Source: Pseudomonadota bacterium
GTDB lineage: Bacteria > Bdellovibrionota_B > Oligoflexia > Oligoflexales > RGVZ01
Assembly (NCBI GenBank): GCA_041178085.1
Contig: JBEGVZ010000075.1
Span: 1 to 60,502, forward strand
Reading direction: 5' to 3'
Length of the DNA: 60,502 nt
Shown here: positions 1 through 60,502 of the stretch, one piece after another
Position numbering within the stretch: position 1 is the stretch's first letter
How the letters are laid out: the number at the start of each line of letters is the position of its first letter
Program-made: the position numbers and the translations under genes
Notes under the pieces: model-generated
The model's input: the letters and a program-made list of their open reading frames with translations, nothing else
What the model was told of the DNA's origin: nothing
The model's database searches: none

Positions 1-2
1 AC

Positions 3-833
3 ATCATTCCGCGCAACCCCCTTGAGTCCGCGGTCAAGGCGCTGGACGGTGAGATGTTGAGCCTGATGTTTTTTGCCCTTGCATTCGGCTTTGCGTTGCA
101 ACGGACAACGGGCAAGCCGCGCACGGTACACGCGATCTTGAAGGAACTGTTCGACGTCTGCATATACTTGATGGGGTATGCGTTGAAGATCGCGCCCTTT
201 GCAGTTTTTGCGCTGACTTTTGGATCCTTCTATCGCAGCGGTCTTGAGCTACTGGCACCACTTGGGGCCTATCTGGCCGTGGTGATCGGTGGGTTGTTGA
301 TCCAGATGCTGGTTGTCTATGGCGGTGCGCTAAAGTTTTTTGCTGGTCGCAGTCCTTGGCAATTTTTTAGCAGCTGCCGCGAGTTGATGCTTTATGCATT
401 CGCCACGGCATCATCGAACGCATCGTTGCCGCAGTCCCTGGAGACGGCCGAACACAAGCTCAAATTGCCGCCGCACATTTCACGCTTCGTCCTGACCGTG
501 GGCGCCACCGCAAACCAGAATGGAACCGCCCTGTTCGAAGGTGTGACAGTGCTTTTCCTTGCGCAGTTGACTGGCGTCAACCTGGACGTATCGCAGCAGA
601 TGCAGGTGGTTGGCATGGCGATCCTTGCCGGGGTCGGCACAGCTGGTGTACCGGGCGGCTCTTTGCCGCTGGTCATGGTGCTGCTCAAGCAGCTCAACAT
701 TCCGCCGGAAAGCCTGGGCCTGATCCTTGGGCTGGATCGGTTGCTGGACATGTGCCGGACTACGGTAAACGTTACCGGTGACCTGGCCATCGCAACCCTC
801 GTCAGCCACGGCGAAGACAAACCAGGCGCCTGA
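3..833 (+). CDS. Dicarboxylate/amino acid:cation symporter (DAACS, GltP-like), 5'-truncated by window edge
   Basis: Frame open from base 3 (IIPRNPLES...). Motifs FATASSNASLP, GATANQNGTAL, GTAGVPGG and DRLLDMCRTTVNV are typical of the DAACS family. Confidence 0.93.
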   Translation: MIPRNPLESAVKALDGEMLSLMFFALAFGFALQRTTGKPRTVHAILKELFDVCIYLMGYALKIAPFAVFALTFGSFYRSGLELLAPLGAYLAVVIGGLLIQMLVVYGGALKFFAGRSPWQFFSSCRELMLYAFATASSNASLPQSLETAEHKLKLPPHISRFVLTVGATANQNGTALFEGVTVLFLAQLTGVNLDVSQQMQVVGMAILAGVGTAGVPGGSLPLVMVLLKQLNIPPESLGLILGLDRLLDMCRTTVNVTGDLAIATLVSHGEDKPGA

Positions 834-840
834 ACGGCGC

Positions 841-1575
841 TTATTCGACGGCCTTTGGCACGTTGTGTAGCTTCACAGGCTTCGCTCTCTTGGAAGAGAT
901 GCGGATGTTGATGAACTCAACGAAGACGCTGAAACCCATGGCAAAGTAAATGTATCCCTTCGGGACATGCATGCCGACACCGTCCAGGACCAGGAACAGG
1001 CCGATCATCATCAGGAAAGAGAGCGCCAGGACTTTAACGGTCGGATGACGGTCGACAAAGTCGGAGATTGCGCCAGAGGCGGCGAGCATCACGGCCAGGG
1101 CGATGATGTTGGCCAGTACCATGATCGCGAGGTTATTGCTCATGCCGACGGCGGTGATCACCGAGTCGAGTGAGAAAACAATGTCGATCACCATGATTTG
1201 CGCGACGGTCCACGCCAATGTCGGGCGCTTCAGTTTGGCGTCAGGGGAATGTTCTGAACCTTCGAGTTTGTCGTGGATTTCGCGCGTTGCCTTGAACAGC
1301 AGGAATACCCCGCCAAGGATCAGGATCAGGGATTTTCCGCTGATGGGCGTTTCGAATACTTGAAAGAGCGGGGTTGTCAGTTTGGCAATCCAGGCGATCG
1401 TTGCCAACAAGCCAAGGCGAGAGACCAGTGCCCCGAGCAAGCCAAGCTGTCGCGCCGTCTTTTTTTCATGCTCCGGCAGTTTTCCGGCAAGAATCGAGAT
1501 GAAAATGATGTTGTCAATCCCGAGGACGATTTCAAGAATGGTCAGTGTCAAAAGACTGAGAAGCATTTCCGTCAC
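841..1575 (-). CDS. TerC/Alx family membrane protein
   Basis: LEIVLGIDNIIFI and DIVFSLDSVITAVGM signatures; multiple TM helices. Confidence 0.93.
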   Translation of the reverse strand: MTEMLLSLLTLTILEIVLGIDNIIFISILAGKLPEHEKKTARQLGLLGALVSRLGLLATIAWIAKLTTPLFQVFETPISGKSLILILGGVFLLFKATREIHDKLEGSEHSPDAKLKRPTLAWTVAQIMVIDIVFSLDSVITAVGMSNNLAIMVLANIIALAVMLAASGAISDFVDRHPTVKVLALSFLMMIGLFLVLDGVGMHVPKGYIYFAMGFSVFVEFINIRISSKRAKPVKLHNVPKAVE

Positions 1576-2045
1576 GGTTTCTTGTCCTTCAATTTAACGT
1601 AAATTGTCTTTTCGACCTCGGTCACAACATTACCTTCCGCGTTGCACACTTGCACGTGGAAAACCGGCTCGGTTTTGTCACCCCCGGCTACAGCATGGCG
1701 TATGGACGCCAGGTCTTGCTCTGTGATCCGGAACTTCGCGGTGACGGTGCCTCGCCCGGGTTTGCGGAAGCGTATTTTGGCTGCCTTGTCCCATACAATG
1801 TAGTCCGGTCCAAGGTTCTGCATGATCATGAGCATGAAGAAAGGATCGGTCATCGCGTACAGAGAACCACCGAAGTGCACACCCACGTAGTTTCGGTTCC
1901 ACCAGGCCATGCGCAATTCAACATCGACCTCGCGAAAGTCTGTGGAAAATCGCGTCACGCGGATGCCGGCAAAACGAAAGGGCGGCCACCAGTTGATCAA
2001 GGTCGCCTTTTTGCGCTTCCACCAGATTTTAAGCTTCGTCCTCAT
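1572..2045 (-). CDS. Hot-dog fold thioesterase-like protein (YiiD/DUF4442-like)
   Basis: WPPF..AGIRV, NRNYVGVHFGGSLYAMTDPF, VWDKAA.IRF.KPG. ATG at 2045 preferred over the longer ORF; stop overlaps the TerC start (GTGA). Confidence 0.85.
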   Translation of the reverse strand: MRTKLKIWWKRKKATLINWWPPFRFAGIRVTRFSTDFREVDVELRMAWWNRNYVGVHFGGSLYAMTDPFFMLMIMQNLGPDYIVWDKAAKIRFRKPGRGTVTAKFRITEQDLASIRHAVAGGDKTEPVFHVQVCNAEGNVVTEVEKTIYVKLKDKKP

Positions 2046-2133
2046 CCTGCCGATTTTACCAGCAAAAGAGCACGCTGCTAAGCCAGTGAAATAGACTTCC
2101 GCTTCCAATGTTAGTGAAAAAGGGGGAGGTGAG

Positions 2134-2841
2134 ATGCTTAATATCCGGAAAAGTCATGAACGTGGGCACTTCGACCACGGCTGGCTGAAGACCTGGCACA
2201 CGTTCAGTTTTGCCCAGTACTTCGATCGCCACAATATGTCCTTCCGGAACATTCGCGTGATAAACGAGGACATCGTGGCCCCCATGCAGGGATTCGACAT
2301 GCATCCCCACAAGGACATGGAGATCATCACTTGTGTGGTCAGCGGCGCGCTCCAGCACCGCGACAGCCTGGGTAATGGTGCGGTGATCAGGCCGGGTGAG
2401 GTTCAATACATGTCCGCTGGTTCCGGCATCTTGCATAGTGAAGTCAATCCTCTTTCCGATGAGCCCTGTCATTTGCTGCAGATCTGGATCCTGCCCCGCC
2501 AACAGGGCGGCGAACCCACCTATGACCAGCGCAACTTTGAAATCGGTGAATTGACGCGTATTGCCGCACCGGACAGCGATCCGCAGGTGGGATCGGCCAT
2601 TCCCATCCGTGCCGATGCCAGCCTGTATGCGGGGAAGGTGGGGCCTTTGTTTGACCGCGAAATTCCATTGAGGAACGGTAACTGCTGGATCCAGTTGATC
2701 CGCGGGGAGCTTGATGTCAAGGCGCAGGGCGGGACGTGCAAGATGTCGCCCGGTGACGGGTTGGCCATCAGCGACGAGCGGGAGATTCATGTCCGGGCTG
2801 GCACCGGTGGCGCCGATTTCCTGCTGTTTGACTTGTCTTGA
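2134..2841 (+). CDS. Pirin family protein (YhhW-like)
   Basis: RG..DHGWL.T.HTFSF, HPHKDMEI, HRDSLGN, MSAGSGILHSE, LQIWI; strong SD GGGGAGGTG. Confidence 0.95.
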   Translation: MLNIRKSHERGHFDHGWLKTWHTFSFAQYFDRHNMSFRNIRVINEDIVAPMQGFDMHPHKDMEIITCVVSGALQHRDSLGNGAVIRPGEVQYMSAGSGILHSEVNPLSDEPCHLLQIWILPRQQGGEPTYDQRNFEIGELTRIAAPDSDPQVGSAIPIRADASLYAGKVGPLFDREIPLRNGNCWIQLIRGELDVKAQGGTCKMSPGDGLAISDEREIHVRAGTGGADFLLFDLS

Positions 2842-2864
2842 AAATAATTGGCGGCAAAGAAGAA

Positions 2865-2891
2865 GGCCCGGCGGAACAAGTCCGCCGGGCC
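2865..2891. terminator. Intrinsic terminator hairpin between convergent genes
   Basis: Perfect 11-bp stem GGCCCGGCGGA-acaag-TCCGCCGGGCC; T-rich tails on both strands. Confidence 0.8.
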
Positions 2892-2952
2892 CTTTATCCT
2901 GTGTTATAGCGCATCATGCCATAAGGCCACTGGGGCCGCAGGATGTGCAACC

Positions 2953-3390
2953 TTAGTCGTTGCAGCAGCAGTCTTCGCATTCACAGTCGCAGTCACCGCA
3001 GGAACCGCCGTCACAGCAGTCGCAGTTATCGCAACCGCAGTCACAGCAGTGATCCTTGGCACCGCAGTCGCCACAGCTGCAGTCATCGCAGCCGCAATCG
3101 CAGTCACCGCAGGATCCGCCATCGCAGCAGTCGCAGTCATCGCAACCGCAGTCGCAGCAATGATCGCAGCCGTCGTCACAGCCATCATCACAACCGTCGT
3201 CGCAACCATCATCACACCCATCATCACAGCCGTCGTGATGGTCGTTGGTCTTGGCATCGTGGTGCTGTGCTTCCGTCGTGTGGCTGGCTTTTACGGGAGC
3301 TTTTCCGGCGGCAACAGGTGCGCCGTAGAGCTTGACAGAGAAGCCGAGCAGGAACATCAGGGCAAAAAGTTTGGTAAGGAAACGCTGCAT
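2953..3390 (-). CDS. Secreted Cys/Asp-rich repeat protein, metallothionein-like
   Basis: SD AAGGAG before ATG; signal peptide; His-rich linker; (DGCD)x6 then two 14-Cys modules; synonymous variation among the repeats preserves this frame. Confidence 0.85.
   Translation of the reverse strand: MQRFLTKLFALMFLLGFSVKLYGAPVAAGKAPVKASHTTEAQHHDAKTNDHHDGCDDGCDDGCDDGCDDGCDDGCDHCCDCGCDDCDCCDGGSCGDCDCGCDDCSCGDCGAKDHCCDCGCDNCDCCDGGSCGDCDCECEDCCCND
3163..3234 (-). repeat. Six tandem 12-bp coding repeats (DGCD)x6
   Basis: Plus-strand units atcgcagccgtc, gtcacagccatc, atcacaaccgtc, gtcgcaaccatc, atcacacccatc, atcacagccgtc differ only at third codon positions of the minus frame. Confidence 0.9.
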
Positions 3391-3392
3391 GA

Positions 3393-3480
3393 TGAACTCC
3401 TTGTTTCATGCGTTAATCAAAAAAAGATACGAATGTCAGAACGTGAATGCGCGGGTCAGACTAAGCGAGGAGGACGTTCA
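3393..3480 (-). promoter_or_regulatory. Putative anti-SD/SD pairing between the leader's E-R-P codons and the downstream RBS
   Basis: mRNA UGAACGUCCU (3480-3471) is complementary to AGGAGUUCA (3401-3393): 9 bp with one bulged G. Confidence 0.5.
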
Positions 3481-3833
3481 AGTCCGCCCAGCCAGCCATC
3501 CGCACGTAAGAGCGAAGCCTGGAACAAAAGCGGCAAGCCTTGATCGTTCAAGTAGGCCGGTACTGAACCAGTCTCCGGGTCGACCGGTTCCATGAGCATG
3601 GGGCAAGAGAAATGTGCGCAAGAATCACCGCAACAATCCCCGTCCTCACCTTGTTCATCTTCACAGCAGCAGCCTGAATCCATGCCGTCGGATGAGGCGT
3701 TTTCGATATTCTGGGAAAGATTGGTTTGAGTCAGCGCCGCATCAAGGTCAAACAGTGCCCATTGCGCGGCAGCTCGTCCGGCGAAGGTCACCGTGATGCA
3801 AAGAACAAGGATGTAACGCAGCGCTGTCATCAT
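3456..3833 (-). CDS. Secreted Cys-cluster leader protein ending in ERPPR (DUF2946/CruR/CutF-like arrest peptide candidate)
   Basis: Signal peptide (..GRAAA/QW); CCC..CC..C....C cluster; ends LERPPRLV; start abuts the SDR stop. Confidence 0.72.
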   Translation of the reverse strand: MMTALRYILVLCITVTFAGRAAAQWALFDLDAALTQTNLSQNIENASSDGMDSGCCCEDEQGEDGDCCGDSCAHFSCPMLMEPVDPETGSVPAYLNDQGLPLLFQASLLRADGWLGGLERPPRLV

Positions 3834-4637
3834 TCACCATGGTAGCACTTTTTTACCCCGCAGGAACAAGCCATTGATGGCTTTTGAGGCACCAATGGAG
3901 GCCACAAGGCGCGGGTCGCGTCCGGTATTTTTCGGCAAAGTGGCAAGCCAGACAATCATTTCCGCGCCTTGCGTCACGGTAACGTTTGCTCCTTCTCCAC
4001 CCATTTCTGTCTGCACCCACCCCGGACAGACTGCGTTGCAGAGGATATCGGGTTCGTTCAGTTCGCTTTCAACTTCCGCTGCCACTATTTTAGTCAATGC
4101 ATTGAGGGAAACCTTTGACAGGCGATAGCCAGGAAAACCTCCGCCCATCTCATGCATCTGACCCATTGCGCTCGACACATTGACGATCCGGCCATGATGT
4201 TGCCGTTGCATGTAGGGCATGATCAGCTGGGTCAGGACGAGGGGGCCGTAAACGTTCACATCCATGGTCTGACGGATGAGTCCAAGCTTGGCATCGAATA
4301 CGCTGGGTGATCCACCGCGCGCCCGGGAGGGGTCCAGGAATATTCCCGCGTTATTGATCAACGCATCTACGCGCCCCAGGTTGGTGTCGATGAACAGGCG
4401 CAAGTCGTTGGCGACCTTGGTGTCGTCGAGCCTTTGCACATCGAGCTGGTAAAAGAGGACGTCGTGGCCTTCCCCGGCCAGAACGCGCGTGGCCTTCTGC
4501 CCTTTTGTGTCGTCCCGCGCAATCATCAATACGCGGTATCCCCGGATGCCCAGTTGGCGGGAAACCTCGAAGCCAATCCCCCGGTTGGCGCCCGTAACGA
4601 GCGCAACAGGCTTGCTTGTGTCGGACGCGGGCACCAA
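3834..4637 (-). CDS. SDR family oxidoreductase (carbonyl reductase-like)
   Basis: TGANRGIG, NNAG, VSS, YRLSK, CPGWVQT.MGG. Confidence 0.93.
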   Translation of the reverse strand: MVPASDTSKPVALVTGANRGIGFEVSRQLGIRGYRVLMIARDDTKGQKATRVLAGEGHDVLFYQLDVQRLDDTKVANDLRLFIDTNLGRVDALINNAGIFLDPSRARGGSPSVFDAKLGLIRQTMDVNVYGPLVLTQLIMPYMQRQHHGRIVNVSSAMGQMHEMGGGFPGYRLSKVSLNALTKIVAAEVESELNEPDILCNAVCPGWVQTEMGGEGANVTVTQGAEMIVWLATLPKNTGRDPRLVASIGASKAINGLFLRGKKVLPW

Positions 4638-4647
4638 TTTGTGACCT

Positions 4648-6213
4648 CTAGCGCATGTTTTTCAGGCAATTACGCTGTGCTTCTTTTTTAAGCATAGCAC
4701 AGGTTGCGCGCCAATCAGCCATCACCCGGGCACGGGTCTTCTCGTCTTTCAAGGTATCGATAGCGGTTTTTACTTTTTTCGCCCGCATCGCATTGCGCCC
4801 GGAAAAGCCGTCCGGCATCGTCTTCGCCAGATCAAGCCAGTCACGGAGTCCCTGTTCAAACGCACCCTGGGGTAGCGCGTCTGGTGGGACTTTGCTTTGC
4901 AGGACCAGGTCGCTGACCATCCATTGAATCCTGGTCGCGTTGCCTTGTGCGCTCTGGCGGGCCTTGCGTGACCATTCAAGCGCCGCGGGCCATTCTTTGG
5001 CTTCCAGATGGATCATCGCAAGCGAGGACTGGTAGTACCAGGGAGTGTCGCTGCTGGCTGCTTCACGCTGCAGGATTTCCTTTGCCTTGTCGACATTCCC
5101 GGTGGCGGACAGGAGCATGGCTGAGTCAGTGACGATGGCGTGACGGTCAAAGGCCGACTTGCTTGCTGCTTCAGTTTTGACTGCCACAGCAGCCGCTTCC
5201 TTGCGGATCTTCTCCCATTCTTCCACGGTCAGGGCGGTTTTTGCCTTCAGCCAATTTGCAATTTCCCAGTGCAATGCGGTTGCCTGAAGCCGGTCTACTT
5301 CTGAGGTGGAGGCGCCGCCGGCGGCAAGGCGTGCCGCGCCACCGAGCGCCAGCGTGGCAACTTCGACGCTCTCTTTTTCTCCGGCGCGTTCGATCCAGCT
5401 CATCGCACCCGCGACGAATGGACCGCGTGCCGGAACAAGGGAGGAATCGTTTGCGGTGACAATCTTCAACAGTTCACGCGGTGAATCCGTCTCCAGATTC
5501 AGCAGGCGCGCAGCGAGCAACCCGCGGATTTCTTCGTGGGGGCATTTCTGAAGCAACTGGCGCAGCATCAATGCAGCCTTTTGGATGGCTTTTGCCTGGG
5601 GGTCAGGCGAAGTCTCCACCGGATCCCACGTGTAGGCAAGGAGGCGCCAGTCATCAAGGCTCGCCTTTCCGGATAGCGCCCTTTTGCGAACGCCTTCCAA
5701 GACGGCTGAACTTCCGCCTTTGCTTTTCCGTGATTCTTCCAGGGCGGGCGTGATCAGTGCCTTGAATTCGTCGAAGTTCACAAACTCTGCAAGGCGGAGT
5801 TGCTCTTTCATGGACGATGCTGCGGACTTTTCTTTTCCCTTGCGCTTGGGCTTGTCTGGCGTCAGCACAAGGACTGTCGGATATCCAGATACGGCAAGCT
5901 TTTCCCCCCATTCCTGCGCGCCGGCTTCGTCTCCGTCCAGGTAAATGCGGACGAATCCCTCTGTCGCGGAGGAAAAACCGGGATGACTGAAAACCTGTGA
6001 CTTGAGTTGGTTGCAAGGAGGGCACCAGACTGCTCCCCAATACAATAAGACCGGTTGATGGTTCCTCTGCGCTTGTTCGAGTGCTTCACCGACGGGCAAT
6101 TTGGACCACAGTTTACGGAATGCCTCGTCGTCAGCAGCTTGTGCGACGGATCCATGCAACGCGGCGCAAGTGATCAGCCATAAGCTTGCAAAATGATTGC
6201 GTACGGACATCAT
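4648..6213 (-). CDS. Secreted thioredoxin-domain protein with helical/TPR-like C-terminus
   Basis: Signal peptide MMSVRNHF...AQA/ADD; YWGAVWCPPCNQLK; GYPT cis-Pro motif; helical repeats (PWYYQSSLA). Start uncertain (6210-6234). Confidence 0.8.
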   Translation of the reverse strand: MMSVRNHFASLWLITCAALHGSVAQAADDEAFRKLWSKLPVGEALEQAQRNHQPVLLYWGAVWCPPCNQLKSQVFSHPGFSSATEGFVRIYLDGDEAGAQEWGEKLAVSGYPTVLVLTPDKPKRKGKEKSAASSMKEQLRLAEFVNFDEFKALITPALEESRKSKGGSSAVLEGVRKRALSGKASLDDWRLLAYTWDPVETSPDPQAKAIQKAALMLRQLLQKCPHEEIRGLLAARLLNLETDSPRELLKIVTANDSSLVPARGPFVAGAMSWIERAGEKESVEVATLALGGAARLAAGGASTSEVDRLQATALHWEIANWLKAKTALTVEEWEKIRKEAAAVAVKTEAASKSAFDRHAIVTDSAMLLSATGNVDKAKEILQREAASSDTPWYYQSSLAMIHLEAKEWPAALEWSRKARQSAQGNATRIQWMVSDLVLQSKVPPDALPQGAFEQGLRDWLDLAKTMPDGFSGRNAMRAKKVKTAIDTLKDEKTRARVMADWRATCAMLKKEAQRNCLKNMR

Positions 6214-6361
6214 TTGGAAATTCCTCAATTGCATAAAACCCCTGGAATGACTGGCCTTGCAGCCAATTCGCGTTTCTTCGTAAAACGCGTTTGTGGTGCT
6301 AGCATACCAACTCAAATGTAGCTCGTCGCGTGAAACAAACTTCGATACAGGGGAGCTTCCC

Positions 6362-8167
6362 ATGAAACAGCAAGGCTCACGGCGATGGTCATCGCGCTAT
6401 TTCCTGACCGGTTCGCTGATCCGTTCAGTCATTGCATCGATTGCGCTCGTATTGCCAATACCAGGATTGGCTGCTGCCGACGCAGCGAAAGACGGGTCAA
6501 TCCATGTCGACCTCAAGTTCAACATCGAGGACCCATCAACCAGCGGACGTTGTCGTGCGGTGGACAGTTGCCGGCCGTGGGCCGAGGAACTGCCAGACTA
6601 CCGGCGCGAGCTTTTTCCGGTCGTCCCGGTACGCACAGTGAAGGTTCTGATACCACCGGGTCAGGAATACGCGGGCCTCAGCGTCGATGCCGGTGAGGGC
6701 GCAGAAATGGATTACGTCCCGGAGTTTTCCGGGCGCAATCGCGTGATTTCCCTGGGCTATGATCCGCGCAAGTTTTTGCCGCGTTACATGGGCGGAGTCT
6801 ATCCCCAGAAAGTGACTGGCGAAGTGCAACTGACGGACTTGCGTGGCTTCACGTTTGTCGAAGTACCTGTGTATCCATTTCAGGTAACCGGACCCGGCAC
6901 AGCACGTTACTTCAACTCGATCAAGGTGTCGGTTCAAACAAGGCCTGCCGCCAGCATGCCACGCAGTTCCCTCATGCGCCCGAACCTGGCCAGGGATTAC
7001 GAACTCGCCGTCCGGAACGTCGACAACGGCGTTCTTGCGCCGAAGGTCTGGTGGCAAATTCCGGCGCGGGATGAGGCGCCTGTCGGTTATTTGATCATCG
7101 GCAAGCAGGCGATCATCGGTGACGAGTCGAACACGGCTCTGCGTCCGTTGATTGAAGAGAAACGTGCGCGTGGCCTGAATGTCGAAATGGTTTCCCTTGA
7201 ATCGATCGCTGCCGGCGGCACTGTTGCGTCCAGCGCGCAGATCCGTGAATTTATCAAGCAAGCCTACGTGAGTCGCAGCATCGATTTTGTGCTGCTGGTG
7301 GGCGATAAGGCGAACTTGCCTTGGCAGAAAATCCGTTCCGGGATCAACGGCAACGGCGATCCTGTCCCGTCCGACCAGTATTACGCTTGCCTTGACGGGA
7401 CATTCACAGGCTCGACAAGTTCCTATGACTGGAATTGTGAAGTCGCAGTTGGACGTGTTGGTGTGAGCAATTCCAGCCAGCTTGCTGTATGGGTCAGCAA
7501 GCACATGGCCCTGGTCGAGGCAGCCAAGGCCGGGCGTACGACGCAGGCGCTTTCATACGGCGAAGAACTCGACAGCTCGACCCTTGGCAGTTGGGTCCTT
7601 GAGCATCTGGTCACGGGGCGTTCCGTGGCCCCGGCAACGGTGGGCTTCCCGGCCTCGACGGTTTTCACCAAGCTATACGATCAGTTCCGGACGCCGGTCA
7701 GTGCGTCGACAATGCTGAAAACCATGGAAGAAGGAGATTTTCATGTGCTGAATCACCTGGGTCACGCAAATTCGGATTACGCCCTTCGCATGAACGCGAG
7801 TCGCATCCCGGATTTCAAGTCCCGTCCGGCATTCTTCTATTCTCAGGGGTGTTACCCCAACAATCCGGACGTCGACAATTGGACCATCCAGGCCACGCGT
7901 TTCCCGGATTTCGGACCAGCGGCGATGATCTCGAACACGCGCTACGGCTGGTATCAGCCAGGGCGGGGCGGCGAGGGGAGCTCTGCCGTGTTGCACCGTG
8001 CCTTCTGGTCTCAGCGGTTCAAGGGCGGTATCAAGGCCATTGGCCAGATGAACCACTTCGCAAAGGCCGAGGTCCTTTCGGTGGACCGCTCGTCCCTCAT
8101 GGTGTACACAGCTCTTGAGTCAAACCTCATTGGCGACCCAGAACTGGACCTCATGATCGGCCAGTAA
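6362..8167 (+). CDS. Secreted C25 (gingipain-like) cysteine peptidase
   Basis: SD GGGGAG before ATG 6362; propeptide-like region; FVLLVGD, SDQYYA.LDG, VAVGR, catalytic HLGH and QGC, terminal NLIGDP. Confidence 0.87.
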   Translation: MKQQGSRRWSSRYFLTGSLIRSVIASIALVLPIPGLAAADAAKDGSIHVDLKFNIEDPSTSGRCRAVDSCRPWAEELPDYRRELFPVVPVRTVKVLIPPGQEYAGLSVDAGEGAEMDYVPEFSGRNRVISLGYDPRKFLPRYMGGVYPQKVTGEVQLTDLRGFTFVEVPVYPFQVTGPGTARYFNSIKVSVQTRPAASMPRSSLMRPNLARDYELAVRNVDNGVLAPKVWWQIPARDEAPVGYLIIGKQAIIGDESNTALRPLIEEKRARGLNVEMVSLESIAAGGTVASSAQIREFIKQAYVSRSIDFVLLVGDKANLPWQKIRSGINGNGDPVPSDQYYACLDGTFTGSTSSYDWNCEVAVGRVGVSNSSQLAVWVSKHMALVEAAKAGRTTQALSYGEELDSSTLGSWVLEHLVTGRSVAPATVGFPASTVFTKLYDQFRTPVSASTMLKTMEEGDFHVLNHLGHANSDYALRMNASRIPDFKSRPAFFYSQGCYPNNPDVDNWTIQATRFPDFGPAAMISNTRYGWYQPGRGGEGSSAVLHRAFWSQRFKGGIKAIGQMNHFAKAEVLSVDRSSLMVYTALESNLIGDPELDLMIGQ

Positions 8168-8214
8168 TCCGGCGCAAAAAGCGCTGGGGCCCCCAAAAGG
8201 GCTTTTTTGCCGGA
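8168..8214 (+). terminator. Probable terminator after the C25 gene
   Basis: GCCC-ccaaaa-GGGC-TTTTTT nested in imperfect inverted repeat TCCGGC..AAAAAGC / GCTTTTTTGCCGGA. Confidence 0.55.
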
Positions 8215-8246
8215 CCAGGCGGGCTTGCCAGACGAAGGAAGCTTGC

Positions 8247-9533
8247 TTGGACCAGAAAAATAACGAATTGCCGCTGCCAGAGATCGTCCGCCCCGTAAAC
8301 TTCGATGAAGTTGCCGGGCAGGACCACATCTGGGGAACGAATGCGCCTTTGCGACGCATGGCAGAGCAGGATCGCCTTGGATCTTGGATTTTTTGGGGAC
8401 CGCCGGGTTGTGGCAAAACGACCCTCGCGTCCGTGATTGGTCGCTCGTCGCAACGCAAGCTGGTGGTTTTGTCTGCTGTCAGTGCTGGCGTGAAAGATCT
8501 ACGCGAGGCAATTTCAGCCTCCCAGGACGAAGTCGAGGCGGGTTGCAAAGCCCATCTTTTGTTTTTGGATGAGATCCATCGCTTGAGCAAGAACCAGCAA
8601 GACGTGCTGTTACCGGCTCTTGAATCTGGTGTGATCAAATTCATCGGGGCGACCACAGAGAATCCTTCCTTTGAAGTGAACGCTGCAGTCAACTCGCGCA
8701 GCATCATCTTTCGCTTTCAAAAGGTCAGCGAAGACGCGCTGCTGGTGATTTTGCGCCGGGCGTTGCATCGCGCCCCAAGTGCTTGCCCGCGCAATGACGT
8801 CGCGGAAGATGTGTTGCAGGCGATTGCCCGGTCGAGTGCCGGCGATGCGCGCCGTGCACTCAACCTGCTTGAGGCGGTCGCCGTTGCAGCGCCCGCAGAT
8901 GTGTCCCCGGTGGATATGGCTGCCCTGAAGTCGATGGGGGATACGTTTGCGTTGATCTACGACAAAAAGGGTGACCAGCACTACGATACCATCAGCGCCT
9001 TCATCAAATGCATCCGTGCGGGTCAGCCCGATGCTGCATTGCATTACCTGGCGCGCATGCTGGACGCGGGCGAGGATGTTTTGTTCATCGCACGGCGTCT
9101 GGTGATTGCAGCAAGTGAAGATGTGGGCAACGCTTCGCCGATGGGGCTGGTGATGGCACAGACAGGCTTCGATGCCGTGCATCAGATCGGCATGCCGGAA
9201 GCCAGGATTGTCCTGGCCCAAGTGACGACCTTCCTTGCATCATCGCAGAAGAGCAATCGGTCATATGTTGCGATCAACAAAGCGCTGGAAGATGTGCGGG
9301 AATTCGGCGCCCTTGAAATTCCCATGGCCCTGCGCAATGCGCCGACGGAACTCATGAAGTCGATGGGCTACGGCAAGGGTTATGCCTATGCCCACGATGA
9401 TCCTGCGGGTGCGGCGGGCATGGAGTATCTGCCCTCGCAGCTCAAAGGGCGGCGTTACTACATCCCGTCCGGAAATGGGCACGAAAAAGTTCTCGCAGGT
9501 AACTTGCAGGGTTCGCAACCTTCACGGGACTAG
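8247..9533 (+). CDS. rarA: Replication-associated recombination protein A (RarA/MgsA) AAA+ ATPase
   Basis: GPPGCGKTT, DEIHR, GATTENPSF, HYDTISAFIK, ASEDVGNA, LRNAPT.LMK.MGYG.GY.YAHD. Confidence 0.96.
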   Translation: MDQKNNELPLPEIVRPVNFDEVAGQDHIWGTNAPLRRMAEQDRLGSWIFWGPPGCGKTTLASVIGRSSQRKLVVLSAVSAGVKDLREAISASQDEVEAGCKAHLLFLDEIHRLSKNQQDVLLPALESGVIKFIGATTENPSFEVNAAVNSRSIIFRFQKVSEDALLVILRRALHRAPSACPRNDVAEDVLQAIARSSAGDARRALNLLEAVAVAAPADVSPVDMAALKSMGDTFALIYDKKGDQHYDTISAFIKCIRAGQPDAALHYLARMLDAGEDVLFIARRLVIAASEDVGNASPMGLVMAQTGFDAVHQIGMPEARIVLAQVTTFLASSQKSNRSYVAINKALEDVREFGALEIPMALRNAPTELMKSMGYGKGYAYAHDDPAGAAGMEYLPSQLKGRRYYIPSGNGHEKVLAGNLQGSQPSRD

Positions 9534-9562
9534 GTATTCGTAGCAGGATTGCCGGTGAAAGC

Positions 9563-9600
9563 TGGAAAGCTCGTCTTTCGCGGAGCTTTCCATTTTATTT
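9563..9600 (+). terminator. Intrinsic terminator of rarA
   Basis: 10-bp stem TGGAAAGCTC / GAGCTTTCCA followed by TTTTATTT. Confidence 0.85.
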
Positions 9601-9835
9601 GCCGGTAGCGGCTTTAAAGACAAGGTCGGCGGTGGATTTGGCGCGCGCCAAAAGCCTCTAGATGAGGACTCACCATAACCAGTGATTGTGTTCCATGATT
9701 GAACGCTCGCTTTCAAAAACAAGAATATATACGGGTATTTAGATCCAGATCCGGGATGGCTTCGCAAACCTGGCTAAAGAACCTGTGCCAAGTGATCGAT
9801 GAACAATTTAGGGTGTTGAAAAGAAGGGGTTTTCG

Positions 9836-10483
9836 TTGACTCTGGACGAACGTTACCAACTCCGAAAATGGCTCGCCGACGGCGGGCCGGCGGAAGTCAT
9901 TTTGATTGGCGCGAGCACCGGCGGCCCCGATGCTTTGACGGCGCTCCTGCGTGGCATGCCGAAAGATTGCCCTCCCATCGTCGTGGTCCAGCACATCGCT
10001 CCCGCGATGGTCGCTGGATTTGCGCAGCGACTGGCCAGGACTGCCGGCCTGCAGCTTGGTGAAAGCAAGACGGGAACATTGTTGCGCCGCGGGTACATTT
10101 ATCTGTCGCTTGATTCATCGCACATCGGTGTCCGCAAGGGGCTCAGTGGACCGATCATTGTTATGGATGACGGGCCAGCCGAAGGTGGACACCGTCCAAG
10201 CGTCGATCACATGTTTCATGATGCAGCCAAGTATCTGCACGATGTCCGGGTTTTTGCAGCCCTGTTGACTGGCATGGGGCGTGATGGCGCAGATGGCCTC
10301 AAGCTCCTTCACGATCATGGGGCTTACACAGTAGCCCAGGATGAGGCCTCTTGCGCAGTCTTTGGCATGCCAAAGGAAGCTGTCCGGCTTGGCGCAGTGA
10401 GGGCAGTCGGGAACATTTCCTACATCCGCCACTGGATGGAGTATGCAGCTGGTTTGACCAAACGTTTGCTGAAGGTCGCATAA
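9836..10483 (+). CDS. cheB: Stand-alone CheB methylesterase domain (no receiver domain)
   Basis: IGASTGGP, VVQH, HRPSVD, LTGMGRDGA, AQDE..C.VFGMP; in-frame TAG at 9809 excludes an N-terminal REC domain. Confidence 0.88.
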   Translation: MTLDERYQLRKWLADGGPAEVILIGASTGGPDALTALLRGMPKDCPPIVVVQHIAPAMVAGFAQRLARTAGLQLGESKTGTLLRRGYIYLSLDSSHIGVRKGLSGPIIVMDDGPAEGGHRPSVDHMFHDAAKYLHDVRVFAALLTGMGRDGADGLKLLHDHGAYTVAQDEASCAVFGMPKEAVRLGAVRAVGNISYIRHWMEYAAGLTKRLLKVA

Positions 10484-10526
10484 ACGCGAAGCAATAACGG
10501 CACGAATGCCCCCGGGAGTAGCCAAC

Positions 10527-11792
10527 ATGAAAAATTCTCTGGCGATGATGATGGCAGGCTCCGCAAGCGCGGCATTATGTCTGTTGGGCTGTGGTGGCCC
10601 GGTCAATGACGAACGGGTGGTATCCAATATTTCACTGACCGCGTCAGAACTTGGCGGGACCTATTCGGGTGCGTTCAGTGCTTCGAGCGGCACGCCCCAA
10701 CTGATGTCAATTTCCTCGGGGTCACTGAGTGGGTCTTCCATCATGATCCCACCGGGAGCCTTGAGCATTAATCTTTCTGTTTCTGTCTCCAGCTCCACCA
10801 GCCTGGCAACTTCGGCGCAGGCAGGGGATCTTGGCATATCAGGTGTGACGTTGAGTGCGGCAGGTCCCGCGGTCAACTTTGCGCCATCGAGTGATGTGGA
10901 ACTAAGCCAGCCGATGCTGCTCAGTATTCCTCTGTTATCGAGTGGACTTTGGCTTGATGATTCCAGCGAAAACATGGCTGTGGTTTACAAAGCCATCAGC
11001 ATCAAGGATGGCGCCACTGAAATCCTGTCTGGACTGATCCCGCGCTCTGAACTTGTCATTGCCGGTAATGCGGTGAAGTTCAAGACATTAAAGTTTGGCG
11101 CATTCCAGGTCGTCAAGACGAGCGTGAAAGTTGAAGCGGCGATTTCAAAACCGTCCAGTGACAAGATTGGTTCGATTCCAGGGATCGAGCTGGTGGGGAC
11201 GTGGGAGGATTGCCGTCTGCAAAGTAGCGGCGGTAGCTTTTGGTTCGAGAAAGAAACGTTCGCGATCAAGTCCGATGGTACCTTTGAGCATGAGATGTTG
11301 AGGAGTACGCCCTCTGCTAATAGTCCCTCCAACTGTGCGACGCCTTCCTACCCGGCTACGCTGGACATTCGTCAAAATATTACCGGCAAGTTTGGGGCGG
11401 GCGCGGTTCTTGATTCCGTGACGGTGCCTTCTGGTGCTTCGTCTAAGGCGAGAGAGCTCGATTTCAGCATTAGTTCTCTGAACCTGACCCCTTTGAATTC
11501 ATCCATATCTTATCAACTAAATAATGGTATAGGCGGCGACCAGCCGGCATGTGGTGTTTACTGGTCAGAAGGTACATCTGTGAACTTACAGGACTCCACT
11601 TGTGCCTACGAGGTACTCAATCCAAATTCGGATAAAGGGCATATGGCTGTCGGAGACCAATACCTGACGATCTACGCGATCGGTAAAACCACCGCCGGCG
11701 TGCGTATGCTCTACATGGGCGAGGAAGAAGATCAAGACACCCGCCCAAGCACATTTGGCTCAGAGCCTCGTGCCATTCCAGAAGTCAAATAA
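10527..11792 (+). CDS. Lipoprotein with ZU5-like N-terminal domain and Cys-containing beta-rich C-terminal domain
   Basis: Lipobox LLGC; IMIPPGAL..GPAV.F.P...LSQPMLLSIP resembles ZU5 (inference); LVGTW-type start of the second domain. Confidence 0.7.
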   Translation: MKNSLAMMMAGSASAALCLLGCGGPVNDERVVSNISLTASELGGTYSGAFSASSGTPQLMSISSGSLSGSSIMIPPGALSINLSVSVSSSTSLATSAQAGDLGISGVTLSAAGPAVNFAPSSDVELSQPMLLSIPLLSSGLWLDDSSENMAVVYKAISIKDGATEILSGLIPRSELVIAGNAVKFKTLKFGAFQVVKTSVKVEAAISKPSSDKIGSIPGIELVGTWEDCRLQSSGGSFWFEKETFAIKSDGTFEHEMLRSTPSANSPSNCATPSYPATLDIRQNITGKFGAGAVLDSVTVPSGASSKARELDFSISSLNLTPLNSSISYQLNNGIGGDQPACGVYWSEGTSVNLQDSTCAYEVLNPNSDKGHMAVGDQYLTIYAIGKTTAGVRMLYMGEEEDQDTRPSTFGSEPRAIPEVK

Positions 11793-11804
11793 AGCAACGG
11801 ACCG

Positions 11805-12404
11805 TCACTTGGTGCAGCGAATGATCGTCGCCGGCGGGAAGTTAAGCCATACAGAAGACGTCTCCACACGGCTGAATCGCCCCCCCAGCATCGCCATCAT
11901 CTTTCGCATCTTGGGCATCATCAGTGTGTGCGTGTAAACAAACTGCCGGTATTCGCCGCCTTGCCTCAAGATTTTGTGAGTCGATTCAAATAAAGAAGCC
12001 AACACATCCACCGGCATGATTGAGCACGGCAACCCCGACACCACCAAATCCACTTCACCCGCTCGGGCAAGAATTTCTTCGGCGATGTCCTGAGCGTAGC
12101 CTGGAATGATTTCGATTTCGAAACCAGCTTCCTGCAAATGCTTGCGAAAGGTGGCGTTGGGTTCGGCGGCCAGATAACGCGTATCGGCTGGGAGCAGGTC
12201 GACGAGCGCAGCGGTGATGGCCCCGGTACCCGGACCGTATTCGACCACCGTCCTTGCGCCCATTTTTTCGGCTCCGGCGATCAAACATTGGACCAGCTTC
12301 TTAGAGGACGGAATCACCGATGCAACTTCAGTGGGCCGCTGCAGAAACTGACGCAGGAAAACGAGGCGGCTTTTGGCTTCGTCATGAGGTTTGCGCGGTG
12401 TCAT
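11805..12404 (-). CDS. Phospholipid N-methyltransferase-like SAM-dependent methyltransferase (PmtA type)
   Basis: FL..P..VASVIPSS, VVEYGPGTG, VVSGLP, QFVY, WLNFPPA. Confidence 0.85.
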   Translation of the reverse strand: MTPRKPHDEAKSRLVFLRQFLQRPTEVASVIPSSKKLVQCLIAGAEKMGARTVVEYGPGTGAITAALVDLLPADTRYLAAEPNATFRKHLQEAGFEIEIIPGYAQDIAEEILARAGEVDLVVSGLPCSIMPVDVLASLFESTHKILRQGGEYRQFVYTHTLMMPKMRKMMAMLGGRFSRVETSSVWLNFPPATIIRCTK

Positions 12405-12423
12405 CAACGCGGCCCTTGGCGTT

Positions 12424-13569
12424 TCAAAGGGACAGGCTCGCGCCGGCAACCAAGGCCATCTCCAGCCCGGCCGACGGATCGACAGCACGCAGCAGGCTGG
12501 ACTTCAGGTCGGCGGTTGAAACATCTTGCGTGGTGTTGACGGTGCCAGTGACCGACGAGGTGACAGAGAATGGCACAGCCAGCACGAAATCCCCCGTAAA
12601 GTCCACGCCCATGAATTTGTAGCGTGCCCCGGTCGTCAACTCGACGGCAGGTGCCGATGCAATGACGGTACCGTCTACGATCTTCATCGTGGCCGCGCCC
12701 TTGACCTCGGACGTCACTTTTATAGTTGAACGCCTCAACCCAAGCCCGGCACTGGCCCTCCAGCCGATCACATCGGTCATGTTGCGATCCGTGCCGTACC
12801 AGACTGCCGCACCCAGATGGCTGACTGAAGTCGACGATTCGACGTAAGAGTTGACGTCGGTCAGGTCGTAATCGTTTTTGTAAGATACAGGACTCGTCAT
12901 TGCCCATGACAACCTGACGCCAAGGAAGTTTTGTGGATTCAAGAATGCAGTTCCCCACGAGAAGCGAAGGCCCAGCGGGGCAATGTTGAGCGTGTCACGT
13001 GCCTGGAATGGATCATTGTTGGTCTCGCGTGGGAGCGCCGCGAAAGACACACTGTTGGCTGCAATCGCCGGGCTCAGCTGCAACAGGTAACCCGCATCGA
13101 TTTTTTGCCCGCCAGGAAACCAGTTGGTGGGTGTTGTTTCAGGCGGAGCCGGGTGGGCTTCTGTTGGGTCTTCTTCCGTGGCGGTCTGGTCTTCCGCTGG
13201 CGACGCCTCAAGCGGGTTTTTCATCACCACTTGGGATCCCATGGACACTTCGGTCTCAAATTCCTGGGGAATGTAAAAAGCCGCCGCACGGGTGCGGACG
13301 TTTACCACCGGGGAACAAAAGAGGCGTTCCTTTTTGCTTCCTGCTTTCAGCACACACACTTCTGTCTGCAGCTGTATGCCATGGGAAGTGCCCCCTGACA
13401 TGACCGCGTAAGGTCCGGTTTGGTTCCGCTCCATGACCAGTACGGAGAAAACTCCGGCCTCGTTGCCGGCAGCCAGCGACGGCACCGCCAAACCAAGGCA
13501 TGCCGCAAAGACCAGGCATGCGCAGGCCGCCGGGCCACATGTCCAAAGCTTTTGACCGCCGCTTACCAT
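12424..13569 (-). CDS. Secreted hypothetical protein with probable C-terminal outer-membrane beta-barrel
   Basis: Signal peptide; small Cys-pair beta domain; Pro/Glu/Thr linker; amphipathic strands to the terminal AGASLSL. Confidence 0.65.
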   Translation of the reverse strand: MVSGGQKLWTCGPAACACLVFAACLGLAVPSLAAGNEAGVFSVLVMERNQTGPYAVMSGGTSHGIQLQTEVCVLKAGSKKERLFCSPVVNVRTRAAAFYIPQEFETEVSMGSQVVMKNPLEASPAEDQTATEEDPTEAHPAPPETTPTNWFPGGQKIDAGYLLQLSPAIAANSVSFAALPRETNNDPFQARDTLNIAPLGLRFSWGTAFLNPQNFLGVRLSWAMTSPVSYKNDYDLTDVNSYVESSTSVSHLGAAVWYGTDRNMTDVIGWRASAGLGLRRSTIKVTSEVKGAATMKIVDGTVIASAPAVELTTGARYKFMGVDFTGDFVLAVPFSVTSSVTGTVNTTQDVSTADLKSSLLRAVDPSAGLEMALVAGASLSL

Positions 13570-14858
13570 GTGGCCTCTGCCATCACGAAAAGATGATTAC
13601 CCATCGGCATGCTGCCGTAATCCTTCTGAACGTCCTTGTCGACGTAATGAAGCGTCACGTCCGCCCCAAGGCCTGTGGTCAAAATTTTATTGGACAGCGC
13701 GCTGACCTCCAGGAAGCTGCCCAAAGTCAGGGCGTTGATGCGGTGCACAGTTTCGTCGCTCTCGCCGCCTTTGTCTTTAAGATCAAGGCCGTGTTTGTCG
13801 ACGGATTCAAATCGCCCGTAGAAAAACAAACCATCACCCCAGGTCAGGTCCGTTTCGGCAAGCCAGGACCGGTTGACAGGAAATGCCTCGCCGTCCCCTT
13901 GGTCTGCGTCCGGTTCAAGGGATGCATTGAAATCTTCGTTTGCCAGCCTTTGCGTCGATCCGAAGATAAAGCTGGTGGCGTGCTGGAACGAACCTTTGTC
14001 GCCGGATTGCCAGTGCAAAGACGCCGTGGTCCGGCGCTGGTCACCTGGTTCAAGCACCTCCGGCGACTTCAGCACACCCGTGGACGTCTGAGCCTTCAGG
14101 CCCTCCCATAAGTGCAAGGTGATGCGAGTCGACCAGGAATCCATCTTGCCTTTGTCGATCTTGGTGCGGTTTTCGTCCGGTTCGCGGCCATTGAACTGCG
14201 AAAGTTCCGCTTCGACAATGTCCACCCGGACCCCGGCGTTCAAGACGCCCATCGAAACGTGAGTGGAGTCCTGGTAGTGATGCCCGAGCGGTGCCCACGG
14301 CAAATGCCGCGCTGAAGCACGGTGCATGAAGGGGTCGGGACCCAGGGCCGGCGAACCCACAGGCCCCCCTTGAACGAACACTCCGCTGCCCTTGCCGCCG
14401 AGCGGGAAAATGATTTTTTCCGTGATTTCCATCCAGACATCGTGCGGGTGCTGGCGGTCCAGCAAGGGTTTGTCATCGTACGTTTCGCCCGCCTGGAAGA
14501 GCTGTGGGGCCCCGCCTTTGGGCAGCGTCCAAGGTTCCAGGGTGGTCATGATGTGCGGCTCGACATTGATCGGGCCGAAGCTCCCCCGATAGACCATCAT
14601 TTGAAAGTTTTCGCTGGAACCCGCCGTTGCCCCGCGCGGTCCGCCTTGCCGGTTGTAGCCGGCCACCTGCCGGATATGAAAGGTGAATCCCTCGCTTTCA
14701 TGCTCCGCATGGCTGGCGGGTTGACGGTGGCCATGCAGTTCCATCTGGGCGAAAGCAGCTGGGGAGGCCAGCAAAGCAAAGGCAGGAAAAGCAAGCCGGA
14801 CGGGCAGGGCAGCAACACTGGATGTTGGACGGACCATTTGGATGCGCGCTCCGGGCAT
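13563..14858 (-). CDS. His-motif outer-membrane beta-barrel protein (DRQHPHD / HHYQDSTH type), putative metal-related
   Basis: Signal peptide; His-rich N-terminus; DRQHPHD, ALGP.PFMHR, GHHYQDSTH, FNGREPDE; terminal W. Confidence 0.75.
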   Translation of the reverse strand: MPGARIQMVRPTSSVAALPVRLAFPAFALLASPAAFAQMELHGHRQPASHAEHESEGFTFHIRQVAGYNRQGGPRGATAGSSENFQMMVYRGSFGPINVEPHIMTTLEPWTLPKGGAPQLFQAGETYDDKPLLDRQHPHDVWMEITEKIIFPLGGKGSGVFVQGGPVGSPALGPDPFMHRASARHLPWAPLGHHYQDSTHVSMGVLNAGVRVDIVEAELSQFNGREPDENRTKIDKGKMDSWSTRITLHLWEGLKAQTSTGVLKSPEVLEPGDQRRTTASLHWQSGDKGSFQHATSFIFGSTQRLANEDFNASLEPDADQGDGEAFPVNRSWLAETDLTWGDGLFFYGRFESVDKHGLDLKDKGGESDETVHRINALTLGSFLEVSALSNKILTTGLGADVTLHYVDKDVQKDYGSMPMGNHLFVMAEATW

Positions 14859-14929
14859 GTTAGAAGATTATGGCAAGAATTTTAGCCCAGTCCGGGCGCT
14901 CGTTCCATAACTAACGCGGGGTTTTCTCT

Positions 14930-16174
14930 GTGAATCCGGTTTCGATGTCCCATTCGTCCTCTGGGTTGTCCTCGGAACACCTGATGCACCTTGAAGAGCA
15001 GCACGGTGCCCACAATTACCATCCGCTGCCGGTTGTCCTCTCAAAAGGGCAGGGCGCCTGTCTGTGGAGTCCCGAGGGCAAACGTTATCTGGATTTCCTG
15101 AGCGCCTATTCCGCCGTGAATCAGGGACATTGCCATCCCAAGATCATTGCCGCCCTGGTGGAGCAAGCCAGCAAGTTGACCCTGACTTCGCGTGCCTTCT
15201 ACAACGACTGCCTTGGCCCCTACGAAAAATACATCACCGAGTATTTCGGCTACGACCGCGTCCTGCCGATGAACACGGGAGTCGAGGGCGGCGAGACTGC
15301 CGTCAAGCTTTGCCGGAAGTGGGGCTATCAGAAGAAAAAAATACCGGCCGACAAGGCGCGGATCATTTTTGCTCGTGGGAATTTCTGGGGCCGGACCCTG
15401 TCGGCAATTTCAACCTCCACCGATCCCACAAGTCGCAACGAATTCGGCCCCTTCACCCCCGGTTTCGACTTGATTCCTTATGACGACCTGGATGCCGCAG
15501 CAGCTGTCCTCAAAGACCCCAATGTGGCTGGCATCATGCTGGAGCCCATTCAGGGCGAGGCAGGTGTGGTCGTCCCCCGCGATGGATACCTGCGTGGGAT
15601 CCGGGAACTCTGCACGCGCCACAACGTCCTGATGATCGCCGATGAAGTCCAGACCGGGATCGCCCGCACGGGTCGCATGCTCGCCTGTGACCATGAAGAC
15701 GTCCGCCCCGACATCGTGATTCTGGGCAAGGCGCTTTCTGGCGGTGTGATGCCAGTCTCGGCAGTTCTGGCTGACGACGAAGTGATGCTCTGCTTGAAGC
15801 CAGGGGAGCACGGTTCCACTTTTGGTGGCAATCCACTTGCTTGCAAAGTAGCAATGGCCGCCCTTCAAGTGGTCAAAGATGAGGACCTTTGTGGTCGCGC
15901 TGCCCGGGCCGGAGAAAAATTCCGCAGCCGCCTGAGCGATTCCATCGGCAAGTTCTCGTGGGTTCAAGGGATTCGCGGCAAGGGCCTGCTTAACGCCGTT
16001 GTCGTGGACCCCAAACACAAAACCAGCGCGTGGGATATCTGCATGAAAATGGCTGGGCTTGGCCTCCTCGCCAAGCCGACCCATGACCATATTATTCGTT
16101 TTGCCCCGCCGCTGGTCATCAGTGATGCAGAGCTTGACGAGGGCATCGCCATCATCGAAAGAGCTTTTGCTTGA
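14930..16174 (+). CDS. rocD: Ornithine--oxo-acid aminotransferase
   Basis: [59 protein letters not shown]. Start 14930 (GTG) or 14945. Confidence 0.96.
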
Positions 16175-16200
16175 ACGGGAGCCAAACCAAACGCTGAGTC

Positions 16201-16216
16201 TGGCCCGCAGTTTGCA
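16201..16216 (+). promoter_or_regulatory. sigma54 (-24/-12) promoter of the PAS hybrid kinase
   Basis: TGGCCC-GCAGT-TTGCA with GG-N10-GC spacing, ~37 nt before the start. Confidence 0.65.
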
Positions 16217-16252
16217 TAAGCGCCTCCGGTTTTATGGCCGGGGGACACACCT

Positions 16253-18784
16253 TTGTTTACACTTTCTAAACACACATCTGCGCTTGATTTGAATTCTGAA
16301 ATTGCTTTGCGTCGTGAGCGCCTTGACCTGGCGACTAAAGTTGGAGCCGGGCTTGGTGCCGTGGTGGTCTTTGGCGCGGCAACGATTGCGCTCATGCGGA
16401 CTTTTCCCGCCGGGATGGATCTGCTGCTGCGTGGGGATCAGGCTATTTTGAGTTGGCCTGTCCTCATCGCGCTTATCGGTCTTGGCCTGGGGGTGATTGT
16501 TTCCGCGCAGGTTAAGAGAGGTTATCGGCGCACGGGACAATGGCTGGGTTCCCCGGGAGTCGCGTTGCTGGGAATCTTTGTTATCCTCTCGATTTTGATG
16601 AATTTTCGCCCCGAGTCCATGATTCCCGCAATCCTTGGCGTTGCCATGGTGTTGTGCCAGATCAAATATGCCGCCGTGGCTGAATTTGGTTTGTTTCTGT
16701 CGGCGTTGGCATATTTCGGTGCGCTTGCGTCGCTGGCAAGTCTTGTCTTGGCCGGAGCGCTGCTGGAGCCGGGAACGGCCCTGGAGGTTTTCTCTATAGA
16801 AGGCGCAATTCTTTCCCTCCTGATTTCGATTGGCTTGATCATGGTCAACCTGGATCGCGGATCTGCGCGTTTTATCCTCTACGAAGGACCCGCCGGCGTC
16901 GCATCCAGGATTCTTGTACCCCTGGCCATGGCGATTCCATTCATATCAGTCATTTTTGGTCTGACGGGGATGCGAATTGGCTTATTTGGGCATTCAGGTG
17001 CGATTCTGGTCCTGACGATCGTGCCTTCGATGATTCTTGCAGTCACAGTCTGGTGGATTGGGGGGGTTATCCAGATTTCTCATTTGCGACAAAGAAAGTC
17101 GCAAGAAAGCGTTCGCCGGCAATACCATAACCTTGAAAAGCTGGTCGCCCAGAGGACCGAGGACCTCTCGGTCGTCAACCGCGACTTAAAGCACGCAATG
17201 GAGCTGGGCGCCAGTCGCGAGCAGTTTCTGCGTCGTGTTATGGACACGATGGAGCCATTCATTGGGGTGCTTGCTCCCGATGGGTCTGTCATCGAGGTCA
17301 ATCGCTCTGCCCTTGAGGTCTCCGGAGTCCGGCTGGACGATATCCAGGGTAAGAAGTTCCACGAGACTCCCTGGTGGATTTTTTCGGATCAAGCAAGTGG
17401 CGAGATGGGACGCCTTATCCAGGAAGTTGCCAGCGGAAAAACTGTAGTGAGAGAGTTGAAATACGCGACGACATCTGGCCAGCTCCGGGCAGTGGATTTT
17501 CGTATGGTCCCCCTTCTGGATGCGAAGGGCAGGGTGGAATTTCTTGTCCCGTCCGGCGTAGACATACAAACTCGCAAGGAATTCGAGGAACAGCTCATAA
17601 AATCCCGCATTGAGGCGGACATTGCCAACAAGGCCAAATCCGCCTTCCTTGCTCACATGAGCCACGAGTTGCGCTCCCCGCTTGGAATCATTCTGGGGTT
17701 CCTGGAATTGGCAAAGGATGAACCCGATTCAGCAGAGAAAGAGCGGCAATTACAGGTGATTGAGCGCAATGCGCGTCAGTTGCTCGCTTTGGTCGATGAG
17801 GTTCTGGACCTTGGCAAGATTGAATCGGGACGTGTGTCGATCGACTTGCAAGACGTCCGCCTTGACAAGATTCTGGAGGATGTCGCCTCTGCCCTGGAAG
17901 TGAAGGCACAGGAAAAGGGAGTCGATTTATCTTTCTCTATCGATCCCGGGGCCTCGCAGATTTTGCGGACGGATCCCCTGCGCCTGAAGCAAATCCTTCT
18001 GAACGTGATTGGTAACGCCGTGAAGTACACCGAATCCGGTCTGGTCACTTGCCGCGTGCGGTCTTTCATGAACGCGGATTCAAAGGCCGGAAAGATGGTT
18101 GAATTTGAGGTCGAGGATTCTGGTCTTGGCATTTCTCCCGAGGATATCGATCTGCTTTTTTTGCCTTTTTCGCGAGGGCATCAAGCCCAACAGAAAAAGA
18201 TTCCGGGAACCGGGCTGGGCCTGGTTCTGGCCCGGCGCCTGGCCAATCTTCTGGGGGGTGACGTGATTTTGAAGAAAAGTGTTCCGGGCAGGGGGTCGGT
18301 GTTTTCTGCGACGGTCGCCGAACACACCACCATGGAAACAGACTGGGTTCGTCCAACCGAATTGAACGGACGAAGATCTGATTTGCTGCGAAGCGGTGGC
18401 AAATTGTCCGGAATGAAGATTCTGGTCGTTGATGATGTGGTGGAAAACCGGATCTTGATTTCGCGTTTCCTGGAATCGGCTGGTGCTCTTGTGACAACGG
18501 CTTCGGGGGGCCAGGAAGCAGTGATTCTTGCCGCGGCCGATGGTTTTGACGTCGTGCTGATGGATCTTTCGATGCCGGGCATTTCAGGGCAGGCAGCCAC
18601 GGCAAAACTGCGCGAAATGGGCTACAAAACCCCAGTGATTGCCTTGACCGCCCACGCCATGCGCGAGGAAAAAGAACAGGCCCTTGCCCATGGCTTCAAT
18701 GATTACCTGACCAAGCCAGTCGTCCGCGAAGTATTGGTGGACACATTGGCCAGGTTTGCTCACCCGCCCAGGGTGTCGGCGTGA
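16253..18784 (+). CDS. Membrane-bound PAS hybrid histidine kinase (TM sensor-PAS-HisKA-HATPase-REC)
   Basis: Multiple TM segments; PAS; FLAHMSHELRSPL; NAVKYT; DSGLG; GTGLGL; REC with VDD..MDL..KP. Confidence 0.93.
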   Translation: MFTLSKHTSALDLNSEIALRRERLDLATKVGAGLGAVVVFGAATIALMRTFPAGMDLLLRGDQAILSWPVLIALIGLGLGVIVSAQVKRGYRRTGQWLGSPGVALLGIFVILSILMNFRPESMIPAILGVAMVLCQIKYAAVAEFGLFLSALAYFGALASLASLVLAGALLEPGTALEVFSIEGAILSLLISIGLIMVNLDRGSARFILYEGPAGVASRILVPLAMAIPFISVIFGLTGMRIGLFGHSGAILVLTIVPSMILAVTVWWIGGVIQISHLRQRKSQESVRRQYHNLEKLVAQRTEDLSVVNRDLKHAMELGASREQFLRRVMDTMEPFIGVLAPDGSVIEVNRSALEVSGVRLDDIQGKKFHETPWWIFSDQASGEMGRLIQEVASGKTVVRELKYATTSGQLRAVDFRMVPLLDAKGRVEFLVPSGVDIQTRKEFEEQLIKSRIEADIANKAKSAFLAHMSHELRSPLGIILGFLELAKDEPDSAEKERQLQVIERNARQLLALVDEVLDLGKIESGRVSIDLQDVRLDKILEDVASALEVKAQEKGVDLSFSIDPGASQILRTDPLRLKQILLNVIGNAVKYTESGLVTCRVRSFMNADSKAGKMVEFEVEDSGLGISPEDIDLLFLPFSRGHQAQQKKIPGTGLGLVLARRLANLLGGDVILKKSVPGRGSVFSATVAEHTTMETDWVRPTELNGRRSDLLRSGGKLSGMKILVVDDVVENRILISRFLESAGALVTTASGGQEAVILAAADGFDVVLMDLSMPGISGQAATAKLREMGYKTPVIALTAHAMREEKEQALAHGFNDYLTKPVVREVLVDTLARFAHPPRVSA

Positions 18785-19605
18785 TGGCGCAAGTGTTCTT
18801 CGATAAAGGTCGCAACGAAGTAATACCCGTGATCGTATCCCTCTTGCATGCGGACTGTCACAGGCCAATTGTATTTTTCAGCGGTTGCTGCAAGCAGATC
18901 CGGACGGAGCTGGGTTAACCACTGGTCGGCAGTCCCCTGGTCGACCAGGATGGGAACTTTGGCGGCACCAGCCATTGCCTTGGACTCCAGAAGTGCGCAG
19001 GAATCCCATTCTGGCCACGAAGCTGTGTTTTCACCAAGGTAGGCCCGGAATGCCTTTTGCCCCCAAGGCACCTGGGAAGGTGCGCAAATCGGCGCAAAAG
19101 CACTGCATGATTTGAAACGGTCCGGGTTTCGCAGCGCGGTCACGATGGCCCCATGCCCGCCCATGCTGTGACCCATGATGCCTATTCGCGCGGGATCGAT
19201 GTTGAACTCGCGACAGGCGATTTCCGGCAGTTCTCTGCTGACGAAGCTAGCCATCTGGTAGTGCCGTGCCCACGGCTGATTCGACGCATCGACGTAAAAT
19301 CCGGCGCCCAGTCCCAGATCCCAGCTCGCGTCGTCGCCAGGCACGCGCGCCTCGCGCGGGCTCGTGTCAGGTACGATCAGCGCGAGGCCAAGGTCAGCGG
19401 CAAGGCGCTGCGCCCCTGCCTTGACCATGAAGTTTTCGTCGGTGCACGTCAGACCCGACAGAAACATCACTGCAGGGATTTTTTTTCCCTTGGATCCTGG
19501 CAGAAAGGTTGAAAACCGCATGGGCGTCCGGCAGAACTGCGAATCAAGCTGCCAGAAGGCGACTTCGCCGCCAAAGCACATGGAAGACGAGATTTTTTTC
19601 AGCAC
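18760..19605 (-). CDS. fghA: S-formylglutathione hydrolase
   Basis: LSGLTCT.ENF..KAG, PDTSPR, GAGFYVDA, GHSMGGHGA, GYDHGYYF. Confidence 0.95.
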   Translation of the reverse strand: MLKKISSSMCFGGEVAFWQLDSQFCRTPMRFSTFLPGSKGKKIPAVMFLSGLTCTDENFMVKAGAQRLAADLGLALIVPDTSPREARVPGDDASWDLGLGAGFYVDASNQPWARHYQMASFVSRELPEIACREFNIDPARIGIMGHSMGGHGAIVTALRNPDRFKSCSAFAPICAPSQVPWGQKAFRAYLGENTASWPEWDSCALLESKAMAGAAKVPILVDQGTADQWLTQLRPDLLAATAEKYNWPVTVRMQEGYDHGYYFVATFIEEHLRHHADTLGG

Positions 19606-19614
19606 AGCGATTTC

Positions 19615-20763
<1,149 letters not shown>

Positions 20764-21927
20764 TTATTGGACGCGGGAAGTCCGGTAAAGGCGCTTCTCG
20801 CTTGCTGAAAGCTCTTGCCACACCCTCCGTGCGATACGTCCTGCTGCTTTCCCATCGCCAAACGGATTGCCGGCTTGAGCCATTCGCTGGTAACCGTCTG
20901 ACTTTTCATCGGCCAGGACATGCATCACGGTCTGGATCTTTTCCGGGTCAGTACCCGTCAGTACGGCGATCCCGCCTTCGATCGCCTCTGGTCTTTCGGT
21001 GCGGTCGCGCACCAAGATTACAGGTTTTCCCATGGCGGCGGCTTCCTCCTGCAGGCTGCCCCCGTCGGTCACGACAAACTGACAATGGCGGATCAGAAAG
21101 ACCATTTCGGCGAAGGTGATTGGATGGATTACCCGGACGTTCTCCAGGCCGGCAAGGGTCTCCCGGGCGGCGCGCCAAAGGGATGGATGATGTTCCATGG
21201 GCCAAACGATACTGACTTGCGGGTTTTCAAAGGCAAACTGGGCAATGGAGTGGCATATTTGCTGGATGGCGTGCGGGTCTTGATGGTGGGCGTGGATGTT
21301 GACCAGGACTAGCTTGCGGCCACTGAAATGCTCACGCAACCCCGGAAATTCATCCCGCCGCGCGGCAATGGTACAGACGGCGTCCACCGCGGTATTTCCA
21401 GTAACTTCGATGGATTCAGCAGGGATCTGCTCTGCGATCAGGTTTTGTCGCGCCCATGCAGTCGGCGCAAAGTGCAAGGTTGCGCTCAAAGAGATCGTCC
21501 GGCGATTGAATTCTTCGGGCCACGGTGAAGCCAGGTCGCTTGTCCTGAGGCCCGCCTCGATGTGACCCAGGGGAATGTGCATGAAAAAAGTCGCCAGGGC
21601 TGCCGCCAACGAGGCCGACGAATCACCCTGGACCAGGACCATGTCCGGGCGGGCATCCTGGAGTACCTCGCGGAGTCCGGCCAGGGAGGCGGTGGTCAGG
21701 TCAACGAGGGACCGGTGGTCGCTTGTGATTTCCAGTTCGTAGTCGCTGTCCAGTCCGAACAGACCCAGGGTCTGGTCCATGACGCCCAGCGGCCCACCGG
21801 CCACACAGACGACGGAAGCCAGTGCCGGGATCGCCTGGAGCTCGTGGATCACGGGTGCCATCTTGATGGCTTCGGCCCGGTTCCCCAGTATGGAAAGGAC
21901 TGTCTTGGGTTGTCTGGCGCGCTCCAT
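20764..21927 (-). CDS. Non-hydrolysing UDP-GlcNAc 2-epimerase (WecB-like), divergent motifs
   Basis: EAIKMAP, VQGD, HIEAGLR, PWPEEFNR, HFAPT, TGNT.VDA, QEEA, TERPEA, NPFGDGKA. Confidence 0.87.
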   Translation of the reverse strand: MERARQPKTVLSILGNRAEAIKMAPVIHELQAIPALASVVCVAGGPLGVMDQTLGLFGLDSDYELEITSDHRSLVDLTTASLAGLREVLQDARPDMVLVQGDSSASLAAALATFFMHIPLGHIEAGLRTSDLASPWPEEFNRRTISLSATLHFAPTAWARQNLIAEQIPAESIEVTGNTAVDAVCTIAARRDEFPGLREHFSGRKLVLVNIHAHHQDPHAIQQICHSIAQFAFENPQVSIVWPMEHHPSLWRAARETLAGLENVRVIHPITFAEMVFLIRHCQFVVTDGGSLQEEAAAMGKPVILVRDRTERPEAIEGGIAVLTGTDPEKIQTVMHVLADEKSDGYQRMAQAGNPFGDGKAAGRIARRVWQELSASEKRLYRTSRVQ

Positions 21928-21982
21928 GCGGTTGGCTCCTCGTGTGGGATTGTGTTAAGGGTTGGGTCCCCGGCCGGGTAAA

Positions 21983-21999
21983 AGCACAACCTGTGCCAG
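21983..21999 (-). promoter_or_regulatory. sigma54 promoter of the wecB-like/frmA/fghA unit
   Basis: Minus strand CTGGCAC-AGGTT-GTGCT with GG-N10-GC spacing; SD GAGGAG downstream. Confidence 0.7.
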
Positions 22000-22052
22000 C
22001 CTCGGGTGTGGGGAGTGGTCGGAATTAGTGGTGCTCCAGGGGAGGCGTTTCA

Positions 22053-23375
22053 ATGTCCCGGAAGATGATGGTCGACGGCAAACCATTCGACATGGATTCC
22101 CTGTTCGAAGACGAAGTCGAAGAGACAAAGGGCACAAATGCCCCCGGTCAGGAAGCTGCCGTCTCTGAGGAATGGTGGAAGTCCATCAAGCCAGCATCGG
22201 AATCTGTCCGCAGCGTTCGTCCGGGCGAGGCGATTGATGTGACCGTAGCCTCGATTGGTACTGAGAACATCCTTTTTACCGGCGACGGCCTTGAAGGCGT
22301 TATTTCGCGGGACGATTTTTCCGCGGATGAGCTGGCTGCCCTGAAGTCCGGATCGCCGCTGCGCGTTCACGTCGTGACCGCTGCCCGCAAGGGTGAGCGT
22401 TTGTCGATCGAAGCGTCGCGCGAGGCGCGGGTGGCCGCCACGGGCGGTGGCAGCCTTGATGGCCTGCGCGAAGCCCAGGCTGGCGGAGTCCCCGTGTCCG
22501 GTAAGGTAACCGGCGAGAACAAAGGTGGTTTTGAAGTTGCCCTGCAGGGTGCGAAGGGTTTTGTACCGTTCTCCCAGATGGAGCTTGGCACCCGTTTGGC
22601 TTCCGACCAATACATCGGCCAGACCTTCCAGTTCCTGGTAACCCGGGTCGAAGGGCGCAACGTCGTCCTGTCGCGCACGGCACTGCAACGTGAAGAACAG
22701 CAGGCCAATCAAGAAAAGCTTCTCACGAGCATCGAGCCCGGCAAGGTCATGAATGCGACTGTGCGCAAAATCGAGTCGTTTGGCCTGTTTGTGGAGCTGG
22801 GCGCAGGTCTGTCTGCGCTGGTACCCCAAAGTGAGGCTTCGTGGTCCCGCGGCCAGTCGCTGCAATCGCGTTTCTCACCAGGCGAACAAGTTACCGTGAA
22901 AATTCTGAAGGTCGAATCTTTTCAGGGACGTCCGCGTATTTCTGCCAGCATCAAGCAGGCGGATGCAGACCCCTGGGACCAGCTGCCTGATCACGTCAGT
23001 CCTGGCAAGCAAGTGCGGGGTGTCGTCACGCGGATTGCCGAATTCGGCGCTTTTGTTGAGCTATTGCCCGGCGTCGAGGGGCTGATGCACATTTCAGAAA
23101 TGTCTGCCAAGCGTCGTATCCACCGTCCTGGGGAAGTTGTTCAGGCCGGGCAGGAAGTCGATGTGCGCATTCTGGCGGTTGATCGCATCAAGAAACGCAT
23201 CAGCGTCTCGATGAAGGAAGAGGGGGAAGTTTCATCCTCTGCGCGCAGCCCAGGTAAAGCTGCAGGTGCGCCAGTTGGGGCTGAAGATGTCCCGAGCACG
23301 ATCTCCATTCCGGCAAAAACTGGCTCCAGCTCCGGGGCTCTTGCGGCCGCTTTCATCAAAGCCGGAAAAAAATAA
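22053..23375 (+). CDS. S1 RNA-binding domain protein (ribosomal S1 paralogue, about 4 S1 domains)
   Basis: NKGGFEV..GFVPFSQM, FGLFVEL, FGAFVEL.PGVEGLMHISEM; SD GGGGAGG. Confidence 0.87.
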   Translation: MSRKMMVDGKPFDMDSLFEDEVEETKGTNAPGQEAAVSEEWWKSIKPASESVRSVRPGEAIDVTVASIGTENILFTGDGLEGVISRDDFSADELAALKSGSPLRVHVVTAARKGERLSIEASREARVAATGGGSLDGLREAQAGGVPVSGKVTGENKGGFEVALQGAKGFVPFSQMELGTRLASDQYIGQTFQFLVTRVEGRNVVLSRTALQREEQQANQEKLLTSIEPGKVMNATVRKIESFGLFVELGAGLSALVPQSEASWSRGQSLQSRFSPGEQVTVKILKVESFQGRPRISASIKQADADPWDQLPDHVSPGKQVRGVVTRIAEFGAFVELLPGVEGLMHISEMSAKRRIHRPGEVVQAGQEVDVRILAVDRIKKRISVSMKEEGEVSSSARSPGKAAGAPVGAEDVPSTISIPAKTGSSSGALAAAFIKAGKK

Positions 23376-23384
23376 AGCCGACAC

Positions 23385-23400
23385 CGGCACAAGTTTTGCT
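23385..23400 (+). promoter_or_regulatory. sigma54 promoter of the KGG gene
   Basis: CGGCAC-AAGTT-TTGCT with GG-N10-GC spacing. Confidence 0.72.
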
Positions 23401-23465
23401 CCCTGTGTTTGCAAAGGCGCATCAGGCGTCGTGGCAAACATCTGCAGGACAGAGAGGAGCTCAAC

Positions 23466-23786
23466 TTGGAAAAGGAAGTCGACAAGGCTAAGGCCAAAAG
23501 CATGCGCGGGTTTGCATCAATGGATCCGTCAGTCCAGCGCGCAATTGCCCGCAAGGGCGGACGGGCTGCACACCAGAAAGGCACAGCCCACAAATTTACT
23601 TCAGAGGAAGCTCGCCGTGCCGGGCGTAAGGGCGGTGAGATTGTCAGCCGCGATACGGCTCACATGGCCATGATCGGCCGCAAGGGCGGCGAGGCCCGTC
23701 GCGGTCTGGCTGCTCGCCGTAAGGCGGAGGCGCGTAAAAAAGATCAAGAATCAGAGAACCCTGAGCAGATTTCCAAGTCCGCGTAA
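23466..23786 (+). CDS. KGG-repeat general stress protein (YciG/GsiB-like)
   Basis: RGFASMD...IARKGG, FTSEEARRAGRKGG, HMAMIGRKGG; TTG start at 23466 after SD GAGGAG. Confidence 0.9.
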   Translation: MEKEVDKAKAKSMRGFASMDPSVQRAIARKGGRAAHQKGTAHKFTSEEARRAGRKGGEIVSRDTAHMAMIGRKGGEARRGLAARRKAEARKKDQESENPEQISKSA

Positions 23787-23832
23787 TGGGATTGAATCTG
23801 GGTAGCTTGCATCGGCCTTGACTAGCGCAACC

Positions 23833-23876
23833 GGCGGATTTCATCGACCAGGACAACCTGGTCGATGGACTTCGCC
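23833..23876. other. Strong intergenic hairpin without U-tract
   Basis: Perfect 11-bp core CATCGACCAGG-acaa-CCTGGTCGATG (23842-23867), extendable with GGCGGA/TTCGCC. Confidence 0.6.
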
Positions 23877-23991
23877 AGGCAACCGCAATTCTCTAAAACT
23901 GCTCTTCATCCCTGCGCCTGACTTGTGATGCCACTTCATCCCCCGTCCGCCTCTGGCCCATGTGCTTTCTCCTTATAGTAGCTTTTCGTGA

Positions 23992-24007
23992 TGGCACAGC
24001 GGTTGCT
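23992..24007 (+). promoter_or_regulatory. sigma54 promoter of the CBS gene
   Basis: TGGCAC-AGCGG-TTGCT, full consensus; SD AGGAGG downstream. Confidence 0.82.
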
Positions 24008-24057
24008 GGAGCATCTTCGGTTGCACGATCACATCAGCCCCTTCAGGAGGAATCCGC

Positions 24058-24507
24058 ATGCTAAGAGCCAGCCAGGCGATGAGGAAAGACGTCGTATTTG
24101 TGCGCCCCACGAGTTCGATTGCAGAGGCAAGGCGCCTGATGCGGGAATTCAATATCCGGCATGTGCCCGTGATTCATCGGGGTTGTCTTGCGGGAATCGT
24201 TTCAGATGGGGATATTTTGTTGGCATCTTCCTTGCGGAGCGGGCGAATTGATGTGCCTGACGATCCAGTTGAATCGATCATGTCACGCAACGTGGTGTCT
24301 TGTTTTCCCACCAGTCTGATACAGGATGTTGCATCCACAATGATACGACTGCAGATATCCTGTGTGCCCGTGGCAGTGGAAGGCAGGGTGATCGGTATCG
24401 TGACCAGCACGGATATCTTGCGTCTGGTGGCGTCCCAGGCAACGCTTGCTACCGGGATCGGCAACGGGTCGGGTATCGACTTACAGATGGTCCGTCCCGC
24501 CAGTTGA
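24058..24507 (+). CDS. CBS-pair domain protein
   Basis: IRHVPV...GIVSDGDI and VESIM..V...VPV...GIVTSTDIL. Confidence 0.9.
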   Translation: MLRASQAMRKDVVFVRPTSSIAEARRLMREFNIRHVPVIHRGCLAGIVSDGDILLASSLRSGRIDVPDDPVESIMSRNVVSCFPTSLIQDVASTMIRLQISCVPVAVEGRVIGIVTSTDILRLVASQATLATGIGNGSGIDLQMVRPAS

Positions 24508-24716
24508 TTGGATCAGGCTCATCAACCCAACGCGAAGCACGCGGCCTGCGAACGGGCCGCCTCTGCAGTTCTTGGACTCTTTACACATTGGGAAGGGGTT
24601 TCAGTCTGTCCCGGACTGGCTTGATCGTTTGTGGCAGGAAACTGCTGGGGCAGCATCATCTTCATGGTCTGATTAAGGCAGGTAACCATGATGACATATC
24701 GCGTCGCACGAATATG

Positions 24717-26381
24717 TCATGAGCATGAAGTGTGCCAGCAGCGTTGGATTTCGCTCACTAAAGTGAGTCGGTCCACTGGTTTGCTGATGTAGCTGTCGAA
24801 ACCCATCTGCAAATATAGTTCACGGTGTTCTTGCATGGCATGGGCAGTCAGTGCGACGACTTTCACGGGCAGTCCACGTTTGCGAATCTCACCAAGGGCC
24901 GAGAGGCCATCCATGACGGGCATTTCAATGTCCATCAAAACCAAGGGCATTGGGGTCGCCGGTTGTGATTCCTGGATGCCCTCGAGCAGCTCAAGTGCCT
25001 GCTGGCCGTCCTTCGCAACAAAGACATCTGCCCCCCTCAGTTGCAGGATCCGCGTCATCAGCAGGCGATTGTCTTCCGAGTCGTCCACCACCATGATCCG
25101 GTGATCTACGAGGTTTTTTTCCTGGCCTGCCAGGACTCGCTTTTTTCGGTCGCGGCTGTGAAGTGCGTCATCCCTGGTCTGGCTTGCGGATACGTTTCCT
25201 TGGTGACGGAGTGGCAATGACAAAAGGAAAGTCGAACCCGAATCTTCAGTTGTCTCTTCCAAATCGAGTGTTCCACCAAGAAGGCCAGCTAGTTTCCGGG
25301 AAAGATTTAGTCCAAGGCCAGTTCCCCCGGCACCGAGGAGCCTGCCGTGGTGAAGCTGCTCGAAAGGTTGGAACAGGCGGTGTAGCTGTGACTTGTCGAT
25401 GCCAATTCCCGTATCTTTGACGCGGATTTCCAGCATGTCACCGGCTGGCGACTTCCGGATGCAGATACGAATTTCACCCTGCGTCGTGAATTTGATTGCA
25501 TTGGTGATCAGGTTATCCATGATTTGACGAATGCGCGTGCTGTCAGTGGTTATAAACCGAGGTGGGGTTTCCTCGGGTCTGCCAGTACCCAGCTCGGTTA
25601 CCAGGGAAATGCCCTTTTTCTTTGCCTTTATGGTGAATGTTTCCGTGAGTTGCCTGGTGATGTCATTCAGATCCACCAGTTGTTTCTCCACGCTGACTGA
25701 ACCAGCCTCAATCTTTGATAAATCAAGCAGTTCATCAATCAGGTTGAGCATTTGCCGGGCGTTATTGTCGACGATCTGTGAGTAGCGTCTGCGCTCTTTG
25801 TCCGACACAACCTGGTCTTCGAGCAAGCTGGCTGAGGAAATGATTGCGCCAAGGGGGGTGCGTAGCTCATGGGACATGTTCGCCAGAAAGCGGGTCTTTG
25901 AGGCAGATGCGGACTCTGCCTCACGGCAAGCCTTCTCGAGGCCCTTACGGGTTGCGACCAGAAGCGAGATATCGGAAGTGACGCCCACGATATGCGCGAT
26001 TCCCCCGCGCCGCCAGATGATGGTGCAGCGATCCAGCACGTCCTTGTAAACGCCATCGTCAGCGCGAACCCGATAAGAACAATGAATGTTCTTCTGGCCT
26101 GGCTTGATCGAACGAATCGCCTGCTGCACCAGCGGCCGGTCTTCCGGGTGGATTCTTGCCAGCCACCATTCGGGACTGTGGAATTTCAACTTGCGGTTGA
26201 TCCCGATACAGCGATGGTCACCGGCAATGACATAGACTTGGTTGGCCTTGAGGTCCCACCAGAACGCAACCGTCTCGGAGGCGGACGCAATTTCCTCCAC
26301 GATCCCCCAGACCGTACATTTGCGGATGATCCAGGTCATTCGCAGGCGCAATTTGCTGAAAAATTTTTTGATGCCAGGCAT
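24717..26381 (-). CDS. Soluble PAS hybrid histidine kinase (PAS-HisKA-HATPase-REC)
   Basis: IHPEDR PAS; FLANMSHELRTPL; NAIKFT; DTGIGI; GTGLGL; REC VDD..MDI..KP. Start chosen at ATG 26381. Confidence 0.92.
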   Translation of the reverse strand: MPGIKKFFSKLRLRMTWIIRKCTVWGIVEEIASASETVAFWWDLKANQVYVIAGDHRCIGINRKLKFHSPEWWLARIHPEDRPLVQQAIRSIKPGQKNIHCSYRVRADDGVYKDVLDRCTIIWRRGGIAHIVGVTSDISLLVATRKGLEKACREAESASASKTRFLANMSHELRTPLGAIISSASLLEDQVVSDKERRRYSQIVDNNARQMLNLIDELLDLSKIEAGSVSVEKQLVDLNDITRQLTETFTIKAKKKGISLVTELGTGRPEETPPRFITTDSTRIRQIMDNLITNAIKFTTQGEIRICIRKSPAGDMLEIRVKDTGIGIDKSQLHRLFQPFEQLHHGRLLGAGGTGLGLNLSRKLAGLLGGTLDLEETTEDSGSTFLLSLPLRHQGNVSASQTRDDALHSRDRKKRVLAGQEKNLVDHRIMVVDDSEDNRLLMTRILQLRGADVFVAKDGQQALELLEGIQESQPATPMPLVLMDIEMPVMDGLSALGEIRKRGLPVKVVALTAHAMQEHRELYLQMGFDSYISKPVDRLTLVSEIQRCWHTSCS

Positions 26382-26600
26382 GTGTGTATCCCGAAGGGGC
26401 AAAGGGCCAGCGACATATGTCACAGGGCGGTCTGAGGTGCAATTGGCCGGAAACAACTATTTTTAGCGGTTTTTTAGGCCTCCCATGGTGGTTTGTCACC
26501 ATTTCCGTGGTTTTGCGAATGTTCGCTTGTGCGATCCGGTCTGTTGTGGGAGTAGCTGCGTCCTCGTGCTGGCTGGGATTGGTGTCGATGTTTCATCAAT

Positions 26601-26617
26601 CTGGCACCAGGTTTGCT
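26601..26617 (+). promoter_or_regulatory. sigma54 promoter of the Hpt-bEBP operon
   Basis: CTGGCAC-CAGGT-TTGCT, full consensus, ~33 nt before the ATG. Confidence 0.82.
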
Positions 26618-26650
26618 TCCAATCACAGCATTTGGTCAGGGAGAATCAAG

Positions 26651-27049
26651 ATGAAGGCTTTGGAGGCGACCAGAACCGTGACTGACGGCGGGCATGTAGA
26701 GCCCCTCTGGTCGACTTACATGGACGACCCGGTGGTGCGTCCCCTTTTGCCTGCTTTTGCCAAGGCGCTCGATGAACGGGTCAAAAGGATGGGTTTGATG
26801 CTTTCCGCCGGTGATTTCGTCGAACTCGCCCGGCTTGCTCACATGGTTCGGGGGGCTGCTGGCAGTTATGGCTACAGCCAGATTGCCGACTTGGCCGGTG
26901 CGGTTGAGACCGGTGCACGGGCGGGGACCCAGGCGTCAACCATTACGCCCCTGGTGTCGGAGCTTGCAGCCATGGGTGCCGGCGTGAGTGCAGCCGTTGC
27001 TTCGATCGATCCAAATTTTGCTGAATGGAACTCTCTTAACCTGGAATAG
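26651..27049 (+). CDS. Hpt phosphotransfer protein
   Basis: LAHMVRGAAGSYGY..I..LA..VE; SD AGGGAG before ATG 26651. Confidence 0.88.
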   Translation: MKALEATRTVTDGGHVEPLWSTYMDDPVVRPLLPAFAKALDERVKRMGLMLSAGDFVELARLAHMVRGAAGSYGYSQIADLAGAVETGARAGTQASTITPLVSELAAMGAGVSAAVASIDPNFAEWNSLNLE

Positions 27050-27058
27050 GGGGCAGTT

Positions 27059-28519
27059 TTGACGCGTCTTTTGCTTGTCGATGACGATCCTTGCCTTGTG
27101 GAACTTCTGGCCGCCCGTCTGCGCGGCGCAGGATTCGATTGTGACGCTGCAGAGAACCTGCCAGAGATGTTCGAACTGATGCGACGCGGGCGCTACGACG
27201 CCGTCCTGCTGGATGTGCACCTTGGCGAGGAGGATGGCACATCTGCCCTTCCCGTGCTGATGCGTGATCATCCCTTTTCGCGGGTTTTTGTGATGACAGC
27301 CCGTGGTTCTGTCGAGGCCGCTGTCCGGGCGATGGAGCAGGGGGCTGCTTCGTTTCTGGTCAAGGACGGTGAACCTGAATCCATCGTTCGAAAGTTGCGG
27401 TCATTCCTGGTGCCGGAAGGCACCGCCACGGGCACTGCATGTGCTTCAGGGCTGCGCGGCGAGGACTTCGGGTTGATCGGGCACAGTCCCGCCCTGGCCC
27501 GGGTCCTTGAGATGGTTGATATCCTGCGTGATGTCGACTCCCGGGTGCTCATCACAGGTGAAAGCGGGACAGGCAAGGAGGTCGTCGCCAAGGCGCTGCA
27601 TTCGACAAGCAAGCGTGCCAGCAGGCGTTTTGAGGCGATCAACTGCGGCGCGATTCCTGAGAACCTCCTGGAGTCAGAGTTGTTTGGGCACAAACGGGGA
27701 GCTTTCACGGATGCGAAGTCGGATCACAAAGGTTTCTTCGAGACCTGCTCTGAAGGGACGCTGTTCCTGGATGAGATCGGGGAAATGCCTCTTGCGCTGC
27801 AAGTGAAGCTTCTCCGTGTCCTGCAAGAGAGCCGTGTAACTCCAGTGGGCTCCAACCAGTCGATCAAGGTAAACACCCGCGTCATCACAGCTACCAACCG
27901 CAGTCTTGAGGAAGAAGTCAGGGCCGGCAGGTTTCGCGAGGACCTTTTTTACCGGATATCTGTCCTCAAGATCCATTTGCCATCTCTTCGTGAACGTCGG
28001 GACGACATCCCGCTTCTGGTCAATCATTTCCTTGGCATCTACAATGCGCGTTTTAGCAAGTCCGTGGCGGCGCCGACGGGTGAGTTGATGGCACGCCTTT
28101 CTGCCTGGGATTGGCCGGGCAACATCCGCGAGTTGCAAAATGCTGTCGAGCGGGGAGTTGTGTTGTCGCGAGACGGGCAGCTGCACATCGAACACATGCT
28201 CGAGGGTCATGGACTTGATGTCGTCGGTGTGGAACCGGCGGCAGGTTCCTCTGCGTCCACTGCTGCAGCGTTCGTTGACTACCTGGCGATGCCCTTGTCA
28301 GAAGCGAAGGAAAACTTTGAAAAGTATTATTTGCGTGAGTTACTCAAAATCTCCCGGGGCAACATCTCTGAGGCGGCGCGTCTGTGTGGTCGTTACCGCG
28401 CAGATATTTACCGTCTGATGATGAAGTACGGCATGACGCGCGAGGCGATGCTGGCGGAAGATCACAGTGGCATGGAGTTTGCTGGTCAAGATGAAGTCGT
28501 GAAAGGCCGGGGGCATTGA
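27059..28519 (+). CDS. sigma54-dependent response regulator (REC-AAA+-HTH, NtrC family)
   Basis: LLVDDD..LLD; GESGTGKE; GAFTDA; LFLDEIGE; FREDLFYR; WPGNIREL; GNISEAAR HTH. Confidence 0.95.
   Translation: MTRLLLVDDDPCLVELLAARLRGAGFDCDAAENLPEMFELMRRGRYDAVLLDVHLGEEDGTSALPVLMRDHPFSRVFVMTARGSVEAAVRAMEQGAASFLVKDGEPESIVRKLRSFLVPEGTATGTACASGLRGEDFGLIGHSPALARVLEMVDILRDVDSRVLITGESGTGKEVVAKALHSTSKRASRRFEAINCGAIPENLLESELFGHKRGAFTDAKSDHKGFFETCSEGTLFLDEIGEMPLALQVKLLRVLQESRVTPVGSNQSIKVNTRVITATNRSLEEEVRAGRFREDLFYRISVLKIHLPSLRERRDDIPLLVNHFLGIYNARFSKSVAAPTGELMARLSAWDWPGNIRELQNAVERGVVLSRDGQLHIEHMLEGHGLDVVGVEPAAGSSASTAAAFVDYLAMPLSEAKENFEKYYLRELLKISRGNISEAARLCGRYRADIYRLMMKYGMTREAMLAEDHSGMEFAGQDEVVKGRGH
28468..28483 (+). 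promoter_or_regulatory. sigma54 promoter embedded in the 3' end of the bEBP gene
   Basis: TGGCAT-GGAGT-TTGCT with GG-N10-GC spacing, ~75 nt upstream of ATG 28558. Confidence 0.7.
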
Positions 28520-28557
28520 CCCGGTTCCCAGCAATCAAGCCACAGGAGGAACAGCTC

Positions 28558-28815
28558 ATGGCAGAACTCACTGCCCGCACAGAGGAAGTCAACGACTTGA
28601 TGTATGACTGGATCAACATACTCAAGTGCAAGGCAGACGGCGTGTACGCCTACAAGCAATACCTCGCCGATGCGCGCAAGGACAAATCCAGTTGCTGCAC
28701 GGATCTGCTCAACCGGCTGATTGACGAGGATTCGCGCCAGCTGCTGGAAGTCAAGAAACACGTCCTGGGTCTGCTGGAGCAGGATGCTCGCAAACGGGGG
28801 TATAAAGCCGCATGA
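28558..28815 (+). CDS. Small helical protein, half-ferritin-like stress protein
   Basis: SD AGGAGG; 85 aa; NDLMYDWI.IL..KA.G..AY.QYL.DA...ED pattern. Family assignment is inference. Confidence 0.7.
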   Translation: MAELTARTEEVNDLMYDWINILKCKADGVYAYKQYLADARKDKSSCCTDLLNRLIDEDSRQLLEVKKHVLGLLEQDARKRGYKAA

Positions 28816-28985
28816 ATTCACCAGAACTTGAAAAGGCCCGCGTATGGTTGCGCGAGGTCGATGTCAATGAAGTGATTGAGACCACGAGTGAGCGCGTGCG
28901 CAAGGTGGTTCGCGAACATCCGCTGGCTTCAGTGGTTGGCGGTTTCCTGCTGGGCGTTCTTCTGGCGCGCCGCAGCCGGAGCTGA
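28812..28985 (+). CDS. 57-aa DUF883/ElaB/YqjD-like tail-anchored membrane protein (absent from ORF track)
   Basis: ATGA overlap with the upstream stop; MNSPELEKARVWLREVDVNEVIETTSERVRKVVREHPLASVVGGFLLGVLLARRSRS carries the VRExP-TM-RR signature. Confidence 0.82.
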   Translation: MNSPELEKARVWLREVDVNEVIETTSERVRKVVREHPLASVVGGFLLGVLLARRSRS

Positions 28986-29702
28986 CTTGAGGGCGTGGCG
29001 CAGCAGCAAAACCCGCCACATGGCTTCGTAGACGATACCCGATGACATTTTCGACTGGCCGACCTGGCGGTCGACAAAGATGATCGGAGTTTCTACGAAG
29101 CCAAAGCCGCTGCGCAGCGCCCTTGATTTCATTTCAATTTGGAAAACGTAGCCGTTGCTCTTGACTTCATCCAGTCGCAATGCGGCGAGGGTGGACCTGC
29201 GCCAGCCATTGAAGCCGCCGGTAAAGTCGCTGACTGGAAGGCCCAGGACAAGCCGGGCATAGATGCTGCCAAAACGGCTGATGCACCGGCGAAGGAAAGA
29301 CCAGTTGCGGGTACCGCCACCACGCACGTAGCGGCTGCCGATGACAAGGTCTTGTTTGTCCAGGAGTGCAAGGATTTCCGGCAAATACTTCGGATCGTGG
29401 GACAAATCTGCGTCCATCTGCACGATCCGGTCATAATCCCGGGCGAGCGCCCACTTGAAGCCATGGATATATGCGGTTCCCAGGCCCATCTTGCCGGCCC
29501 GTTTTTCCATGAAAACCTTGCCCGGTTGTTGCGCCATGAATCGCGAGATCTCCTCCCGCGTGCCGTCCGTTGAGTTGTCGTCGATGAAGAGCACGTGACA
29601 GTCCGGCGCATGGGCTGCAATTCCAGCCATCAGCAGCGAAATGTTGTCGCATTCGTTGTAAGTGGGAACGATCAGCAGTGCTTTTGCTTGTGAGCCAGAC
29701 AT
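28929..29702 (-). CDS. Polyprenol monophosphomannose synthase-like GT2
   Basis: VPTYNE, DDNS.DGT, GKMGLGTAY..GF, QMDADLSH.P, GSRYV.GG, SNGY.FQIEM. Confidence 0.93.
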   Translation of the reverse strand: MSGSQAKALLIVPTYNECDNISLLMAGIAAHAPDCHVLFIDDNSTDGTREEISRFMAQQPGKVFMEKRAGKMGLGTAYIHGFKWALARDYDRIVQMDADLSHDPKYLPEILALLDKQDLVIGSRYVRGGGTRNWSFLRRCISRFGSIYARLVLGLPVSDFTGGFNGWRRSTLAALRLDEVKSNGYVFQIEMKSRALRSGFGFVETPIIFVDRQVGQSKMSSGIVYEAMWRVLLLRHALKSAPAAARQKNAQQETANH

Positions 29703-29707
29703 AAGGC

Positions 29708-30181
29708 TCAGAATGTATCTGCCCTCCGGGGTGGTGTCAAAACCTCTGTCATGAAGGCGTCCAGAAGGATGGGCGCCGCTGTGACCAGTCCTCGCAACAG
29801 GACGGATTTTAAGGTGATTTCGGGTTGCCCGGCAGGGAATTCAGCTGCCGGGACCGCAGGTGACCGGAGTTCCCGGTAGGCGTCGAGCGGGATACTGGTC
29901 GGGCGATTATTGCCACTCCATGTCCGCGAGACCATCCAGCCTGCAAATGCGGCGCCGCCGATGGCAAGAAGGGGATGTTCGCGGATTGTCGACCGGACGC
30001 CAGCCGCTGTCCGGCTAGCCTGATTTGCAAAATTGCCGACACCGGAGATTGCGGCGGAGAACTCCCGGCTGCTCTGCTCGATTTCATCTGACAACTGGCC
30101 AATGTTGTCCTTCAGGCGTTTGCGTGCTGCGGCTATCCGGCGCAAATTGCCCGGGTTCATGTTGTCGCTGTCCATGTTCAC
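29708..30181 (-). CDS. DUF3618/DUF883-like membrane protein
   Basis: GTG after SD GGGAGG, overlapping the upstream stop; I...R..L...I..L helix, then IREHPLLAIGGAAFAGW. Confidence 0.75.
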   Translation of the reverse strand: MNMDSDNMNPGNLRRIAAARKRLKDNIGQLSDEIEQSSREFSAAISGVGNFANQASRTAAGVRSTIREHPLLAIGGAAFAGWMVSRTWSGNNRPTSIPLDAYRELRSPAVPAAEFPAGQPEITLKSVLLRGLVTAAPILLDAFMTEVLTPPRRADTF

Positions 30182-30558
30182 GGCGAGCCTCCCTTGGAGT
30201 TCCGGATATTTTGAATGCGCGGTGAAACCGGCAGCAAAAGGATTACAAATGCCAAAAGAAAGAATCCCAGTGCAGATAGTCCATAAAGGATACTGAGGGG
30301 CAAAGGATAAGTATCTGCAAGAAACTCGACCCCTGCGGCCCCCGAGAAAAGGGTCGCGATGATGATGAGTGGCATTGCGATGATTGCTTTGACGATTGTC
30401 CTTGTGATGCGGCGCCGTTCGCCGGCGAGGACATCCTTGGCGTTGGCGATAATTTTTTCTTGAACAGCGACAAGGGAAGCGGCGCTGATGATCCGCAAGT
30501 CTTCAACGATTTCGGCCACGATACGTCCTGATGGCCTGGCTTCCTGGGGCGTTTGCAT
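30178..30558 (-). CDS. YqjE / holin-superfamily-like two-TM membrane protein
   Basis: ATG at 30558; amphipathic N-terminal helix then two TM segments; typical partner upstream of DUF3618/DUF883 genes. Confidence 0.7.
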   Translation of the reverse strand: MQTPQEARPSGRIVAEIVEDLRIISAASLVAVQEKIIANAKDVLAGERRRITRTIVKAIIAMPLIIIATLFSGAAGVEFLADTYPLPLSILYGLSALGFFLLAFVILLLPVSPRIQNIRNSKGGSP

Positions 30559-30643
30559 TTTTTTGTCCGTCTTCCCTGATGGCAGATTTCTGGCCGGGTC
30601 AGATCCGGGAAAAATTACCGACCCATGCTCAAGTGGAGCGGGG

Positions 30644-30660
30644 TGCAAATGGTATGCCTG
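30644..30660 (-). promoter_or_regulatory. sigma54 promoter of the yqjE-like/DUF3618/GT2 operon
   Basis: Minus strand CAGGCAT-ACCAT-TTGCA with GG-N10-GC spacing. Confidence 0.62.
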
Positions 30661-30731
30661 TGATACAATCGGCGCGTTGCGGCTCAGGTTTCGGCTGCAG
30701 CGGATCGGGCATTTTGCCATGGAACGGCGTA

Positions 30732-32078
30732 ATGGCTTGCAGGTTGAAAATCCGCTCCCTATCCAGATCGCAGGGCATGTTGGTCCTGTTCTGGACTTGC
30801 TTTGGTGGTGCCCCTCTGCAGGCTGCAACCCCGGTTGTGGCGCGCGGTAGTTGTGTGTCCCTGAAGGCGGTCCTTGATTTTGCTGCCAGCCAGTCGGAGG
30901 CCATTCAGATTCAGGCTGCGGCGGTAAGCAAGGCGGAGGCCGCCCTGTCTGCGGCCCGGTCAGCGGTTCTGCCGTCGCTTGGCTTGACCGGTAGCGCCGT
31001 TGTGCAGGACGCGTCTGATTTGTCGTTGGCTGCTGGTGGCAAGCCATCGACGACCCAGACGTCCTCCCGGTTAACGCTGAGCCAGCCATTGTTCAAGGGT
31101 GGTCGTGAATACGCCGCACTGCGCGCCGCCAAGGCGGGTGTCGAAGCCCAAGCGACTTCCCTTGAAGCCACGCAGATCAAGGTCGCACGCGGGATCACAG
31201 CCCGCTATTTTGCCGCCCTTGCTGCCCAGGCTGAAGTCGCCGCGCTACAGGAACTTCGTGACTTGTCCAGCCGCCGTGACAGTCAGATTAAAAGCCGCGT
31301 CGCTATCGGCAAGTCGCGACCCACAGACGGCCTTGGGTCTGAAGTCCAACTGTCCAGCGCGAAGGCGCAGCTTGATGTCGCAACGTTGCAACTCGAGACA
31401 GCGCGTCACCAACTGGTTTCCGATGCGGGTATCCCGCTGGAGGAACGCCCGGTTCTCATGAAATCCGGTGTGTGCGATGTGACGCTCGGCAATGTACCGC
31501 TGGCCAACTGGAGTGACATCGAGGCGCGGATCTTGTCCCGCCCAGACTTGGAAGCCGAGCGCATTGCCGTGAAGATTGCCGGTGAATCTGTGGCAATTGC
31601 CCGTGCCGGCCATTTGCCATCCGTCGATCTGGCAGCCAATTACCATTTGAAGCGAGCCGACGCCCGTTTTGATGGCTCCGACTGGGACGTAACGCTTTCG
31701 GCGACGCTGCCCCTTTTTTCCGGTGGCGGTGTCAGTGCCGCCGTGCGTGAGGCCAAGGCCGTGGAAATGCAGCAGGCGTTGCGCTTGAAACTGGCGGAGC
31801 GGCAGGCCTTGGATGAGGGGCGCGATTTGTGGGAGCGATATAACACTGGCCGCAGACAGGTCGACTTGTTGCAGGAGGCCGCGTCCAAGTCCGAGTCCTA
31901 CTACCGTCGCGTCGCCCAGGATGAGCGCCTTGGTCTGGCTAGCAGCCTTGAGACCTTGCAGGCGCTGAACTCATCGATCGACGCGCGTCGCGCAGCCGTC
32001 AAGGCGCGGGTCCAGTTAGCGCAGACTTGGAGAGAGTTGTTGCTGGTAATCCGTGAACCCGCCGCAGGGATTGATTAG
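30732..32078 (+). CDS. TolC family outer-membrane channel
   Basis: Two repeats (LPSL.L...LSQPLFKGG and LPSVDL...LPLFSGG), RPDL motif; start uncertain. Confidence 0.9.
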   Translation: MACRLKIRSLSRSQGMLVLFWTCFGGAPLQAATPVVARGSCVSLKAVLDFAASQSEAIQIQAAAVSKAEAALSAARSAVLPSLGLTGSAVVQDASDLSLAAGGKPSTTQTSSRLTLSQPLFKGGREYAALRAAKAGVEAQATSLEATQIKVARGITARYFAALAAQAEVAALQELRDLSSRRDSQIKSRVAIGKSRPTDGLGSEVQLSSAKAQLDVATLQLETARHQLVSDAGIPLEERPVLMKSGVCDVTLGNVPLANWSDIEARILSRPDLEAERIAVKIAGESVAIARAGHLPSVDLAANYHLKRADARFDGSDWDVTLSATLPLFSGGGVSAAVREAKAVEMQQALRLKLAERQALDEGRDLWERYNTGRRQVDLLQEAASKSESYYRRVAQDERLGLASSLETLQALNSSIDARRAAVKARVQLAQTWRELLLVIREPAAGID

Positions 32079-32088
32079 GAAGCGACTG

Positions 32089-35000
32089 ATGAATATCTCA
32101 GAAATTTCCATCCGGCGGCCGGTATTCGCCTGGATGCTCATGGCGAGCTTGATCCTGTTTGGCTGGCTGGGCTTTCGCCAGATGGGTATTAGCCAGCTGC
32201 CTGATGTCGATTTCCCCGTGGTTTCCATTTCCACTGCCCTGGAAGGTGCCTCGCCCGAGGTGATGGAAGCAGATGTGGTGGACTTGATTGAGAACGCCGT
32301 GATCTCAGTCGATGGCATCACAAGCATTTCCAGTTCGATGCGACAGGGGTCTGCAAACGTCAGTCTTGAGTTTGACCTGGACAAGGACCTTGATATTGCC
32401 GTTCAGGAAATCCAGACGCGCCTGGCTCAGATCCAGCGACGTCTTCCCCGGGACACGGAAGTGCCGAGTGTTTCTAAATCCAACCCGGAGGACCAGCCGA
32501 TCATGTGGCTGGCGGTATCGTCAGACAAGATGTCGCGGCGTGAACTGATGGCCTTTGCCCGCGACCAATTACGCAGTCGCTTCCTGACCGTGCCCGGTGT
32601 GGCGGATATCAACCTCGGCGGCCTGGTCGACCCCGCAATCCGAGTCGATTTGACTTCCAGTGATCTTGCCCGCTACCAGATGACGGTTTCCGATGTCATC
32701 GGCGCAATCCGTTCGGAGCATGTGGAGTTGCCGGCCGGACGTATCGAGAATTCCGACAAGGAATTGTCGATTCGCGCACTGGGTGAGGCTAAAAGCGCGG
32801 AGGAAATGGGAGCCCTGCCAGTGGCCCGGCGTGGTGGCGGTCCGGTTTTTTCCAACATTCGTTTGCGCGATCTTGCCAAAGTGGATGACGGGCTCGTCGA
32901 TGCGCGGCGCCGCAGCCGGGCCATGGGAGCGCCCGCTGTTGGATTCGGCATCAAAAAGCAGCGCGGATCCAATGCCGTGGCAGTAGCCAAGGCGGTCAAG
33001 GCGCGCCTTGCCGAAGTGCAGAAATCTCTTCCTGAAGGGATGAATATTGGTGTCAATTTTGATTCCACCAAATTCATCGAAGAAAGCATCGATGAACTCA
33101 ATTTCACCCTGGTTTTGTCTGCGATCCTGACGGCTCTCGTCTGTTGGATGTTCCTCGGATCGTTCTCGGCGACCATCAACGTCATTCTGGCCATCCCGAC
33201 TTCGATCATCGGCAGCTTCATTGTTTTGAAGGCCCTTGGCTTCACCCTGAACCTGTTTACCTTGCTCGGTCTTTCACTTGCCATTGGTATCGTTGTCGAC
33301 GACGCGATCATGGTGTTGGAGAACATCGTCCGCCACCGCGAAATGAAAAAAGGCAAAGTCAAGGCAGCATTGGACGGGTCCCGCGAGATCGGCTTTGCGG
33401 CCCTTGCCGCCACCATTGCAGTGGTGGCGATCTTCCTGCCCGTTGCCTTCATGAAGGGCCTGATCGGCAAGTATTTCTTCCAGTTCGGTGTGACCATTTC
33501 GGTCGCTGTGTTGCTGTCCCTTCTTGAAGCGCTGACCCTTGCGCCTATGCGTTGCTCGCAATTCCTCTATGTCGGCGAACGCACCACGCGCATCGGACGT
33601 GCGGTGGAGAGCGGGTTTACTGGCCTTGCAATGGTTTACGGCAAGATCCTGCCTTGGGCCCTCAGGCATCGCTGGTGGACGATCGGCCTGTCGATTGTCT
33701 TGTTTGCCAGCAGTCTTCTAATGATCAAGCCTTTGCGCAAAGAATTTGTTCCGCCCCAGGATCAGGGATCCCTCCTGATCCGGATGAAGGCCCCCGAAGG
33801 GTCTTCGCTGGATTATACGGACCGCAAGATGGCAGAGGTGGAAAAGTTGATCGCTGCCAACGCCGATGTGGCTCGTTATTTTGGGTCCGTTGGTGGTTTT
33901 GGTGGTGGCGATGTCAATTCGGCGATTCTGTTCGTCACGCTGAAACCGCCTCGTGAACGCGCCGTGAATCCGGAACTGGGGCGTCGACCATCGCAGCAGG
34001 ATTACGCCACCCTGATGCGCAAGCAATTTTCCGAACTTAAGGGCATGAAGGTTTTCGTTCAGGACATGTCGCTGAGTGGCTTTGGCGGCAGACGCGGATA
34101 TCCCGTTGAATTCAATCTGCGTGGACCGGACTGGCAGGGGTTGACCGCTGCGGTGGACAAGGTCAAGGGTGTCATGGAAGCCTCTGGCCTGGTCACCGAT
34201 GTGGATAGCGATTTCCGCGGCTTTGTCGATGAAGTGCATGTCGTGCCAGACCGCCAGAAAGCGGCCCTGCGTGGGGTCAGCGCTTCGGATATTGGCGAAA
34301 CAGTCGGGGCGTTATTTGGTGGTGCGGTTGCAGGATCTTTCTCTGGCGGTGGTCATCGCTACGATATTCGGGTTCGCCTGGTTTCCGCTGACCGCTCCAG
34401 TGCTGACGACCTTAAGAAAGTTCTTCTGCGCAACAATCGTGGTGAGCTGGTTCCGCTGGGAGAGGTCGCCCAGATCAAAGTGGAGAAAGGTCTGACTTCG
34501 ATCACGCGCCAGGACCGGGAGCGTGCGGTGTCAGTGTATGCGAACCTCGCCCCCAAAGTCTCTCAGGCCGATGTCATTCGTAAGTTACAGGCGGATATCT
34601 CTGCGTCACTGCCGGAAGGCTACCGGCTGGTGCCGGGTGGCAGTTCTGAATCTTTTTCCGAGGCCCTTTCGGGACTGGTTTTTGCGTTGCTGCTTGGCAT
34701 TGCTGTGGCCTATATGGTGCTGGCTTCGCAATTCAACAGTTTCATCCACCCGGTAACGGTTTTGCTAGCCTTGCCTTTTTCGATCACAGGTGCCCTGGCA
34801 GGACTTCTTGTCACGGGCCAGAGCATCAACATTTACAGCGCAATCGGGATCATCCTGCTGACCGGTATCGTCAAGAAGAACTCCATCTTGCTGGTTGATT
34901 TCACCAACCAGCGGCGATCCGAGGGGCTTGGTGTCCATAAAGCCTTGATCGAAGCCTGTCCGACCCGCCTGCGACCAATTCTGATGACTTCGTTTTCGAC

Positions 35001-35169
35001 GATTGTCGCAGCAGTGCCAGCTGCGCTTACCTTTGGCCCGGGTGCAGAAAGCCGCGCGCCGATGGCAGTTGCCGTGATTGGCGGAGTGCTGGTGTCGACG
35101 GTCATGACCTTGCTGGTAGTGCCCTGTTTCTACAGTTTCTTGCCGGGGCGGCCAGAGACTGTTGAGTGA
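32089..35169 (+). CDS. RND efflux permease (AcrB/MdtB-like, HAE1)
   Basis: MNISEISIRRPV, GIVVDDAIMVLENI, KNSILLVDF, RLRPILMT. Confidence 0.96.
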   Translation: MNISEISIRRPVFAWMLMASLILFGWLGFRQMGISQLPDVDFPVVSISTALEGASPEVMEADVVDLIENAVISVDGITSISSSMRQGSANVSLEFDLDKDLDIAVQEIQTRLAQIQRRLPRDTEVPSVSKSNPEDQPIMWLAVSSDKMSRRELMAFARDQLRSRFLTVPGVADINLGGLVDPAIRVDLTSSDLARYQMTVSDVIGAIRSEHVELPAGRIENSDKELSIRALGEAKSAEEMGALPVARRGGGPVFSNIRLRDLAKVDDGLVDARRRSRAMGAPAVGFGIKKQRGSNAVAVAKAVKARLAEVQKSLPEGMNIGVNFDSTKFIEESIDELNFTLVLSAILTALVCWMFLGSFSATINVILAIPTSIIGSFIVLKALGFTLNLFTLLGLSLAIGIVVDDAIMVLENIVRHREMKKGKVKAALDGSREIGFAALAATIAVVAIFLPVAFMKGLIGKYFFQFGVTISVAVLLSLLEALTLAPMRCSQFLYVGERTTRIGRAVESGFTGLAMVYGKILPWALRHRWWTIGLSIVLFASSLLMIKPLRKEFVPPQDQGSLLIRMKAPEGSSLDYTDRKMAEVEKLIAANADVARYFGSVGGFGGGDVNSAILFVTLKPPRERAVNPELGRRPSQQDYATLMRKQFSELKGMKVFVQDMSLSGFGGRRGYPVEFNLRGPDWQGLTAAVDKVKGVMEASGLVTDVDSDFRGFVDEVHVVPDRQKAALRGVSASDIGETVGALFGGAVAGSFSGGGHRYDIRVRLVSADRSSADDLKKVLLRNNRGELVPLGEVAQIKVEKGLTSITRQDRERAVSVYANLAPKVSQADVIRKLQADISASLPEGYRLVPGGSSESFSEALSGLVFALLLGIAVAYMVLASQFNSFIHPVTVLLALPFSITGALAGLLVTGQSINIYSAIGIILLTGIVKKNSILLVDFTNQRRSEGLGVHKALIEACPTRLRPILMTSFSTIVAAVPAALTFGPGAESRAPMAVAVIGGVLVSTVMTLLVVPCFYSFLPGRPETVE

Positions 35170-35786
35170 CTTGATCCAGCTGAAACAGCCGCGCGGACCA
35201 GGTCGGCCACGGAGTCGGCATTCATCTTGGCCATGATGTTTGCGCGGTGGTTGTCTACGGTGTGAATGCTTATGCCGAGCTCGCGCGCGATCGCCTTGCT
35301 GGCTTTGCCTTCGACGACAAGGTCCAGCACCTCGCGTTCACGTTTTGACAGGCTGGCAATGCGATCGACCTCGGATTTCCGCCGCAACAAGCTATCCCGC
35401 GTCTCTGCATCACGCTGCAGTGCTTTCTGGACCAGAGTCACCAGGTGCTGGCCCTTGAAGGGCTTTTCGATGAAGTCGAATGCACCTGCTTTCATGGCCC
35501 GGACTGCGGACGAAACGTCGGCGTGGCCTGTGACAATGATGACCGGTAGGCTGGCCTGGTTTTTTTTGATCTGATCCAGAATTTCCAAGCCGTCGATGCC
35601 AGGTAGCCGCTTGTCGAGCAGGATGCAGCCGGCGGTCATTTCAGGTAGGCGTTTGATGAACTCGTCCGGGTCAGTGAAACCCTCAGTCGCCAGGTTTACC
35701 GATGCAAGCAACGTACAGACCAGATCGACAAAGGTGGGGTCGTCATCCAGAAGGTAGACTTTTGTTGGCGAAGATGTCTCGCGCAT
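35130..35786 (-). CDS. FixJ/LuxR family response regulator
   Basis: LLDDD, LLDKRLPG, TGHADV, DFIEKP, LSKREREV..HR.NIM.KM. Confidence 0.94.
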   Translation of the reverse strand: MRETSSPTKVYLLDDDPTFVDLVCTLLASVNLATEGFTDPDEFIKRLPEMTAGCILLDKRLPGIDGLEILDQIKKNQASLPVIIVTGHADVSSAVRAMKAGAFDFIEKPFKGQHLVTLVQKALQRDAETRDSLLRRKSEVDRIASLSKREREVLDLVVEGKASKAIARELGISIHTVDNHRANIMAKMNADSVADLVRAAVSAGSSHSTVSGRPGKKL

Positions 35787-35897
35787 AGGTAACCCAATGG
35801 CAAATTTTGTGGATTGGAAATGAATCGTTAAGCCACAAACCGATCCACTAGATAGAGTTTGTCACAAAAAAAAACCAAGTGTTATGGCGGGAAATCA

Positions 35898-37148
35898 CTA
35901 CATTACGCCGCGTTGGGCGTTCATCCGGTCAAGCGCGAGGGAGCAAACCATGTCGCTGGTTGTGTTGACGGCGGACCTCGCTCTCGCCAGCACCCAGTCC
36001 ACGCTGAGCAGCAATGGGAGGAGTTCCATGGGCAGGTGCAGCGTTGACAGAACCAGCGAGAGGGAGACGAATCCTGCTTCCGGCACGCCAGCAACGCCCA
36101 TCGCGGCGACCAGGCATAAACCAGCAAGGGCAATCTGTTGTACCAGGGACAGATCGATGCCACTGGCCGTGGCAACTGCCAGCGCAGTGACTACCTCGTA
36201 CAGGATGATTCCGTCGTTGTTCAGGTTTGTGCCGACACAGGCCGCCAGTGTGGAAGATTTGCGCGACACTTTCAAATTATCCAGTGCTGCGAGGGTCAGA
36301 GGCAAGGTTGCCAGGCTTGAGTTGCATCCAAAGGCGTATGAGACCGGCTTGCGCGCAATTTGCCAGAATGCACCCAGGGATTGACCGCAGAACAGCTTTA
36401 TCCATGCGGAATAAACGAAAAATACGTGGATCATGAACCCGGCCATCACCACGGCAACATAAAAACCAAGTCCAGCAAACCCGGCCAGGCCGCGCTCGCC
36501 AGCAGCTTTGGCGGAAACGCCGAATACGGCCAGCGGCACCAGCCAAACGACCCAAAGGATGCATTTCTCGGCTGTCTTGAGGAGCGCGTGGTTGATTTCG
36601 CTGACTCTGGCAACCGCGTTGGCGGCCTCTTTGGAGCTGTGCGCATGCATCCGCAGGCCAAAGCCTGTGAGCAGTGCCAGGATTACGACCCCCGCGATGT
36701 TTGCGTTCAGGAATGGGTCGATGATGCTTTTGGGCGTGATGTTTTCCAAGGTTTTGCCCAGTTCGATGCTCATTGGGGCTGGTACGCCATTCTTCGCACT
36801 GGTATTCGAATCGGATATACCGGATTCGGCGACTGATTTTGCAAGGGGAGCCAGAGCTGCTCCCGGGTTGAGCGTGGCTTGCAGTGCCAGGCCAATCGCC
36901 AGCGCGAGCACACCATTGATGGTGGTGACAGTCAGGAGGCGCGCAAAGCCCTTGCCATCGACCCCGGCGGACAGGATTGCATCCACAATGGCAAAGAAGA
37001 CGAGCGGCGTGGCGATCGTCTTGACCAGCGTTATGACCGGTTTTCCGGCATCGCCGAGCACGCCTGCTTCGGGGCCCAGAACGAGTCCAGTCAAAATCCC
37101 GACCAGAAGGCTGAACATGATCCACATTGTCAAACCGGGTTTTTTCAC
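35898..37148 (-). CDS. Dicarboxylate/amino acid:cation symporter (second DAACS)
   Basis: NSSLATLP, GTNLNNDG, GVAGVPEAG, DWVLARARSAVN. Confidence 0.9.
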   Translation of the reverse strand: MKKPGLTMWIMFSLLVGILTGLVLGPEAGVLGDAGKPVITLVKTIATPLVFFAIVDAILSAGVDGKGFARLLTVTTINGVLALAIGLALQATLNPGAALAPLAKSVAESGISDSNTSAKNGVPAPMSIELGKTLENITPKSIIDPFLNANIAGVVILALLTGFGLRMHAHSSKEAANAVARVSEINHALLKTAEKCILWVVWLVPLAVFGVSAKAAGERGLAGFAGLGFYVAVVMAGFMIHVFFVYSAWIKLFCGQSLGAFWQIARKPVSYAFGCNSSLATLPLTLAALDNLKVSRKSSTLAACVGTNLNNDGIILYEVVTALAVATASGIDLSLVQQIALAGLCLVAAMGVAGVPEAGFVSLSLVLSTLHLPMELLPLLLSVDWVLARARSAVNTTSDMVCSLALDRMNAQRGVM

Positions 37149-38422
37149 AACGTCTTGTCCGCCATTCGCAATCTTGACTCCAGGTGCCAGGTCAGCACGG
37201 GGACAAGCAGTGAGACAGCCATCGATATCATGGCGACCAGGGGCATTCCGGTCAACTTGCCTTCAGAGTCAGAGGTTAACAGCAGTGAGGAAACGAAGGA
37301 GCCGGTGGCCGAAGCGAAATGTTGCGTGGTCGATTGCAGCGACATGAACGCTCCCCGGTTGTCCTGGCTTGGGACTTGGCTAGAAATCGTGTTGTAGGAG
37401 ATGGCGCGGATCGATGTTCCGGCCATGAAAAAGACTGCAATCAAAACCGGATTAAACCAGTCGGCGTGTCGGTAAAAACCTGTCGTTAGCGTAAAAAGAA
37501 TCAGGATTGTTCCAGCCGCGGAGATACGTGTGGCGCCGTAGCGGTCTGTCAGCCTTCCGGCGATTTGCATCGACAGCAGGCTGGCGATGCCGCCGCACAG
37601 GTAGAGCAAGCCCATGTGGGCTCGCGGGAAGCCCAAATTCTTTTGCACAAAGGCGGCAATGTTCGGGATCACGATGAACCCGCTGAACATGACGCTGGCC
37701 CCGAGCGCCATCGACATATGTGTGGATGCCTGGCGCAAAAGGTGCTGCAGGGCCTGAAGGTTCTGACGGCTGCCCGATACAAGCCTGGCCGCCTTTGCCG
37801 GGGTGGTCGATGGCATCCTTTCCGGGCGCAGCAGTAACCGGATCGCGGCGGTCACAAAGGCCCCCAGGCAACCCACCGCAAAAAACGGTGTGCGCCAGGA
37901 ACCTGCCGCGGCTAGCTCCAGTCCTGCCGGGACACCCAGGATGGAAGCAATTGAAAAGGCGCCCATGACGATACCCAGGGCGCGGCCCCGCTTTCGCACG
38001 GGAATGCAATCTGCCGTCATGGCCAGGGCAAGGGCCGTCGCTGGCCCGCCAAACATTCCGGCAGTCACCCGTGCCGCAAGCAAGGTCGCCAACCCGGTGG
38101 AAATGCCCCCGGCGACTGTAGCGATAGAAAGTCCCGCCAGGGCAGTGGCGAGGGCTTTTTTGCGTGGGAAGCGGTCCAGAAAAAAGGCAGAGACGATTCC
38201 GCTCAGGGCGGCAGCAGCTGTGTAACTACCCCCAATGATTCCGATTTTTGAAGTGGGTATGCCCAGCTCAGCGCTGAAGTCGGGCCCCAAAGGCATAACC
38301 ATCATGAAATCGAGGATGTTGACGAACTGCACCATGGCCAGAAGTAGCACCAGTTTTGTTTCTTCGCTGGTCAGGCGAACTGACGCAGGTGCAGGTCTCT
38401 GCTGTTCAATTTTTGGTCGCAT
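37145..38422 (-). CDS. MFS transporter
   Basis: QFVNILDFMMVMPLGP, motif A (DRFPRKK), GR.TDRYG; about 12 TM segments. Confidence 0.93.
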   Translation of the reverse strand: MRPKIEQQRPAPASVRLTSEETKLVLLLAMVQFVNILDFMMVMPLGPDFSAELGIPTSKIGIIGGSYTAAAALSGIVSAFFLDRFPRKKALATALAGLSIATVAGGISTGLATLLAARVTAGMFGGPATALALAMTADCIPVRKRGRALGIVMGAFSIASILGVPAGLELAAAGSWRTPFFAVGCLGAFVTAAIRLLLRPERMPSTTPAKAARLVSGSRQNLQALQHLLRQASTHMSMALGASVMFSGFIVIPNIAAFVQKNLGFPRAHMGLLYLCGGIASLLSMQIAGRLTDRYGATRISAAGTILILFTLTTGFYRHADWFNPVLIAVFFMAGTSIRAISYNTISSQVPSQDNRGAFMSLQSTTQHFASATGSFVSSLLLTSDSEGKLTGMPLVAMISMAVSLLVPVLTWHLESRLRMADKTL

Positions 38423-38512
38423 GTTGCTCCGGACGCCATGGAAGAGGCAGAGAGAGTGACTCCGGATGCCTGCAACACCTCGGAACTACTGTTGTTATCA
38501 AACTGCTTGGGG

Positions 38513-38529
38513 CTGGCACGTTCGCTGCT
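38513..38529 (+). promoter_or_regulatory. sigma54 promoter driving the putative small RNA
   Basis: CTGGCACG-TTCG-CTGCT with GG-N10-GC spacing; predicted +1 about 38540-38542. Confidence 0.65.
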
Positions 38530-38541
38530 AAATGGGTCCCA

Positions 38542-38661
38542 GGAGTTGACTGGCTGACCACCTTCGCCAGCCGTCATAAGCTGGTGATCCTGCTGATGCT
38601 GCGTTTGTTGTGTACCCCGTGAAAGCTGCCGTTGATCCATCCAAACCAGCCAGTCAGCTCC
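38542..38661 (+). ncRNA. Putative ~120-nt structured small RNA of unknown family
   Basis: 15-bp closing stem GGAGUUGACUGGCUG / CAGCCAGUCAGCUCC and internal 8-bp hairpin; both need a G-U pair that exists only on the + strand; 5' end matches the predicted sigma54 start site. Confidence 0.65.
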
Positions 38662-38681
38662 GTTTCCGTTATTCCCCAAAA

Positions 38682-40061
38682 TCACCCGGCCAGTTTTTGT
38701 GAGCATGCGCGCATCGCGTTCGAAACGGACGCTCGAAGGGCCTCGTGTCCAGCACTCGCGTTTGGCCATACGAGAACCGTTACCAAATCTCCGGCGCCGC
38801 CCGGCAATTTGATGGCCCGGGCCAAAAGCACACTTTCAGAGGTTCTCAATGCGGTCTCGATGGCGGTCCGCGGTTCACCAGGCTCGATCAGGTCGAGGGA
38901 CGCCTTGACTCCGGCATCGTCGTCCGCGGGGATTTGCAGCCAGCCGTCGGATTCCATGACTTCCGGAGCGTAATTGGTGATGGCCTCCATGAGGGAAGGG
39001 GTCATGTCTCCCCGCAACTCGCCAAGCGCAGCGACCGCCACGGACTCTGGACCCGACCAAAGAGCGCCCTCGATGGCGCCGTTTTCTCGCCTTACCGCCA
39101 CGCACCCCGCGTCGATACCCGCCCCAAACAAACTGCCCACCAGCAAGGACAGGGCTGCAGCCGAATTCTCTGCCACAGTCATGTCCATCAATTTCTTGTT
39201 CAGTTCCAAGAGTGCCTTGTTGGCGGCGGCTTCGTTGGCAGCAATTGCCGGAGCGCCTGTGAATTTCGGCGCGAAGGGCTGAGCAGTCGGAGGGGTGGCA
39301 GGTGCTTCTTCAACTGCCGGTCCTGCGTCCGCTGTTGTCTCTGCGGCCAGATCTCCGACGGCCGGTTCCGTCGCGGGATTGGGGGCTGCCTCGGCCGTCG
39401 CCGCGACCCCGGTTTCGGGGCTTGATTCCACTTCGGGGGCGTTTGCCTCCGGGCTTTCCACCGGGGGTATGGTTGCCTCTGCCTCCTCCGGCGCACTAAT
39501 CGGGGCATGGCGGGAAACAGGTTGAACCAGTTGGGCCACCAACTCTTTGGCCCGGTCCTGGCGGCTGCGGCTGGTCTTCAGCGCTGACAAATGTGTGGCC
39601 ATGAACGCCTCAAAAGCAGAGGGTTCAGGCTTGTAGCCCGGGATCAGCCGGGATAGTCCCTGTCGCACCTGCCTCAGGGTCGCGATCAGTGGCTTGATCT
39701 TGTATCCCGTAAAAAATTCCAACTGGTGGAGGGTCGCCCGGTCCAGCGGGTCAATCATCGCGACCGCAAGGATGTTGGAGTCCAGGCGCAGGGGAAGGAC
39801 TTCCAGTTGGCGAAGGAGGGGCGTGTCGATCGCCCCCAGGGCGCGATCATCGATCTCGGAAAAGATGTCCTTGGCGGCTACCCGGTAGTGGGTCCGGTCG
39901 GCAAGGAACGCTGCCAGTTCTTCTTCGTTAAGGAGGCCCAGGGCAAGGATTCCCCGTGCAAATGCACCCGCAGAGTTTCCTGAGGCTTCCTGGATGGTCT
40001 TCCTGTCGCCCTCTGAAAGCAGGCCTTCTGCGACCAGGAGTTGACCCAATTTCGTCGTCAT
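38682..40061 (-). CDS. GspE/PilB N-terminal (MshEN-like) domain protein without ATPase
   Basis: KLGQLLVAEGLL..., VLPL....L.VAM.DP.D....L.F.TG..I.P; Pro/Ala/Glu linker; no Walker A motif. Confidence 0.8.
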   Translation of the reverse strand: MTTKLGQLLVAEGLLSEGDRKTIQEASGNSAGAFARGILALGLLNEEELAAFLADRTHYRVAAKDIFSEIDDRALGAIDTPLLRQLEVLPLRLDSNILAVAMIDPLDRATLHQLEFFTGYKIKPLIATLRQVRQGLSRLIPGYKPEPSAFEAFMATHLSALKTSRSRQDRAKELVAQLVQPVSRHAPISAPEEAEATIPPVESPEANAPEVESSPETGVAATAEAAPNPATEPAVGDLAAETTADAGPAVEEAPATPPTAQPFAPKFTGAPAIAANEAAANKALLELNKKLMDMTVAENSAAALSLLVGSLFGAGIDAGCVAVRRENGAIEGALWSGPESVAVAALGELRGDMTPSLMEAITNYAPEVMESDGWLQIPADDDAGVKASLDLIEPGEPRTAIETALRTSESVLLARAIKLPGGAGDLVTVLVWPNASAGHEALRASVSNAMRACSQKLAG

Positions 40062-40211
40062 CCGGGCTCCGTGAAATAGCTGAAAATTTGGCTTGGTTTT
40101 ATGTTACCACAGCTTCTAATATGACGGGGCATGGACGCATTGGACTCCCGGGATCCTGAGGATCTCACGGCGTCCCAGACCACTGGATCTCTTTTAATCG
40201 GCAGGTTGCAC

Positions 40212-40979
40212 ATGACGGAAATCAAAAAAGCAGAGCTCAAGGGACCGGACGCCTTTCAGGCGCGGATATTTATCGCGATCAACTGGTTGGTTGCCAACAA
40301 GCGGCAGGTTGGGCTGTTCCTTCTCCCACTGGTGGTGGTTGCGGTCGCGGGCTTTACCTGGCAGGCGGTGTCGGGTCACTTGAAAAACCGGCGCATGGCA
40401 GATCTGGCTGGCATTGAGGAGAAGTACGCCAAGGAAACCGAGGAAGCTTTCAAAAAAGCCGACCCGGCGTCCGCTGGCAAGGTGACCCCAGACCACTCAG
40501 CTTCTCTGGCGTCCTACCTTGATTTTGCAAAGAAACACCCTGGGAATGAAGAGGGTTGGACTGCAGGATTACGCGCCGCCAATATCCTGCTCGACAAGGA
40601 AGCCCCTGAACACGAGTCCGCGCGGAAACAGATCGAAGCGGTGGTTGCCAAGTCCACGGCTTCGCGCTTCCACCAGATCCTCGGACGTTTCATGCTGTTG
40701 GCGGTTTTGGAAGATACAAAGCAGTATGACGAGGCCCTGAAACACGCGGCGGCCCTGTCCGGCATCCTTGATGCAGAGCAGCCCCGCAAGTCGGAAGGCA
40801 AATCCCCCCTGGTCACGGAAATCAAACCCCGCCTGCTGTTGAGCAAGGCGCGTATCGAGCTGGCCAAGAACTCCAAAGATGATGCCCGGGCAACGCTCAA
40901 CTCGATCATCAAAGACCACGGATTCTCTGAAGAGGCGGCGACAGCGCGCGCAATGTTGACCATGGCGGCAGCGAATTGA
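40212..40979 (+). CDS. YfgM-like single-TM TPR protein
   Basis: ELKGPDAFQ lead-in, one TM segment, TPR-like helices; directly upstream of the BamB-like gene as in yfgM-bamB. Confidence 0.75.
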   Translation: MTEIKKAELKGPDAFQARIFIAINWLVANKRQVGLFLLPLVVVAVAGFTWQAVSGHLKNRRMADLAGIEEKYAKETEEAFKKADPASAGKVTPDHSASLASYLDFAKKHPGNEEGWTAGLRAANILLDKEAPEHESARKQIEAVVAKSTASRFHQILGRFMLLAVLEDTKQYDEALKHAAALSGILDAEQPRKSEGKSPLVTEIKPRLLLSKARIELAKNSKDDARATLNSIIKDHGFSEEAATARAMLTMAAAN

Positions 40980-42106
40980 TGTCCAGGCGATGTCTTCACA
41001 CAGCGGTCTTGGCAATTGGCCTGTATGCATGCGCTGGTTCTGGTCTGGCGGCGACCACTTCGCCCAGCAGGCCATTTCGTCTTGGCAGCATGCGCCTGAT
41101 GCCGGAAGTGGACGCAACCAAGCCGGTGGGTTTGGCGCTCCGTTCCGGTTTCAGCGTTCAGGGGGACACCCTGATCGGGGACTGGGGTGAAGGCTGGGTG
41201 GGAGCACGATCTTCCCGCTCCAAGAGGTTCTCCTGGTGGTTCAATGCGGGTGCGGAAGTTAGCAGCCCGGTATTCAACGCCGGCGGCTTCATTGTGTTCA
41301 GCACCCGCGCAGGAAAAGTATTCAAGCTGGATATTGCGACCGGAAAACGCGCATGGGAAGCCACCCTCGACTCCTTCAGCGATCGCAAACCGCTGGTGTC
41401 CGGGTCGACGGTAATCGTCCAGGCGGCATCGCAAGTCATCTATGCCCTCGACTATCAGACAGGCAAGAGTCTGTGGCTTTACGACGCCGGTTTTCCCGAA
41501 GGTTTGACGGTCAGCGGTGGACCAACACCCGTGGTCTGGGCGGATTCCCTGATTGCGGGATTGGCGAACGGCGATCTAGTCGGCATCAACCTGCAGTCAG
41601 GCAAGCAGGCATGGCGCGTGAGTGCTCCGGTGAGCGAGGCCAGGTTCCATGATGTGGTCGGTGAGCTTTTTGTGCGTGATGGCCAGTTATTCGCCGCGCG
41701 CTACGACGGGACTGTGACGGCTTTTGATGTCAAGGACGCCAAGGGTGGCGAACCACGGGTCATCTGGCAAGAGAAGTTCCCCGGTATCTCTGTGGTAACC
41801 CACCGCAACGGCAAGATGTTCCTTGGCTGCGTGAACGGGGACGTGGTCGCGCTTGACGAGATGAACCAGGGACGGCAGGTCTGGCGTGCTGCCAACGGTG
41901 GCAGCGTGACCACACTTACTGCCGCGGAATCGCGCTTGATCGCGTCAACGTCCGACGGACGAATTTTTACCATGGACCTGCAGACAGGCGAGCTGCTCTG
42001 GCACGATTCGTTGGGATACAGCGTCATGGCGGCGCCGCTGTTCATCGATGACGGCATCTATTTCATCACGGGTCTTGGCAACGCTTACGGGTACCGACTT
42101 CTTTAG
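40979..42106 (+). CDS. bamB: PQQ-repeat beta-propeller lipoprotein, BamB-like
   Basis: Lipobox LYAC; repeated ALD..TGK..W blades; RF.DV motif; synteny with the yfgM-like gene. Confidence 0.75.
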   Translation: MSRRCLHTAVLAIGLYACAGSGLAATTSPSRPFRLGSMRLMPEVDATKPVGLALRSGFSVQGDTLIGDWGEGWVGARSSRSKRFSWWFNAGAEVSSPVFNAGGFIVFSTRAGKVFKLDIATGKRAWEATLDSFSDRKPLVSGSTVIVQAASQVIYALDYQTGKSLWLYDAGFPEGLTVSGGPTPVVWADSLIAGLANGDLVGINLQSGKQAWRVSAPVSEARFHDVVGELFVRDGQLFAARYDGTVTAFDVKDAKGGEPRVIWQEKFPGISVVTHRNGKMFLGCVNGDVVALDEMNQGRQVWRAANGGSVTTLTAAESRLIASTSDGRIFTMDLQTGELLWHDSLGYSVMAAPLFIDDGIYFITGLGNAYGYRLL

Positions 42107-42153
42107 GTCTACCGCGGCCAATTGTTGCTGTTTTTATGCGTGACTCTTCGGGG

Positions 42154-43335
42154 TCATAGAAGAGATTGCTCCCGGGCTTTGCCTTGCTGCAGCTTCTCGA
42201 CAACCTTTTTTACGTCTTGTGCGCGTTCCTTGGGGCAAACCAGGATTGCGCCTTTGTGGTGCACAATCACCATGCCCTTCAGGCCGATCGCTGCGACCAG
42301 GGGGCCATCGCTGTCAATCGTCGTGTCTGAAGTATCAAGAAGCACGGCAGGCCCTTCCACCAGGTTTCCTTCTTTGTCTGTCGCAGGAAAAGCCCGGGAC
42401 AGCGCATCCCAGCTGCCAACATCCTGCCAGCCGAAGTCGGCATCGACGACCGCGATCCGGTCACTTTTCTCCAGCACGGCTTCATCGATCGAGATTTTCG
42501 TCAGCTTGGGATAAACCCTGGCCAGTTTTTTCATGTCAAACGGATTGCCGTCTTTGGCAGGTTTTTTCTTCAAGCAGCCACGCAGCATTTTCATGTCTTT
42601 CGGCAGGGAACGCTCTAGCTCCTCAAGCAAGGTTGATACTGGAAAGACAAATAGCCCGGAGTTCCACAGGAAGCGGCCGCTGGCAACATATTTGCGCGCC
42701 GTTTCGAGGTCCGGTTTTTCCCGGAAGCCGGCGACCTCGAAGCCCGCATTCGTTTCGCTGAACGGATAAAGATGCAGTGCTTGCCCGCGTTCAATGTAGC
42801 CATAGCCTGTCTCTGGCCATCCCGGCAGCACGCCGAGCAAAGTCAGGTAGCCGTTGGCGGCTACGCTTACGGCCCGAGAAATCACTTGGTGAAATGCAGG
42901 CAGGTCGGTGATCACGTGATCGGCGTGCATTGAAATCATGATCGGATCGATGCCCGGGTTGATCGACTCACTGGCATGCTTGATCGCAAGCGCTGCAAGT
43001 GCGAGCGCGGGTGCAGTGTTCCGGGCCTGCGGCTCCGGAATGACCACTCGGCACTTTGTGCCAGAAACCTTACGCGTCGCCGCCGCTTGTTCGACGTGGG
43101 TGATGATCATGCGTCGTGCGGGCGGTACCATGGAATCAAAACGGTCCAGGGTGACCTGCAGCATCGCTTTCTTCTGTCCGCCCAGGCTGCACAATTGCTT
43201 TGGTGTTTTCAGCCTTGATTTCGGCCAAAAGCGTGTGCCGCTGCCGCCAGCCAGGACGACGCCAAAAATACGCCGCCCCAGTTCGCCCGGGAATTTTGCT
43301 TTGCTAGCGCTTCTTTTTTTCTGTTTTTTTGCCAT
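42154..43335 (-). CDS. manC: Mannose-1-phosphate guanylyltransferase (no PMI domain)
   Basis: LAGGSGTRFWP.SR..PKQ, EP..RNTAPA, ADH, ETGYGYI, FREKP, WNSG.F, W.DVGSW. Confidence 0.93.
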   Translation of the reverse strand: MAKKQKKRSASKAKFPGELGRRIFGVVLAGGSGTRFWPKSRLKTPKQLCSLGGQKKAMLQVTLDRFDSMVPPARRMIITHVEQAAATRKVSGTKCRVVIPEPQARNTAPALALAALAIKHASESINPGIDPIMISMHADHVITDLPAFHQVISRAVSVAANGYLTLLGVLPGWPETGYGYIERGQALHLYPFSETNAGFEVAGFREKPDLETARKYVASGRFLWNSGLFVFPVSTLLEELERSLPKDMKMLRGCLKKKPAKDGNPFDMKKLARVYPKLTKISIDEAVLEKSDRIAVVDADFGWQDVGSWDALSRAFPATDKEGNLVEGPAVLLDTSDTTIDSDGPLVAAIGLKGMVIVHHKGAILVCPKERAQDVKKVVEKLQQGKAREQSLL

Positions 43336-44800
43336 TTTTCGCCTTGTCCTGAGCCGCAGGCTCGACATCATCTGTCACTTCAAAAACTTTTTGTGAGTCC
43401 AGGCCAAGGCGGTACAAGCCTTCGCGTTCCTCGCTGGATACGAGTATTTGCAGGTAGCGCGCGGCATCGGCGCTGCCGACCAGCTGGTCGCTCATGCCGT
43501 CGGCCGATTCGCGTAGTCTTTTGCTCACTTGCGTGTCACGTGCGATCGCAGCCGAGTTACGGATCTGGTCTTGCAGGATAATCGCATAAAAGAGCACGTA
43601 AGGTCGCAGGGGTACCAAGCGGTCCGATGTCGCCGCATCAAACCATTTCTCCAGCAGCTCCCGTGCGGTCCCGCGGACAGGCAGACGCACCCAACCGGAC
43701 TGCGCCGGGGTCATCTGGCCACGCTGGCGCCAAGGCTGGTCGGGAGAGATCCGGAAGCGCACACTGGCCGCGTTTCCTTTCACGCGGGAGCAACCACCAT
43801 CGCGCCAGGTGCAACGGTACAGGTTGCGTACATCAAGAAAACGCGGGCCTCCGGCTTGCCCACCGCCACGGGAATGAAAGCCGTTTGGACCGTCCAAGCG
43901 CACGGCGAGTACATCAAGCCCTTCTGGCGCACCATGCTCGCCGCCGGGTGATTGCAAGATGGCGATCGCATAGCGCACGGTCGAGTCAGTGGCTTGCGTT
44001 GTTGAGCCAAAGCTTCCTGGAAGCTTGCCGTCTTTTGCTTTCCCAGATCCGGCAGGTTCCTCTGGCTTCGGCATCAGGTTTTCAGTGACTCCGGTGTCGA
44101 TCTGCCAACGGTAGATGCCATCGCCATGCAAGTCACTTCCTGTCGCAGAGAAAACAATGCTCGGAGAAAGGTGTTCTCCGGGCTCCCAGGTAAACTCTTC
44201 CACGCGATCGTGCTCGCTGACAAGGACGCGGCTGCGCTGGTCATCCACGATGACCAGCAACCGCTCCCCGGTGTCTGGATTCGCTGCGATGCGGGCGATC
44301 CATTTTTCGTCAGGCGACCACGCACCTTCTGCGCTGGACGGGGACCATGTGCCACGGATGCTTGTGTCTCCCGGCGCAAAGGAAAGCTTAAGGCCGCCTG
44401 GAGAAGGCATGGCTCGGCTACCTTGAATGACATCGTCATGATGCCCGGTGCCAGTTGCAGGCATGGCATCAGGGCCGAAGCTTCTCAGCAGATATTGGTC
44501 TGGTCCAAGGCGCAGGTACTGTATGCGATTACCAACTGCATCATGGAGGGAAGGCATGATCTGTCCCGGTGTGGATGTGTCCAGCACCTCGGTCAGGCTG
44601 TGTGGATATTGTCCCTTTGCTGCGCGCCACTGGTCCAGCGCCAGGGCAGTGCGGTCAAGTTGCTGGCTGATGCGCCATTTGGCGACCCATGGCAATAACG
44701 GCAGTTTCTGACCGAGAAACAGGATGTTCGCGACGATCAAGGCAGTGATCGAAAGGTTGACCAGCTGCGCACAGGGATTTTTTGTTGGCGGTTTGCCCAA
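43304..44800 (-). CDS. Membrane-anchored protein with GspG-like pseudopilin head fused to a propeller-like region
   Basis: N-terminal TM; AL..W....G.YP.SL..DAVGN.I.Y....Y.LRSFGPD; then WSPDEKWIA; no prepilin cleavage motif. Confidence 0.65.
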   Translation of the reverse strand: MGKPPTKNPCAQLVNLSITALIVANILFLGQKLPLLPWVAKWRISQQLDRTALALDQWRAAKGQYPHSLTEVLDTSTPGQIMPSLHDAVGNRIQYLRLGPDQYLLRSFGPDAMPATGTGHHDDVIQGSRAMPSPGGLKLSFAPGDTSIRGTWSPSSAEGAWSPDEKWIARIAANPDTGERLLVIVDDQRSRVLVSEHDRVEEFTWEPGEHLSPSIVFSATGSDLHGDGIYRWQIDTGVTENLMPKPEEPAGSGKAKDGKLPGSFGSTTQATDSTVRYAIAILQSPGGEHGAPEGLDVLAVRLDGPNGFHSRGGGQAGGPRFLDVRNLYRCTWRDGGCSRVKGNAASVRFRISPDQPWRQRGQMTPAQSGWVRLPVRGTARELLEKWFDAATSDRLVPLRPYVLFYAIILQDQIRNSAAIARDTQVSKRLRESADGMSDQLVGSADAARYLQILVSSEEREGLYRLGLDSQKVFEVTDDVEPAAQDKAKNGKKTEKKKR

Positions 44801-44895
44801 GTGTGTTCCGGTTTACGGTTACCGTCTAAGGACCTTATCGGTCTATAATTGAACGAGAAGACTATCCAATCCACAAGACATGAGGCAACCCAACG

Positions 44896-45573
44896 ATGAA
44901 TCGCTGGCCGATGTTTGTGTCTGCGCTCAGATCAGGGATGTTGCAAACGACCCTGGCGACGGCATTGTTGACCGGGGGCCTGGCCTCCGCAGCCCCTTTT
45001 CAGCCGGACGATTGGAGTGTCTTTGAACAAGACGCGGCCACCAGTCACGCGGCGGAAAGTGACCTTACGCCGGAAGACAAGGTGGCACGAATCCGCATTC
45101 CCTTGACCATCCGGGGTTTCGAGAAGACGCCTGCCAATGCATCGCCTGGTGCGCCTTCCGTGCTGATTGGCCGCCGCGCAAAGCAATTCAACCTGCGCGC
45201 ACGCCTGGACCGTCCGAATCATTTCTACTTCGAGGACTGGCATGTCGAGACGACTCCGCGCAGCCACAGCGGACGGGTCATCGTTAAACTTAGCCTGAGC
45301 CGGACTTACGGGGAAAACCGTGAACTCGAGGACCATGTCGGGGATATGACTCTTGACGGTGGCATGGTGCGCCTGGAGCCAGGCTTGTTTCTGTTCCAGG
45401 GCCAGTCATCTGCTAAATTTACCAATCGTTCTGGTGAGTTGACGGTTGAAGCACGGGTGGATTCTGCCCGTCCTGGCGCGCCAGCACCCAATGGCGCGAA
45501 CGACCCTGCTCGGGTCTCGGTCCTAAAAGGGGTCGATGGTGTCAACCGGATCGACAGGGCACCCGTGCGCTAG
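44896..45573 (+). CDS. Secreted hypothetical protein
   Basis: SD GAGG; signal peptide ending ASA/AP; beta-rich domain. Confidence 0.7.
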   Translation: MNRWPMFVSALRSGMLQTTLATALLTGGLASAAPFQPDDWSVFEQDAATSHAAESDLTPEDKVARIRIPLTIRGFEKTPANASPGAPSVLIGRRAKQFNLRARLDRPNHFYFEDWHVETTPRSHSGRVIVKLSLSRTYGENRELEDHVGDMTLDGGMVRLEPGLFLFQGQSSAKFTNRSGELTVEARVDSARPGAPAPNGANDPARVSVLKGVDGVNRIDRAPVR

Positions 45574-45632
45574 CCAGCAATTCTCGTGGGGGCGTCACCC
45601 TCTGTCGTGTGCCTGTCTTGAGTGGATCCTGT

Positions 45633-45660
45633 AACCCGCCGTAATGGCGGGTTTTTTATT
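45633..45660 (+). terminator. Intrinsic terminator
   Basis: AACCCGCC-gtaat-GGCGGGTT followed by TTTTATT. Confidence 0.85.
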
Positions 45661-45692
45661 ATCAGAATCCGCCCTGCTGCATCTGAGTCCGT

Positions 45693-45709
45693 TTGGCACG
45701 CCCCTTGAA
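45693..45709 (+). promoter_or_regulatory. Possible sigma54 promoter with variant -12 element
   Basis: TTGGCACG-CCCC-TTGAA: perfect -24 box, GA instead of GC at -12. Confidence 0.45.
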
Positions 45710-45792
45710 CCCTAAGCGTAAAGAGCCGGTAATTTTCCGTTGGTCGAACGTGTTGTCGTCGCGGGCGCTGGCTCAGGTCGGGGAGGCCTAAA

Positions 45793-46491
45793 ATGGGGTT
45801 GCTAAAAAAATCCAGCAGGTTGATCGGCAGGTTCGTTTTGTCGAACTTGGTGTCGATGGCGGCACTGGGCGGCGAAGCCGCGCTGGCGCAAAGTGCCAGC
45901 TTCAACCACAACTATGTCAACACAATGCGTTCCGGCACGGTCAGTCATATGTTCGTGTCGCAGTCCGTGGACGGTGAATTCGGCAAGTTTTCTGCCACAA
46001 CGAAGCCTGGAACCAGCGCGGATGCGCTGGCCTCGGTCGGTGGGGCCCTCGGGCCCTCAAGCGATTCATGGCGCGGGTTTGGCATCGGCACCTCCTTTGG
46101 ACTGGAGGTCCTCAAATTCGTGCAGTTTACCTCTGGGCACACGTTCGTTTCGCTGCGTCGCAACGATGATGGCTTGCAGACTCTTAGTGGATCCCGTCTG
46201 CATGCCGGTGCGAAATTTGTGTTTACCGCGCCGCTGGCCAACCTGGAGCTTGGTGGTGGCGTGCTGGGTTCTCGGATGGACCTCGTGCAGCGCCTTCAGC
46301 GCGGTGATTACTACGGCAGCGGCCTGTTTTACTCCCTCGGCATGAACTATTTCCTGTCCAGCCAGGTTTCAGTGTTCGGGACGTTAAAGACCCTTCAGGA
46401 ACGCCTGGTCCAGACCGGTGGTGATTCCACCTACGACACCATCCGCAACAACTCCACCACGGTGGGGACAGGATTTTCGATCTGGTTGTGA
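45793..46491 (+). CDS. Small outer-membrane beta-barrel protein
   Basis: SD GGGGAGG; signal peptide; about 8 amphipathic strands; ends VGTGFSIWL. Confidence 0.72.
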   Translation: MGLLKKSSRLIGRFVLSNLVSMAALGGEAALAQSASFNHNYVNTMRSGTVSHMFVSQSVDGEFGKFSATTKPGTSADALASVGGALGPSSDSWRGFGIGTSFGLEVLKFVQFTSGHTFVSLRRNDDGLQTLSGSRLHAGAKFVFTAPLANLELGGGVLGSRMDLVQRLQRGDYYGSGLFYSLGMNYFLSSQVSVFGTLKTLQERLVQTGGDSTYDTIRNNSTTVGTGFSIWL

Positions 46492-46519
46492 AATCCTGAT
46501 TCTTTGCGATTTCCCGGAT

Positions 46520-46563
46520 CCCGGTTGTTTCCCGCGAGGGAAATGGCCGGGGTTTTGCTTTTT
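46520..46563 (+). terminator. Intrinsic terminator
   Basis: CCCGGTTGTTTCCC-gcga-GGGAAATGGCCGGG (three G-U pairs, GNRA loop) followed by GTTTTGCTTTTT. Confidence 0.75.
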
Positions 46564-46641
46564 CACTGTTGACGCAGTGATTCGAATGGCGAAAGATGTT
46601 GTTTTGAACCATCGCACAAAAAATAAGCACGGAGGCTTGTC

Positions 46642-47283
46642 ATGGTAACCCGTTGCGCGACCAGGATGTCGATTTTTTCCGCAGCTTTGTTGCTGGGCGG
46701 TTGTTTCTTCGAAGCCGGTCCGGGGACTGCCCGCACCGAAGAGGACGCAACCCAGACCACCCGCGCTGCCGGATTCCACTGCCGCATGGACCTCATGTCG
46801 GGATGCATCGAAGCTGCGATACCGCCGGCTCCCGAAGTTACCGTGAACGGCAAGCCCTTCTTTGACGCCAACCACCTGGCGAGCGAATTCCAGGCGGTCC
46901 TTGCGGACTCGGCGCCGACAGCCCAGGCTGATTTGCTGGCAAAAGGCGGCAAGGTTGAGTTCCTGACCCGGATCGACAACAAAGCCTTCGCCAAGGGTTT
47001 CCAGATCTTCATCAAAGGGCAGACGGCACATTCGGCCGACGCCCTTGCAACGGGCGGTTTCCTGGTGCACCGGATTCCCGAGGGCGCCTACAACGTCCGC
47101 GTGCAGAAGCTCGTGAAGTACAAGATCACGCAGGAACCTGTTCCGGCTGGGCAGGATGCCGCTAAAGAAGAAGTCTTCTGCGCCACTTTGCATGCCGAAA
47201 CGAACCTCGAAGTCTACAACGCAGAGCGTGTTCAGCACCTGTTTGACGACTACGAGCTGTTCCTGGCGGAATGCCCGCGCTGA
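46642..47283 (+). CDS. Lipoprotein of unknown function
   Basis: SD GGAGG; lipobox LGGC; paired Cys; F.V..IPEG.Y.VRV resembles a transthyretin-like/CarboxypepD_reg strand pattern (inference). Confidence 0.72.
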   Translation: MVTRCATRMSIFSAALLLGGCFFEAGPGTARTEEDATQTTRAAGFHCRMDLMSGCIEAAIPPAPEVTVNGKPFFDANHLASEFQAVLADSAPTAQADLLAKGGKVEFLTRIDNKAFAKGFQIFIKGQTAHSADALATGGFLVHRIPEGAYNVRVQKLVKYKITQEPVPAGQDAAKEEVFCATLHAETNLEVYNAERVQHLFDDYELFLAECPR

Positions 47284-48017
47284 GCGTGAACCAGACAGGC
47301 ACAAGGTCTCTCGGGATCATTGGAGGGTTGAGCTGGGTCTCAACCCTTCTTTATTACCGCTGGATCAATGAGGCCGTGCAGCATGCGCGTGGGCGCCAGG
47401 CCTCTGCGGAACTCGTGATCCGCAGCGTCGATTTCCAGCCAGTGATTGACGCCCAGATGGCCAACGACTGGGCGCGTGCGGGTCAGATTGTCGTCCGTGC
47501 CGCAGCGGACATTGCACGCGCCGGGGCTTCGGCCTTCCTGATTGCCAGCAACACGATGCACCTTGCAGCGGCGGCGGCGGATGAAGCGGTAAACCTGCCG
47601 CGACTGGACATCTTTGACGCCACGGCGGCCGCCATCCAGGTCAGTGGATGCTCACAGGTTGCTCTGCTCGGCACACGCTACACCATGGACATGCCTTTTT
47701 TCAGGGATCAATTCCGGCAGCGTGGAATTGACGTCATCGTTCCGGAAGCTGCAGATGGGCGTCGCGTCAACGAAATCATTTTCCGTGAGCTGATCCACGA
47801 CCGCATGTCTGCGGACGCTTCACGTGCACTGGATGACATCGTAGGGCGCATGCAGTCCCGGGGGGCTGGTGGCGTTATCCTTGGATGCACGGAGCTTGCG
47901 CTCTATCAGACAGCACGCATTGGACAGCGGGGCGACCTGTTGTTTTTTGACTCGGCAAGGTTGCACGCCCTTGCCGCGGCTGAGTGGCTTCTTCAGGATC
48001 CAAACAAGTCGCAGTAG
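47271..48017 (+). CDS. Aspartate/glutamate racemase family protein (YgeA/RacX-like)
   Basis: GIIGGLSW.ST..YY..IN, SNTMH, LLGTRYTM, ILGCTEL; start 47271 or GTG 47286. Confidence 0.9.
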   Translation: MPALSVNQTGTRSLGIIGGLSWVSTLLYYRWINEAVQHARGRQASAELVIRSVDFQPVIDAQMANDWARAGQIVVRAAADIARAGASAFLIASNTMHLAAAAADEAVNLPRLDIFDATAAAIQVSGCSQVALLGTRYTMDMPFFRDQFRQRGIDVIVPEAADGRRVNEIIFRELIHDRMSADASRALDDIVGRMQSRGAGGVILGCTELALYQTARIGQRGDLLFFDSARLHALAAAEWLLQDPNKSQ

Positions 48018-48808
48018 TTTTGCCAGACGCGGGCTTTGGCTTCTTCTTCGCTCCAGCCGCGCAGCTCACCCAGGAAGGCGACCGTACCAGTGACGTTTGC
48101 GGGTTCGTTACGTTCCCCGCGCACCGGTCCCATGTAGGGCGCATCGGTTTCTGTCAGGATTCGATCTGCCGGCAGTGACGAAAGCATTTTACGGAAGCTT
48201 TCCGACACGCGGGCATTGGCCGGGATAGAGAAATACCACCCATGTTCCTCGGCCCACTTTTGTGCGTGGCGCGTCTTGCCTCCGAAACAGTGGAAGTCCA
48301 CTTTCCGGGCACCTGCCGCCGCCAGTATCTCGGCGCAGCGGACCTCCCGCTTCCGGCTGTGCACGATGACAGGCAGGTCGTGTTCTATGGCGACTGCGAC
48401 CAGTGCCTCGAACACTTTTTCCTGCCCCGGGAATGTTTCTTCGCCAACCAGATGACCGTCCAGCCCGCACTCACCGATGGCGATGATTTCCTTTGCAGCC
48501 GCACTTTCACGGATGAAGGCAATTTCCTCATCGACATCGAAGCGGTCGATGCGCCACGGATAATCCGCGGGCAGCATTCCGTTGACGGCGTCCGTGGGAT
48601 AGATGCCAAGGGCGGGCTTGATCTCGGGGTATTCTCCCGCAAGGACCATGATTTCACGATTTGAAGCGGGATTCAGGCCATTGCAGACAATAGCACCAAG
48701 ACCCGCTTCGATCGCCCTCGCGATGACCTCTTTCTGGTCATCGCGAAAACGCTCGTGGGTCAGGTGTGTGTGAACATCACAGAATCTGGCTGTGCCGGAC
48801 GGGATCAT
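47993..48808 (-). CDS. TatD family hydrolase/DNase
   Basis: DVHTHL, IGECGLD, VHSR, FHCF, LTETDAPY, RNEP. Confidence 0.93.
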   Translation of the reverse strand: MIPSGTARFCDVHTHLTHERFRDDQKEVIARAIEAGLGAIVCNGLNPASNREIMVLAGEYPEIKPALGIYPTDAVNGMLPADYPWRIDRFDVDEEIAFIRESAAAKEIIAIGECGLDGHLVGEETFPGQEKVFEALVAVAIEHDLPVIVHSRKREVRCAEILAAAGARKVDFHCFGGKTRHAQKWAEEHGWYFSIPANARVSESFRKMLSSLPADRILTETDAPYMGPVRGERNEPANVTGTVAFLGELRGWSEEEAKARVWQNYCDLFGS

Positions 48809-48817
48809 CGAACCGGA

Positions 48818-50401
48818 TCATTGGCCAAACTTGGTTTTGGCCGCCTTCACTGATTCGTAGGCGTTGATCGTGCCATAACCGAACGTATTGTTCGGGGTGG
48901 CCGATCCCGGGACGCCGCCGCAGGTCTGGGTGGTGGTCTTGGGTTGAGCTGTGCCGCGGACAAGTTCTATTGTCTCGTGCAGGCGACCAACGAGAGCTGG
49001 TGCCGCGCTCCACATCAACGCAACCTGGCCAACCACGTGTGGTCCTGCCATGGAGGTTCCACTCCAGCCAGAACCTGCGTAACTGCCACCCGGAACAGCC
49101 GACCGGACATCAACTCCCGGCGCGGTAACGTCTGGTCCTGTGCCATTGTCGAAAATGGACGGACCGCGGCTGGAGAAGCTTGCGATCTTGTCGGTGCGAT
49201 GGTCATGTGCGCCGACCGCGAGGGTTTCGTCCGTGTGATGCGCAGGTGCAGAGTCAATCGACGAGCAGCTGGGGCCATTATTGCCTGCAGAAGCAACGAT
49301 CATGATTCCGGCGGCCTCAAGGGACTTGAGTACGGTCAGGAATTCACTGCCATCGCAGTTTTCACTCTCGTCGCATCCCCAGGAATTATTGACCACGTGG
49401 GGGGCAAGTTCCGGGCGCCCATCCGTTGCTGCGTTGCCGCCTTGAGGGTACGGTGCCAAGAAGAACTCGAAGCACTCGAGGTAGGTGTGAGGAGCCCCCA
49501 CGCCGGCGTCCATGTTGCGGCAGCCGATCCACTTGGCGCCTGGCGCGACGCCGATCTTGTTGGCACCGCCGTCATCACCGACCACTGTACCGAGGGTGTG
49601 CGTGCCGTGGCCGTTATCGTCGCATGGGACTTTCAGGTCGTAACCGCAGCTATTCTCAACCTCCGGGTCCATGCTCTTGTGGATTGCATCGTGCCAAGCA
49701 TAGGTGTGATCGGCCTTGCCGCCGTCCCAGCCGCGGTAGCTTGCCTTGAGGGCCGGGTGGTCCCACTGGATGCCAGTGTCCTGGCCAGCCACGACGATCC
49801 CTTCACCGCGCGTTCCGAGTTCCGACCAGACGCGGTTGGCGCCAATCTTCACCAGGTTTTCTCCGATTCCTGTTGCCGGCTCATCCAGGCGTTCAAGGAA
49901 CCCATTGCGTTCCCGCTGTTCCGGGGTCGGCATCTTCATGCGGACCTTGGGATCTGCGACCACGCGCTGGACGTCGGGGCGGGCGGCGATCTGACCGATG
50001 ATTTCCGGCGTTGCGTCCACAATTGCGATCGCATTGCCAAGATAATAAGACTTGAATTGAATTTTGCGCGCCTTAAGCCACGCAGTCAGGCTGCGTTGGG
50101 ACGACTTTGCATTGGCGACCAGCGCCTTGTAGACGAACTTGCCGCGTTCTTCCTTCGATTCCATGTCGTAGGCCTTGTCCAGGTGTGCCTGTTGGAGCAT
50201 GAAAACAAGAGCCGGAATTTTCCGTTCCTGGGTGCCAGGCAATGCCTCCGCAGCCTTGTGAGCGTCAAGTGCGCGAATTTCCCGCCACAAGCCGGGGCTT
50301 ATTTTTGGATTTGGAGCGATTTCGCTCTTTCCAGCTCCGGAGGCCACGGCGGCCAAGGCCAGGCTGAAAATACCACTCATGGCAAACGTAAGACGGTTCA
50401 T
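48818..50401 (-). CDS. Secreted S8 subtilisin-like serine protease (bacillopeptidase F-like)
   Basis: Signal peptide and prodomain; DTG, HGTHT, NNSWG, AGN, GTSMAGPHV. Confidence 0.95.
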   Translation of the reverse strand: MNRLTFAMSGIFSLALAAVASGAGKSEIAPNPKISPGLWREIRALDAHKAAEALPGTQERKIPALVFMLQQAHLDKAYDMESKEERGKFVYKALVANAKSSQRSLTAWLKARKIQFKSYYLGNAIAIVDATPEIIGQIAARPDVQRVVADPKVRMKMPTPEQRERNGFLERLDEPATGIGENLVKIGANRVWSELGTRGEGIVVAGQDTGIQWDHPALKASYRGWDGGKADHTYAWHDAIHKSMDPEVENSCGYDLKVPCDDNGHGTHTLGTVVGDDGGANKIGVAPGAKWIGCRNMDAGVGAPHTYLECFEFFLAPYPQGGNAATDGRPELAPHVVNNSWGCDESENCDGSEFLTVLKSLEAAGIMIVASAGNNGPSCSSIDSAPAHHTDETLAVGAHDHRTDKIASFSSRGPSIFDNGTGPDVTAPGVDVRSAVPGGSYAGSGWSGTSMAGPHVVGQVALMWSAAPALVGRLHETIELVRGTAQPKTTTQTCGGVPGSATPNNTFGYGTINAYESVKAAKTKFGQ

Positions 50402-50487
50402 GTCGTTTTCCCCGGGTGTGGTTTTGGATTGGTCCGGGGCTGATTAAAGGACTTTTTTTGCTGAAAAGCAATTCCCTTTATCGAGGA

Positions 50488-51537
50488 TCAGTGGGCGGTA
50501 TCCAGTTTGTCTTTTGGTTTGTTGCCGGACACATCCGACGTGGCGTCTGCAAACCACTTCACGGCAAATTTCTGCTCTGAACTGCGGCGGAAAATCTCCT
50601 GGACTGCCAGCTCCAGTTTGGGTGCGGTCACGGCCATGGTCTCCATCGGCACAGACACAAACAAATGCCGCCCCGATTCGGTCAGGGGTGCGGCAGTGGT
50701 CCCGGCAATGCGATCGAGGCTGGCCAAGATGTCCTCTTGCGATGCGACCTCAAGCGCCAGACCATTGGCTGTCATTTGTGTGATGCGGTCGTTCCCAGTA
50801 TTTAGAGTGAAGGGCCGCATTGTAACTCCAACTCCGGCCCACAATTCTTTGATGTTGGCCATCAGGGGGAAACGGAACAGGCGCCCGGCATAATGATCCG
50901 GAGCGATTGCAGAGAAGTCATGGGTGATCCCCTCTGCGGCGGCCGCGGCCAGCAGCTCAGGCGAGGCAGCGTGCCCGGCAACCTTCATCAGCCTGCCATC
51001 CCCGAATGAATTGCGGGCAAACAGTTGTCGGCTTTTCTTGATGATTTTGCGCAAGTCCGTCGCTGGGTACGCGTTCATCAGCACTTCGCGACCGCAGTCA
51101 TCGATACAGGATTTAACGGTCAAGCGGTTGCCCCAGAAGGTTGGTCCGTTTTTGAAAGAAACATTTGCCGCTTCTGTGACGGACTTCCAGCCGTTCAAGT
51201 AGACGCCCGCCAAGTCGCTACGGCCAACCAGTTCACGCATTTGCTGGATCGCCGTTTCGCGGCTGCGGACATCCTTGTGGTTACGGGTGAAATAGACAGG
51301 GCTTATGAAATGCACGACTTTCACTGCCTCAAACCGGTTGCGGAAGGCAGCGATTGCCTCGCGGTTTGCTGCGGATAAAGGTTCCCCTTCCCAGAGAACA
51401 CCGATGGTCACGGTCAGACTCGGGTCATCCGCCCTTGCAATACCCGCCGCAAGCAAGGGCATGGTGGCAATAAGCAAAAAGAGGGAACACGCACGGCGTG
51501 CCCTGGCAAGAAGACTTTCTCTGTTCAAGCGCAGCAC
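50488..51537 (-). CDS. Secreted protein, possible polysaccharide deacetylase-like barrel with degenerate active site
   Basis: Signal peptide; beta/alpha alternation (TIGVLWEG, HFISP.YF, GVYLNGW, VAGH, HDFS). Fold is inference. Confidence 0.55.
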   Translation of the reverse strand: MLRLNRESLLARARRACSLFLLIATMPLLAAGIARADDPSLTVTIGVLWEGEPLSAANREAIAAFRNRFEAVKVVHFISPVYFTRNHKDVRSRETAIQQMRELVGRSDLAGVYLNGWKSVTEAANVSFKNGPTFWGNRLTVKSCIDDCGREVLMNAYPATDLRKIIKKSRQLFARNSFGDGRLMKVAGHAASPELLAAAAAEGITHDFSAIAPDHYAGRLFRFPLMANIKELWAGVGVTMRPFTLNTGNDRITQMTANGLALEVASQEDILASLDRIAGTTAAPLTESGRHLFVSVPMETMAVTAPKLELAVQEIFRRSSEQKFAVKWFADATSDVSGNKPKDKLDTAH

Positions 51538-51540
51538 GCT

Positions 51541-53520
51541 TTATTTCCCCTTGGTTCTTCGTAACAACGACTTCAGCGCCAGCAGAATCGGAATTGCAAC
51601 CAGCAAGGCCAGGAATGTATCGAACTCCCCATAGACAACGGGGTTGTCTACCGTGGTCCCTTTCGGGTGGACGTAGATTCCTGATTGAATCACAGTGCAT
51701 CCGAAAATATTTCCCGACGATCGCCGTGACTTTGATGCGCTGACTGGGGACCGCAAGGAGTCTGTAGTCGGGCTTGCATTGATATTTCGGGCCAATGCTT
51801 TTTGTTCGATTGCATCCTTGTGGGCCGATGCAAACAGTGTTTCATCTGATTTGATCAGTGCCGCCAGGAAATCTCCGAAGCTGGCTCCGCTGGGCAATAA
51901 TTCAATCGCGCCCAGTGTCATGCGGACCAGGTCATTATTTGCGATGCCCGACACCTTCAGGTCCCAAAGGAATCCGCTGACCAACTGCCCCTTCTGATGA
52001 TCAAGGCTTACGCGGAACTCGGCGGATCCATAGGTGAGGGTATTATCGGCGGAACGCAGGCACTGAGTTGTTGAGCAGATGGACTGCGTGCCTCCGGTAC
52101 AGATACCTGATCCAAGGCAGGGACTGTCATTACGCATCATCACGAAGAAGTCGGATAGCCCCTCATGCAGCTGCAGTGCTTCCGTGCCGACCCCGTATTG
52201 AGTGATTGCAGTGAAGACGACATGGTGGCCGAATTCATGGCTGGTCACACCGTTGTCGAGGTGCAGGTCCTTTAGCAGAACGTTGTCGCCCTGACCAACC
52301 CGGATGGCGGGTGGATAGTTGTCGTAACCTGGATCGGAAGGAACATAGACGGCGTTTGCCTTGGCCTTGCACACTCCGGTGGAGGGGCAGCGTGCACATT
52401 CCGTCGTGTCGTAGCATTCAGCAACGCGCAAAACGATGGGGTTGGTTGGTGCCCAGCTGAAGCCAAGGTTGCCCAGATAGTCTGCGTGGGTGTTAGCGTA
52501 TGCGAAAACGCTCGCTTCCTGAAAATGGCGGCTCGAAGTAGAGAAATCGAACTTGTTGCCTGCGTCAGCGACCGCGCGGCCCTCCGGGTATCCGAAGTCG
52601 GTGCGGAACCGCGGGTTTTCGAGGTGGCTTTGTCCATCGTTTATCATGAAGGGCAGGTTACCAAGTGTCCCGTCCTGCTTGTTTTTTAGGTAAACGTTGG
52701 CCGAAGCCGCCGCATCAAAAAACTGCGGGTTGAACGACAAAATCTCACGATCATCCGCAATAACCTCGTAGGGCAATGACCCGATCTTTAACACAAATCG
52801 CCAGGCGGGTTTCAGCGCGGAAGGGCCTGGCATGTAAATCTCTTCGCTGGACAGGACAGGTGACCTGCCGTTTTGATCGCCGTCAAGGTTGAGTTGATCG
52901 GCGTCGCCGGATCCGGGGTGCATGGAATCCCATGCCACGGCAAGTGCTGTCGAACGATCTGGCCAATTGCCATCACCCTCGAAGGCGTGCAGTGCGAGAG
53001 AAGCGTCCAGCACCGGCAAATTTCCCAGCATCGATATGCGGCCTGGATTGCCAGCCTCGTCAGGTGGCAGTGCCACGGCTTTCACGGAGAAACCGTGAAT
53101 CCGGCGTCCACCTAGATAAAACTCAATGGGCTTGATCGACGCGGCGCGTTCGGGAAGGCTGTTGGCCAGTGGCAGGAATCCTGTGGGCGCGCGCCCCATT
53201 TCCCTGGCCTCGATAAACGGATGTAACCCTTCGTCCCGGAGGAGTGCCTGCACGCTCCCTGTCATGGTAACACCAGGGTCGATTGCCAGATCGAGGCTTA
53301 GGGTTCGTTCAAGCCCCGGCCGGAACTCCTCCAGCCAGCGAATTTCCGGACGAGCGAGCAAGGCATCGAGGGAAAAACCGGACATGGCGTATGCAGCGGA
53401 TGGCTGGACTAAATGGGGCAGGAGAGCTGCCGCAGTGAGCGTGACAACATCCCGGAATGCCAGCTTTTTATCGTTGCCTGGAAAAGCCACTGCGGGTTCC
53501 TGTTCTGGGCTGTCGAACAC
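51541..53520 (-). CDS. Zinc metalloprotease (M4/M36-like gluzincin) with C-terminal GC..TM..basic tail
   Basis: PepSY-like PAW propeptide; NAVY; HEFGH; LHEGLSDFF; tail FGC...hydrophobic helix..RRTKGK. Confidence 0.82.
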   Translation of the reverse strand: MFDSPEQEPAVAFPGNDKKLAFRDVVTLTAAALLPHLVQPSAAYAMSGFSLDALLARPEIRWLEEFRPGLERTLSLDLAIDPGVTMTGSVQALLRDEGLHPFIEAREMGRAPTGFLPLANSLPERAASIKPIEFYLGGRRIHGFSVKAVALPPDEAGNPGRISMLGNLPVLDASLALHAFEGDGNWPDRSTALAVAWDSMHPGSGDADQLNLDGDQNGRSPVLSSEEIYMPGPSALKPAWRFVLKIGSLPYEVIADDREILSFNPQFFDAAASANVYLKNKQDGTLGNLPFMINDGQSHLENPRFRTDFGYPEGRAVADAGNKFDFSTSSRHFQEASVFAYANTHADYLGNLGFSWAPTNPIVLRVAECYDTTECARCPSTGVCKAKANAVYVPSDPGYDNYPPAIRVGQGDNVLLKDLHLDNGVTSHEFGHHVVFTAITQYGVGTEALQLHEGLSDFFVMMRNDSPCLGSGICTGGTQSICSTTQCLRSADNTLTYGSAEFRVSLDHQKGQLVSGFLWDLKVSGIANNDLVRMTLGAIELLPSGASFGDFLAALIKSDETLFASAHKDAIEQKALARNINASPTTDSLRSPVSASKSRRSSGNIFGCTVIQSGIYVHPKGTTVDNPVVYGEFDTFLALLVAIPILLALKSLLRRTKGK

Positions 53521-53591
53521 AGCCGCGTTCTTGGAAGGGAATCGGTCTTTTGTTCAGAAAAGTTGAGTCTTTGCGATGTTTTTTGGTGAAA

Positions 53592-53654
53592 TAAATTATT
53601 GATTTTATTAGCTAAAAAACGTTTTTTAGGTTTATCCACAGGATCTGTTGATAA
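53592..53654. promoter_or_regulatory. AT-rich element: IHF consensus, 18-bp palindrome and two opposed DnaA boxes
   Basis: Minus-strand AATCAATAATTTA (53592-53604); CTAAAAAACGTTTTTTAG (53612-53629); TTATCCACA (53632-53640); TGTTGATAA (53646-53654, one mismatch). Confidence 0.65.
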
Positions 53655-53731
53655 GTCCTGTACGCTGTGGGCGGTTCCGCCTAGAATTCAGCTGTTTCAC
53701 CGGATCGCTCAATAGTTGGGCAGGGGACCAA

Positions 53732-54649
53732 ATGGCATCAGGAAATCGAGTTTTCGTCAGTTCAGTGGAAGGAAACCGCCAATGGCTGGACGGCGGTTCT
53801 ATGTTCGGAAATGTGCCCCGTCCTGTGTGGGAAAAATGGGCCAAACCTGATGCCAGGGGACGGATTGAGCTCGCCTGCCGCGCCATGCTGGTCCAGATCG
53901 GGAACAAAAAGATTCTTTGCGAAACGGGGATTGGCGTATTTTTTGAGCCGACGTTGGCTGAACGCTATGGCGTGATCGAGCAAGAGCATCGTCTGCTTGC
54001 CAGCCTTGTGGCTGCTGGAATCGCGCCTGATGACATCGATTTTGTCATTCTCTCTCATCTGCATTTCGACCATGCGGGGGGCCTGCTTCCGTCCTGGCAA
54101 GAGATCCAGGCGGGTAACCGTTCGCTCCTGTTTCGCAAAGCCAGGTACGTAACCGGCCGTCGTGCCTTTGAGCGTGCAGAAAATCCCCATTCAAGAGACC
54201 GCGCATCTTTCATTCCCGGATTGGACAAGCTGTTGAAGGAATCCGGTCGCCTCGTCCTGGTGGACGATCCAGGTCACCATGGTCAAGCGGTCACTCATCC
54301 GGACGTTTTGCCAGACTTCGTTTCATTCAGATTCTCTGACGGTCACACGCCCGGCCAGATGCACACCATCATTACCGGGACGCGGGACAAGATCATTTTT
54401 GCAGGTGACCTTGTCCCTGGTCGCGCGTGGGTGCACGTGCCCGTGTCGATGGGTTACGACCGCTTCCCGGAACAAGTGATTGATGAAAAAGAGGGGCTGT
54501 ATTCCGCTGCGGTGCCAGAACAGTGGTGGATGTTTTACACCCACGATCCTGCCTGCGCTGCTTCACGCATTGAACGGGTGACGGAAGGTGGACGAACCCG
54601 CGTCCGCCCAGTCGCTGAGCAGCCAGTCCTTGCCGGGTTCGAAATCTGA
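53732..54649 (+). CDS. MBL-fold metallo-hydrolase (YtnP-like)
   Basis: LDGGSMFG.VP...W, SHLHFDHAGG, GHTPG, AGDL, MGYD, FYTHDP. Confidence 0.93.
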   Translation: MASGNRVFVSSVEGNRQWLDGGSMFGNVPRPVWEKWAKPDARGRIELACRAMLVQIGNKKILCETGIGVFFEPTLAERYGVIEQEHRLLASLVAAGIAPDDIDFVILSHLHFDHAGGLLPSWQEIQAGNRSLLFRKARYVTGRRAFERAENPHSRDRASFIPGLDKLLKESGRLVLVDDPGHHGQAVTHPDVLPDFVSFRFSDGHTPGQMHTIITGTRDKIIFAGDLVPGRAWVHVPVSMGYDRFPEQVIDEKEGLYSAAVPEQWWMFYTHDPACAASRIERVTEGGRTRVRPVAEQPVLAGFEI

Positions 54650-54660
54650 CAGGTGTGGTG

Positions 54661-55341
54661 TCAGCGTTTCCGCAGCATCATGATTCCATCTGCAACATTT
54701 ACCAGGGTGGCTTCCACCCTGCGGTCTTTTGCCACAGTTTCATTGAATTTACGGATCGCGGCCGTTTGTTTGTCGTCAGCACCTGCCCTTACGACTTCTC
54801 CCGACCATAAGGTGTTATCAGCGAGGATGACTCCGCCGCTGCGGACAAGGCGAAGGCATGCCTCGAAGTAGTCAAGCATGGGTGCCTTGTCGGCATCGAT
54901 AAATGCCAGGTCGAAGGACCCGGGTCCCCATTGGGACTCGAGTTTCGCGAGTTCCTGCAGGCCGTCTCCAGTCACGGGCCTGATTTTTCCTGATTGGCCC
55001 GTGCGAACAAAATAGCGATTTGCCACCTCCATGGTCCGCGCATCCTTGTCGATCGTGAACAAGACGCCGTCAGCTGGCAGTGCAGCCGCCACTGCGATGG
55101 CGGAATAACCGGTGAAACAGCCAATCTCGACGCAGCGGCGAGCGCCCGCGATCCTGGCAATGGTGTACATGAAAGAGCCTTGTTCAGCGGCGATCTGCAT
55201 TTCGCTGCCACTCATGCCGGCGGTCTCCCGACGCAGGTCTGCAAGCGCGAGTACTTCGCCGGGCAGCAGGGCGCAATCCAGCGCCGTACTGTGTTTCGCC
55301 AGGTATTGGGCCAGTTTTTCAGTTGCAGGTACCAGTTTCAT
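54661..55341 (-). CDS. SAM-dependent O-methyltransferase (caffeoyl-CoA OMT/TrmR-like)
   Basis: MQI..EQG, EIGCFTGYS, FDLAFIDADK, DNTLWSG; ATGA overlap with the upstream stop. Confidence 0.92.
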   Translation of the reverse strand: MKLVPATEKLAQYLAKHSTALDCALLPGEVLALADLRRETAGMSGSEMQIAAEQGSFMYTIARIAGARRCVEIGCFTGYSAIAVAAALPADGVLFTIDKDARTMEVANRYFVRTGQSGKIRPVTGDGLQELAKLESQWGPGSFDLAFIDADKAPMLDYFEACLRLVRSGGVILADNTLWSGEVVRAGADDKQTAAIRKFNETVAKDRRVEATLVNVADGIMMLRKR

Positions 55342-57533
55342 GAGGCCTCCTTGACAGGTTTGCAAAGCAGGTCGATCGCTGCTTCATCAGTCCGGAATTT
55401 GATTTCGTCATTCAAAGTAGCACGTGCCTGAGCGGGGGATATCACCTTGAGGTATTCCATCCGCGCGATCAGGTCGTTCATCAAACCTGTAAAATTCGGA
55501 GTTGGCTTCATATGGCGGCAGAAGGCCTCCACGCGAGGCAGCGGTGCTGGCAGAAGGTTCGCCAGGAAGACGCTTTCCTTAAGGGTTAATTGCGCGGGTG
55601 TTTTGCCAAAAAAAGACTGCGCAGCTTCGGTCACACCGAAGACATTTGGGCCCATTTCCACCAGGTTGACGTAAAGTTCAAGGACGCGTGACCTGGGCAG
55701 CGAGTTGCCAAGATGCCAGGCCAGGAACAGTTCTTGAATCTTGCGACTCGCAGTGCGTTCCTGGCTGAGCATGAGGTTCTTGACCAGTTGCATGGTGATC
55801 GTGGAACCCCCACGGGCCAGCTTGCGCTCGGTGAGATTGTCACGGAGTGCATCGACAAATCCTGCGGGTTCGATCCCGTGATGGGACCAGAATCCGGCAT
55901 CCTCCGCAGCCACGATGGCTTTCAAGAAGGCTGGGCTGACCGCATCAATCGGTGTCCACGATGCATTGTCCGGTGACAGAGTGATTTCGCGAACCGGCAT
56001 GCCGCGGGAAGAACGGACCACCTTGACGGGGCCGGTGTAATTGCTGGCCGCATATTCGAATGGCTCCTGTTCAACCGCGCAGCTGAATTCGGGATGGGTC
56101 AGGCGACCCTTGAATTCTTCCGGGCGCCCGGCAGGCCACTCAACCGAGAGCATCCCCATGAAGTCTCCGCCCAGCTGAAACTTGCGCAGCGCAGGTGCAA
56201 GGGACTGTGGCAGTATGTCGACCAGTGCCTGACAAGGTGTCCTGGCAACGAAGGCCTTGAACCCCCACTGGTCGCTCGCTGGCAAGACAGGTCCGGGAAA
56301 GTGCGCCATCAGGAGGCGCTGTATGGATCGCGGCGTGTGAATGCCACCCTTCGCCTGGAAGCTCACAATGATCGCTGGTTCTGTGCCGGCATCGACAGCG
56401 AAGTCGTGGTGTGAGCGTTGGGCCATGCCACTGGCCAGGGGTTCAAAATCAACTGGCGCGGGCAATTCGACGCGCCCGTGGTCGATGATCAGTTCACCGC
56501 GTGCAGGTTCAAACGTTCCGGAGACTTCAGTCGTCAGGCGGACAGGGCCGATCGTTCCCGGTGCAAGTATCTTGCTTTGAACATACAAGTCACTGACCTT
56601 GGCGCTGCTCGCAAAACTGATCATCTTCTCGCCCAGGCGCTTGAAGGTCGCGTTGGCCTGGAAGGTGGTGTCTGCGGAGGGTATCACAATGCCGCGGGTC
56701 ATCGTTGCGATCATCCTTGGCATGTGATTGCCCTGGATCTCAGCAGTCATCTCGCGGCCGTCAAGCCTGGACAGCGTGCGAATATACCAGGCACCTTTGT
56801 CCATGCCCATGCTGTGATGGGGGCCTTTTATAGCAGTGAATTCAAACACACCGGTTTGATTCCATACCCGCATGTGTCCGCTCAGCATGGATTCTTCCAT
56901 CATGCCGGCCAGCAGCAGGCGACGTGCGTGATAGTGGATGCGCGGTTTGCGCCGGTCGATCCGGACATGGAAACCGGACGCCCTCAAGACTGTCTCGCGG
57001 GTTCCAGGGATGAATTCGCCCTTGTTGCCGGGGCGGGCGGTGACAATCAAAAGTTCTTCGATATCGAACGTCACCCTGCGAGGCAGGAACCATGCCCACG
57101 CTTTGCCAGCGATACCGGTCTCACGACTGGTCGTGTCACCAAATTCCCTGACGATGTTTTTCAGTGCGGGTTCGATCTTCCGCAGCAAGTCCACCGTTTC
57201 CAGCGGGTTCTCGGCTTCTTCCCGGTGATTGGTGGTGGCCTGCGTTGTGCGTCCTGATGCCGGGATAGTAATTTCGACGGAGTCAAGTTTCAAGCCGCCG
57301 AACCCGGCCTTGAATCCTTCACTCCGGACGCGCACGCCAATCGATCGTTCGATTGCATTCAGTCGCTGCCCGATTTTGATCGCCGCGCGCCGGGCCAGAG
57401 CGGCCTCCAGGAACTTGAAGGTAAAGAAGAGGGAAACGGCCAGGGCCAGTCCAGCGCCGCCGAGCAGCAGCCTGCGCGGGATACGTTGGACAGGATTTCG
57501 GGGGCCGAGCTTCAAGGCATGACTCTCCGTCAA
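55338..57533 (-). CDS. Monofunctional peptidoglycan transglycosylase (GT51) with large N-terminal beta-rich domain
   Basis: AAEDAGF..H.G, RGGSTITMQL.KNL, RKIQE, LELYVN.VE.G..VFG..AA..FFGK; no transpeptidase domain. Confidence 0.87.
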   Translation of the reverse strand: MTESHALKLGPRNPVQRIPRRLLLGGAGLALAVSLFFTFKFLEAALARRAAIKIGQRLNAIERSIGVRVRSEGFKAGFGGLKLDSVEITIPASGRTTQATTNHREEAENPLETVDLLRKIEPALKNIVREFGDTTSRETGIAGKAWAWFLPRRVTFDIEELLIVTARPGNKGEFIPGTRETVLRASGFHVRIDRRKPRIHYHARRLLLAGMMEESMLSGHMRVWNQTGVFEFTAIKGPHHSMGMDKGAWYIRTLSRLDGREMTAEIQGNHMPRMIATMTRGIVIPSADTTFQANATFKRLGEKMISFASSAKVSDLYVQSKILAPGTIGPVRLTTEVSGTFEPARGELIIDHGRVELPAPVDFEPLASGMAQRSHHDFAVDAGTEPAIIVSFQAKGGIHTPRSIQRLLMAHFPGPVLPASDQWGFKAFVARTPCQALVDILPQSLAPALRKFQLGGDFMGMLSVEWPAGRPEEFKGRLTHPEFSCAVEQEPFEYAASNYTGPVKVVRSSRGMPVREITLSPDNASWTPIDAVSPAFLKAIVAAEDAGFWSHHGIEPAGFVDALRDNLTERKLARGGSTITMQLVKNLMLSQERTASRKIQELFLAWHLGNSLPRSRVLELYVNLVEMGPNVFGVTEAAQSFFGKTPAQLTLKESVFLANLLPAPLPRVEAFCRHMKPTPNFTGLMNDLIARMEYLKVISPAQARATLNDEIKFRTDEAAIDLLCKPVKEAS

Positions 57534-57988
57534 AACGGTTTGAACACCACGAGTGCTGTGATGATCAACATCAATAGCGTGGGGACTTCGTTCAGAATCC
57601 GGAGGTTGCGCGAAGGGGGCAAGGATCCTGGTTCCGCGGCCCCGGCTTTGTGGATCTGACCCGCATAAAGCGTGGCGCCAATCAGCCCAAAAACAACCAG
57701 GAATTTGATGGTGAACCAGCCCGTCCGGGCAAGGTCCGGGGCGACGGCTACCATCGCCAGTCCAGCCGTCACGGCGGTCAGCATGGCTGGGATGGTGATG
57801 TATCGGTACAGCCTCATTTCCATCAGGGTCATCAAGTCATGCACTGTCCGGTCAGTGCGCCCGCGCTCACTGTGATAGACGAAGAGGCGGTAAAGGTACA
57901 GGATGCCCGCCATCCAAGCGATGACCGCCACGATGTGGAGCCATTTCCAGAACAGGTATGTTTGCGACAGGCTGGACATCGAGATCAC
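57530..57988 (-). CDS. hemJ: Protoporphyrinogen oxidase HemJ (CopD-like family)
   Basis: K.LHIVAVIAWMAG..YL.RLFVYH, ME.RLY..I..PAM, W...K, R..NEVPT, V.KPF. Confidence 0.9.
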   Translation of the reverse strand: MISMSSLSQTYLFWKWLHIVAVIAWMAGILYLYRLFVYHSERGRTDRTVHDLMTLMEMRLYRYITIPAMLTAVTAGLAMVAVAPDLARTGWFTIKFLVVFGLIGATLYAGQIHKAGAAEPGSLPPSRNLRILNEVPTLLMLIITALVVFKPF

Positions 57989-58003
57989 CGTATTGGTTTC
58001 ACC

Positions 58004-60457
58004 TTAAGAAACAACAAAGTTGACGATCTTGCCAGGCACGTAGATCTCCTTGCGGATCTGCTTGCCTTCCATGTGGCGCTTGACGCCATCCAGGGCTTTG
58101 GCTGCAGCCAGCACATCGGCCTGGCTTGCATCCTTCGCAACTTCGATCGTGCCGCGCATCTTGCCATTCACACTGATCGACAAGGTGACGGTGTTCACTT
58201 CGCAAAGGGCCGGGTCGAACTTCGGCCACGGCTCGTAGGCGAGTGACTTTTTGTTGCCAAGTTTCTCCCAGAGTTCCTCGCCCATGTGCGGGGCGTAGGC
58301 GGAAAGCATCATGGTCATCGCCGATGCCGAGTTGCGGGAGATGGCCGTCTCTTTGTAAGCGGCGTTGACGAGTTCCATCATCGCGGCGATGGCGGTGTTG
58401 AAACGCATTCCCTCTGTGTCTTCCGTGACTTTTTGGATCGTGCGGTGGAGTGTGCGCTGGAAGACGTCGCTGTCGGCGGTCGCCTGGACTTGTTGGTTCA
58501 GGGTTCCATCGTCGTTGACAAAAAGTTTCCATAAGCGGCGCAGGAATCGGTGGCAGCCGACAATACCGGAAGTCTGCCAGGGTTTCGTCGCTTCGAGCGG
58601 CCCCATGAACATTTCATAGAGGCGCAGGGAATCGGCGCCCCATTCTCGGACAATATCGTCCGGGTTGACGACGTTACCGCGGCTCTTGGACATCTTCTCG
58701 CCGTTTTCGCCGAGGATCATGCCCTGATTGACAAGGCGCTGGAACGGTTCCTTGGTAGAGACCAGTCCGCAGTCGTAAAGCACTTTGTGCCAGAAGCGTG
58801 CGTAGAGAAGGTGCAACACGGCGTGTTCAACGCCGCCAACGTAGAGGTCAACAGGCATCCAGTATTTCTCTGCCGACTTGCCCCACGCTTCGTGATCGTT
58901 GCGCGGGTCGATGTAGCGCAGGTAGTACCAGCAACTGCCTGCCCATTGGGGCATTGTGTTGGTTTCACGGCGGAGGGTTTTCCCGCCCTTTTTATAATCC
59001 AACCATGCAGTCGCACGCGCTAAGGGCGATTCGCCAGTCCCCGATGGCTTGAAGTCATCCAAGTCAGGGAGCAGCACGGGAAGTTCGGATTCGTCCATGG
59101 CGACGACGTTGCCTTCGTTGTCGTGGGCAAGGGGGAAGGGTTCACCCCAGTAACGTTGGCGCGAAAACAACCAGTCACGCAGCTTGTACGTGACGGTCGG
59201 CTTGCCTAGTTTCTTCTCTTCCAGCCATTGGCCCATGCGCGCAATGGCGGCTGCTTTGTCCAGGCCGTCCAGGAAGCCTGAGTTGACCAGCTGGCCATCG
59301 CCGGTGTGAGCGGCTTTGGTTATATCTTCTTCTTCGCCGCCAGAGAGGACGCGCTTGATCGGGAGGTGGAATTTGCGCGCAAATTCGTGATCGCGTTCAT
59401 CGTGGCCTGGAACTGCCATGATGGCGCCGTGGCCGTAGGTCATCAGCACATAGTCGGCGATCCAAACAGGAATTTTTTCGCCGTTTGCGGGATTGATCGC
59501 GTAAGAACCCGTGAATACGCCGGTCTTTTCAGTTGCCAGCCCCGTGCGCTCAAGGTCGCTGCGGCGGCGTGTTTCCTCGACATAGGCCGACACTGCTTTG
59601 TTCTGCGCCTGGGTGGTAATTTTCTCAACCAGGGGATGCTCTGGGGCGAGCACACAAAATGTCGCGCCAAACAGCGTGTCAGGGCGTGTGGTGAATACCG
59701 TAAACGACGAAGCCGCGTCGCTGTCCGTATTGCCGGCGATCTTGAAAACGACTTCAGCGCCGACACTTTTGCCGATCCAGTTGCGCTGCATTTCCTTTAC
59801 GCTATCCGGCCAGTCGACCAGGTCGAGGTCTTCCAGCAGGCGCTCTGCGTAAGCGGTGATCTTCAGCACCCACTGGCGCATCGGCTTACGGATGACGGGG
59901 TGGCCGCCGCGTTCAGATTTGCCGTCGATGACTTCTTCGTTGGCAAGCACAGTGCCCAGGGCTGGGCACCAGTTGACGGGTTCGTGGGATTCGTAGGCAA
60001 GTCCGCGCTCGAACAGTTTCAGAAAAATCCACTGAGTCCATTTGTAATACTTCGGATCCGTCGTATCGACTTCCCGGTCCCAGTCATAGCTAAGTCCAAG
60101 GGACTGGATTTGCTCGCGGAAGCGGTTGACGTTTTTTGCGGTCGTTACCCGGGGGTGGGTCCCGGTGTTGATAGCGTGTTGTTCCGCCGGCAGGCCGAAG
60201 GCATCCCAGCCCATGGGGTGCAGGACGTTAAACCCGCGCATCCGTTTGAAGCGGGCGACGATGTCGGTCGCGGTGTAGCCTTCCGGGTGGCCGACGTGCA
60301 GCCCGTCACCGGACGGGTAGGGGAACATATCCAATATATAGTACTTGGGCTTGGCCGGGTCCGGCTGGGCGGGGGTCTTAAAGGTCTTGTTTTCGAGCCA
60401 GTGCTTTTGCCATTTTTTCTCAATGATTGAGAAAGGATAGCCTTGATTCTCTTCCAT
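58004..60457 (-). CDS. leuS: Leucine--tRNA ligase
   Basis: MFPYPSG..LHVGH, FTTRPDT editing domain, [22 protein letters not shown]. Confidence 0.98.
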
Positions 60458-60502
60458 GCCGGTCCCCTGCCTGATAGTGCGTCGTTTCGCGGGTTCTCGA
60501 AC

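Follow-up and report, generated by a model that had tools for sequence, protein, structure and literature searches.

A leader protein of 125 residues and a Cys-rich target protein encoded downstream of it form a conserved two-gene unit, which is present at all 11 of the loci found, all of them resembling a single Oligoflexales genus. We put at even odds the reading that the first protein is a CutF-type pausing leader, which would sense a thiophilic metal (at best guess copper) outside the cytoplasm and switch on the exported target as a metal sponge. The window, i.e. the whole stretch of 60,502 nucleotides that was analyzed, is contig C75, part of a 3.0-Mb, 96%-complete genome; unprefixed positions refer to it, and the features of the pair are collected in Table 1.

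Table 1. Positions of the features of the leader-target pair in the window
Feature	Positions	Strand	Basis or remarks
Candidate extended −10 element, TG-n-TACCAT, within the final codons of the SDR gene that precedes the leader	3839..3847	-	putative function
CutF-like leader ORF of 125 aa, or 124 aa with a start at the second ATG (3830)	3456..3833	-	ORF and alignment of relatives; purifying selection
Predicted Sec signal peptide of leader (residues 1–23, AAA/QW)	3765..3833	-	hydropathy 2.6–2.9 in 6/6 full-length leaders; RAAAQW conserved
Acidic Cys cluster of leader, CCC...CCxxxC-x4-C (residues 55–77)	3603..3671	-	conserved in 7/7 leaders with the region intact
C-terminal tail of leader, DG-x5-ERPP-x3-stop, candidate ribosome pause site	3456..3500	-	alignment
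Intergenic region, 65 nt, with SD AAGGAG (3402–3397) and invariant GGAGTTC (3400–3394)	3391..3455	-	
Target ORF of 145 aa with a predicted signal peptide (1–23), a linker that contains His, and a Cys/Asp/Gly core; composition metallothionein-like	2953..3390	-	
Cys/Asp-rich core of target (residues 55–145)	2956..3228	-	37% Cys, 33% Asp; CC, CxC, CxxC motifs; no aromatics
Terminator-like hairpin, common to the pair and the convergent pirin gene	2863..2893	.	

Gene Order, Distribution, and Coding Status of the Pair

The motifs reported in the first-pass annotation, i.e. a 125-aa ORF with a signal peptide, a 7-Cys cluster, and an LERPPR end lying 65 nt before a second Cys-rich ORF, are present as described, with the signal peptides predicted from hydropathy (maximum 11-residue Kyte-Doolittle values of 2.4–2.9) together with conserved cleavage-like sites. 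Both the gene order and the Pro-Pro end are kept in relatives (11/11 loci), with ERPP in 10 of the 10 loci where it is readable; the eleventh leader, that of G006, is cut at a contig edge, where the first bases (L029:1–30, G006:C207) look like what we take to be a sequencing-adapter remnant. Among 60 relatives, the target was convincingly matched in four of the six same-genus genomes (G001, G003, G004, and G006) and the leader in G001, G003, and G004; two weak target matches in G015 contain stops. Six further loci (L023–L028) came from metagenome and genome scans, and three other such records are duplicates of stretches already counted. The 11 loci fall in about four lineages (G000; G001 with L023–L026 and L028; G003; G004 with G006 and L027), so locus counts overstate independence. 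G003 keeps the pair with a different downstream neighbor, its upstream side being unassembled, and in G002 and G005, which belong to the same genus and are ~90% complete, the pair, the SDR gene, and the pirin gene were not found at the thresholds used.

At the level of the phylum, a target profile matched five of 131 genomes, all of one genus, and a leader profile five of 95, the fifth being G045 (E 0.001, inside a 435-aa frame). The pattern ERPPR-x2-stop occurs at 27 places in 22 of the 131 genomes, four of which are the known loci; the other 23 lie in frames of at most 79 codons without leader features. A protein database search with the leader returned only itself among six candidates, and one with the target gave 2 of 3376, a true relative (P0002) and an unrelated CDGG-repeat protein; none of 663 longer proteins matched a profile of the target N terminus. 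An ORF in G003 (L022:5150–6367, G003:C8) starts with a tandem (MAVT)n repeat, the opposite strand of which is the source of a weak CDG-repeat match. In crude ORF-based screens of the window's genome, RPP is absent from the last ten residues of all 1293 long ORFs (PP occurs there in 32), and 17 of 478 short signal-like ORFs have a PP tail; of these, the leader alone also has a Cys cluster and a clear gene downstream.

The end of the SDR gene directly precedes the leader, and upstream of the SDR gene is a gene for a thioredoxin (WCPPC)/TPR protein, predicted to be exported (4648–6363, − strand), with relatives in 8 of 22 family genomes. Divergent from the latter is a gene with a peptidase C25 (gingipain-family) domain (6293–8167, + strand), conserved in G001 and G004. 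On the other side of the pair, genes for pirin, a DUF4442 thioesterase-like protein, and TerC (841–2841), a stress-related neighborhood, hold their order in most loci, and strong hairpins are found 3′ of the target in 11/11. A family scan of the neighborhood found no metal-homeostasis gene of a known family adjoining the pair.

The sequence is repetitive and neither ORF has a database family match, as would be expected if one or both ORFs were spurious, whether as a low-complexity repeat or as the shadow of an antisense Ala/Val/Thr-rich frame (2848–3543, + strand, 231 codons) that overlies the Cys-rich gene. Strain differences fall on the first codon positions of that frame, which marks it as itself a shadow of the repeat. 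The dN/dS values given below, the conserved predicted signal peptides, the SD, and the third-position bias of strain differences (16 of 21 listed sites in the target) all speak for real genes, and the entire stretch lies within one contig in two sequencing runs from different studies, one of which is possibly the source of this DNA. Among the 20 runs listed, no RNA run carries the stretch, which speaks neither for nor against expression. Conservation effectively refutes the spurious-ORF reading, which we regard as extremely improbable.

The Leader Protein

The six full-length leaders have 121–126 residues. In the window's leader, Cys residues occupy positions 55–57, 67–68, 72, and 77, with one more in the signal, and the chain ends in GLERPPRLV-stop. 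Alignment identified four conserved blocks, i.e. the signal with RAAAQW, CCC, CCxxxC-x4-C, and DG-x5-ERPP; the mature N terminus, QWxxxDLD, is also conserved. Within the tail, the D, G, E, R, P, and P residues are invariant in 8/8 aligned leaders, the Pro-Pro pair is followed by three residues and a stop in 11/11 loci, and synonymous codon changes are seen. Leader dN/dS is ~0.2–0.33 in five of six pairs, dS being saturated in the sixth. CxxxC is found in 7/7 intact clusters, with a further CxxC or CxxxC in 6/7; CPxC occurs in five of the seven, and the window's leader and that of L027 lack a CXXC.

The spacing of the cluster relative to the tail is largely uniform. The CC, C, and C of the second block lie 54/53, 49, and 44 residues before the first Pro in six of seven leaders (56/55, 51, and 45 in L027), and an extra Cys, which the window's leader lacks, lies 41 residues before it in 6/7; the CCC-to-Pro distance varies between 65 and 71. 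The linker keeps a constant length at 22–56% identity, with the tail 64–93% identical. In CruR of Bordetella pertussis, according to the available text of PMC9426467, Cys-to-Pro spacing varies by no more than one or two residues, and an insertion of five breaks regulation. A fixed spacing with a drifting linker is counted for a pausing leader because CruR needs such spacing.

The same features bear on an alternative in which the product of the first gene is a plain exported partner rich in Cys, a metal chaperone or cofactor of the second, with a structural Pro-Pro tail and mere co-transcription of the two genes. A pure tether would not need the conserved QWxxxDLD mature N terminus, an RNA switch was looked for and not found (below), and CutF itself was, in the accessible literature, first interpreted in this way. 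However, the function of a mature protein hardly explains a fixed-length, fast-drifting linker, an invariant distance from tail to stop, and a constrained gap to the target, and we consider the partner-protein alternative improbable. In G004, the leader (L020:2641–2968, G004:C82) shows a net loss of 44 nt relative to L027, which removes three conserved Cys residues (CC and C) and shifts the frame; its tail and target are intact. Either decay or misassembly would account for this; the assembly comprises 770 contigs with 8% contamination.

A DUF4141 identity was considered for the leader and dismissed as chance: matches in six of eight leaders (Pfam/NCBIfam), over the signal/QW region, reach 19.7 bits against a cutoff of 30, and three weak plasmid matches to the DUF4141-like stretch were dismissed likewise. 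Features from the ESM atlas place DUF6660, DUF6769, CzcI, and DUF2946 as the nearest named clusters at 0.94–0.95, which serves as a lead only, the shared-feature counts (101–121) being low. A search of the genome found no further CutF-like leader, including upstream of a CzcA-type pump (C114) and a P1B ATPase (C104). An RND transporter encoded in the window (32095–35166, + strand) scores below the CzcA-family cutoff, which the C114 pump exceeds.

Comparison with Known Arrest Leaders

CutF, the leader of cutFOG in Rhodobacter capsulatus (bioRxiv 10.1101/2025.02.05.636593, as far as available), has Cys residues C69 and C73 and the C terminus PEPEGPPPRL118, according to the accessible text of PMC8456105. 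The rule set for CutF-like leaders in the available part of PMC9973294 comprises a length of at most 150 aa, PP at most 15 residues from the C terminus, a Sec signal, a same-strand gene at most 1000 nt downstream, and a Cys/His metal motif. The leader fits the five list-B filters of that study as far as these are testable, the Sec signal being judged by hydropathy and AAA/Q in 6/6. Comparison with CutF, made on its published description, reveals further likenesses: a length below 150 aa, a predicted Sec-type signal, CxxxC, PP near the C terminus followed by R-L, a short same-strand gap to a target predicted to be exported, and Cys residues 41–45 residues before the prolines. By arithmetic from the published sequences, as far as accessible, the Cys residues of CutF precede the first Pro by 45 and 41 residues, and those of CruR precede it by 51 and 48. 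In contrast to CutF, the present leader, from Oligoflexales, has 7–9 Cys residues in acidic CCC/CC clusters, ERPP in place of GPPP, no clear SD-shielding stem-loop, and a predicted Sec-type Cys/Asp peptide as its target, where that of CutF is a Tat multicopper oxidase.

With CruR (Bp2923, PF11162) the leader shares PP three residues before the stop, a conserved Cys-to-proline spacing, a likely position as first gene of its transcript, and pyrimidine-rich RNA near the stop. It differs in having neither a PF11162 match nor RAPP, in the lack of CxxC from the window's leader, in a gap of 59–69 nt (162 in CruR), and in a target that is not a TonB-dependent importer. The RAPP/RGPP peptides ApcA, ApdA, ApdP, and SecM are, in the available text of PMC12992588, likewise small secretory proteins with a C-terminal PP encoded before a same-strand gene; there, no substitute is tolerated for the Arg two residues ahead of the P-site Pro. 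In the leader, the Arg adjoins the PP instead of lying one residue away, and the essential Arg position is a Glu. Further background is given in the accessible portions of PMC8129111 and bioRxiv 2024.08.03.606492.

The leader had been likened to DUF2946 proteins with a RAPP-like C terminus. The HMM comparison does not bear out the former, with no PF11162 (DUF2946) match at E values up to 10 for 8/8 leaders and none at the locus in a genome search, and the latter is contradicted by the tail, since ERPP, found in 10/10 readable loci, fails the R-[AGSP]-P-P core with a Glu at the position of the irreplaceable Arg. Given both results, the leader may act like, yet is not filed in, DUF2946. Nor is ERPP a PPP sequence; the accessible literature gave no measured pause strength for RPPR, what was found there concerning RPPP. 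Stalling coupled to secretion had further been ascribed to DUF2946 leaders in general; in the sources as available, secretion coupling is shown for CutF only, and CruR does not need its signal.

A Candidate Promoter in the End of the SDR Gene

Extended −10 elements have the consensus TGnTAnnnT. A candidate of this type, TG-n-TACCAT, occurs in 7/7 loci that cover the SDR end, with an ATG 7–8 nt after it; such patterns have a frequency of 0.48 per kb in the genome, and a consensus promoter scan of the window did not pick up the element. The DNA of the last four SDR codons is nearly invariant across the seven loci, an observation made post hoc: a 12-nt window at the SDR end ties for the most invariant of 264, and the only one of 267 SDR columns with a rare codon in all seven loci (CTA, 2.4%, or ATA, 5.5%) is located here. 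Elsewhere, the synonymous sites of the SDR gene are largely scrambled, with 34 of 172 codons identical over three lineages. This suggests, from sequence, a near-leaderless transcript of ~1 kb that carries the pair alone and starts at the leader ATG, in which case the leader would be first in its operon, as DUF2946 genes are in the available text of PMC9426467. Translational coupling of the leader to the SDR gene is an alternative explanation of the conserved SDR end. A MerR-type 19-bp promoter was rejected: the spacing fits by eye, and the window shows no dyad symmetry there. The candidate extended −10 element, invariant and containing a rare codon at the end of the preceding gene, is a new feature of the locus.

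Coupling of Leader and Target

The gap between leader and target is 59–69 nt in 11/11 loci, and GGAGTTC is invariant in 9/9 aligned intergenic regions, TTC following GGAG in 5 of 417 other SD-bearing starts. The first-pass annotation envisaged a translational switch, which in its SD-unmasking form finds no backing in folding: no robust conserved SD-sequestering stem-loop was obtained. The cost of opening the start region falls at the 27th–61st percentile of 250 genes of the genome, and a mask that stands for a stalled ribosome shifts it by −3.3 to +0.7 kcal/mol (−0.5 in the window), within background; of nine loci, the cost is >3 kcal/mol lower in two, 0.3–0.5 lower in three (including the window), and higher in four. 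The duplex energy of tail and SD beats shuffles at P<0.05 in three of ten loci (P = 0.50 in the window). The codons for E-R-P pair with GGAGUUC in 87.5% of cells versus 25–57% for slid partners; covariation in this helix does not exceed that of shuffles (383/500), the GGAGUUC bases are equally accounted for by an AUG hairpin in 8/9 loci, and the RNAalifold helices 11–17/33–38 with the AUG hairpin lack covariation (61/500). An intrinsic attenuator at the leader end was also rejected, the hairpins (−9.5 to −28.8 kcal/mol) being inconsistent and the strongest, that of the window, having no adjacent U-run. Overall, of the proposed CutF/CruR logic, the gene order, the PP tail that always ends three residues short of the stop, and the Cys spacing are borne out; DUF2946 membership, RAPP, and the SD switch are not.

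EF-P and Rho are encoded in the genome, and the latter bears on regulation in the direction of CruR, in which a default pause keeps the target on in metal scarcity and metal relieves the pause so that Rho terminates, the target being a scavenging or storage protein. Consistent with this, the tail geometry is identical to that of CruR, and the RNA at the leader stop is C-rich and G-poor, with a C-over-G skew of at least the 95th percentile in 9/9 loci; a U-run directly follows the stop in 8/9 (6% background) and is absent in the window. However, Pro and Arg codons force part of the skew, which upstream is mostly explained by amino-acid content (P 0.01–0.86), the RAPP motif for default arrest is absent, and the unit includes no importer; we regard the CruR-like direction as quite improbable, slightly more so than the partner-protein reading. 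That metal would switch the target on rather than off seems highly likely.

The Target Protein

The first 25 residues of the target, i.e. the predicted signal ending YG/AP, are highly conserved and are followed by a His-containing linker and the core. After its hydrophobic N terminus, the mature target of the window has 34 Cys and 33 Asp among 122 residues; across the 11 loci, the core spans 50–102 residues with 30–37% Cys and 30–46% Asp, the target has 15–34 Cys residues (an odd number in five loci), and all mature chains lack aromatic residues. No Pfam match was found for the six targets searched and no PDB sequence match for the target alignment; a sub-threshold FliH match in NCBIfam is noise, the ESM atlas gave no usable match, and an AlphaFold2 model (pLDDT 41.6) is uninformative.

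Metallothioneins are characterized by high Cys content in CC, CxC, and CxxC motifs and by a lack of aromatics; acidity and export are not features of the classical members. The target resembles the bacterial SmtA, BmtA, and PmtA in its small size, ~30–37% Cys in CC, CxC, and CxxC motifs, and lack of aromatics. It differs from them in its predicted signal peptide, strongly acidic core, twofold variation in length, lack of a Pfam match, and putative control by a translational leader. Its composition fits a metallothionein-like chain, from which metal binding is proposed, and the variable Cys count, odd in five loci, with no aromatics would agree more with a metal-thiolate chain than with a fold fixed by disulfides. 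An oxidizing periplasm would tend to convert 34 thiols to disulfides; the thioredoxin/TPR protein, predicted to be exported, could maintain reduced periplasmic thiols.

These properties are also relevant to a reading with the same pausing leader in which the signal is the periplasmic thiol-disulfide state or export capacity and the target either buffers redox state or is an acidic, Ca-binding protein with disulfide bonds. The thioredoxin/TPR gene stands two genes upstream in G000, G001, G004, L025, L026, and L027, the target is about one-third Asp, and in the literature as accessible RAPP leaders precede thioredoxin and DsbA genes and the CutF model itself involves disulfides. Nevertheless, relatives of the thioredoxin occur in 4 of 14 sister-genus genomes where the pair was not found, no thioredoxin relative was found in G003 although that genome carries the pair, the pair seems to have its own promoter, and the Cys numbers of the target are odd and variable. 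The redox or export reading is considered unlikely, and the leader's signal is probably metal.

Proposed Mechanism

In the metal-sensing model, a promoter within the last SDR codons would start a near-leaderless mRNA, and the leader would be exported co-translationally, so that the Cys cluster, 41–54 residues back, would already be outside the tunnel, at or beyond the translocon, once Pro-Pro is being translated. Binding of metal, or loss of the disulfides it displaces, may then lengthen an EF-P-sensitive pause at ERPP. The paused ribosome would increase target output, possibly by releasing the target's ribosome-binding site, a route we tentatively prefer given the complementarity of the E-R-P codons with the invariant GGAGUUC; protection from Rho-dependent or U-tract termination, consistent with the skew, the U-run of 8/9 loci, and the presence of Rho, is a conceivable second route, to which we give somewhat less credence. 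The exported Cys/Asp protein would finally bind metal in the periplasm.

That the leader is a cis-acting pause regulator appears very probable. Also counted for the metal model is that no multicopper oxidase N-domain was found in the 96%-complete genome. Against it count the lack of a PF11162 match, the Glu of ERPP at the essential Arg position, the failure to find a conserved SD switch, the missing U-run in the window together with a skew mostly attributable to amino-acid content, the G004 broken leader with an intact target, the lack of the last Cys from the window's leader, the want of an adjoining metal-homeostasis gene of a known family, and the tendency of an oxidizing periplasm to form disulfides. 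The picture in its entirety, i.e. an exported, acidic, variable-length metallothionein gated by a transmembrane, metal-sensing nascent chain with its own arrest motif (DG-x5-ERPP), transcribed leaderless from a hidden promoter, is on balance doubtful.

Novelty and Significance

The first-pass annotation knew of no description of such a pairing, and this stands for one of its aspects. Published neighbors of such leaders, in the accessible parts of the literature, include outer-membrane efflux proteins, CusA/B/F, TonB receptors, PCuAC, CopC, YcnI, HupE/UreJ, oxidases, and thioredoxins; since CusF, PCuAC, CopC, and YcnI are among them, a leader ahead of a periplasmic metal-binding protein is in itself no novelty. 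New is the metallothionein-like nature of the target, which was not found for such a leader in the available open-access literature or in the supplements of PMC9973294 searched.

The regulatory logic is a known one, and the family is restricted to a single uncultured genus. The metal-sensing arrest leaders characterized so far number only two, and they act in opposite directions; the pair, compact (~1 kb) and self-contained, offers a test case in which natural variants already reveal the fixed features. If the proposed mechanism is true, the pair adds a third tail type and a new target class. Metal capture could profit from a metallothionein-like protein that is exported natively, and such a protein would raise the question of how 15–34 thiols stay usable in an oxidizing compartment.

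Follow-up and report, generated by a model that had tools for sequence, protein, structure and literature searches.

Reviews describe bacterial metallothioneins as rare and cytoplasmic proteins (PMC12193353 for the location) and the known exported copper stores as folded, Tat-exported bundles. A stretch of 60,502 nucleotides of an Oligoflexales contig, referred to here as the window, raises the question of whether a bacterium may also send a cysteine-dense, metal-binding chain out of the cytoplasm. A first-pass annotation of the window had picked out an open reading frame (ORF) with a signal peptide, a His-rich linker, (DGCD)x6, and two 14-Cys modules and had taken the product for a modular, exported metallothionein-like protein. 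No strand was named; the ORF lies on the minus strand. Here, we consider whether this ORF is a gene, what accompanies it, and what its cysteines may be for.

The Cys gene and its family

The features of the gene are as follows.
2953 to 3390, minus strand (3390 to 2953): gene for a predicted exported Cys/Asp/Gly-rich protein (here, the Cys protein), 145 aa plus stop, supported by orthologues and selection
3322 to 3390, minus strand: predicted Sec-type signal peptide, residues 1 to 23, with a basic n-region and a hydrophobic core (hydropathy)
3235 to 3321, minus strand: His/Lys linker, residues 24 to 52, with 5 His (from the translation)
3163 to 3234, minus strand: (DGCD)x6, residues 53 to 76, six 12-nt units, all different
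3055 to 3165, minus strand: Cys module 1, residues 76 to 112, 14 Cys (from the translation)
2956 to 3054, minus strand: Cys module 2, residues 113 to 145, 14 Cys (by comparison with module 1)
3397 to 3402, minus strand: Shine-Dalgarno (SD) sequence AAGGAG, 6 nt before the ATG of the Cys gene
2863 to 2893: hairpin rich in GC that resembles a terminator on either strand and lies between the Cys gene and a converging pirin gene (pattern match only)

The translation agrees with the first-pass description in most respects. Within 145 aa, the protein has 34 Cys, 33 Asp, and 20 Gly. The annotated 34 Cys in 93 residues is correct for D53 to D145, and every Cys falls between C55 and C143 (89 residues); the Cys region has a single Lys and no Phe, Trp, or Tyr, again as annotated. 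Likewise recovered were the His-rich linker (its 5 His within residues 37 to 52), (DGCD)x6 at residues 53 to 76, and the two 14-Cys modules, which begin at D76 and D113, 37 aa apart. At 17 Cys per 40 residues, no other of the genome's 43,913 open frames is as dense in Cys (runner-up, 12). The mature chain of 122 residues would carry a net charge of about −32.

Hydropathy and a predicted helix at residues 2 to 22 back the annotated signal peptide, and one is present by sequence pattern in all 11 loci introduced below; cleavage is probable after Gly23, and there is no twin Arg. Signal peptide calls for both this protein and the leader described below are sequence-pattern and hydropathy heuristics, not SignalP predictions. 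The helix is the sole confident part of the AlphaFold2 model (11 alignment rows; mean pLDDT, 42.6), with residues 23 to 145 below 50, which is weak evidence given the shallow alignment. Taken together, these patterns make export of the Cys protein very likely.

A search of 131 genomes found the Cys gene in five, all from one Oligoflexales genus: that of the window and 4 of 6 other genomes of the genus, with 0 of 124 elsewhere. Six metagenome loci bring the total to 11. The homologue search that the first-pass annotation had proposed thus added ten loci, all of which retain the start, SD, and signal peptide. Two genomes of the genus (G002 and G005, 89 to 90% complete) yielded neither the Cys gene nor the leader with these queries, nor the pirin gene and a close orthologue of the neighboring short-chain dehydrogenase (SDR). 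No Pfam, NCBIfam, or PDB sequence matched the Cys protein (the best NCBIfam hit was FliH, E 0.07), and recognition in the ESM Atlas was low. Searching 5.8 billion proteins with phmmer returned two matches, one orthologue and one compositional look-alike that is eukaryotic in appearance; a profile search of 1.84 billion representatives returned three, one orthologue and two that we read as compositional; a search for shorter proteins (30 to 52 aa) returned none. A second match in G003 (L006) was dropped as a shadow frame. Judged by sequence, the protein appears to found a small, genus-restricted family that is metallothionein-like in look and falls outside the known bacterial metallothionein families in both sequence and predicted location.

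Of the proposed modular, exported metallothionein-like protein, the conservation, composition, Cys spacing, and metal-sensor-type leader uphold a real, modular, metallothionein-like, and probably exported product, but the 2 × 14-Cys plan is not a family feature, because the orthologues have 15 to 31 Cys in other repeat patterns. Internal repeats in G003 are near-identical (1 difference in 57 nt), so some length variants may be assembly collapses; four short variants without context (P0004, P0006, P0009, and P0010), also possible collapses, stand outside the 11 loci. The repeat in the window is not an assembly artifact of its genome, since a contig from a run of another study (X2) covers the whole locus in one piece, with 7 differences.

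Selection on the protein, deduced in the first-pass annotation from the repeats, is also visible between loci. All 11 loci conserve the start and the first ~45 residues, after which comes a Cys/Asp/Gly tract with 15 to 34 Cys; GGAG stands 6 nt before the ATG in all five genomes compared. Over the first 27 codons, pS is 0.54 to 0.76 and pN is 0.09 to 0.16 in 8 of 10 pairs, and the two closest pairs give pS/pN of 0.27/0.11 and 0.15/0.02. Signal peptide identity is 80% over the 25 N-terminal residues (pirin, 62 to 71%; SDR, 75 to 83%), with invariant blocks KLFA, GFS, and KLYGAP, and its synonymous sites are near saturation, which indicates that constraint acts on the peptide; its conservation is on par with that of neighboring enzymes. 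In a related strain (run X6), 5 of the 9 in-gene differences listed are synonymous, and none listed removes a Cys. As for the claim that the repeats differ only synonymously, variation among the six DGCD-coding 12-nt units is confined to third codon positions, and 7 of the 8 changes in the 24 codons shared by modules 1 and 2 are synonymous; the eighth is non-synonymous (D/N), and the modules diverge beyond that stretch.

Could the plus-strand Ala/Val/Thr ORF (2848 to 3543), or another frame, be the one expressed, with the Cys frame as its shadow? A codon-usage caller trained on the window genome scores the plus-strand ORF at +17.5 and the Cys ORF at −15.4, and the exact Cys protein has no match in a collection of 15 billion proteins, for which the caller's antisense preference may be the reason. 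However, the plus-strand ORF is missing from the collection too, whereas the Cys orthologue of G004 is annotated (NDE16843.1, hypothetical protein). Substitutions are mostly synonymous in the Cys frame only: the in-phase antisense frame has no synonymous excess (pS, 0.06 to 0.46; pN, 0.05 to 0.29), reads the internal duplication as 7 non-synonymous changes to 1 synonymous, is closed by a stop after 4 codons of the gene in two genomes (G004 and G006), and has ends that are not conserved. Conservation of the SD, start, and signal peptide belongs to the minus strand. This alternative, raised by the first-pass annotation itself, is largely refuted and in our view barely credible, and the Cys ORF is almost certainly a real gene. 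Among the sequencing runs for the locus, no RNA run is listed.

An upstream leader ORF and the gene neighborhood

Upstream of the Cys gene is a leader ORF that was absent from the first-pass annotation. Its features and those of the neighborhood are as follows.
3391 to 3455, minus strand: intergenic region, 65 nt (59 to 69 nt in 11 loci), C>G, U-rich, with a U7 run
3456 to 3833, minus strand (3833 to 3456): leader ORF, 125 aa, with a putative signal peptide, CCC, CCxxxC, CP, and C-terminal ERPPR
3603 to 3671, minus strand: leader Cys cluster C55 to C77, candidate metal-sensing site, six Cys invariant
3465 to 3479, minus strand: ERPPR, candidate ribosome-stalling motif, with RPP three residues from the stop
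3834 to 4637, minus strand: SDR gene, its stop abutting the leader start
4648 to 6363, minus strand: predicted exported thioredoxin-like (WCPPC) protein with TPR repeats, two genes upstream, co-oriented, and conserved in relatives
2134 to 2841, plus strand: pirin gene, converging on the Cys gene
841 to 1575, minus strand: TerC-family membrane protein, in a DUF4442-TerC unit that diverges from pirin and is conserved in relatives

At every one of the 11 loci, an RPP tail of the leader stands 59 to 69 nt upstream of the Cys gene. Six of these leaders are complete and intact, four are cut by a contig end, and one is broken, that of G004 (L003:1880-2210, G004:C82), where an in-frame stop follows CCC, the frame changes, and the CCxxxC stretch is missing, with the Cys gene intact; this may be real decay or an assembly collapse. 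C55 to C57, C67, C68, C72, and RPP are invariant in 13 of 13 alignment rows, and each of 12 homologues from the protein collection has RPP and then three residues to the end. Spacing from CCxxxC to the Arg is 52/51/47 in ten of these homologues and 54-55/53-54/49-50 in two, and CCC floats, 61 to 69 residues before the Arg. A hydrophobic core and a conserved AAA-Q cleavage-like site suggest a signal peptide (heuristic). Among 19,825 frames of the genome, 128 have an R.?PP tail and 14 of these a Cys/His site at the leader's distance; the leader has the highest hydrophobicity score of the 14 and is the sole one that we read as a signal-peptide ORF. Leader and Cys protein have no detectable relationship (hhalign probability, 1.4%). 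A leader-profile match in G075, covering only the N-terminal part of a 435-aa frame, was dropped. Leader homologues P0019 and P0021 are more distant, and one of them is on a contig of 337 kb; the genes that follow them may be diverged Cys-rich ones.

CutF-like proteins, gathered by jackhmmer from CutF seed lists, have been defined as shorter than 150 aa, with PP in the last 15 residues, a co-oriented gene <1,000 nt downstream, a signal peptide, and a Cys/His site, and the resulting list holds 5,334 proteins, as described in PMC9973294. The leader has 125 aa, PP 3 residues from its end, a co-oriented gene 65 nt downstream, a heuristic signal peptide, and CCC and CCxxxC in 13 of 13 rows. With CutF itself (Rhodobacter capsulatus cutFOG), as described, it shares a length of <150 aa, a Sec-type signal, CxxxC, a PPRL tail, a co-oriented gene within 100 nt, and a target that detoxifies periplasmic copper (putatively so here). 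CutF is reported to end in PPRL (bioRxiv 10.1101/2025.02.05.636593); the tail of the window leader is GLERPPRLV, with PPRL before its last residue. The two differ in that the CutF target is a multicopper oxidase and that of the leader a Cys-rich chain, CutF has PPP where the leader has RPP, and the leader has no HMM-level match and is not first in its operon. CutF is also described as acting through an SD-shielding stem-loop that the stalled ribosome melts, and none was found at the Cys gene.

CruR of Bordetella pertussis (DUF2946, PF11162), for which arrest has been demonstrated in vitro (PMC12992588), likewise has a motif that ends three residues before the stop (PMC9426467). Its Cys-to-motif spacing is reported to be fixed, at 45, a trait that the leader shares, with 47 from CxxxC and 39 from CxxC (8 of 12 homologues); the C>G, U-rich intergenic region at the Cys locus might, if weakly, suit Rho control as in CruR. 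Unlike the leader, with RPPR and 59 to 69 nt to the next gene, CruR has RAPP and a reported 162 nt; it precedes a TonB receptor, none being present at the Cys locus; and it is described as shutting down uptake in copper, a condition in which a sponge should instead be turned on. DUF2946 genes head operons, whereas the leader abuts the SDR gene, with no promoter-like site found. The leader scores below every DUF2946 (PF11162), CopL-type, and NCBIfam cut-off, with HYC_CC_PP in 1 of 13 rows at E 1.6; its nearest ESM Atlas clusters are unnamed (0.96), and the nearest named ones are DUF6660, DUF6769, and DUF2946/CzcI (0.94 to 0.95). From its sequence, the leader thus appears to be built like CutF and CruR and to be CutF-like by rule, not by HMM; we do not file it in DUF2946 because no cut-off is reached.

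How the leader might act on the Cys gene is less evident from the RNA. Folding found no CutF-type SD-shielding stem and no strong anti-SD hairpin conserved across loci; all that it placed over the start codon was a weak, local hairpin. In opening energy, the ribosome-binding site ranks at 0.52 among 300 genes, the median for the genome, and masking a ribosome on the PP codons barely shifts the value. Folding likewise lent no support to pairing of the leader Pro codons with the SD, to ribosome-dependent opening of the binding site, or to a terminator hairpin conserved ahead of the U-run. All 10 loci compared have more C than G in the intergenic region (median ratio in the background, 0.95), a bias in related loci that is partly forced by the Pro codons, and T4 lies ≤14 nt from the leader stop in 9 of 10 loci, the window being the exception, versus 23 of 231 background pairs, again with the loci related. 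These features are weakly compatible with a Rho- or pause-type route. A promoter scan returned 0 promoter-like sites, and the leader start abuts the SDR stop, so that the leader is not first in its operon; SDR and leader are probably co-transcribed. We consider it quite likely that the leader controls expression of the Cys gene. Judged by the nature of the target, induction by metal would be the putative direction of control.

TerC proteins have been linked to metal loading of exported proteins, and the TerC gene, 1.4 kb away, is the only known metal-handling gene adjacent to the Cys gene. The thioredoxin-like protein might reduce or isomerize disulfides of the Cys protein in the periplasm. 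In G003 (90% complete), the pair of leader and Cys gene sits beside an MFS gene, its contig ending inside the leader, and the pirin gene and a close SDR orthologue were not found; the leader-Cys gene link thus outlasts the downstream neighborhood. The G003 cassette (L044, G003:C34) is convergent to the MFS gene of an MFS-MshEN-BamB-ManC block, which in the window lies at 37145 to 43335, at a distance of 34 kb and with the relative orientation reversed, marking a rearrangement next to the Cys gene.

Metal thiolate, disulfide, or modified peptide

The core of the Cys protein is 35% Asp, 32% Cys, and 18% Gly, with a core Cys fraction of 34 to 38% in the five genome copies. Of 269 Cys-Cys gaps in 13 sequences (P0004 and P0006 included), 190 are CC, CxC, or CxxC, and 0 of 11 mature chains have aromatic residues. 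These traits match descriptions of metallothioneins (PMC7558416, PMC4101491, and PMC12193353). With the metallothioneins (vertebrate 20-Cys forms, SmtA/BmtA of PF02069, and MymT), the protein also shares expansion by repeats and the lack of a predicted structure without metal, the latter a weak likeness given the shallow alignment. It differs in its signal peptide, its 34 Cys, the ~35% Asp of its core, and its charge of about −32, and its core has one Lys where classical metallothioneins contain Lys. It matches no metallothionein family or structure, including the SmtA/BmtA HMM and zinc-finger fold, and the cytoplasmic location of bacterial metallothioneins is at odds with a signal peptide, by sequence pattern, in 11 of 11 loci. 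Where metallothioneins have an SmtB-type repressor, this gene has a leader ORF in cis, with metal binding putative here.

A CopA-type ATPase is above cut-off in the window genome, no multicopper oxidase was found in the 7 genomes of the genus, and neither Csp (DUF326) nor SmtA (PF02069) was found in the window genome; together these absences leave a gap that a periplasmic sponge would fill. We judge it fairly probable that the protein forms metal-thiolates in vivo.

The envelope into which the chain would be exported bears on an opposing reading, close to the alternative offered in the first-pass annotation (a disulfide-rich Ca-binding or mineral-templating protein), in which the protein is a disulfide-cross-linked polyanion of the envelope, capsule, or a mineral template, its carboxylates binding Ca or Mg and its Cys being structural. 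VKOR is present in 7 of 7 genomes of the genus and DsbB in 0 of 7, and in the window genome VKOR is fused to a DsbA-like domain.
G000:C90:9192-10358, plus strand: VKOR fused to a DsbA-like domain
Even Cys counts outnumber odd ones 190:85 among exported proteins, compared with 371:402 among cytoplasmic ones (heuristic sets), and odd counts occur in only 15 of the 72 exported proteins of the window genome with ≥5 Cys (57:15 even:odd). This bias and the VKOR-DsbA pathway indicate that the envelope is oxidizing and that exported cysteines are oxidized. The even count of 34 in the window protein, the acid:Cys ratio of 1.0 to 1.9 in the family, and the exported thioredoxin-like (CPPC) gene two genes upstream on the same strand would also suit a disulfide-linked protein. 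Yet Cys counts run from 15 to 34 across the family, are odd in 5 of 11 proteins, and shift by single units between close relatives (15, 16, and 17), which a fixed disulfide fold should not tolerate, although the 6:5 even:odd split of these related sequences does not differ significantly from the exported set (Fisher P, 0.12; binomial P, 0.06). Against it, too, are the many CC and CxC pairs and the DxDxDG Ca loop, which is missing from the window protein and occurs once each in 3 of 11. A Cys-sensor leader would also be left unexplained, and we consider this reading unlikely.

Alternatively, the thiols might form a periplasmic redox buffer or sacrificial sink for oxidants and electrophiles, with the leader sensing disulfide-forming capacity. 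RAPP and RGPP leaders are reported to precede DsbA and thioredoxin genes as well (PMC12992588), the CutF model as described invokes disulfides in the sensor (bioRxiv 10.1101/2025.02.05.636593), and the neighbors here are a thioredoxin-like protein, SDR, and pirin. Those neighbors appear dispensable, however, the G003 pair lying beside an MFS gene (on a contig that ends inside the leader) in a 90%-complete genome that yielded no pirin gene or close SDR orthologue; CutF-like leaders of the Cys type are described as mostly preceding Cu-homeostasis genes (PMC9973294); and the His-rich variants, with up to 13 His per protein, suit metal ligation. A redox role is, in our estimation, distinctly unlikely.

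An enzyme-modified peptide precursor, with ranthipeptide-type Cys-Asp thioethers or as a bufferin/oxazolin-type MNIO product, would give the N-terminus a role as recognition leader, and its 25 residues are as conserved as the neighboring enzymes (80%); Cx3[DE] occurs 10 to 18 times per protein, though composition alone predicts many. This reading fails for lack of enzymes: DUF692/MNIO proteins number 0 in the window genome (G000; 96% complete), and no SPASM enzyme is adjacent, the one SPASM protein being on another contig beside a Pro-rich lipoprotein. In the 11 loci, no modifying enzyme was seen adjoining the gene, and such a precursor is very improbable.

A proposed metal sponge behind a candidate stalling leader

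Overall, we lean, if slightly, toward the Cys protein as a thiolate sponge for soft metal, probably Cu(I), that works outside the cytoplasm and is gated by a stalling leader. In this scheme, the leader would be exported co-translationally. Its CCxxxC lies ~47 to 55 residues from RPP, a distance close to that spanned by exit tunnel and translocon together, so that the Cys site could be in contact with periplasmic metal at the time when the Pro-Pro codons occupy the ribosome. Metal on the leader would alter stalling and, through it, how strongly the following gene is expressed, as described for CutF and CruR. The Cys protein would be exported by Sec and lose its signal peptide, and the mature chain, with no hydrophobic core, would fold around soft metal ions via its 34 thiols. 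Its carboxylates would attract cations and, by general chemistry, may raise the Cys pKa and so make the thiols slower to oxidize. With a single Lys in the core, a net charge of about −32 should work against cluster folding unless extra cations bind. Vertebrate metallothioneins are reported to hold 7 M(II) (PMC7558416) or 12 M(I) (M12S20; PMC2365167) for every 20 Cys; scaled accordingly, capacity would be ~12 divalent or ~20 Cu(I) ions per chain. The likeliest role would be sequestration of Cu(I) (or Ag, Cd, or Zn) outside the cytoplasm by an organism with CopA and in which no multicopper oxidase was found; copper as the main metal is an evenly balanced call.

Acid-rich thiol chains of this kind have an engineered counterpart. 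EC20, (Glu-Cys)20-Gly, is described as chelating Cd, Hg, Zn, Pb, and Cu in bacteria (PMC4611968) and has been displayed on the outer membrane or cell surface (PMC4611968 and PMC5992296), which implies that acid-Cys chains can work outside the cytoplasm. Like EC20 and the phytochelatins, the Cys protein has about one acidic residue per Cys, plus Gly (PMC4611968); EC20 is engineered and uses Glu, whereas the Cys protein is natural and has Asp, irregular CC/CxC/CxxC spacing, a His linker, and its own regulator. Csp1-type proteins are also exported and Cys-rich with a high Cu(I) capacity (putative for the Cys protein), as described in PMC7558416. Csp1 is a Tat-exported, pre-folded four-helix bundle, whereas the Cys protein carries a putative Sec-type signal, has no helices predicted in its mature chain, and does not match DUF326. 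In a bolder form, the Cys protein would be an exported bacterial metallothionein akin to a gene-encoded phytochelatin of extreme capacity, its acidity keeping thiols usable in a DsbA-VKOR-oxidized periplasm, that replaces multicopper oxidase as the periplasmic copper defense. A ribosome-stalling sensor acting across the membrane would turn it on by a path that does not involve melting of an SD hairpin. We offer this combination tentatively and, taken whole, lean against it.

A search of mostly non-subscription literature, at the level of titles and abstract openings, returned no natural signal-peptide-bearing bacterial metallothionein and none behind a stalling leader. Metallothionein-assisted periplasmic lead sequestration has reportedly been described for Providencia vermicola, according to a title from 2017, and could bear on novelty. 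The supplementary text of PMC9973294, in the portion outside its list of 5,334 proteins, makes no mention of metallothionein, Oligoflex, Bdellovibrio, or cysteine-rich. If the sponge reading is true, a Sec-exported chain of 34 thiols in an oxidizing periplasm would represent a third means of buffering soft metals beyond the cytoplasm and would raise the question of how 34 thiols escape DsbA. The CutF/CruR-type stalling sensors, few of which have been tested, would also gain a class of target and a lineage that are new to them. Codon-based callers prefer the antisense frame, so such genes are missed. The unit of leader and Cys gene is 0.9 kb, small enough for assay in E. coli, and a high-capacity exported chelator may have use in metal capture.

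Elsewhere in the window, two adjacent exported-looking proteins without a Pfam match are encoded at 12424 to 14837 on the minus strand, one of them (424 aa) His-rich after its signal peptide, and a small KGG-repeat stress protein (PF10685) is encoded at 23466 to 23786 on the plus strand.

What the first reader, a model, noticed from the sequence alone, without database searches (positions are those of the whole stretch)
38513..38670. Unannotated sigma54-driven ~120-nt RNA with a 15-bp end-to-end stem
Seen: in a 259-bp gap between two minus-strand genes, a plus-strand CTGGCACG-N4-CTGCT box predicts +1 at about 38540-38542, where a 15-bp arm begins (38542-38556) that pairs with 38647-38661, followed by GUUUCCGUU. 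An inner 8-bp hairpin (38564-38587) has loop CGUCAUAA, which recalls a Met-tRNA anticodon loop. Each helix has one G-U pair that would be an A-C mismatch on the other strand, so the + strand is favoured independently of the promoter. Unpaired linkers carry C-rich anti-SD-like words (ACCACCU, AUCCU, AUCCAUCC). It lacks the SRP core, the RNase P GAGGAAAGUCC motif and 6S length. Known precedent for sigma54-dependent sRNAs: Myxococcus Pxr and Vibrio Qrr. Inference: a new sRNA family, possibly the post-transcriptional arm of the sigma54 regulon.
Basis: partly seen in the sequence, partly recalled or inferred. Interest (0 to 1): 0.85.

Follow-up and report, generated by a model that had tools for sequence, protein, structure and literature searches.

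The report
New sigma-54-driven structured small RNA family
The flagged gap holds a real, previously uncatalogued small non-coding RNA gene with its own sigma-54 promoter, conserved with compensating base changes across one order of Bdellovibrio-like bacteria; what it regulates is still unknown.

Summary
The window has a sigma-54 box at 38513-38529, a 15-bp end-to-end helix (38542-56 with 38647-61) and an 8-bp hairpin (38564-87).

The element is single-copy in its genome. Three rounds of covariance-model search found it in 37 of 95 genomes of the same order and in 0 of 36 genomes of the other orders of the phylum.

- **Structure:** in 38 aligned copies, 23 of 24 base pairs show changes on both sides and 94.5% of cells pair.
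- **Strand:** G-U pairs favour the plus strand.
- **Promoter:** all 38 copies carry TGGCAY-N5-NNGC 26-73 nt upstream, although the model never saw the promoter.
- **Enhancer:** outside the window's genus, 16 of 29 copies also have a TGTC-N9-GACA palindrome about 121 nt upstream of the box. This is a likely activator site. It is not recognisable in the window's genus.

There is no Rfam match, no Ro60 gene and no Hfq gene, and the tRNA-like loop is not conserved. No RNA-seq data exist for this organism, so transcription, the 3' end and the function are all inferred.

The most likely role is a trans-acting regulator that works through its 50-66-nt pyrimidine-rich, YUG-repeat loop.

This scan has found other sigma-54 small RNA families on other DNA, but not this one.

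The parts
38513..38529 (+). Sigma-54 (-24/-12) promoter CTGGCACGTTCGCTGCT, with GG at 38515-16 and GC at 38527-28
   Evidence: Read. The box is invariant in 5 congeners. An equivalent TGGCAY-N5-NNGC box lies upstream of 38 of 38 family members. It is one of 13 intergenic strict boxes in the genome, and one of only 2 with no ORF start within 60 nt.
38540..38668 (+). RNA body as matched by the covariance models. The predicted 5' end is about 38540. The 3' end is not determined.
   Evidence: Models R1, R2 and R3 match 38540-38668 at 135.1, 126.8 and 107.4 bits. The +1 position is inferred from the spacing to the -12 GC.
38542..38556 (+). 5' arm of the closing helix
   Evidence: In A7 all 16 pairs of this helix show changes on both sides, and 95.5% of cells pair.
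38557..38563 (+). Conserved unpaired linker ACCACCU (family consensus CCAC-A/C-UU)
   Evidence: Invariant in congeners. The family consensus is shown.
38564..38587 (+). Inner 8-bp hairpin with a variable loop
   Evidence: In A7, 7 of 8 pairs show changes on both sides. Loop sequence and length are not conserved.
38588..38646 (+). 59-nt unpaired, pyrimidine-rich central loop carrying the motifs CYGYUG, CCGUUG and GCU(C/G)C
   Evidence: Family composition is U 35%, C 35%, G 15%, A 15%. YUGYUG occurs 76 times in 36 of 38 copies against 2.8 in shuffles. CCGUUG is present in 30 of 38 copies.
38647..38661 (+). 3' arm of the closing helix
38369..38385 (.). Weak candidate enhancer GGTC-N9-GACG, inside the MFS ORF and 128 nt before the box
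   Evidence: Only the core GTC-N9-GAC matches. It is not conserved in the other 8 copies of this genus. It is listed as doubtful.
38682..40061 (-). Convergent MshEN-domain protein gene, the conserved neighbour of the RNA
   Evidence: Pfam PF05157. Orthologues converge on the RNA in congeners, in L231 and in three genomes of another family.
37145..38422 (-). Divergent MFS transporter gene. It neighbours the RNA only in this genus.
   Evidence: Pfam PF07690. Synteny in congeners is shown. In other lineages an mrp/apbC-type gene lies upstream instead.

Best explanation
This is a gene for a structured non-coding RNA of roughly 125-140 nt.

**How it is probably made.** RNA polymerase carrying sigma-54 would transcribe it from the plus strand, starting at about 38540.

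**How it probably folds.** A 15-16-bp helix joins the two ends of the RNA. Inside the helix lie three parts: a short conserved linker, a variable hairpin, and a 50-66-nt unpaired loop that is about 70% pyrimidine and carries repeated YUG-YUG, CCGUUG and GCU(C/G)C words.

**How it is probably controlled.** In most lineages outside the window's genus, the promoter is served by an activator-binding palindrome, TGTC-N9-GACA, about 121 nt upstream of the box. The same palindrome-plus-promoter layout precedes lipoprotein genes, so the RNA likely belongs to one activator's regulon.

**How it probably acts.** It most likely acts in trans, without Hfq. The open pyrimidine-rich loop would pair with purine-rich mRNA leaders or ribosome-binding sites.

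**Shown by comparison:** the gene, its strand, its fold, its promoter and the enhancer.

**Inferred only:** transcription, the 3' end, and the trans-acting mode.
For: **Conservation**
- The element is single-copy in its own genome.
- BLAST aligns only gap positions 91-238, which run from the promoter to the 3' arm, in 5 of 6 congeners.
- Model searches: R1 found 7 of 95 genomes of the order, R2 found 16 of 131 of the class, and R3 found 37 of 95 of the order. The other orders gave 0 of 36.

**Structure**
- In alignment A7 (38 copies), 94.5% of cells pair against 70.3% in shuffles.
- 23 of 24 pairs show changes on both sides.
- 0 of 500 shuffles reach the observed values, and slid registers pair in at most 42% of cells.

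**Strand**
- There are 67 G-U cells against 9 A-C cells, and 36 of 38 copies have at least one G-U pair.
- The fold z-score is -4.55 on the plus strand and -2.42 on the minus strand.

**Promoter**
- 38 of 38 copies carry TGGCAY-N5-NNGC 26-73 nt before the model start, with a variable spacer.
- The models did not include the promoter. The background rate is 135 matches in 1.56 Mb.
- rpoN is present in the genome and in 92 of 95 genomes of the order. Six strong activator genes are present.

**Enhancer**
- A strict TGTC-N9-GACA lies upstream of 16 of 38 copies, in 12 of them starting 120-124 nt before the box. The background rate is 0.013 per 200 nt.
- Across the order, the palindrome followed at 90-120 nt by a box matches 79 times, against 10 for the reversed control.
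- The N10 version matches 10 times, against 2 for its control.

**Not coding**
- Congeners differ by 1-nt indels at three alignment columns.

**Hfq**
- No Hfq gene was found.
Against: - No transcript has been seen. No RNA run holds this DNA.
- The simple scan found no intrinsic terminator after the helix in the window, so the 3' end is unknown.
- The enhancer palindrome is not recognisable in the window's genus: 0 of 9 copies have a strict match and 2 of 9 have a core match.
- No activator gene lies within 10 kb of the RNA in 12 other genomes.
- Pairing of the loop with start regions is no stronger than with coding controls in this genome: -22.7 against -23.4 kcal/mol.
- Anti-SD-like words are only weakly enriched.
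- The central motif is GCUGC, not GCUCC, in the window and in one whole family.
- All alignments after the first were fitted to the model's structure, which inflates pairing counts somewhat.
Confidence: 0.6

Rival explanations
1. The RNA is a protein-binding decoy rather than a base-pairing regulator. On this view the repeated YUG-YUG and CCGUUG words in the open loop titrate a protein that binds single-stranded RNA. The circuit would work like GlmY with RapZ, or CrcZ with Hfq/Crc.
For: - Motif repetition far exceeds composition: YUGYUG occurs 76 times against 2.8, and GUUG 77 times against 5.6.
- The promoter layout resembles glmY/glmZ. Those have sigma-54, TGTC-N10-GACA sites for GlrR, and IHF (passages of PMC3045617).
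- A RapZ-family gene sits directly after rpoN in this genome.
- Some genomes have two copies, as with GlmY and GlmZ.
- No enrichment of pairing to start regions was seen.
Against: - No binding protein is identified.
- RapZ homologues are widespread and are not known to bind such motifs.
- The palindrome spacing is N9, and N10 is at background level.
- No pairing signal to the glmS leader was seen.
- Rfam's GlmY and GlmZ models do not match.
- The motif counts come from related sequences and from mononucleotide shuffles, so they overstate independence.
Confidence: 0.2
2. The element acts in cis. One version is sigma-54-driven transcription running into the convergent MshEN-domain gene, causing antisense or collision control. 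The other version is a leader or attenuator for the co-oriented downstream operon seen in one family.
For: - In the window's family and in a second family, the RNA ends within about 10-20 nt of the stop codon of the convergent MshEN-domain gene.
- No terminator was detected.
- In a third family, a peptidase-C39-like, RimK-like and GCS2 operon starts about 80-100 nt downstream on the same strand.
Against: - The downstream partner differs between lineages while the RNA's fold and loop motifs stay conserved.
- Tandem copies each have their own promoter.
- Hairpins resembling terminators follow the RNA in several members of the third family (read by eye).
- An antisense role would not require a conserved 16-bp closing helix and hairpin.
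Confidence: 0.12
3. The element belongs to the minus strand, either as a 5' leader of the MFS gene or as the 3' end or terminator of the MshEN-domain gene's mRNA.
For: - Both flanking genes are on the minus strand.
- The reverse complement also folds: -44 kcal/mol, z = -2.42.
Against: - G-U pairs would become A-C mismatches. The minus strand would pair in 87.8% of cells against 94.5%.
- The sigma-54 box points the other way in 38 of 38 copies.
- The MFS gene neighbours the RNA only in the window's genus.
- No U-run follows the helix on the minus strand.
Confidence: 0.04
4. The element is a DNA-level or known-class feature: a MITE or REP repeat, a Y RNA, a tRNA-like element, 6S RNA, or a small protein-coding gene.
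For: - The inverted repeat superficially resembles MITE ends.
- The end-to-end stem recalls Y RNAs.
- An 8-codon AUG...UGA frame exists in the window's copy (read).
Against: - There are only one or two copies per genome.
- No TROVE/Ro60 gene was found.
- The hairpin loop is not conserved.
- No Rfam family matches at E up to 10, nor in 11 distant loci at E up to 1.
- The AUG is AAG in two congeners, and 1-nt indels break any reading frame.
Confidence: 0.02

Closest known systems
Pxr sRNA of Myxococcus xanthus and other Cystobacterineae
   Same: Both are non-coding RNAs of about 100-130 nt with a predicted sigma-54 promoter. Both are restricted to one order-level clade of a formerly 'delta-proteobacterial' group. 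Both are single-copy in most species, with tandem paralogues that each have their own sigma-54 promoter in a few species (passages of PMC5568312). Here the tandem copies are in G066 and L231.
   Different: Pxr folds into three consecutive stem-loops and always lies just downstream of its activator gene nla19. Here a long helix closes the whole RNA around an open loop. No activator gene lies within 10 kb in 12 genomes. No sequence or Rfam relationship was found. I did not check whether Rfam holds a Pxr model.
GlmY/GlmZ of Enterobacteriaceae (sigma-54, GlrK/GlrR, IHF, RapZ)
   Same: Both have a sigma-54 promoter served by a TGTC...GACA palindrome. In some members here an IHF-like box lies between the enhancer and the promoter (consensus from PMC3045617; the boxes were read by eye). 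Some genomes hold two sibling copies. A RapZ-family gene lies beside rpoN.
   Different: The palindrome spacing is N9, not N10: 79 matches against 10 across the order. There is one site rather than three. No Rfam match was found. No pairing to the glmS leader was seen. The fold is different.
Qrr1-5 of Vibrio (sigma-54, LuxO, Hfq)
   Same: Both are sigma-54-dependent trans-acting small RNAs, and copy number varies between species.
   Different: Qrr RNAs are Hfq-dependent, have four stem-loops including a terminator, and qrr1 lies beside luxO (recalled). Here no Hfq gene was found, no terminator was detected, and no activator gene is adjacent.
Other sigma-54-driven pyrimidine-rich small RNA families noted earlier in this scan
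   Same: These are the earlier notes e1-7601351, e1-4772458, e1-2372964, e1-981870 and e1-7758776. All describe the same kind of thing: a sigma-54 promoter, an unpaired pyrimidine-rich stretch, restriction to one clade, and no Rfam entry.
   Different: The earlier notes describe RNAs of 70-255 nt that end in a terminator. This RNA has an end-to-end closing helix and no recognisable terminator, and shares no sequence with them. I did not test those earlier notes here.

Membership tests
Sigma-54-dependent regulatory small RNA (the kind) | A -24 GG / -12 GC promoter correctly spaced upstream of the RNA | tested here: met
   The window box is at 38513-38529. 38 of 38 family members carry one.
Sigma-54-dependent regulatory small RNA (the kind) | rpoN and enhancer-binding activator genes are present in the genome | tested here: met
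   rpoN is on C85. Six strong Sigma54_activat hits were found. rpoN is present in 92 of 95 genomes of the order.
Sigma-54-dependent regulatory small RNA (the kind) | An upstream activator (enhancer) site | tested here: inconclusive
   TGTC-N9-GACA is present in 16 of 29 copies outside the window's genus and in 0 of 9 copies within it.
Sigma-54-dependent regulatory small RNA (the kind) | A discrete transcript whose level depends on RpoN | not testable with these tools
   No RNA run holds the sequence. The runs laid on it behave as DNA contigs.
Sigma-54-dependent regulatory small RNA (the kind) | Non-coding | tested here: met
   Congeners differ by 1-nt indels at three columns, and the only AUG is not conserved.
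Pxr | Lies directly downstream of the activator gene nla19 and folds into three stem-loops | tested here: not met
   No activator gene lies within 10 kb in 12 genomes. The fold here is a closing helix, one hairpin and an open loop.
GlmY/GlmZ | GlrR sites of the form TGTC-N10-GACA | tested here: not met
   The N10 pattern is at background (10 matches, 2 in its control). The N9 pattern gives 79 matches against 10.
GlmY/GlmZ | Matches the Rfam models and pairs with the glmS leader | tested here: not met
   No Rfam match was found. The duplex with the glmS upstream region is no better than with a shuffled loop: 36% of shuffles are as good.
Qrr | Hfq-dependent and matches the Rfam model | tested here: not met
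   No Hfq family hit was found in a genome that is 96% complete. No Rfam match was found.
Bacterial Y RNA (YrlA type) | A Ro60/Rsr (TROVE) gene in the genome and a tRNA-like module | tested here: not met
   No PF05731 hit was found, while the control genomes gave hits. The hairpin loop is not conserved. No Rfam match was found.
MITE / REP element | Many dispersed copies in a genome | tested here: not met
   There is one copy in the window's genome and one or two copies in the others.

The most novel reading that the evidence does not exclude
The RNA could be the output of an independently evolved GlmY/GlmZ-like circuit in Oligoflexia-type bacteria. In this reading, a response-regulator activator binds TGTC-N9-GACA and switches on a set of exported lipoprotein genes together with this RNA. 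The RNA's YUG-repeat loop would then act as a decoy for an RNA-binding adaptor, such as the RapZ homologue encoded beside rpoN. That would link envelope or surface signalling to translation or mRNA decay in a bacterium without Hfq.
Probability: 0.12. Interest if true: 0.8.

Novelty: new member of a known kind. Interest (0 to 1): 0.58.

Why it matters
Almost nothing is known about RNA-based regulation in the Oligoflexia/Bdellovibrio-like bacteria, and most of them are uncultured.

This family could be submitted to Rfam as it stands: 38 sequences, 23 of 24 covarying pairs, and a defined promoter.

It also comes with a testable regulon. The enhancer TGTC-N9-GACA followed by a sigma-54 box matches 79 times across 48 genomes, often ahead of lipoprotein genes.

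It adds to the growing set of clade-specific sigma-54 small RNAs with pyrimidine-rich loops. That pattern suggests a general design in which enhancer-dependent promoters, which are silent until activated, drive tightly switched RNA regulators.

The unusual architecture raises a separate question about how such an RNA is terminated or processed. The RNA is closed end to end by a helix and has no recognisable terminator.

Tried and rejected
**Expression**
- No RNA holder is listed for the stretch.
- The four runs laid on it gave DNA-like contigs that span the neighbouring genes, with no starts or ends.

**Collection scans**
- The genome contigs pattern was too loose. The model matched one of the 80 loci that I scanned of the 119 stretches the scan returned: L080, a congener.
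- The metagenome pattern gave 4 true loci among 79.
- The 'phylum' search covered the same 131 genomes as the class search and added nothing new.

**Target searches**
- Pairing of the loop with 2534 start regions was no stronger than with coding controls.
- Pairing with the start region of the MshEN-domain gene was notable only in the window's genome and not in 4 others.
- Pairing with the glmS upstream region gave nothing.
- duplexfold on long partners is crude, so these are weak negatives.

**Activator**
- No activator gene lies within 10 kb of the RNA in 12 other genomes.
- The NtrC/GlrR-like regulator in the window at 27059-28519 is therefore only a candidate.

**Other checks**
- CsrA sponge: a CsrA gene exists, but the loop holds no GGAG motif (0 of 38 copies).
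- A second 'orphan' box at C47:19711 lies at the start of the tuf gene and has no structured RNA after it, so it is probably chance.
- G002 lacks both the RNA and the MshEN-domain gene when searched with this query, so the whole locus is missing or unassembled there.
- G022 has the MshEN-domain gene but no RNA or box after it.
- I searched the literature for any sigma-54 small RNA in Bdellovibrio or Oligoflexia (search listings only) and found none.

Full report
**1. The observation**

The 259-bp gap 38423-38681 lies between two minus-strand ORFs. Pfam reads them as an MFS transporter (37145-38422) and a 459-aa protein with an MshEN domain (38682-40061).

On the plus strand the gap holds the following features:
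- CTGGCACGTTCGCTGCT at 38513-38529.
- A 15-nt arm at 38542-38556 that is 93% complementary to 38647-38661, 90 nt away.
- An 8-bp hairpin at 38564-38587.

As RNA, the plus strand folds at -45.9 kcal/mol with z = -4.55, and 0 of 200 shuffles fold as well. The minus strand gives z = -2.42.

The box pattern occurs 6 times in the window against 0.87 expected. The simple scans found no sigma-70-type promoter in 38300-38900 and no terminator at the RNA's end; the one terminator-like hit lies upstream at 38385-38402.

**2. It is a conserved gene, not a repeat**

The gap has one copy in its own 3.0-Mb assembly.

BLAST finds it in 5 of 6 species of the same genus and in none of 34 more distant genomes. 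The alignable part is gap positions 91-238, which correspond to window 38513-38660. That is exactly promoter box to 3' arm.

In those species the flanking genes are the same. The one congener without the RNA (G002) also lacks the MshEN-domain gene when searched with this query.

I built three successive covariance models from the RNA body only, without the promoter.

| Model | Scope | Genomes with a hit |
|---|---|---|
| R1 | order | 7 of 95 |
| R2 | class | 16 of 131 |
| R3 | order | 37 of 95 |

With R3, the hits by family were as follows. The family labels are those printed in the search output.

| Family | Genomes with a hit |
|---|---|
| f13 | 12 of 12 |
| f15 | 10 of 22 |
| f1 (the window's own family) | 9 of 21, not counting the window's genome |
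| f6 | 1 of 1 |
| f7 | 1 of 1 |
| f10 | 1 of 1 |
| f11 | 1 of 1 |
| f3 | 1 of 2 |
| f12 | 0 of 16 |
| f5 | 0 of 4 |
| f4 | 0 of 3 |
| f2 | 0 of 3 |

The other orders of the phylum gave 0 of 36.

At least one copy was missed by the filtered search: G087, seen by eye. The distribution is therefore a lower bound.

A metagenome scan added four loci. Some genomes have two copies. They are in tandem in G066 and L231, each with its own box. They are on separate contigs in G061 and G068.

The organism belongs to an uncultured Bdellovibrionota/Oligoflexia-type lineage. This rests on earlier notes of this scan and on the record title of a congener, 'Oligoflexales bacterium'.

**3. Structure and strand**

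The measures on the 38-copy alignment A7 are:
- 94.5% of cells form standard pairs, against 70.3% in shuffles.
- 23 of 24 pairs show changes on both sides.
- 0 of 500 shuffles reach any of the observed measures.
- Sliding the 3' partners by 1-3 columns drops pairing to 20-42%.

A caveat applies. Alignments A4-A7 were fitted to the model's structure, and the sequences are related. However, the first, unfitted MAFFT alignment of six congeners already showed 5 compensated pairs.

The strand evidence is clear. G-U pairs number 67 cells against 9 A-C cells. The reverse strand would therefore pair in only 87.8% of cells, and 36 of 38 copies have at least one G-U pair.

Outside the window's genus, a further small hairpin with compensating changes lies between the box and the closing helix (read by eye). 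This fits transcription from the box.

The region is not coding. Congeners differ by single-base indels at three alignment columns, and the only AUG is AAG in two of them.

**4. Promoter and enhancer**

All 38 copies carry TGGCAY-N5-NNGC within 100 nt upstream. The start of the box lies 26-27 nt before the model start in the window's genus and 41-73 nt before it elsewhere. The -24 and -12 elements are invariant and the spacer is variable.

The same pattern occurs 135 times in 1.56 Mb of the loci then held.

In the window's genome, a stricter pattern has 13 intergenic matches. Eleven of these lie 1-57 nt before an ORF start. The RNA's box is one of the two that do not. The other lies at the tuf start and looks like chance.

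The genes needed for sigma-54 transcription are present:
- rpoN is in the genome and in 92 of 95 genomes of the order.
- Six strong activator genes are present.

Reading the upstream regions revealed a palindrome, (C)TGTC-N9-GACA(G). In its strict form it lies upstream of 16 of 38 copies. In 12 of these it starts 120-124 nt before the box. The background rate is 0.013 per 200 nt.

This motif was found post hoc, so I tested it across the order.

| Pattern | Matches | Genomes | Reversed control |
|---|---|---|---|
| TGTC-N9-GACA, then 90-120 nt, then the box | 79 | 48 of 95 | 10 |
| Same with N10 | 10 | 10 of 95 | 2 |

Fifteen of the 79 N9 matches lie directly upstream of model hits (searches compared).

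Others precede genes for predicted lipoproteins. Two of these are in the window's genome, at C115:6626-7780 and C119:10845-11711. Neither has a Pfam or NCBIfam match.

This is the geometry of an enhancer for a sigma-54 activator, and it places the RNA in a small regulon.

The window's genus is the exception. It has no strict palindrome (0 of 9) and only a weak core match at 38369-38385. For the window's own copy, the activator site is therefore unknown.

No activator gene lies within 10 kb of the RNA in 12 other genomes. The NtrC/GlrR-like response regulator at window 27059-28519 is no more than a candidate.

**5. Neighbourhood**

Outside the window's genus, the commonest layout has an mrp/apbC-type P-loop gene (PF10609) upstream on the same strand as the RNA. 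This was seen in 11 loci examined.

In the window's family and in family f15, the RNA converges on the MshEN-domain gene. That gene is followed by a TPR_21 (YfgM-like) gene and bamB. The RNA ends within roughly 10-20 nt of that gene's stop codon.

In family f13, a peptidase-C39-like, RimK-like and GCS2 operon follows on the same strand.

In one genome of a family without the RNA, the MshEN-domain gene is present but nothing resembling the RNA or a box follows it.

**6. What it does**

This part is inferred. The conserved functional surface is the unpaired interior:
- The linker CCAC(A/C)UU.
- A 50-66-nt loop that is 70% pyrimidine.

In that loop nearly every G sits in a YUG word.

| Motif | Observed | Mononucleotide shuffles |
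|---|---|---|
| YUGYUG | 76 occurrences, in 36 of 38 copies | 2.8 |
| GUUG | 77 occurrences | 5.6 |
| CCGUUG | present in 30 of 38 copies | present in 0.7 |
| CUCC (anti-SD-like) | 48 occurrences | 30.9 |

The anti-SD-like enrichment is only modest.

No Hfq gene was found. CsrA is present, but the loop lacks GGA-type sites.

My crude target tests gave nothing.

I therefore commit to a trans-acting, Hfq-independent regulator that works through the open loop. My odds are:
- about 0.85 that it is a sigma-54-transcribed RNA gene;
- given that, about 0.5 for mRNA pairing, 0.25 for protein sequestration and 0.15 for a cis or antisense role.

How the transcript ends is open.

**7. Comparison with known systems**

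Rfam 15 has no match for the window at E up to 10, nor for 11 distant loci at E up to 1.

- **Pxr** is the nearest analogue in logic: a sigma-54 promoter, clade restriction, and tandem paralogues each with their own promoter (passages of PMC5568312). It differs in fold and in always lying beside its activator gene.
- **GlmY/GlmZ** share the TGTC...GACA enhancer and IHF logic (passages of PMC3045617). The spacing here is N9, and the glmS link is not supported.
- **The Y-RNA and tRNA-like ideas** fail.

Three literature searches listed no sigma-54 small RNA in Bdellovibrio or Oligoflexia (listings only).

Earlier notes of this scan describe other sigma-54-driven, pyrimidine-rich small RNA families in other phyla and one in Bdellovibrionota. 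None shares sequence with this one. I did not test those notes.

**8. Verdict**

This is a real, new RNA family of a known kind. The comparative evidence for the gene, its strand, its fold and its promoter is unusually complete. Expression and function are not shown.

Noticed in passing
window 21983-28483: Five further sigma-54-type boxes cluster around a hybrid histidine kinase (24717-26456) and an NtrC/GlrR-like activator (27059-28519). They are at 21983-, 23992+, 24722-, 26602+ and 28468+. The window total is 6 boxes against 0.87 expected. One box precedes a UDP-GlcNAc 2-epimerase gene (20764-21927).
   Followed up: partly
G000 C115:7812-7946 and C119:11734-11865; loci L278, L286, L289, L290, L297, L298: The same enhancer-plus-promoter layout (TGTC-N9-GACA about 105 nt before a sigma-54 box) precedes genes for predicted lipoproteins or exported proteins of no known family, in many genomes of the order. 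This is a candidate regulon of one activator.
   Followed up: partly
L302 (G087:C79), about 1637-1760: A copy of the RNA (…GAAAGUUGGCUGAGCUGUCC…) follows a palindrome and a box in a genome that the filtered model search had scored as negative. The family's distribution is therefore underestimated.
   Followed up: no
G000 C85:5972-6953: A RapZ-family gene starts about 45 nt after the sigma-54 DNA-binding domain of rpoN. This rpoN-rapZ adjacency is known from Proteobacteria.
   Followed up: no
window 38682-42106; L263, L264, L273: The MshEN-domain protein has a conserved N-terminus (…LG.LLV.EG.L.E.DR…). Its length varies from 459 to about 1237 aa through a low-complexity middle region. It keeps its position beside a TPR_21 (YfgM-like) gene and bamB across two families.
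   Followed up: partly
window 40030-40061 (minus strand) and 38541-38552: Codons 6-10 of the MshEN-domain gene (GGUCAACUCCUGG) are complementary to the RNA's 5' arm in this genome only. The match is not conserved in 4 other genomes, so it is probably chance.
   Followed up: yes
L278 (G056:C33), 5' leader after the box: The leader of a sigma-54-driven lipoprotein gene, in a family without the RNA, carries a run UGUUGUGUUGUUGUUGCUGCUGUGCUGUUG. This resembles the RNA's YUG-repeat loop. It is a single case.
   Followed up: no
L028, L149, L150, L151 and L152-L155, about 25-45 nt before the box: A conserved box TTAAC(C/T)C-N2-3-(C/T)TGA(A/T)AT lies between the palindrome and the promoter. In some copies it matches the reverse of the IHF consensus WATCARNNNNTTR. 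It was read by eye and not counted.
   Followed up: no
window 35130-38422: An MFS transporter gene, a sodium:dicarboxylate symporter gene (overlapping it by 4 nt) and a LuxR-type response-regulator gene lie in one direction, divergent from the RNA.
   Followed up: no
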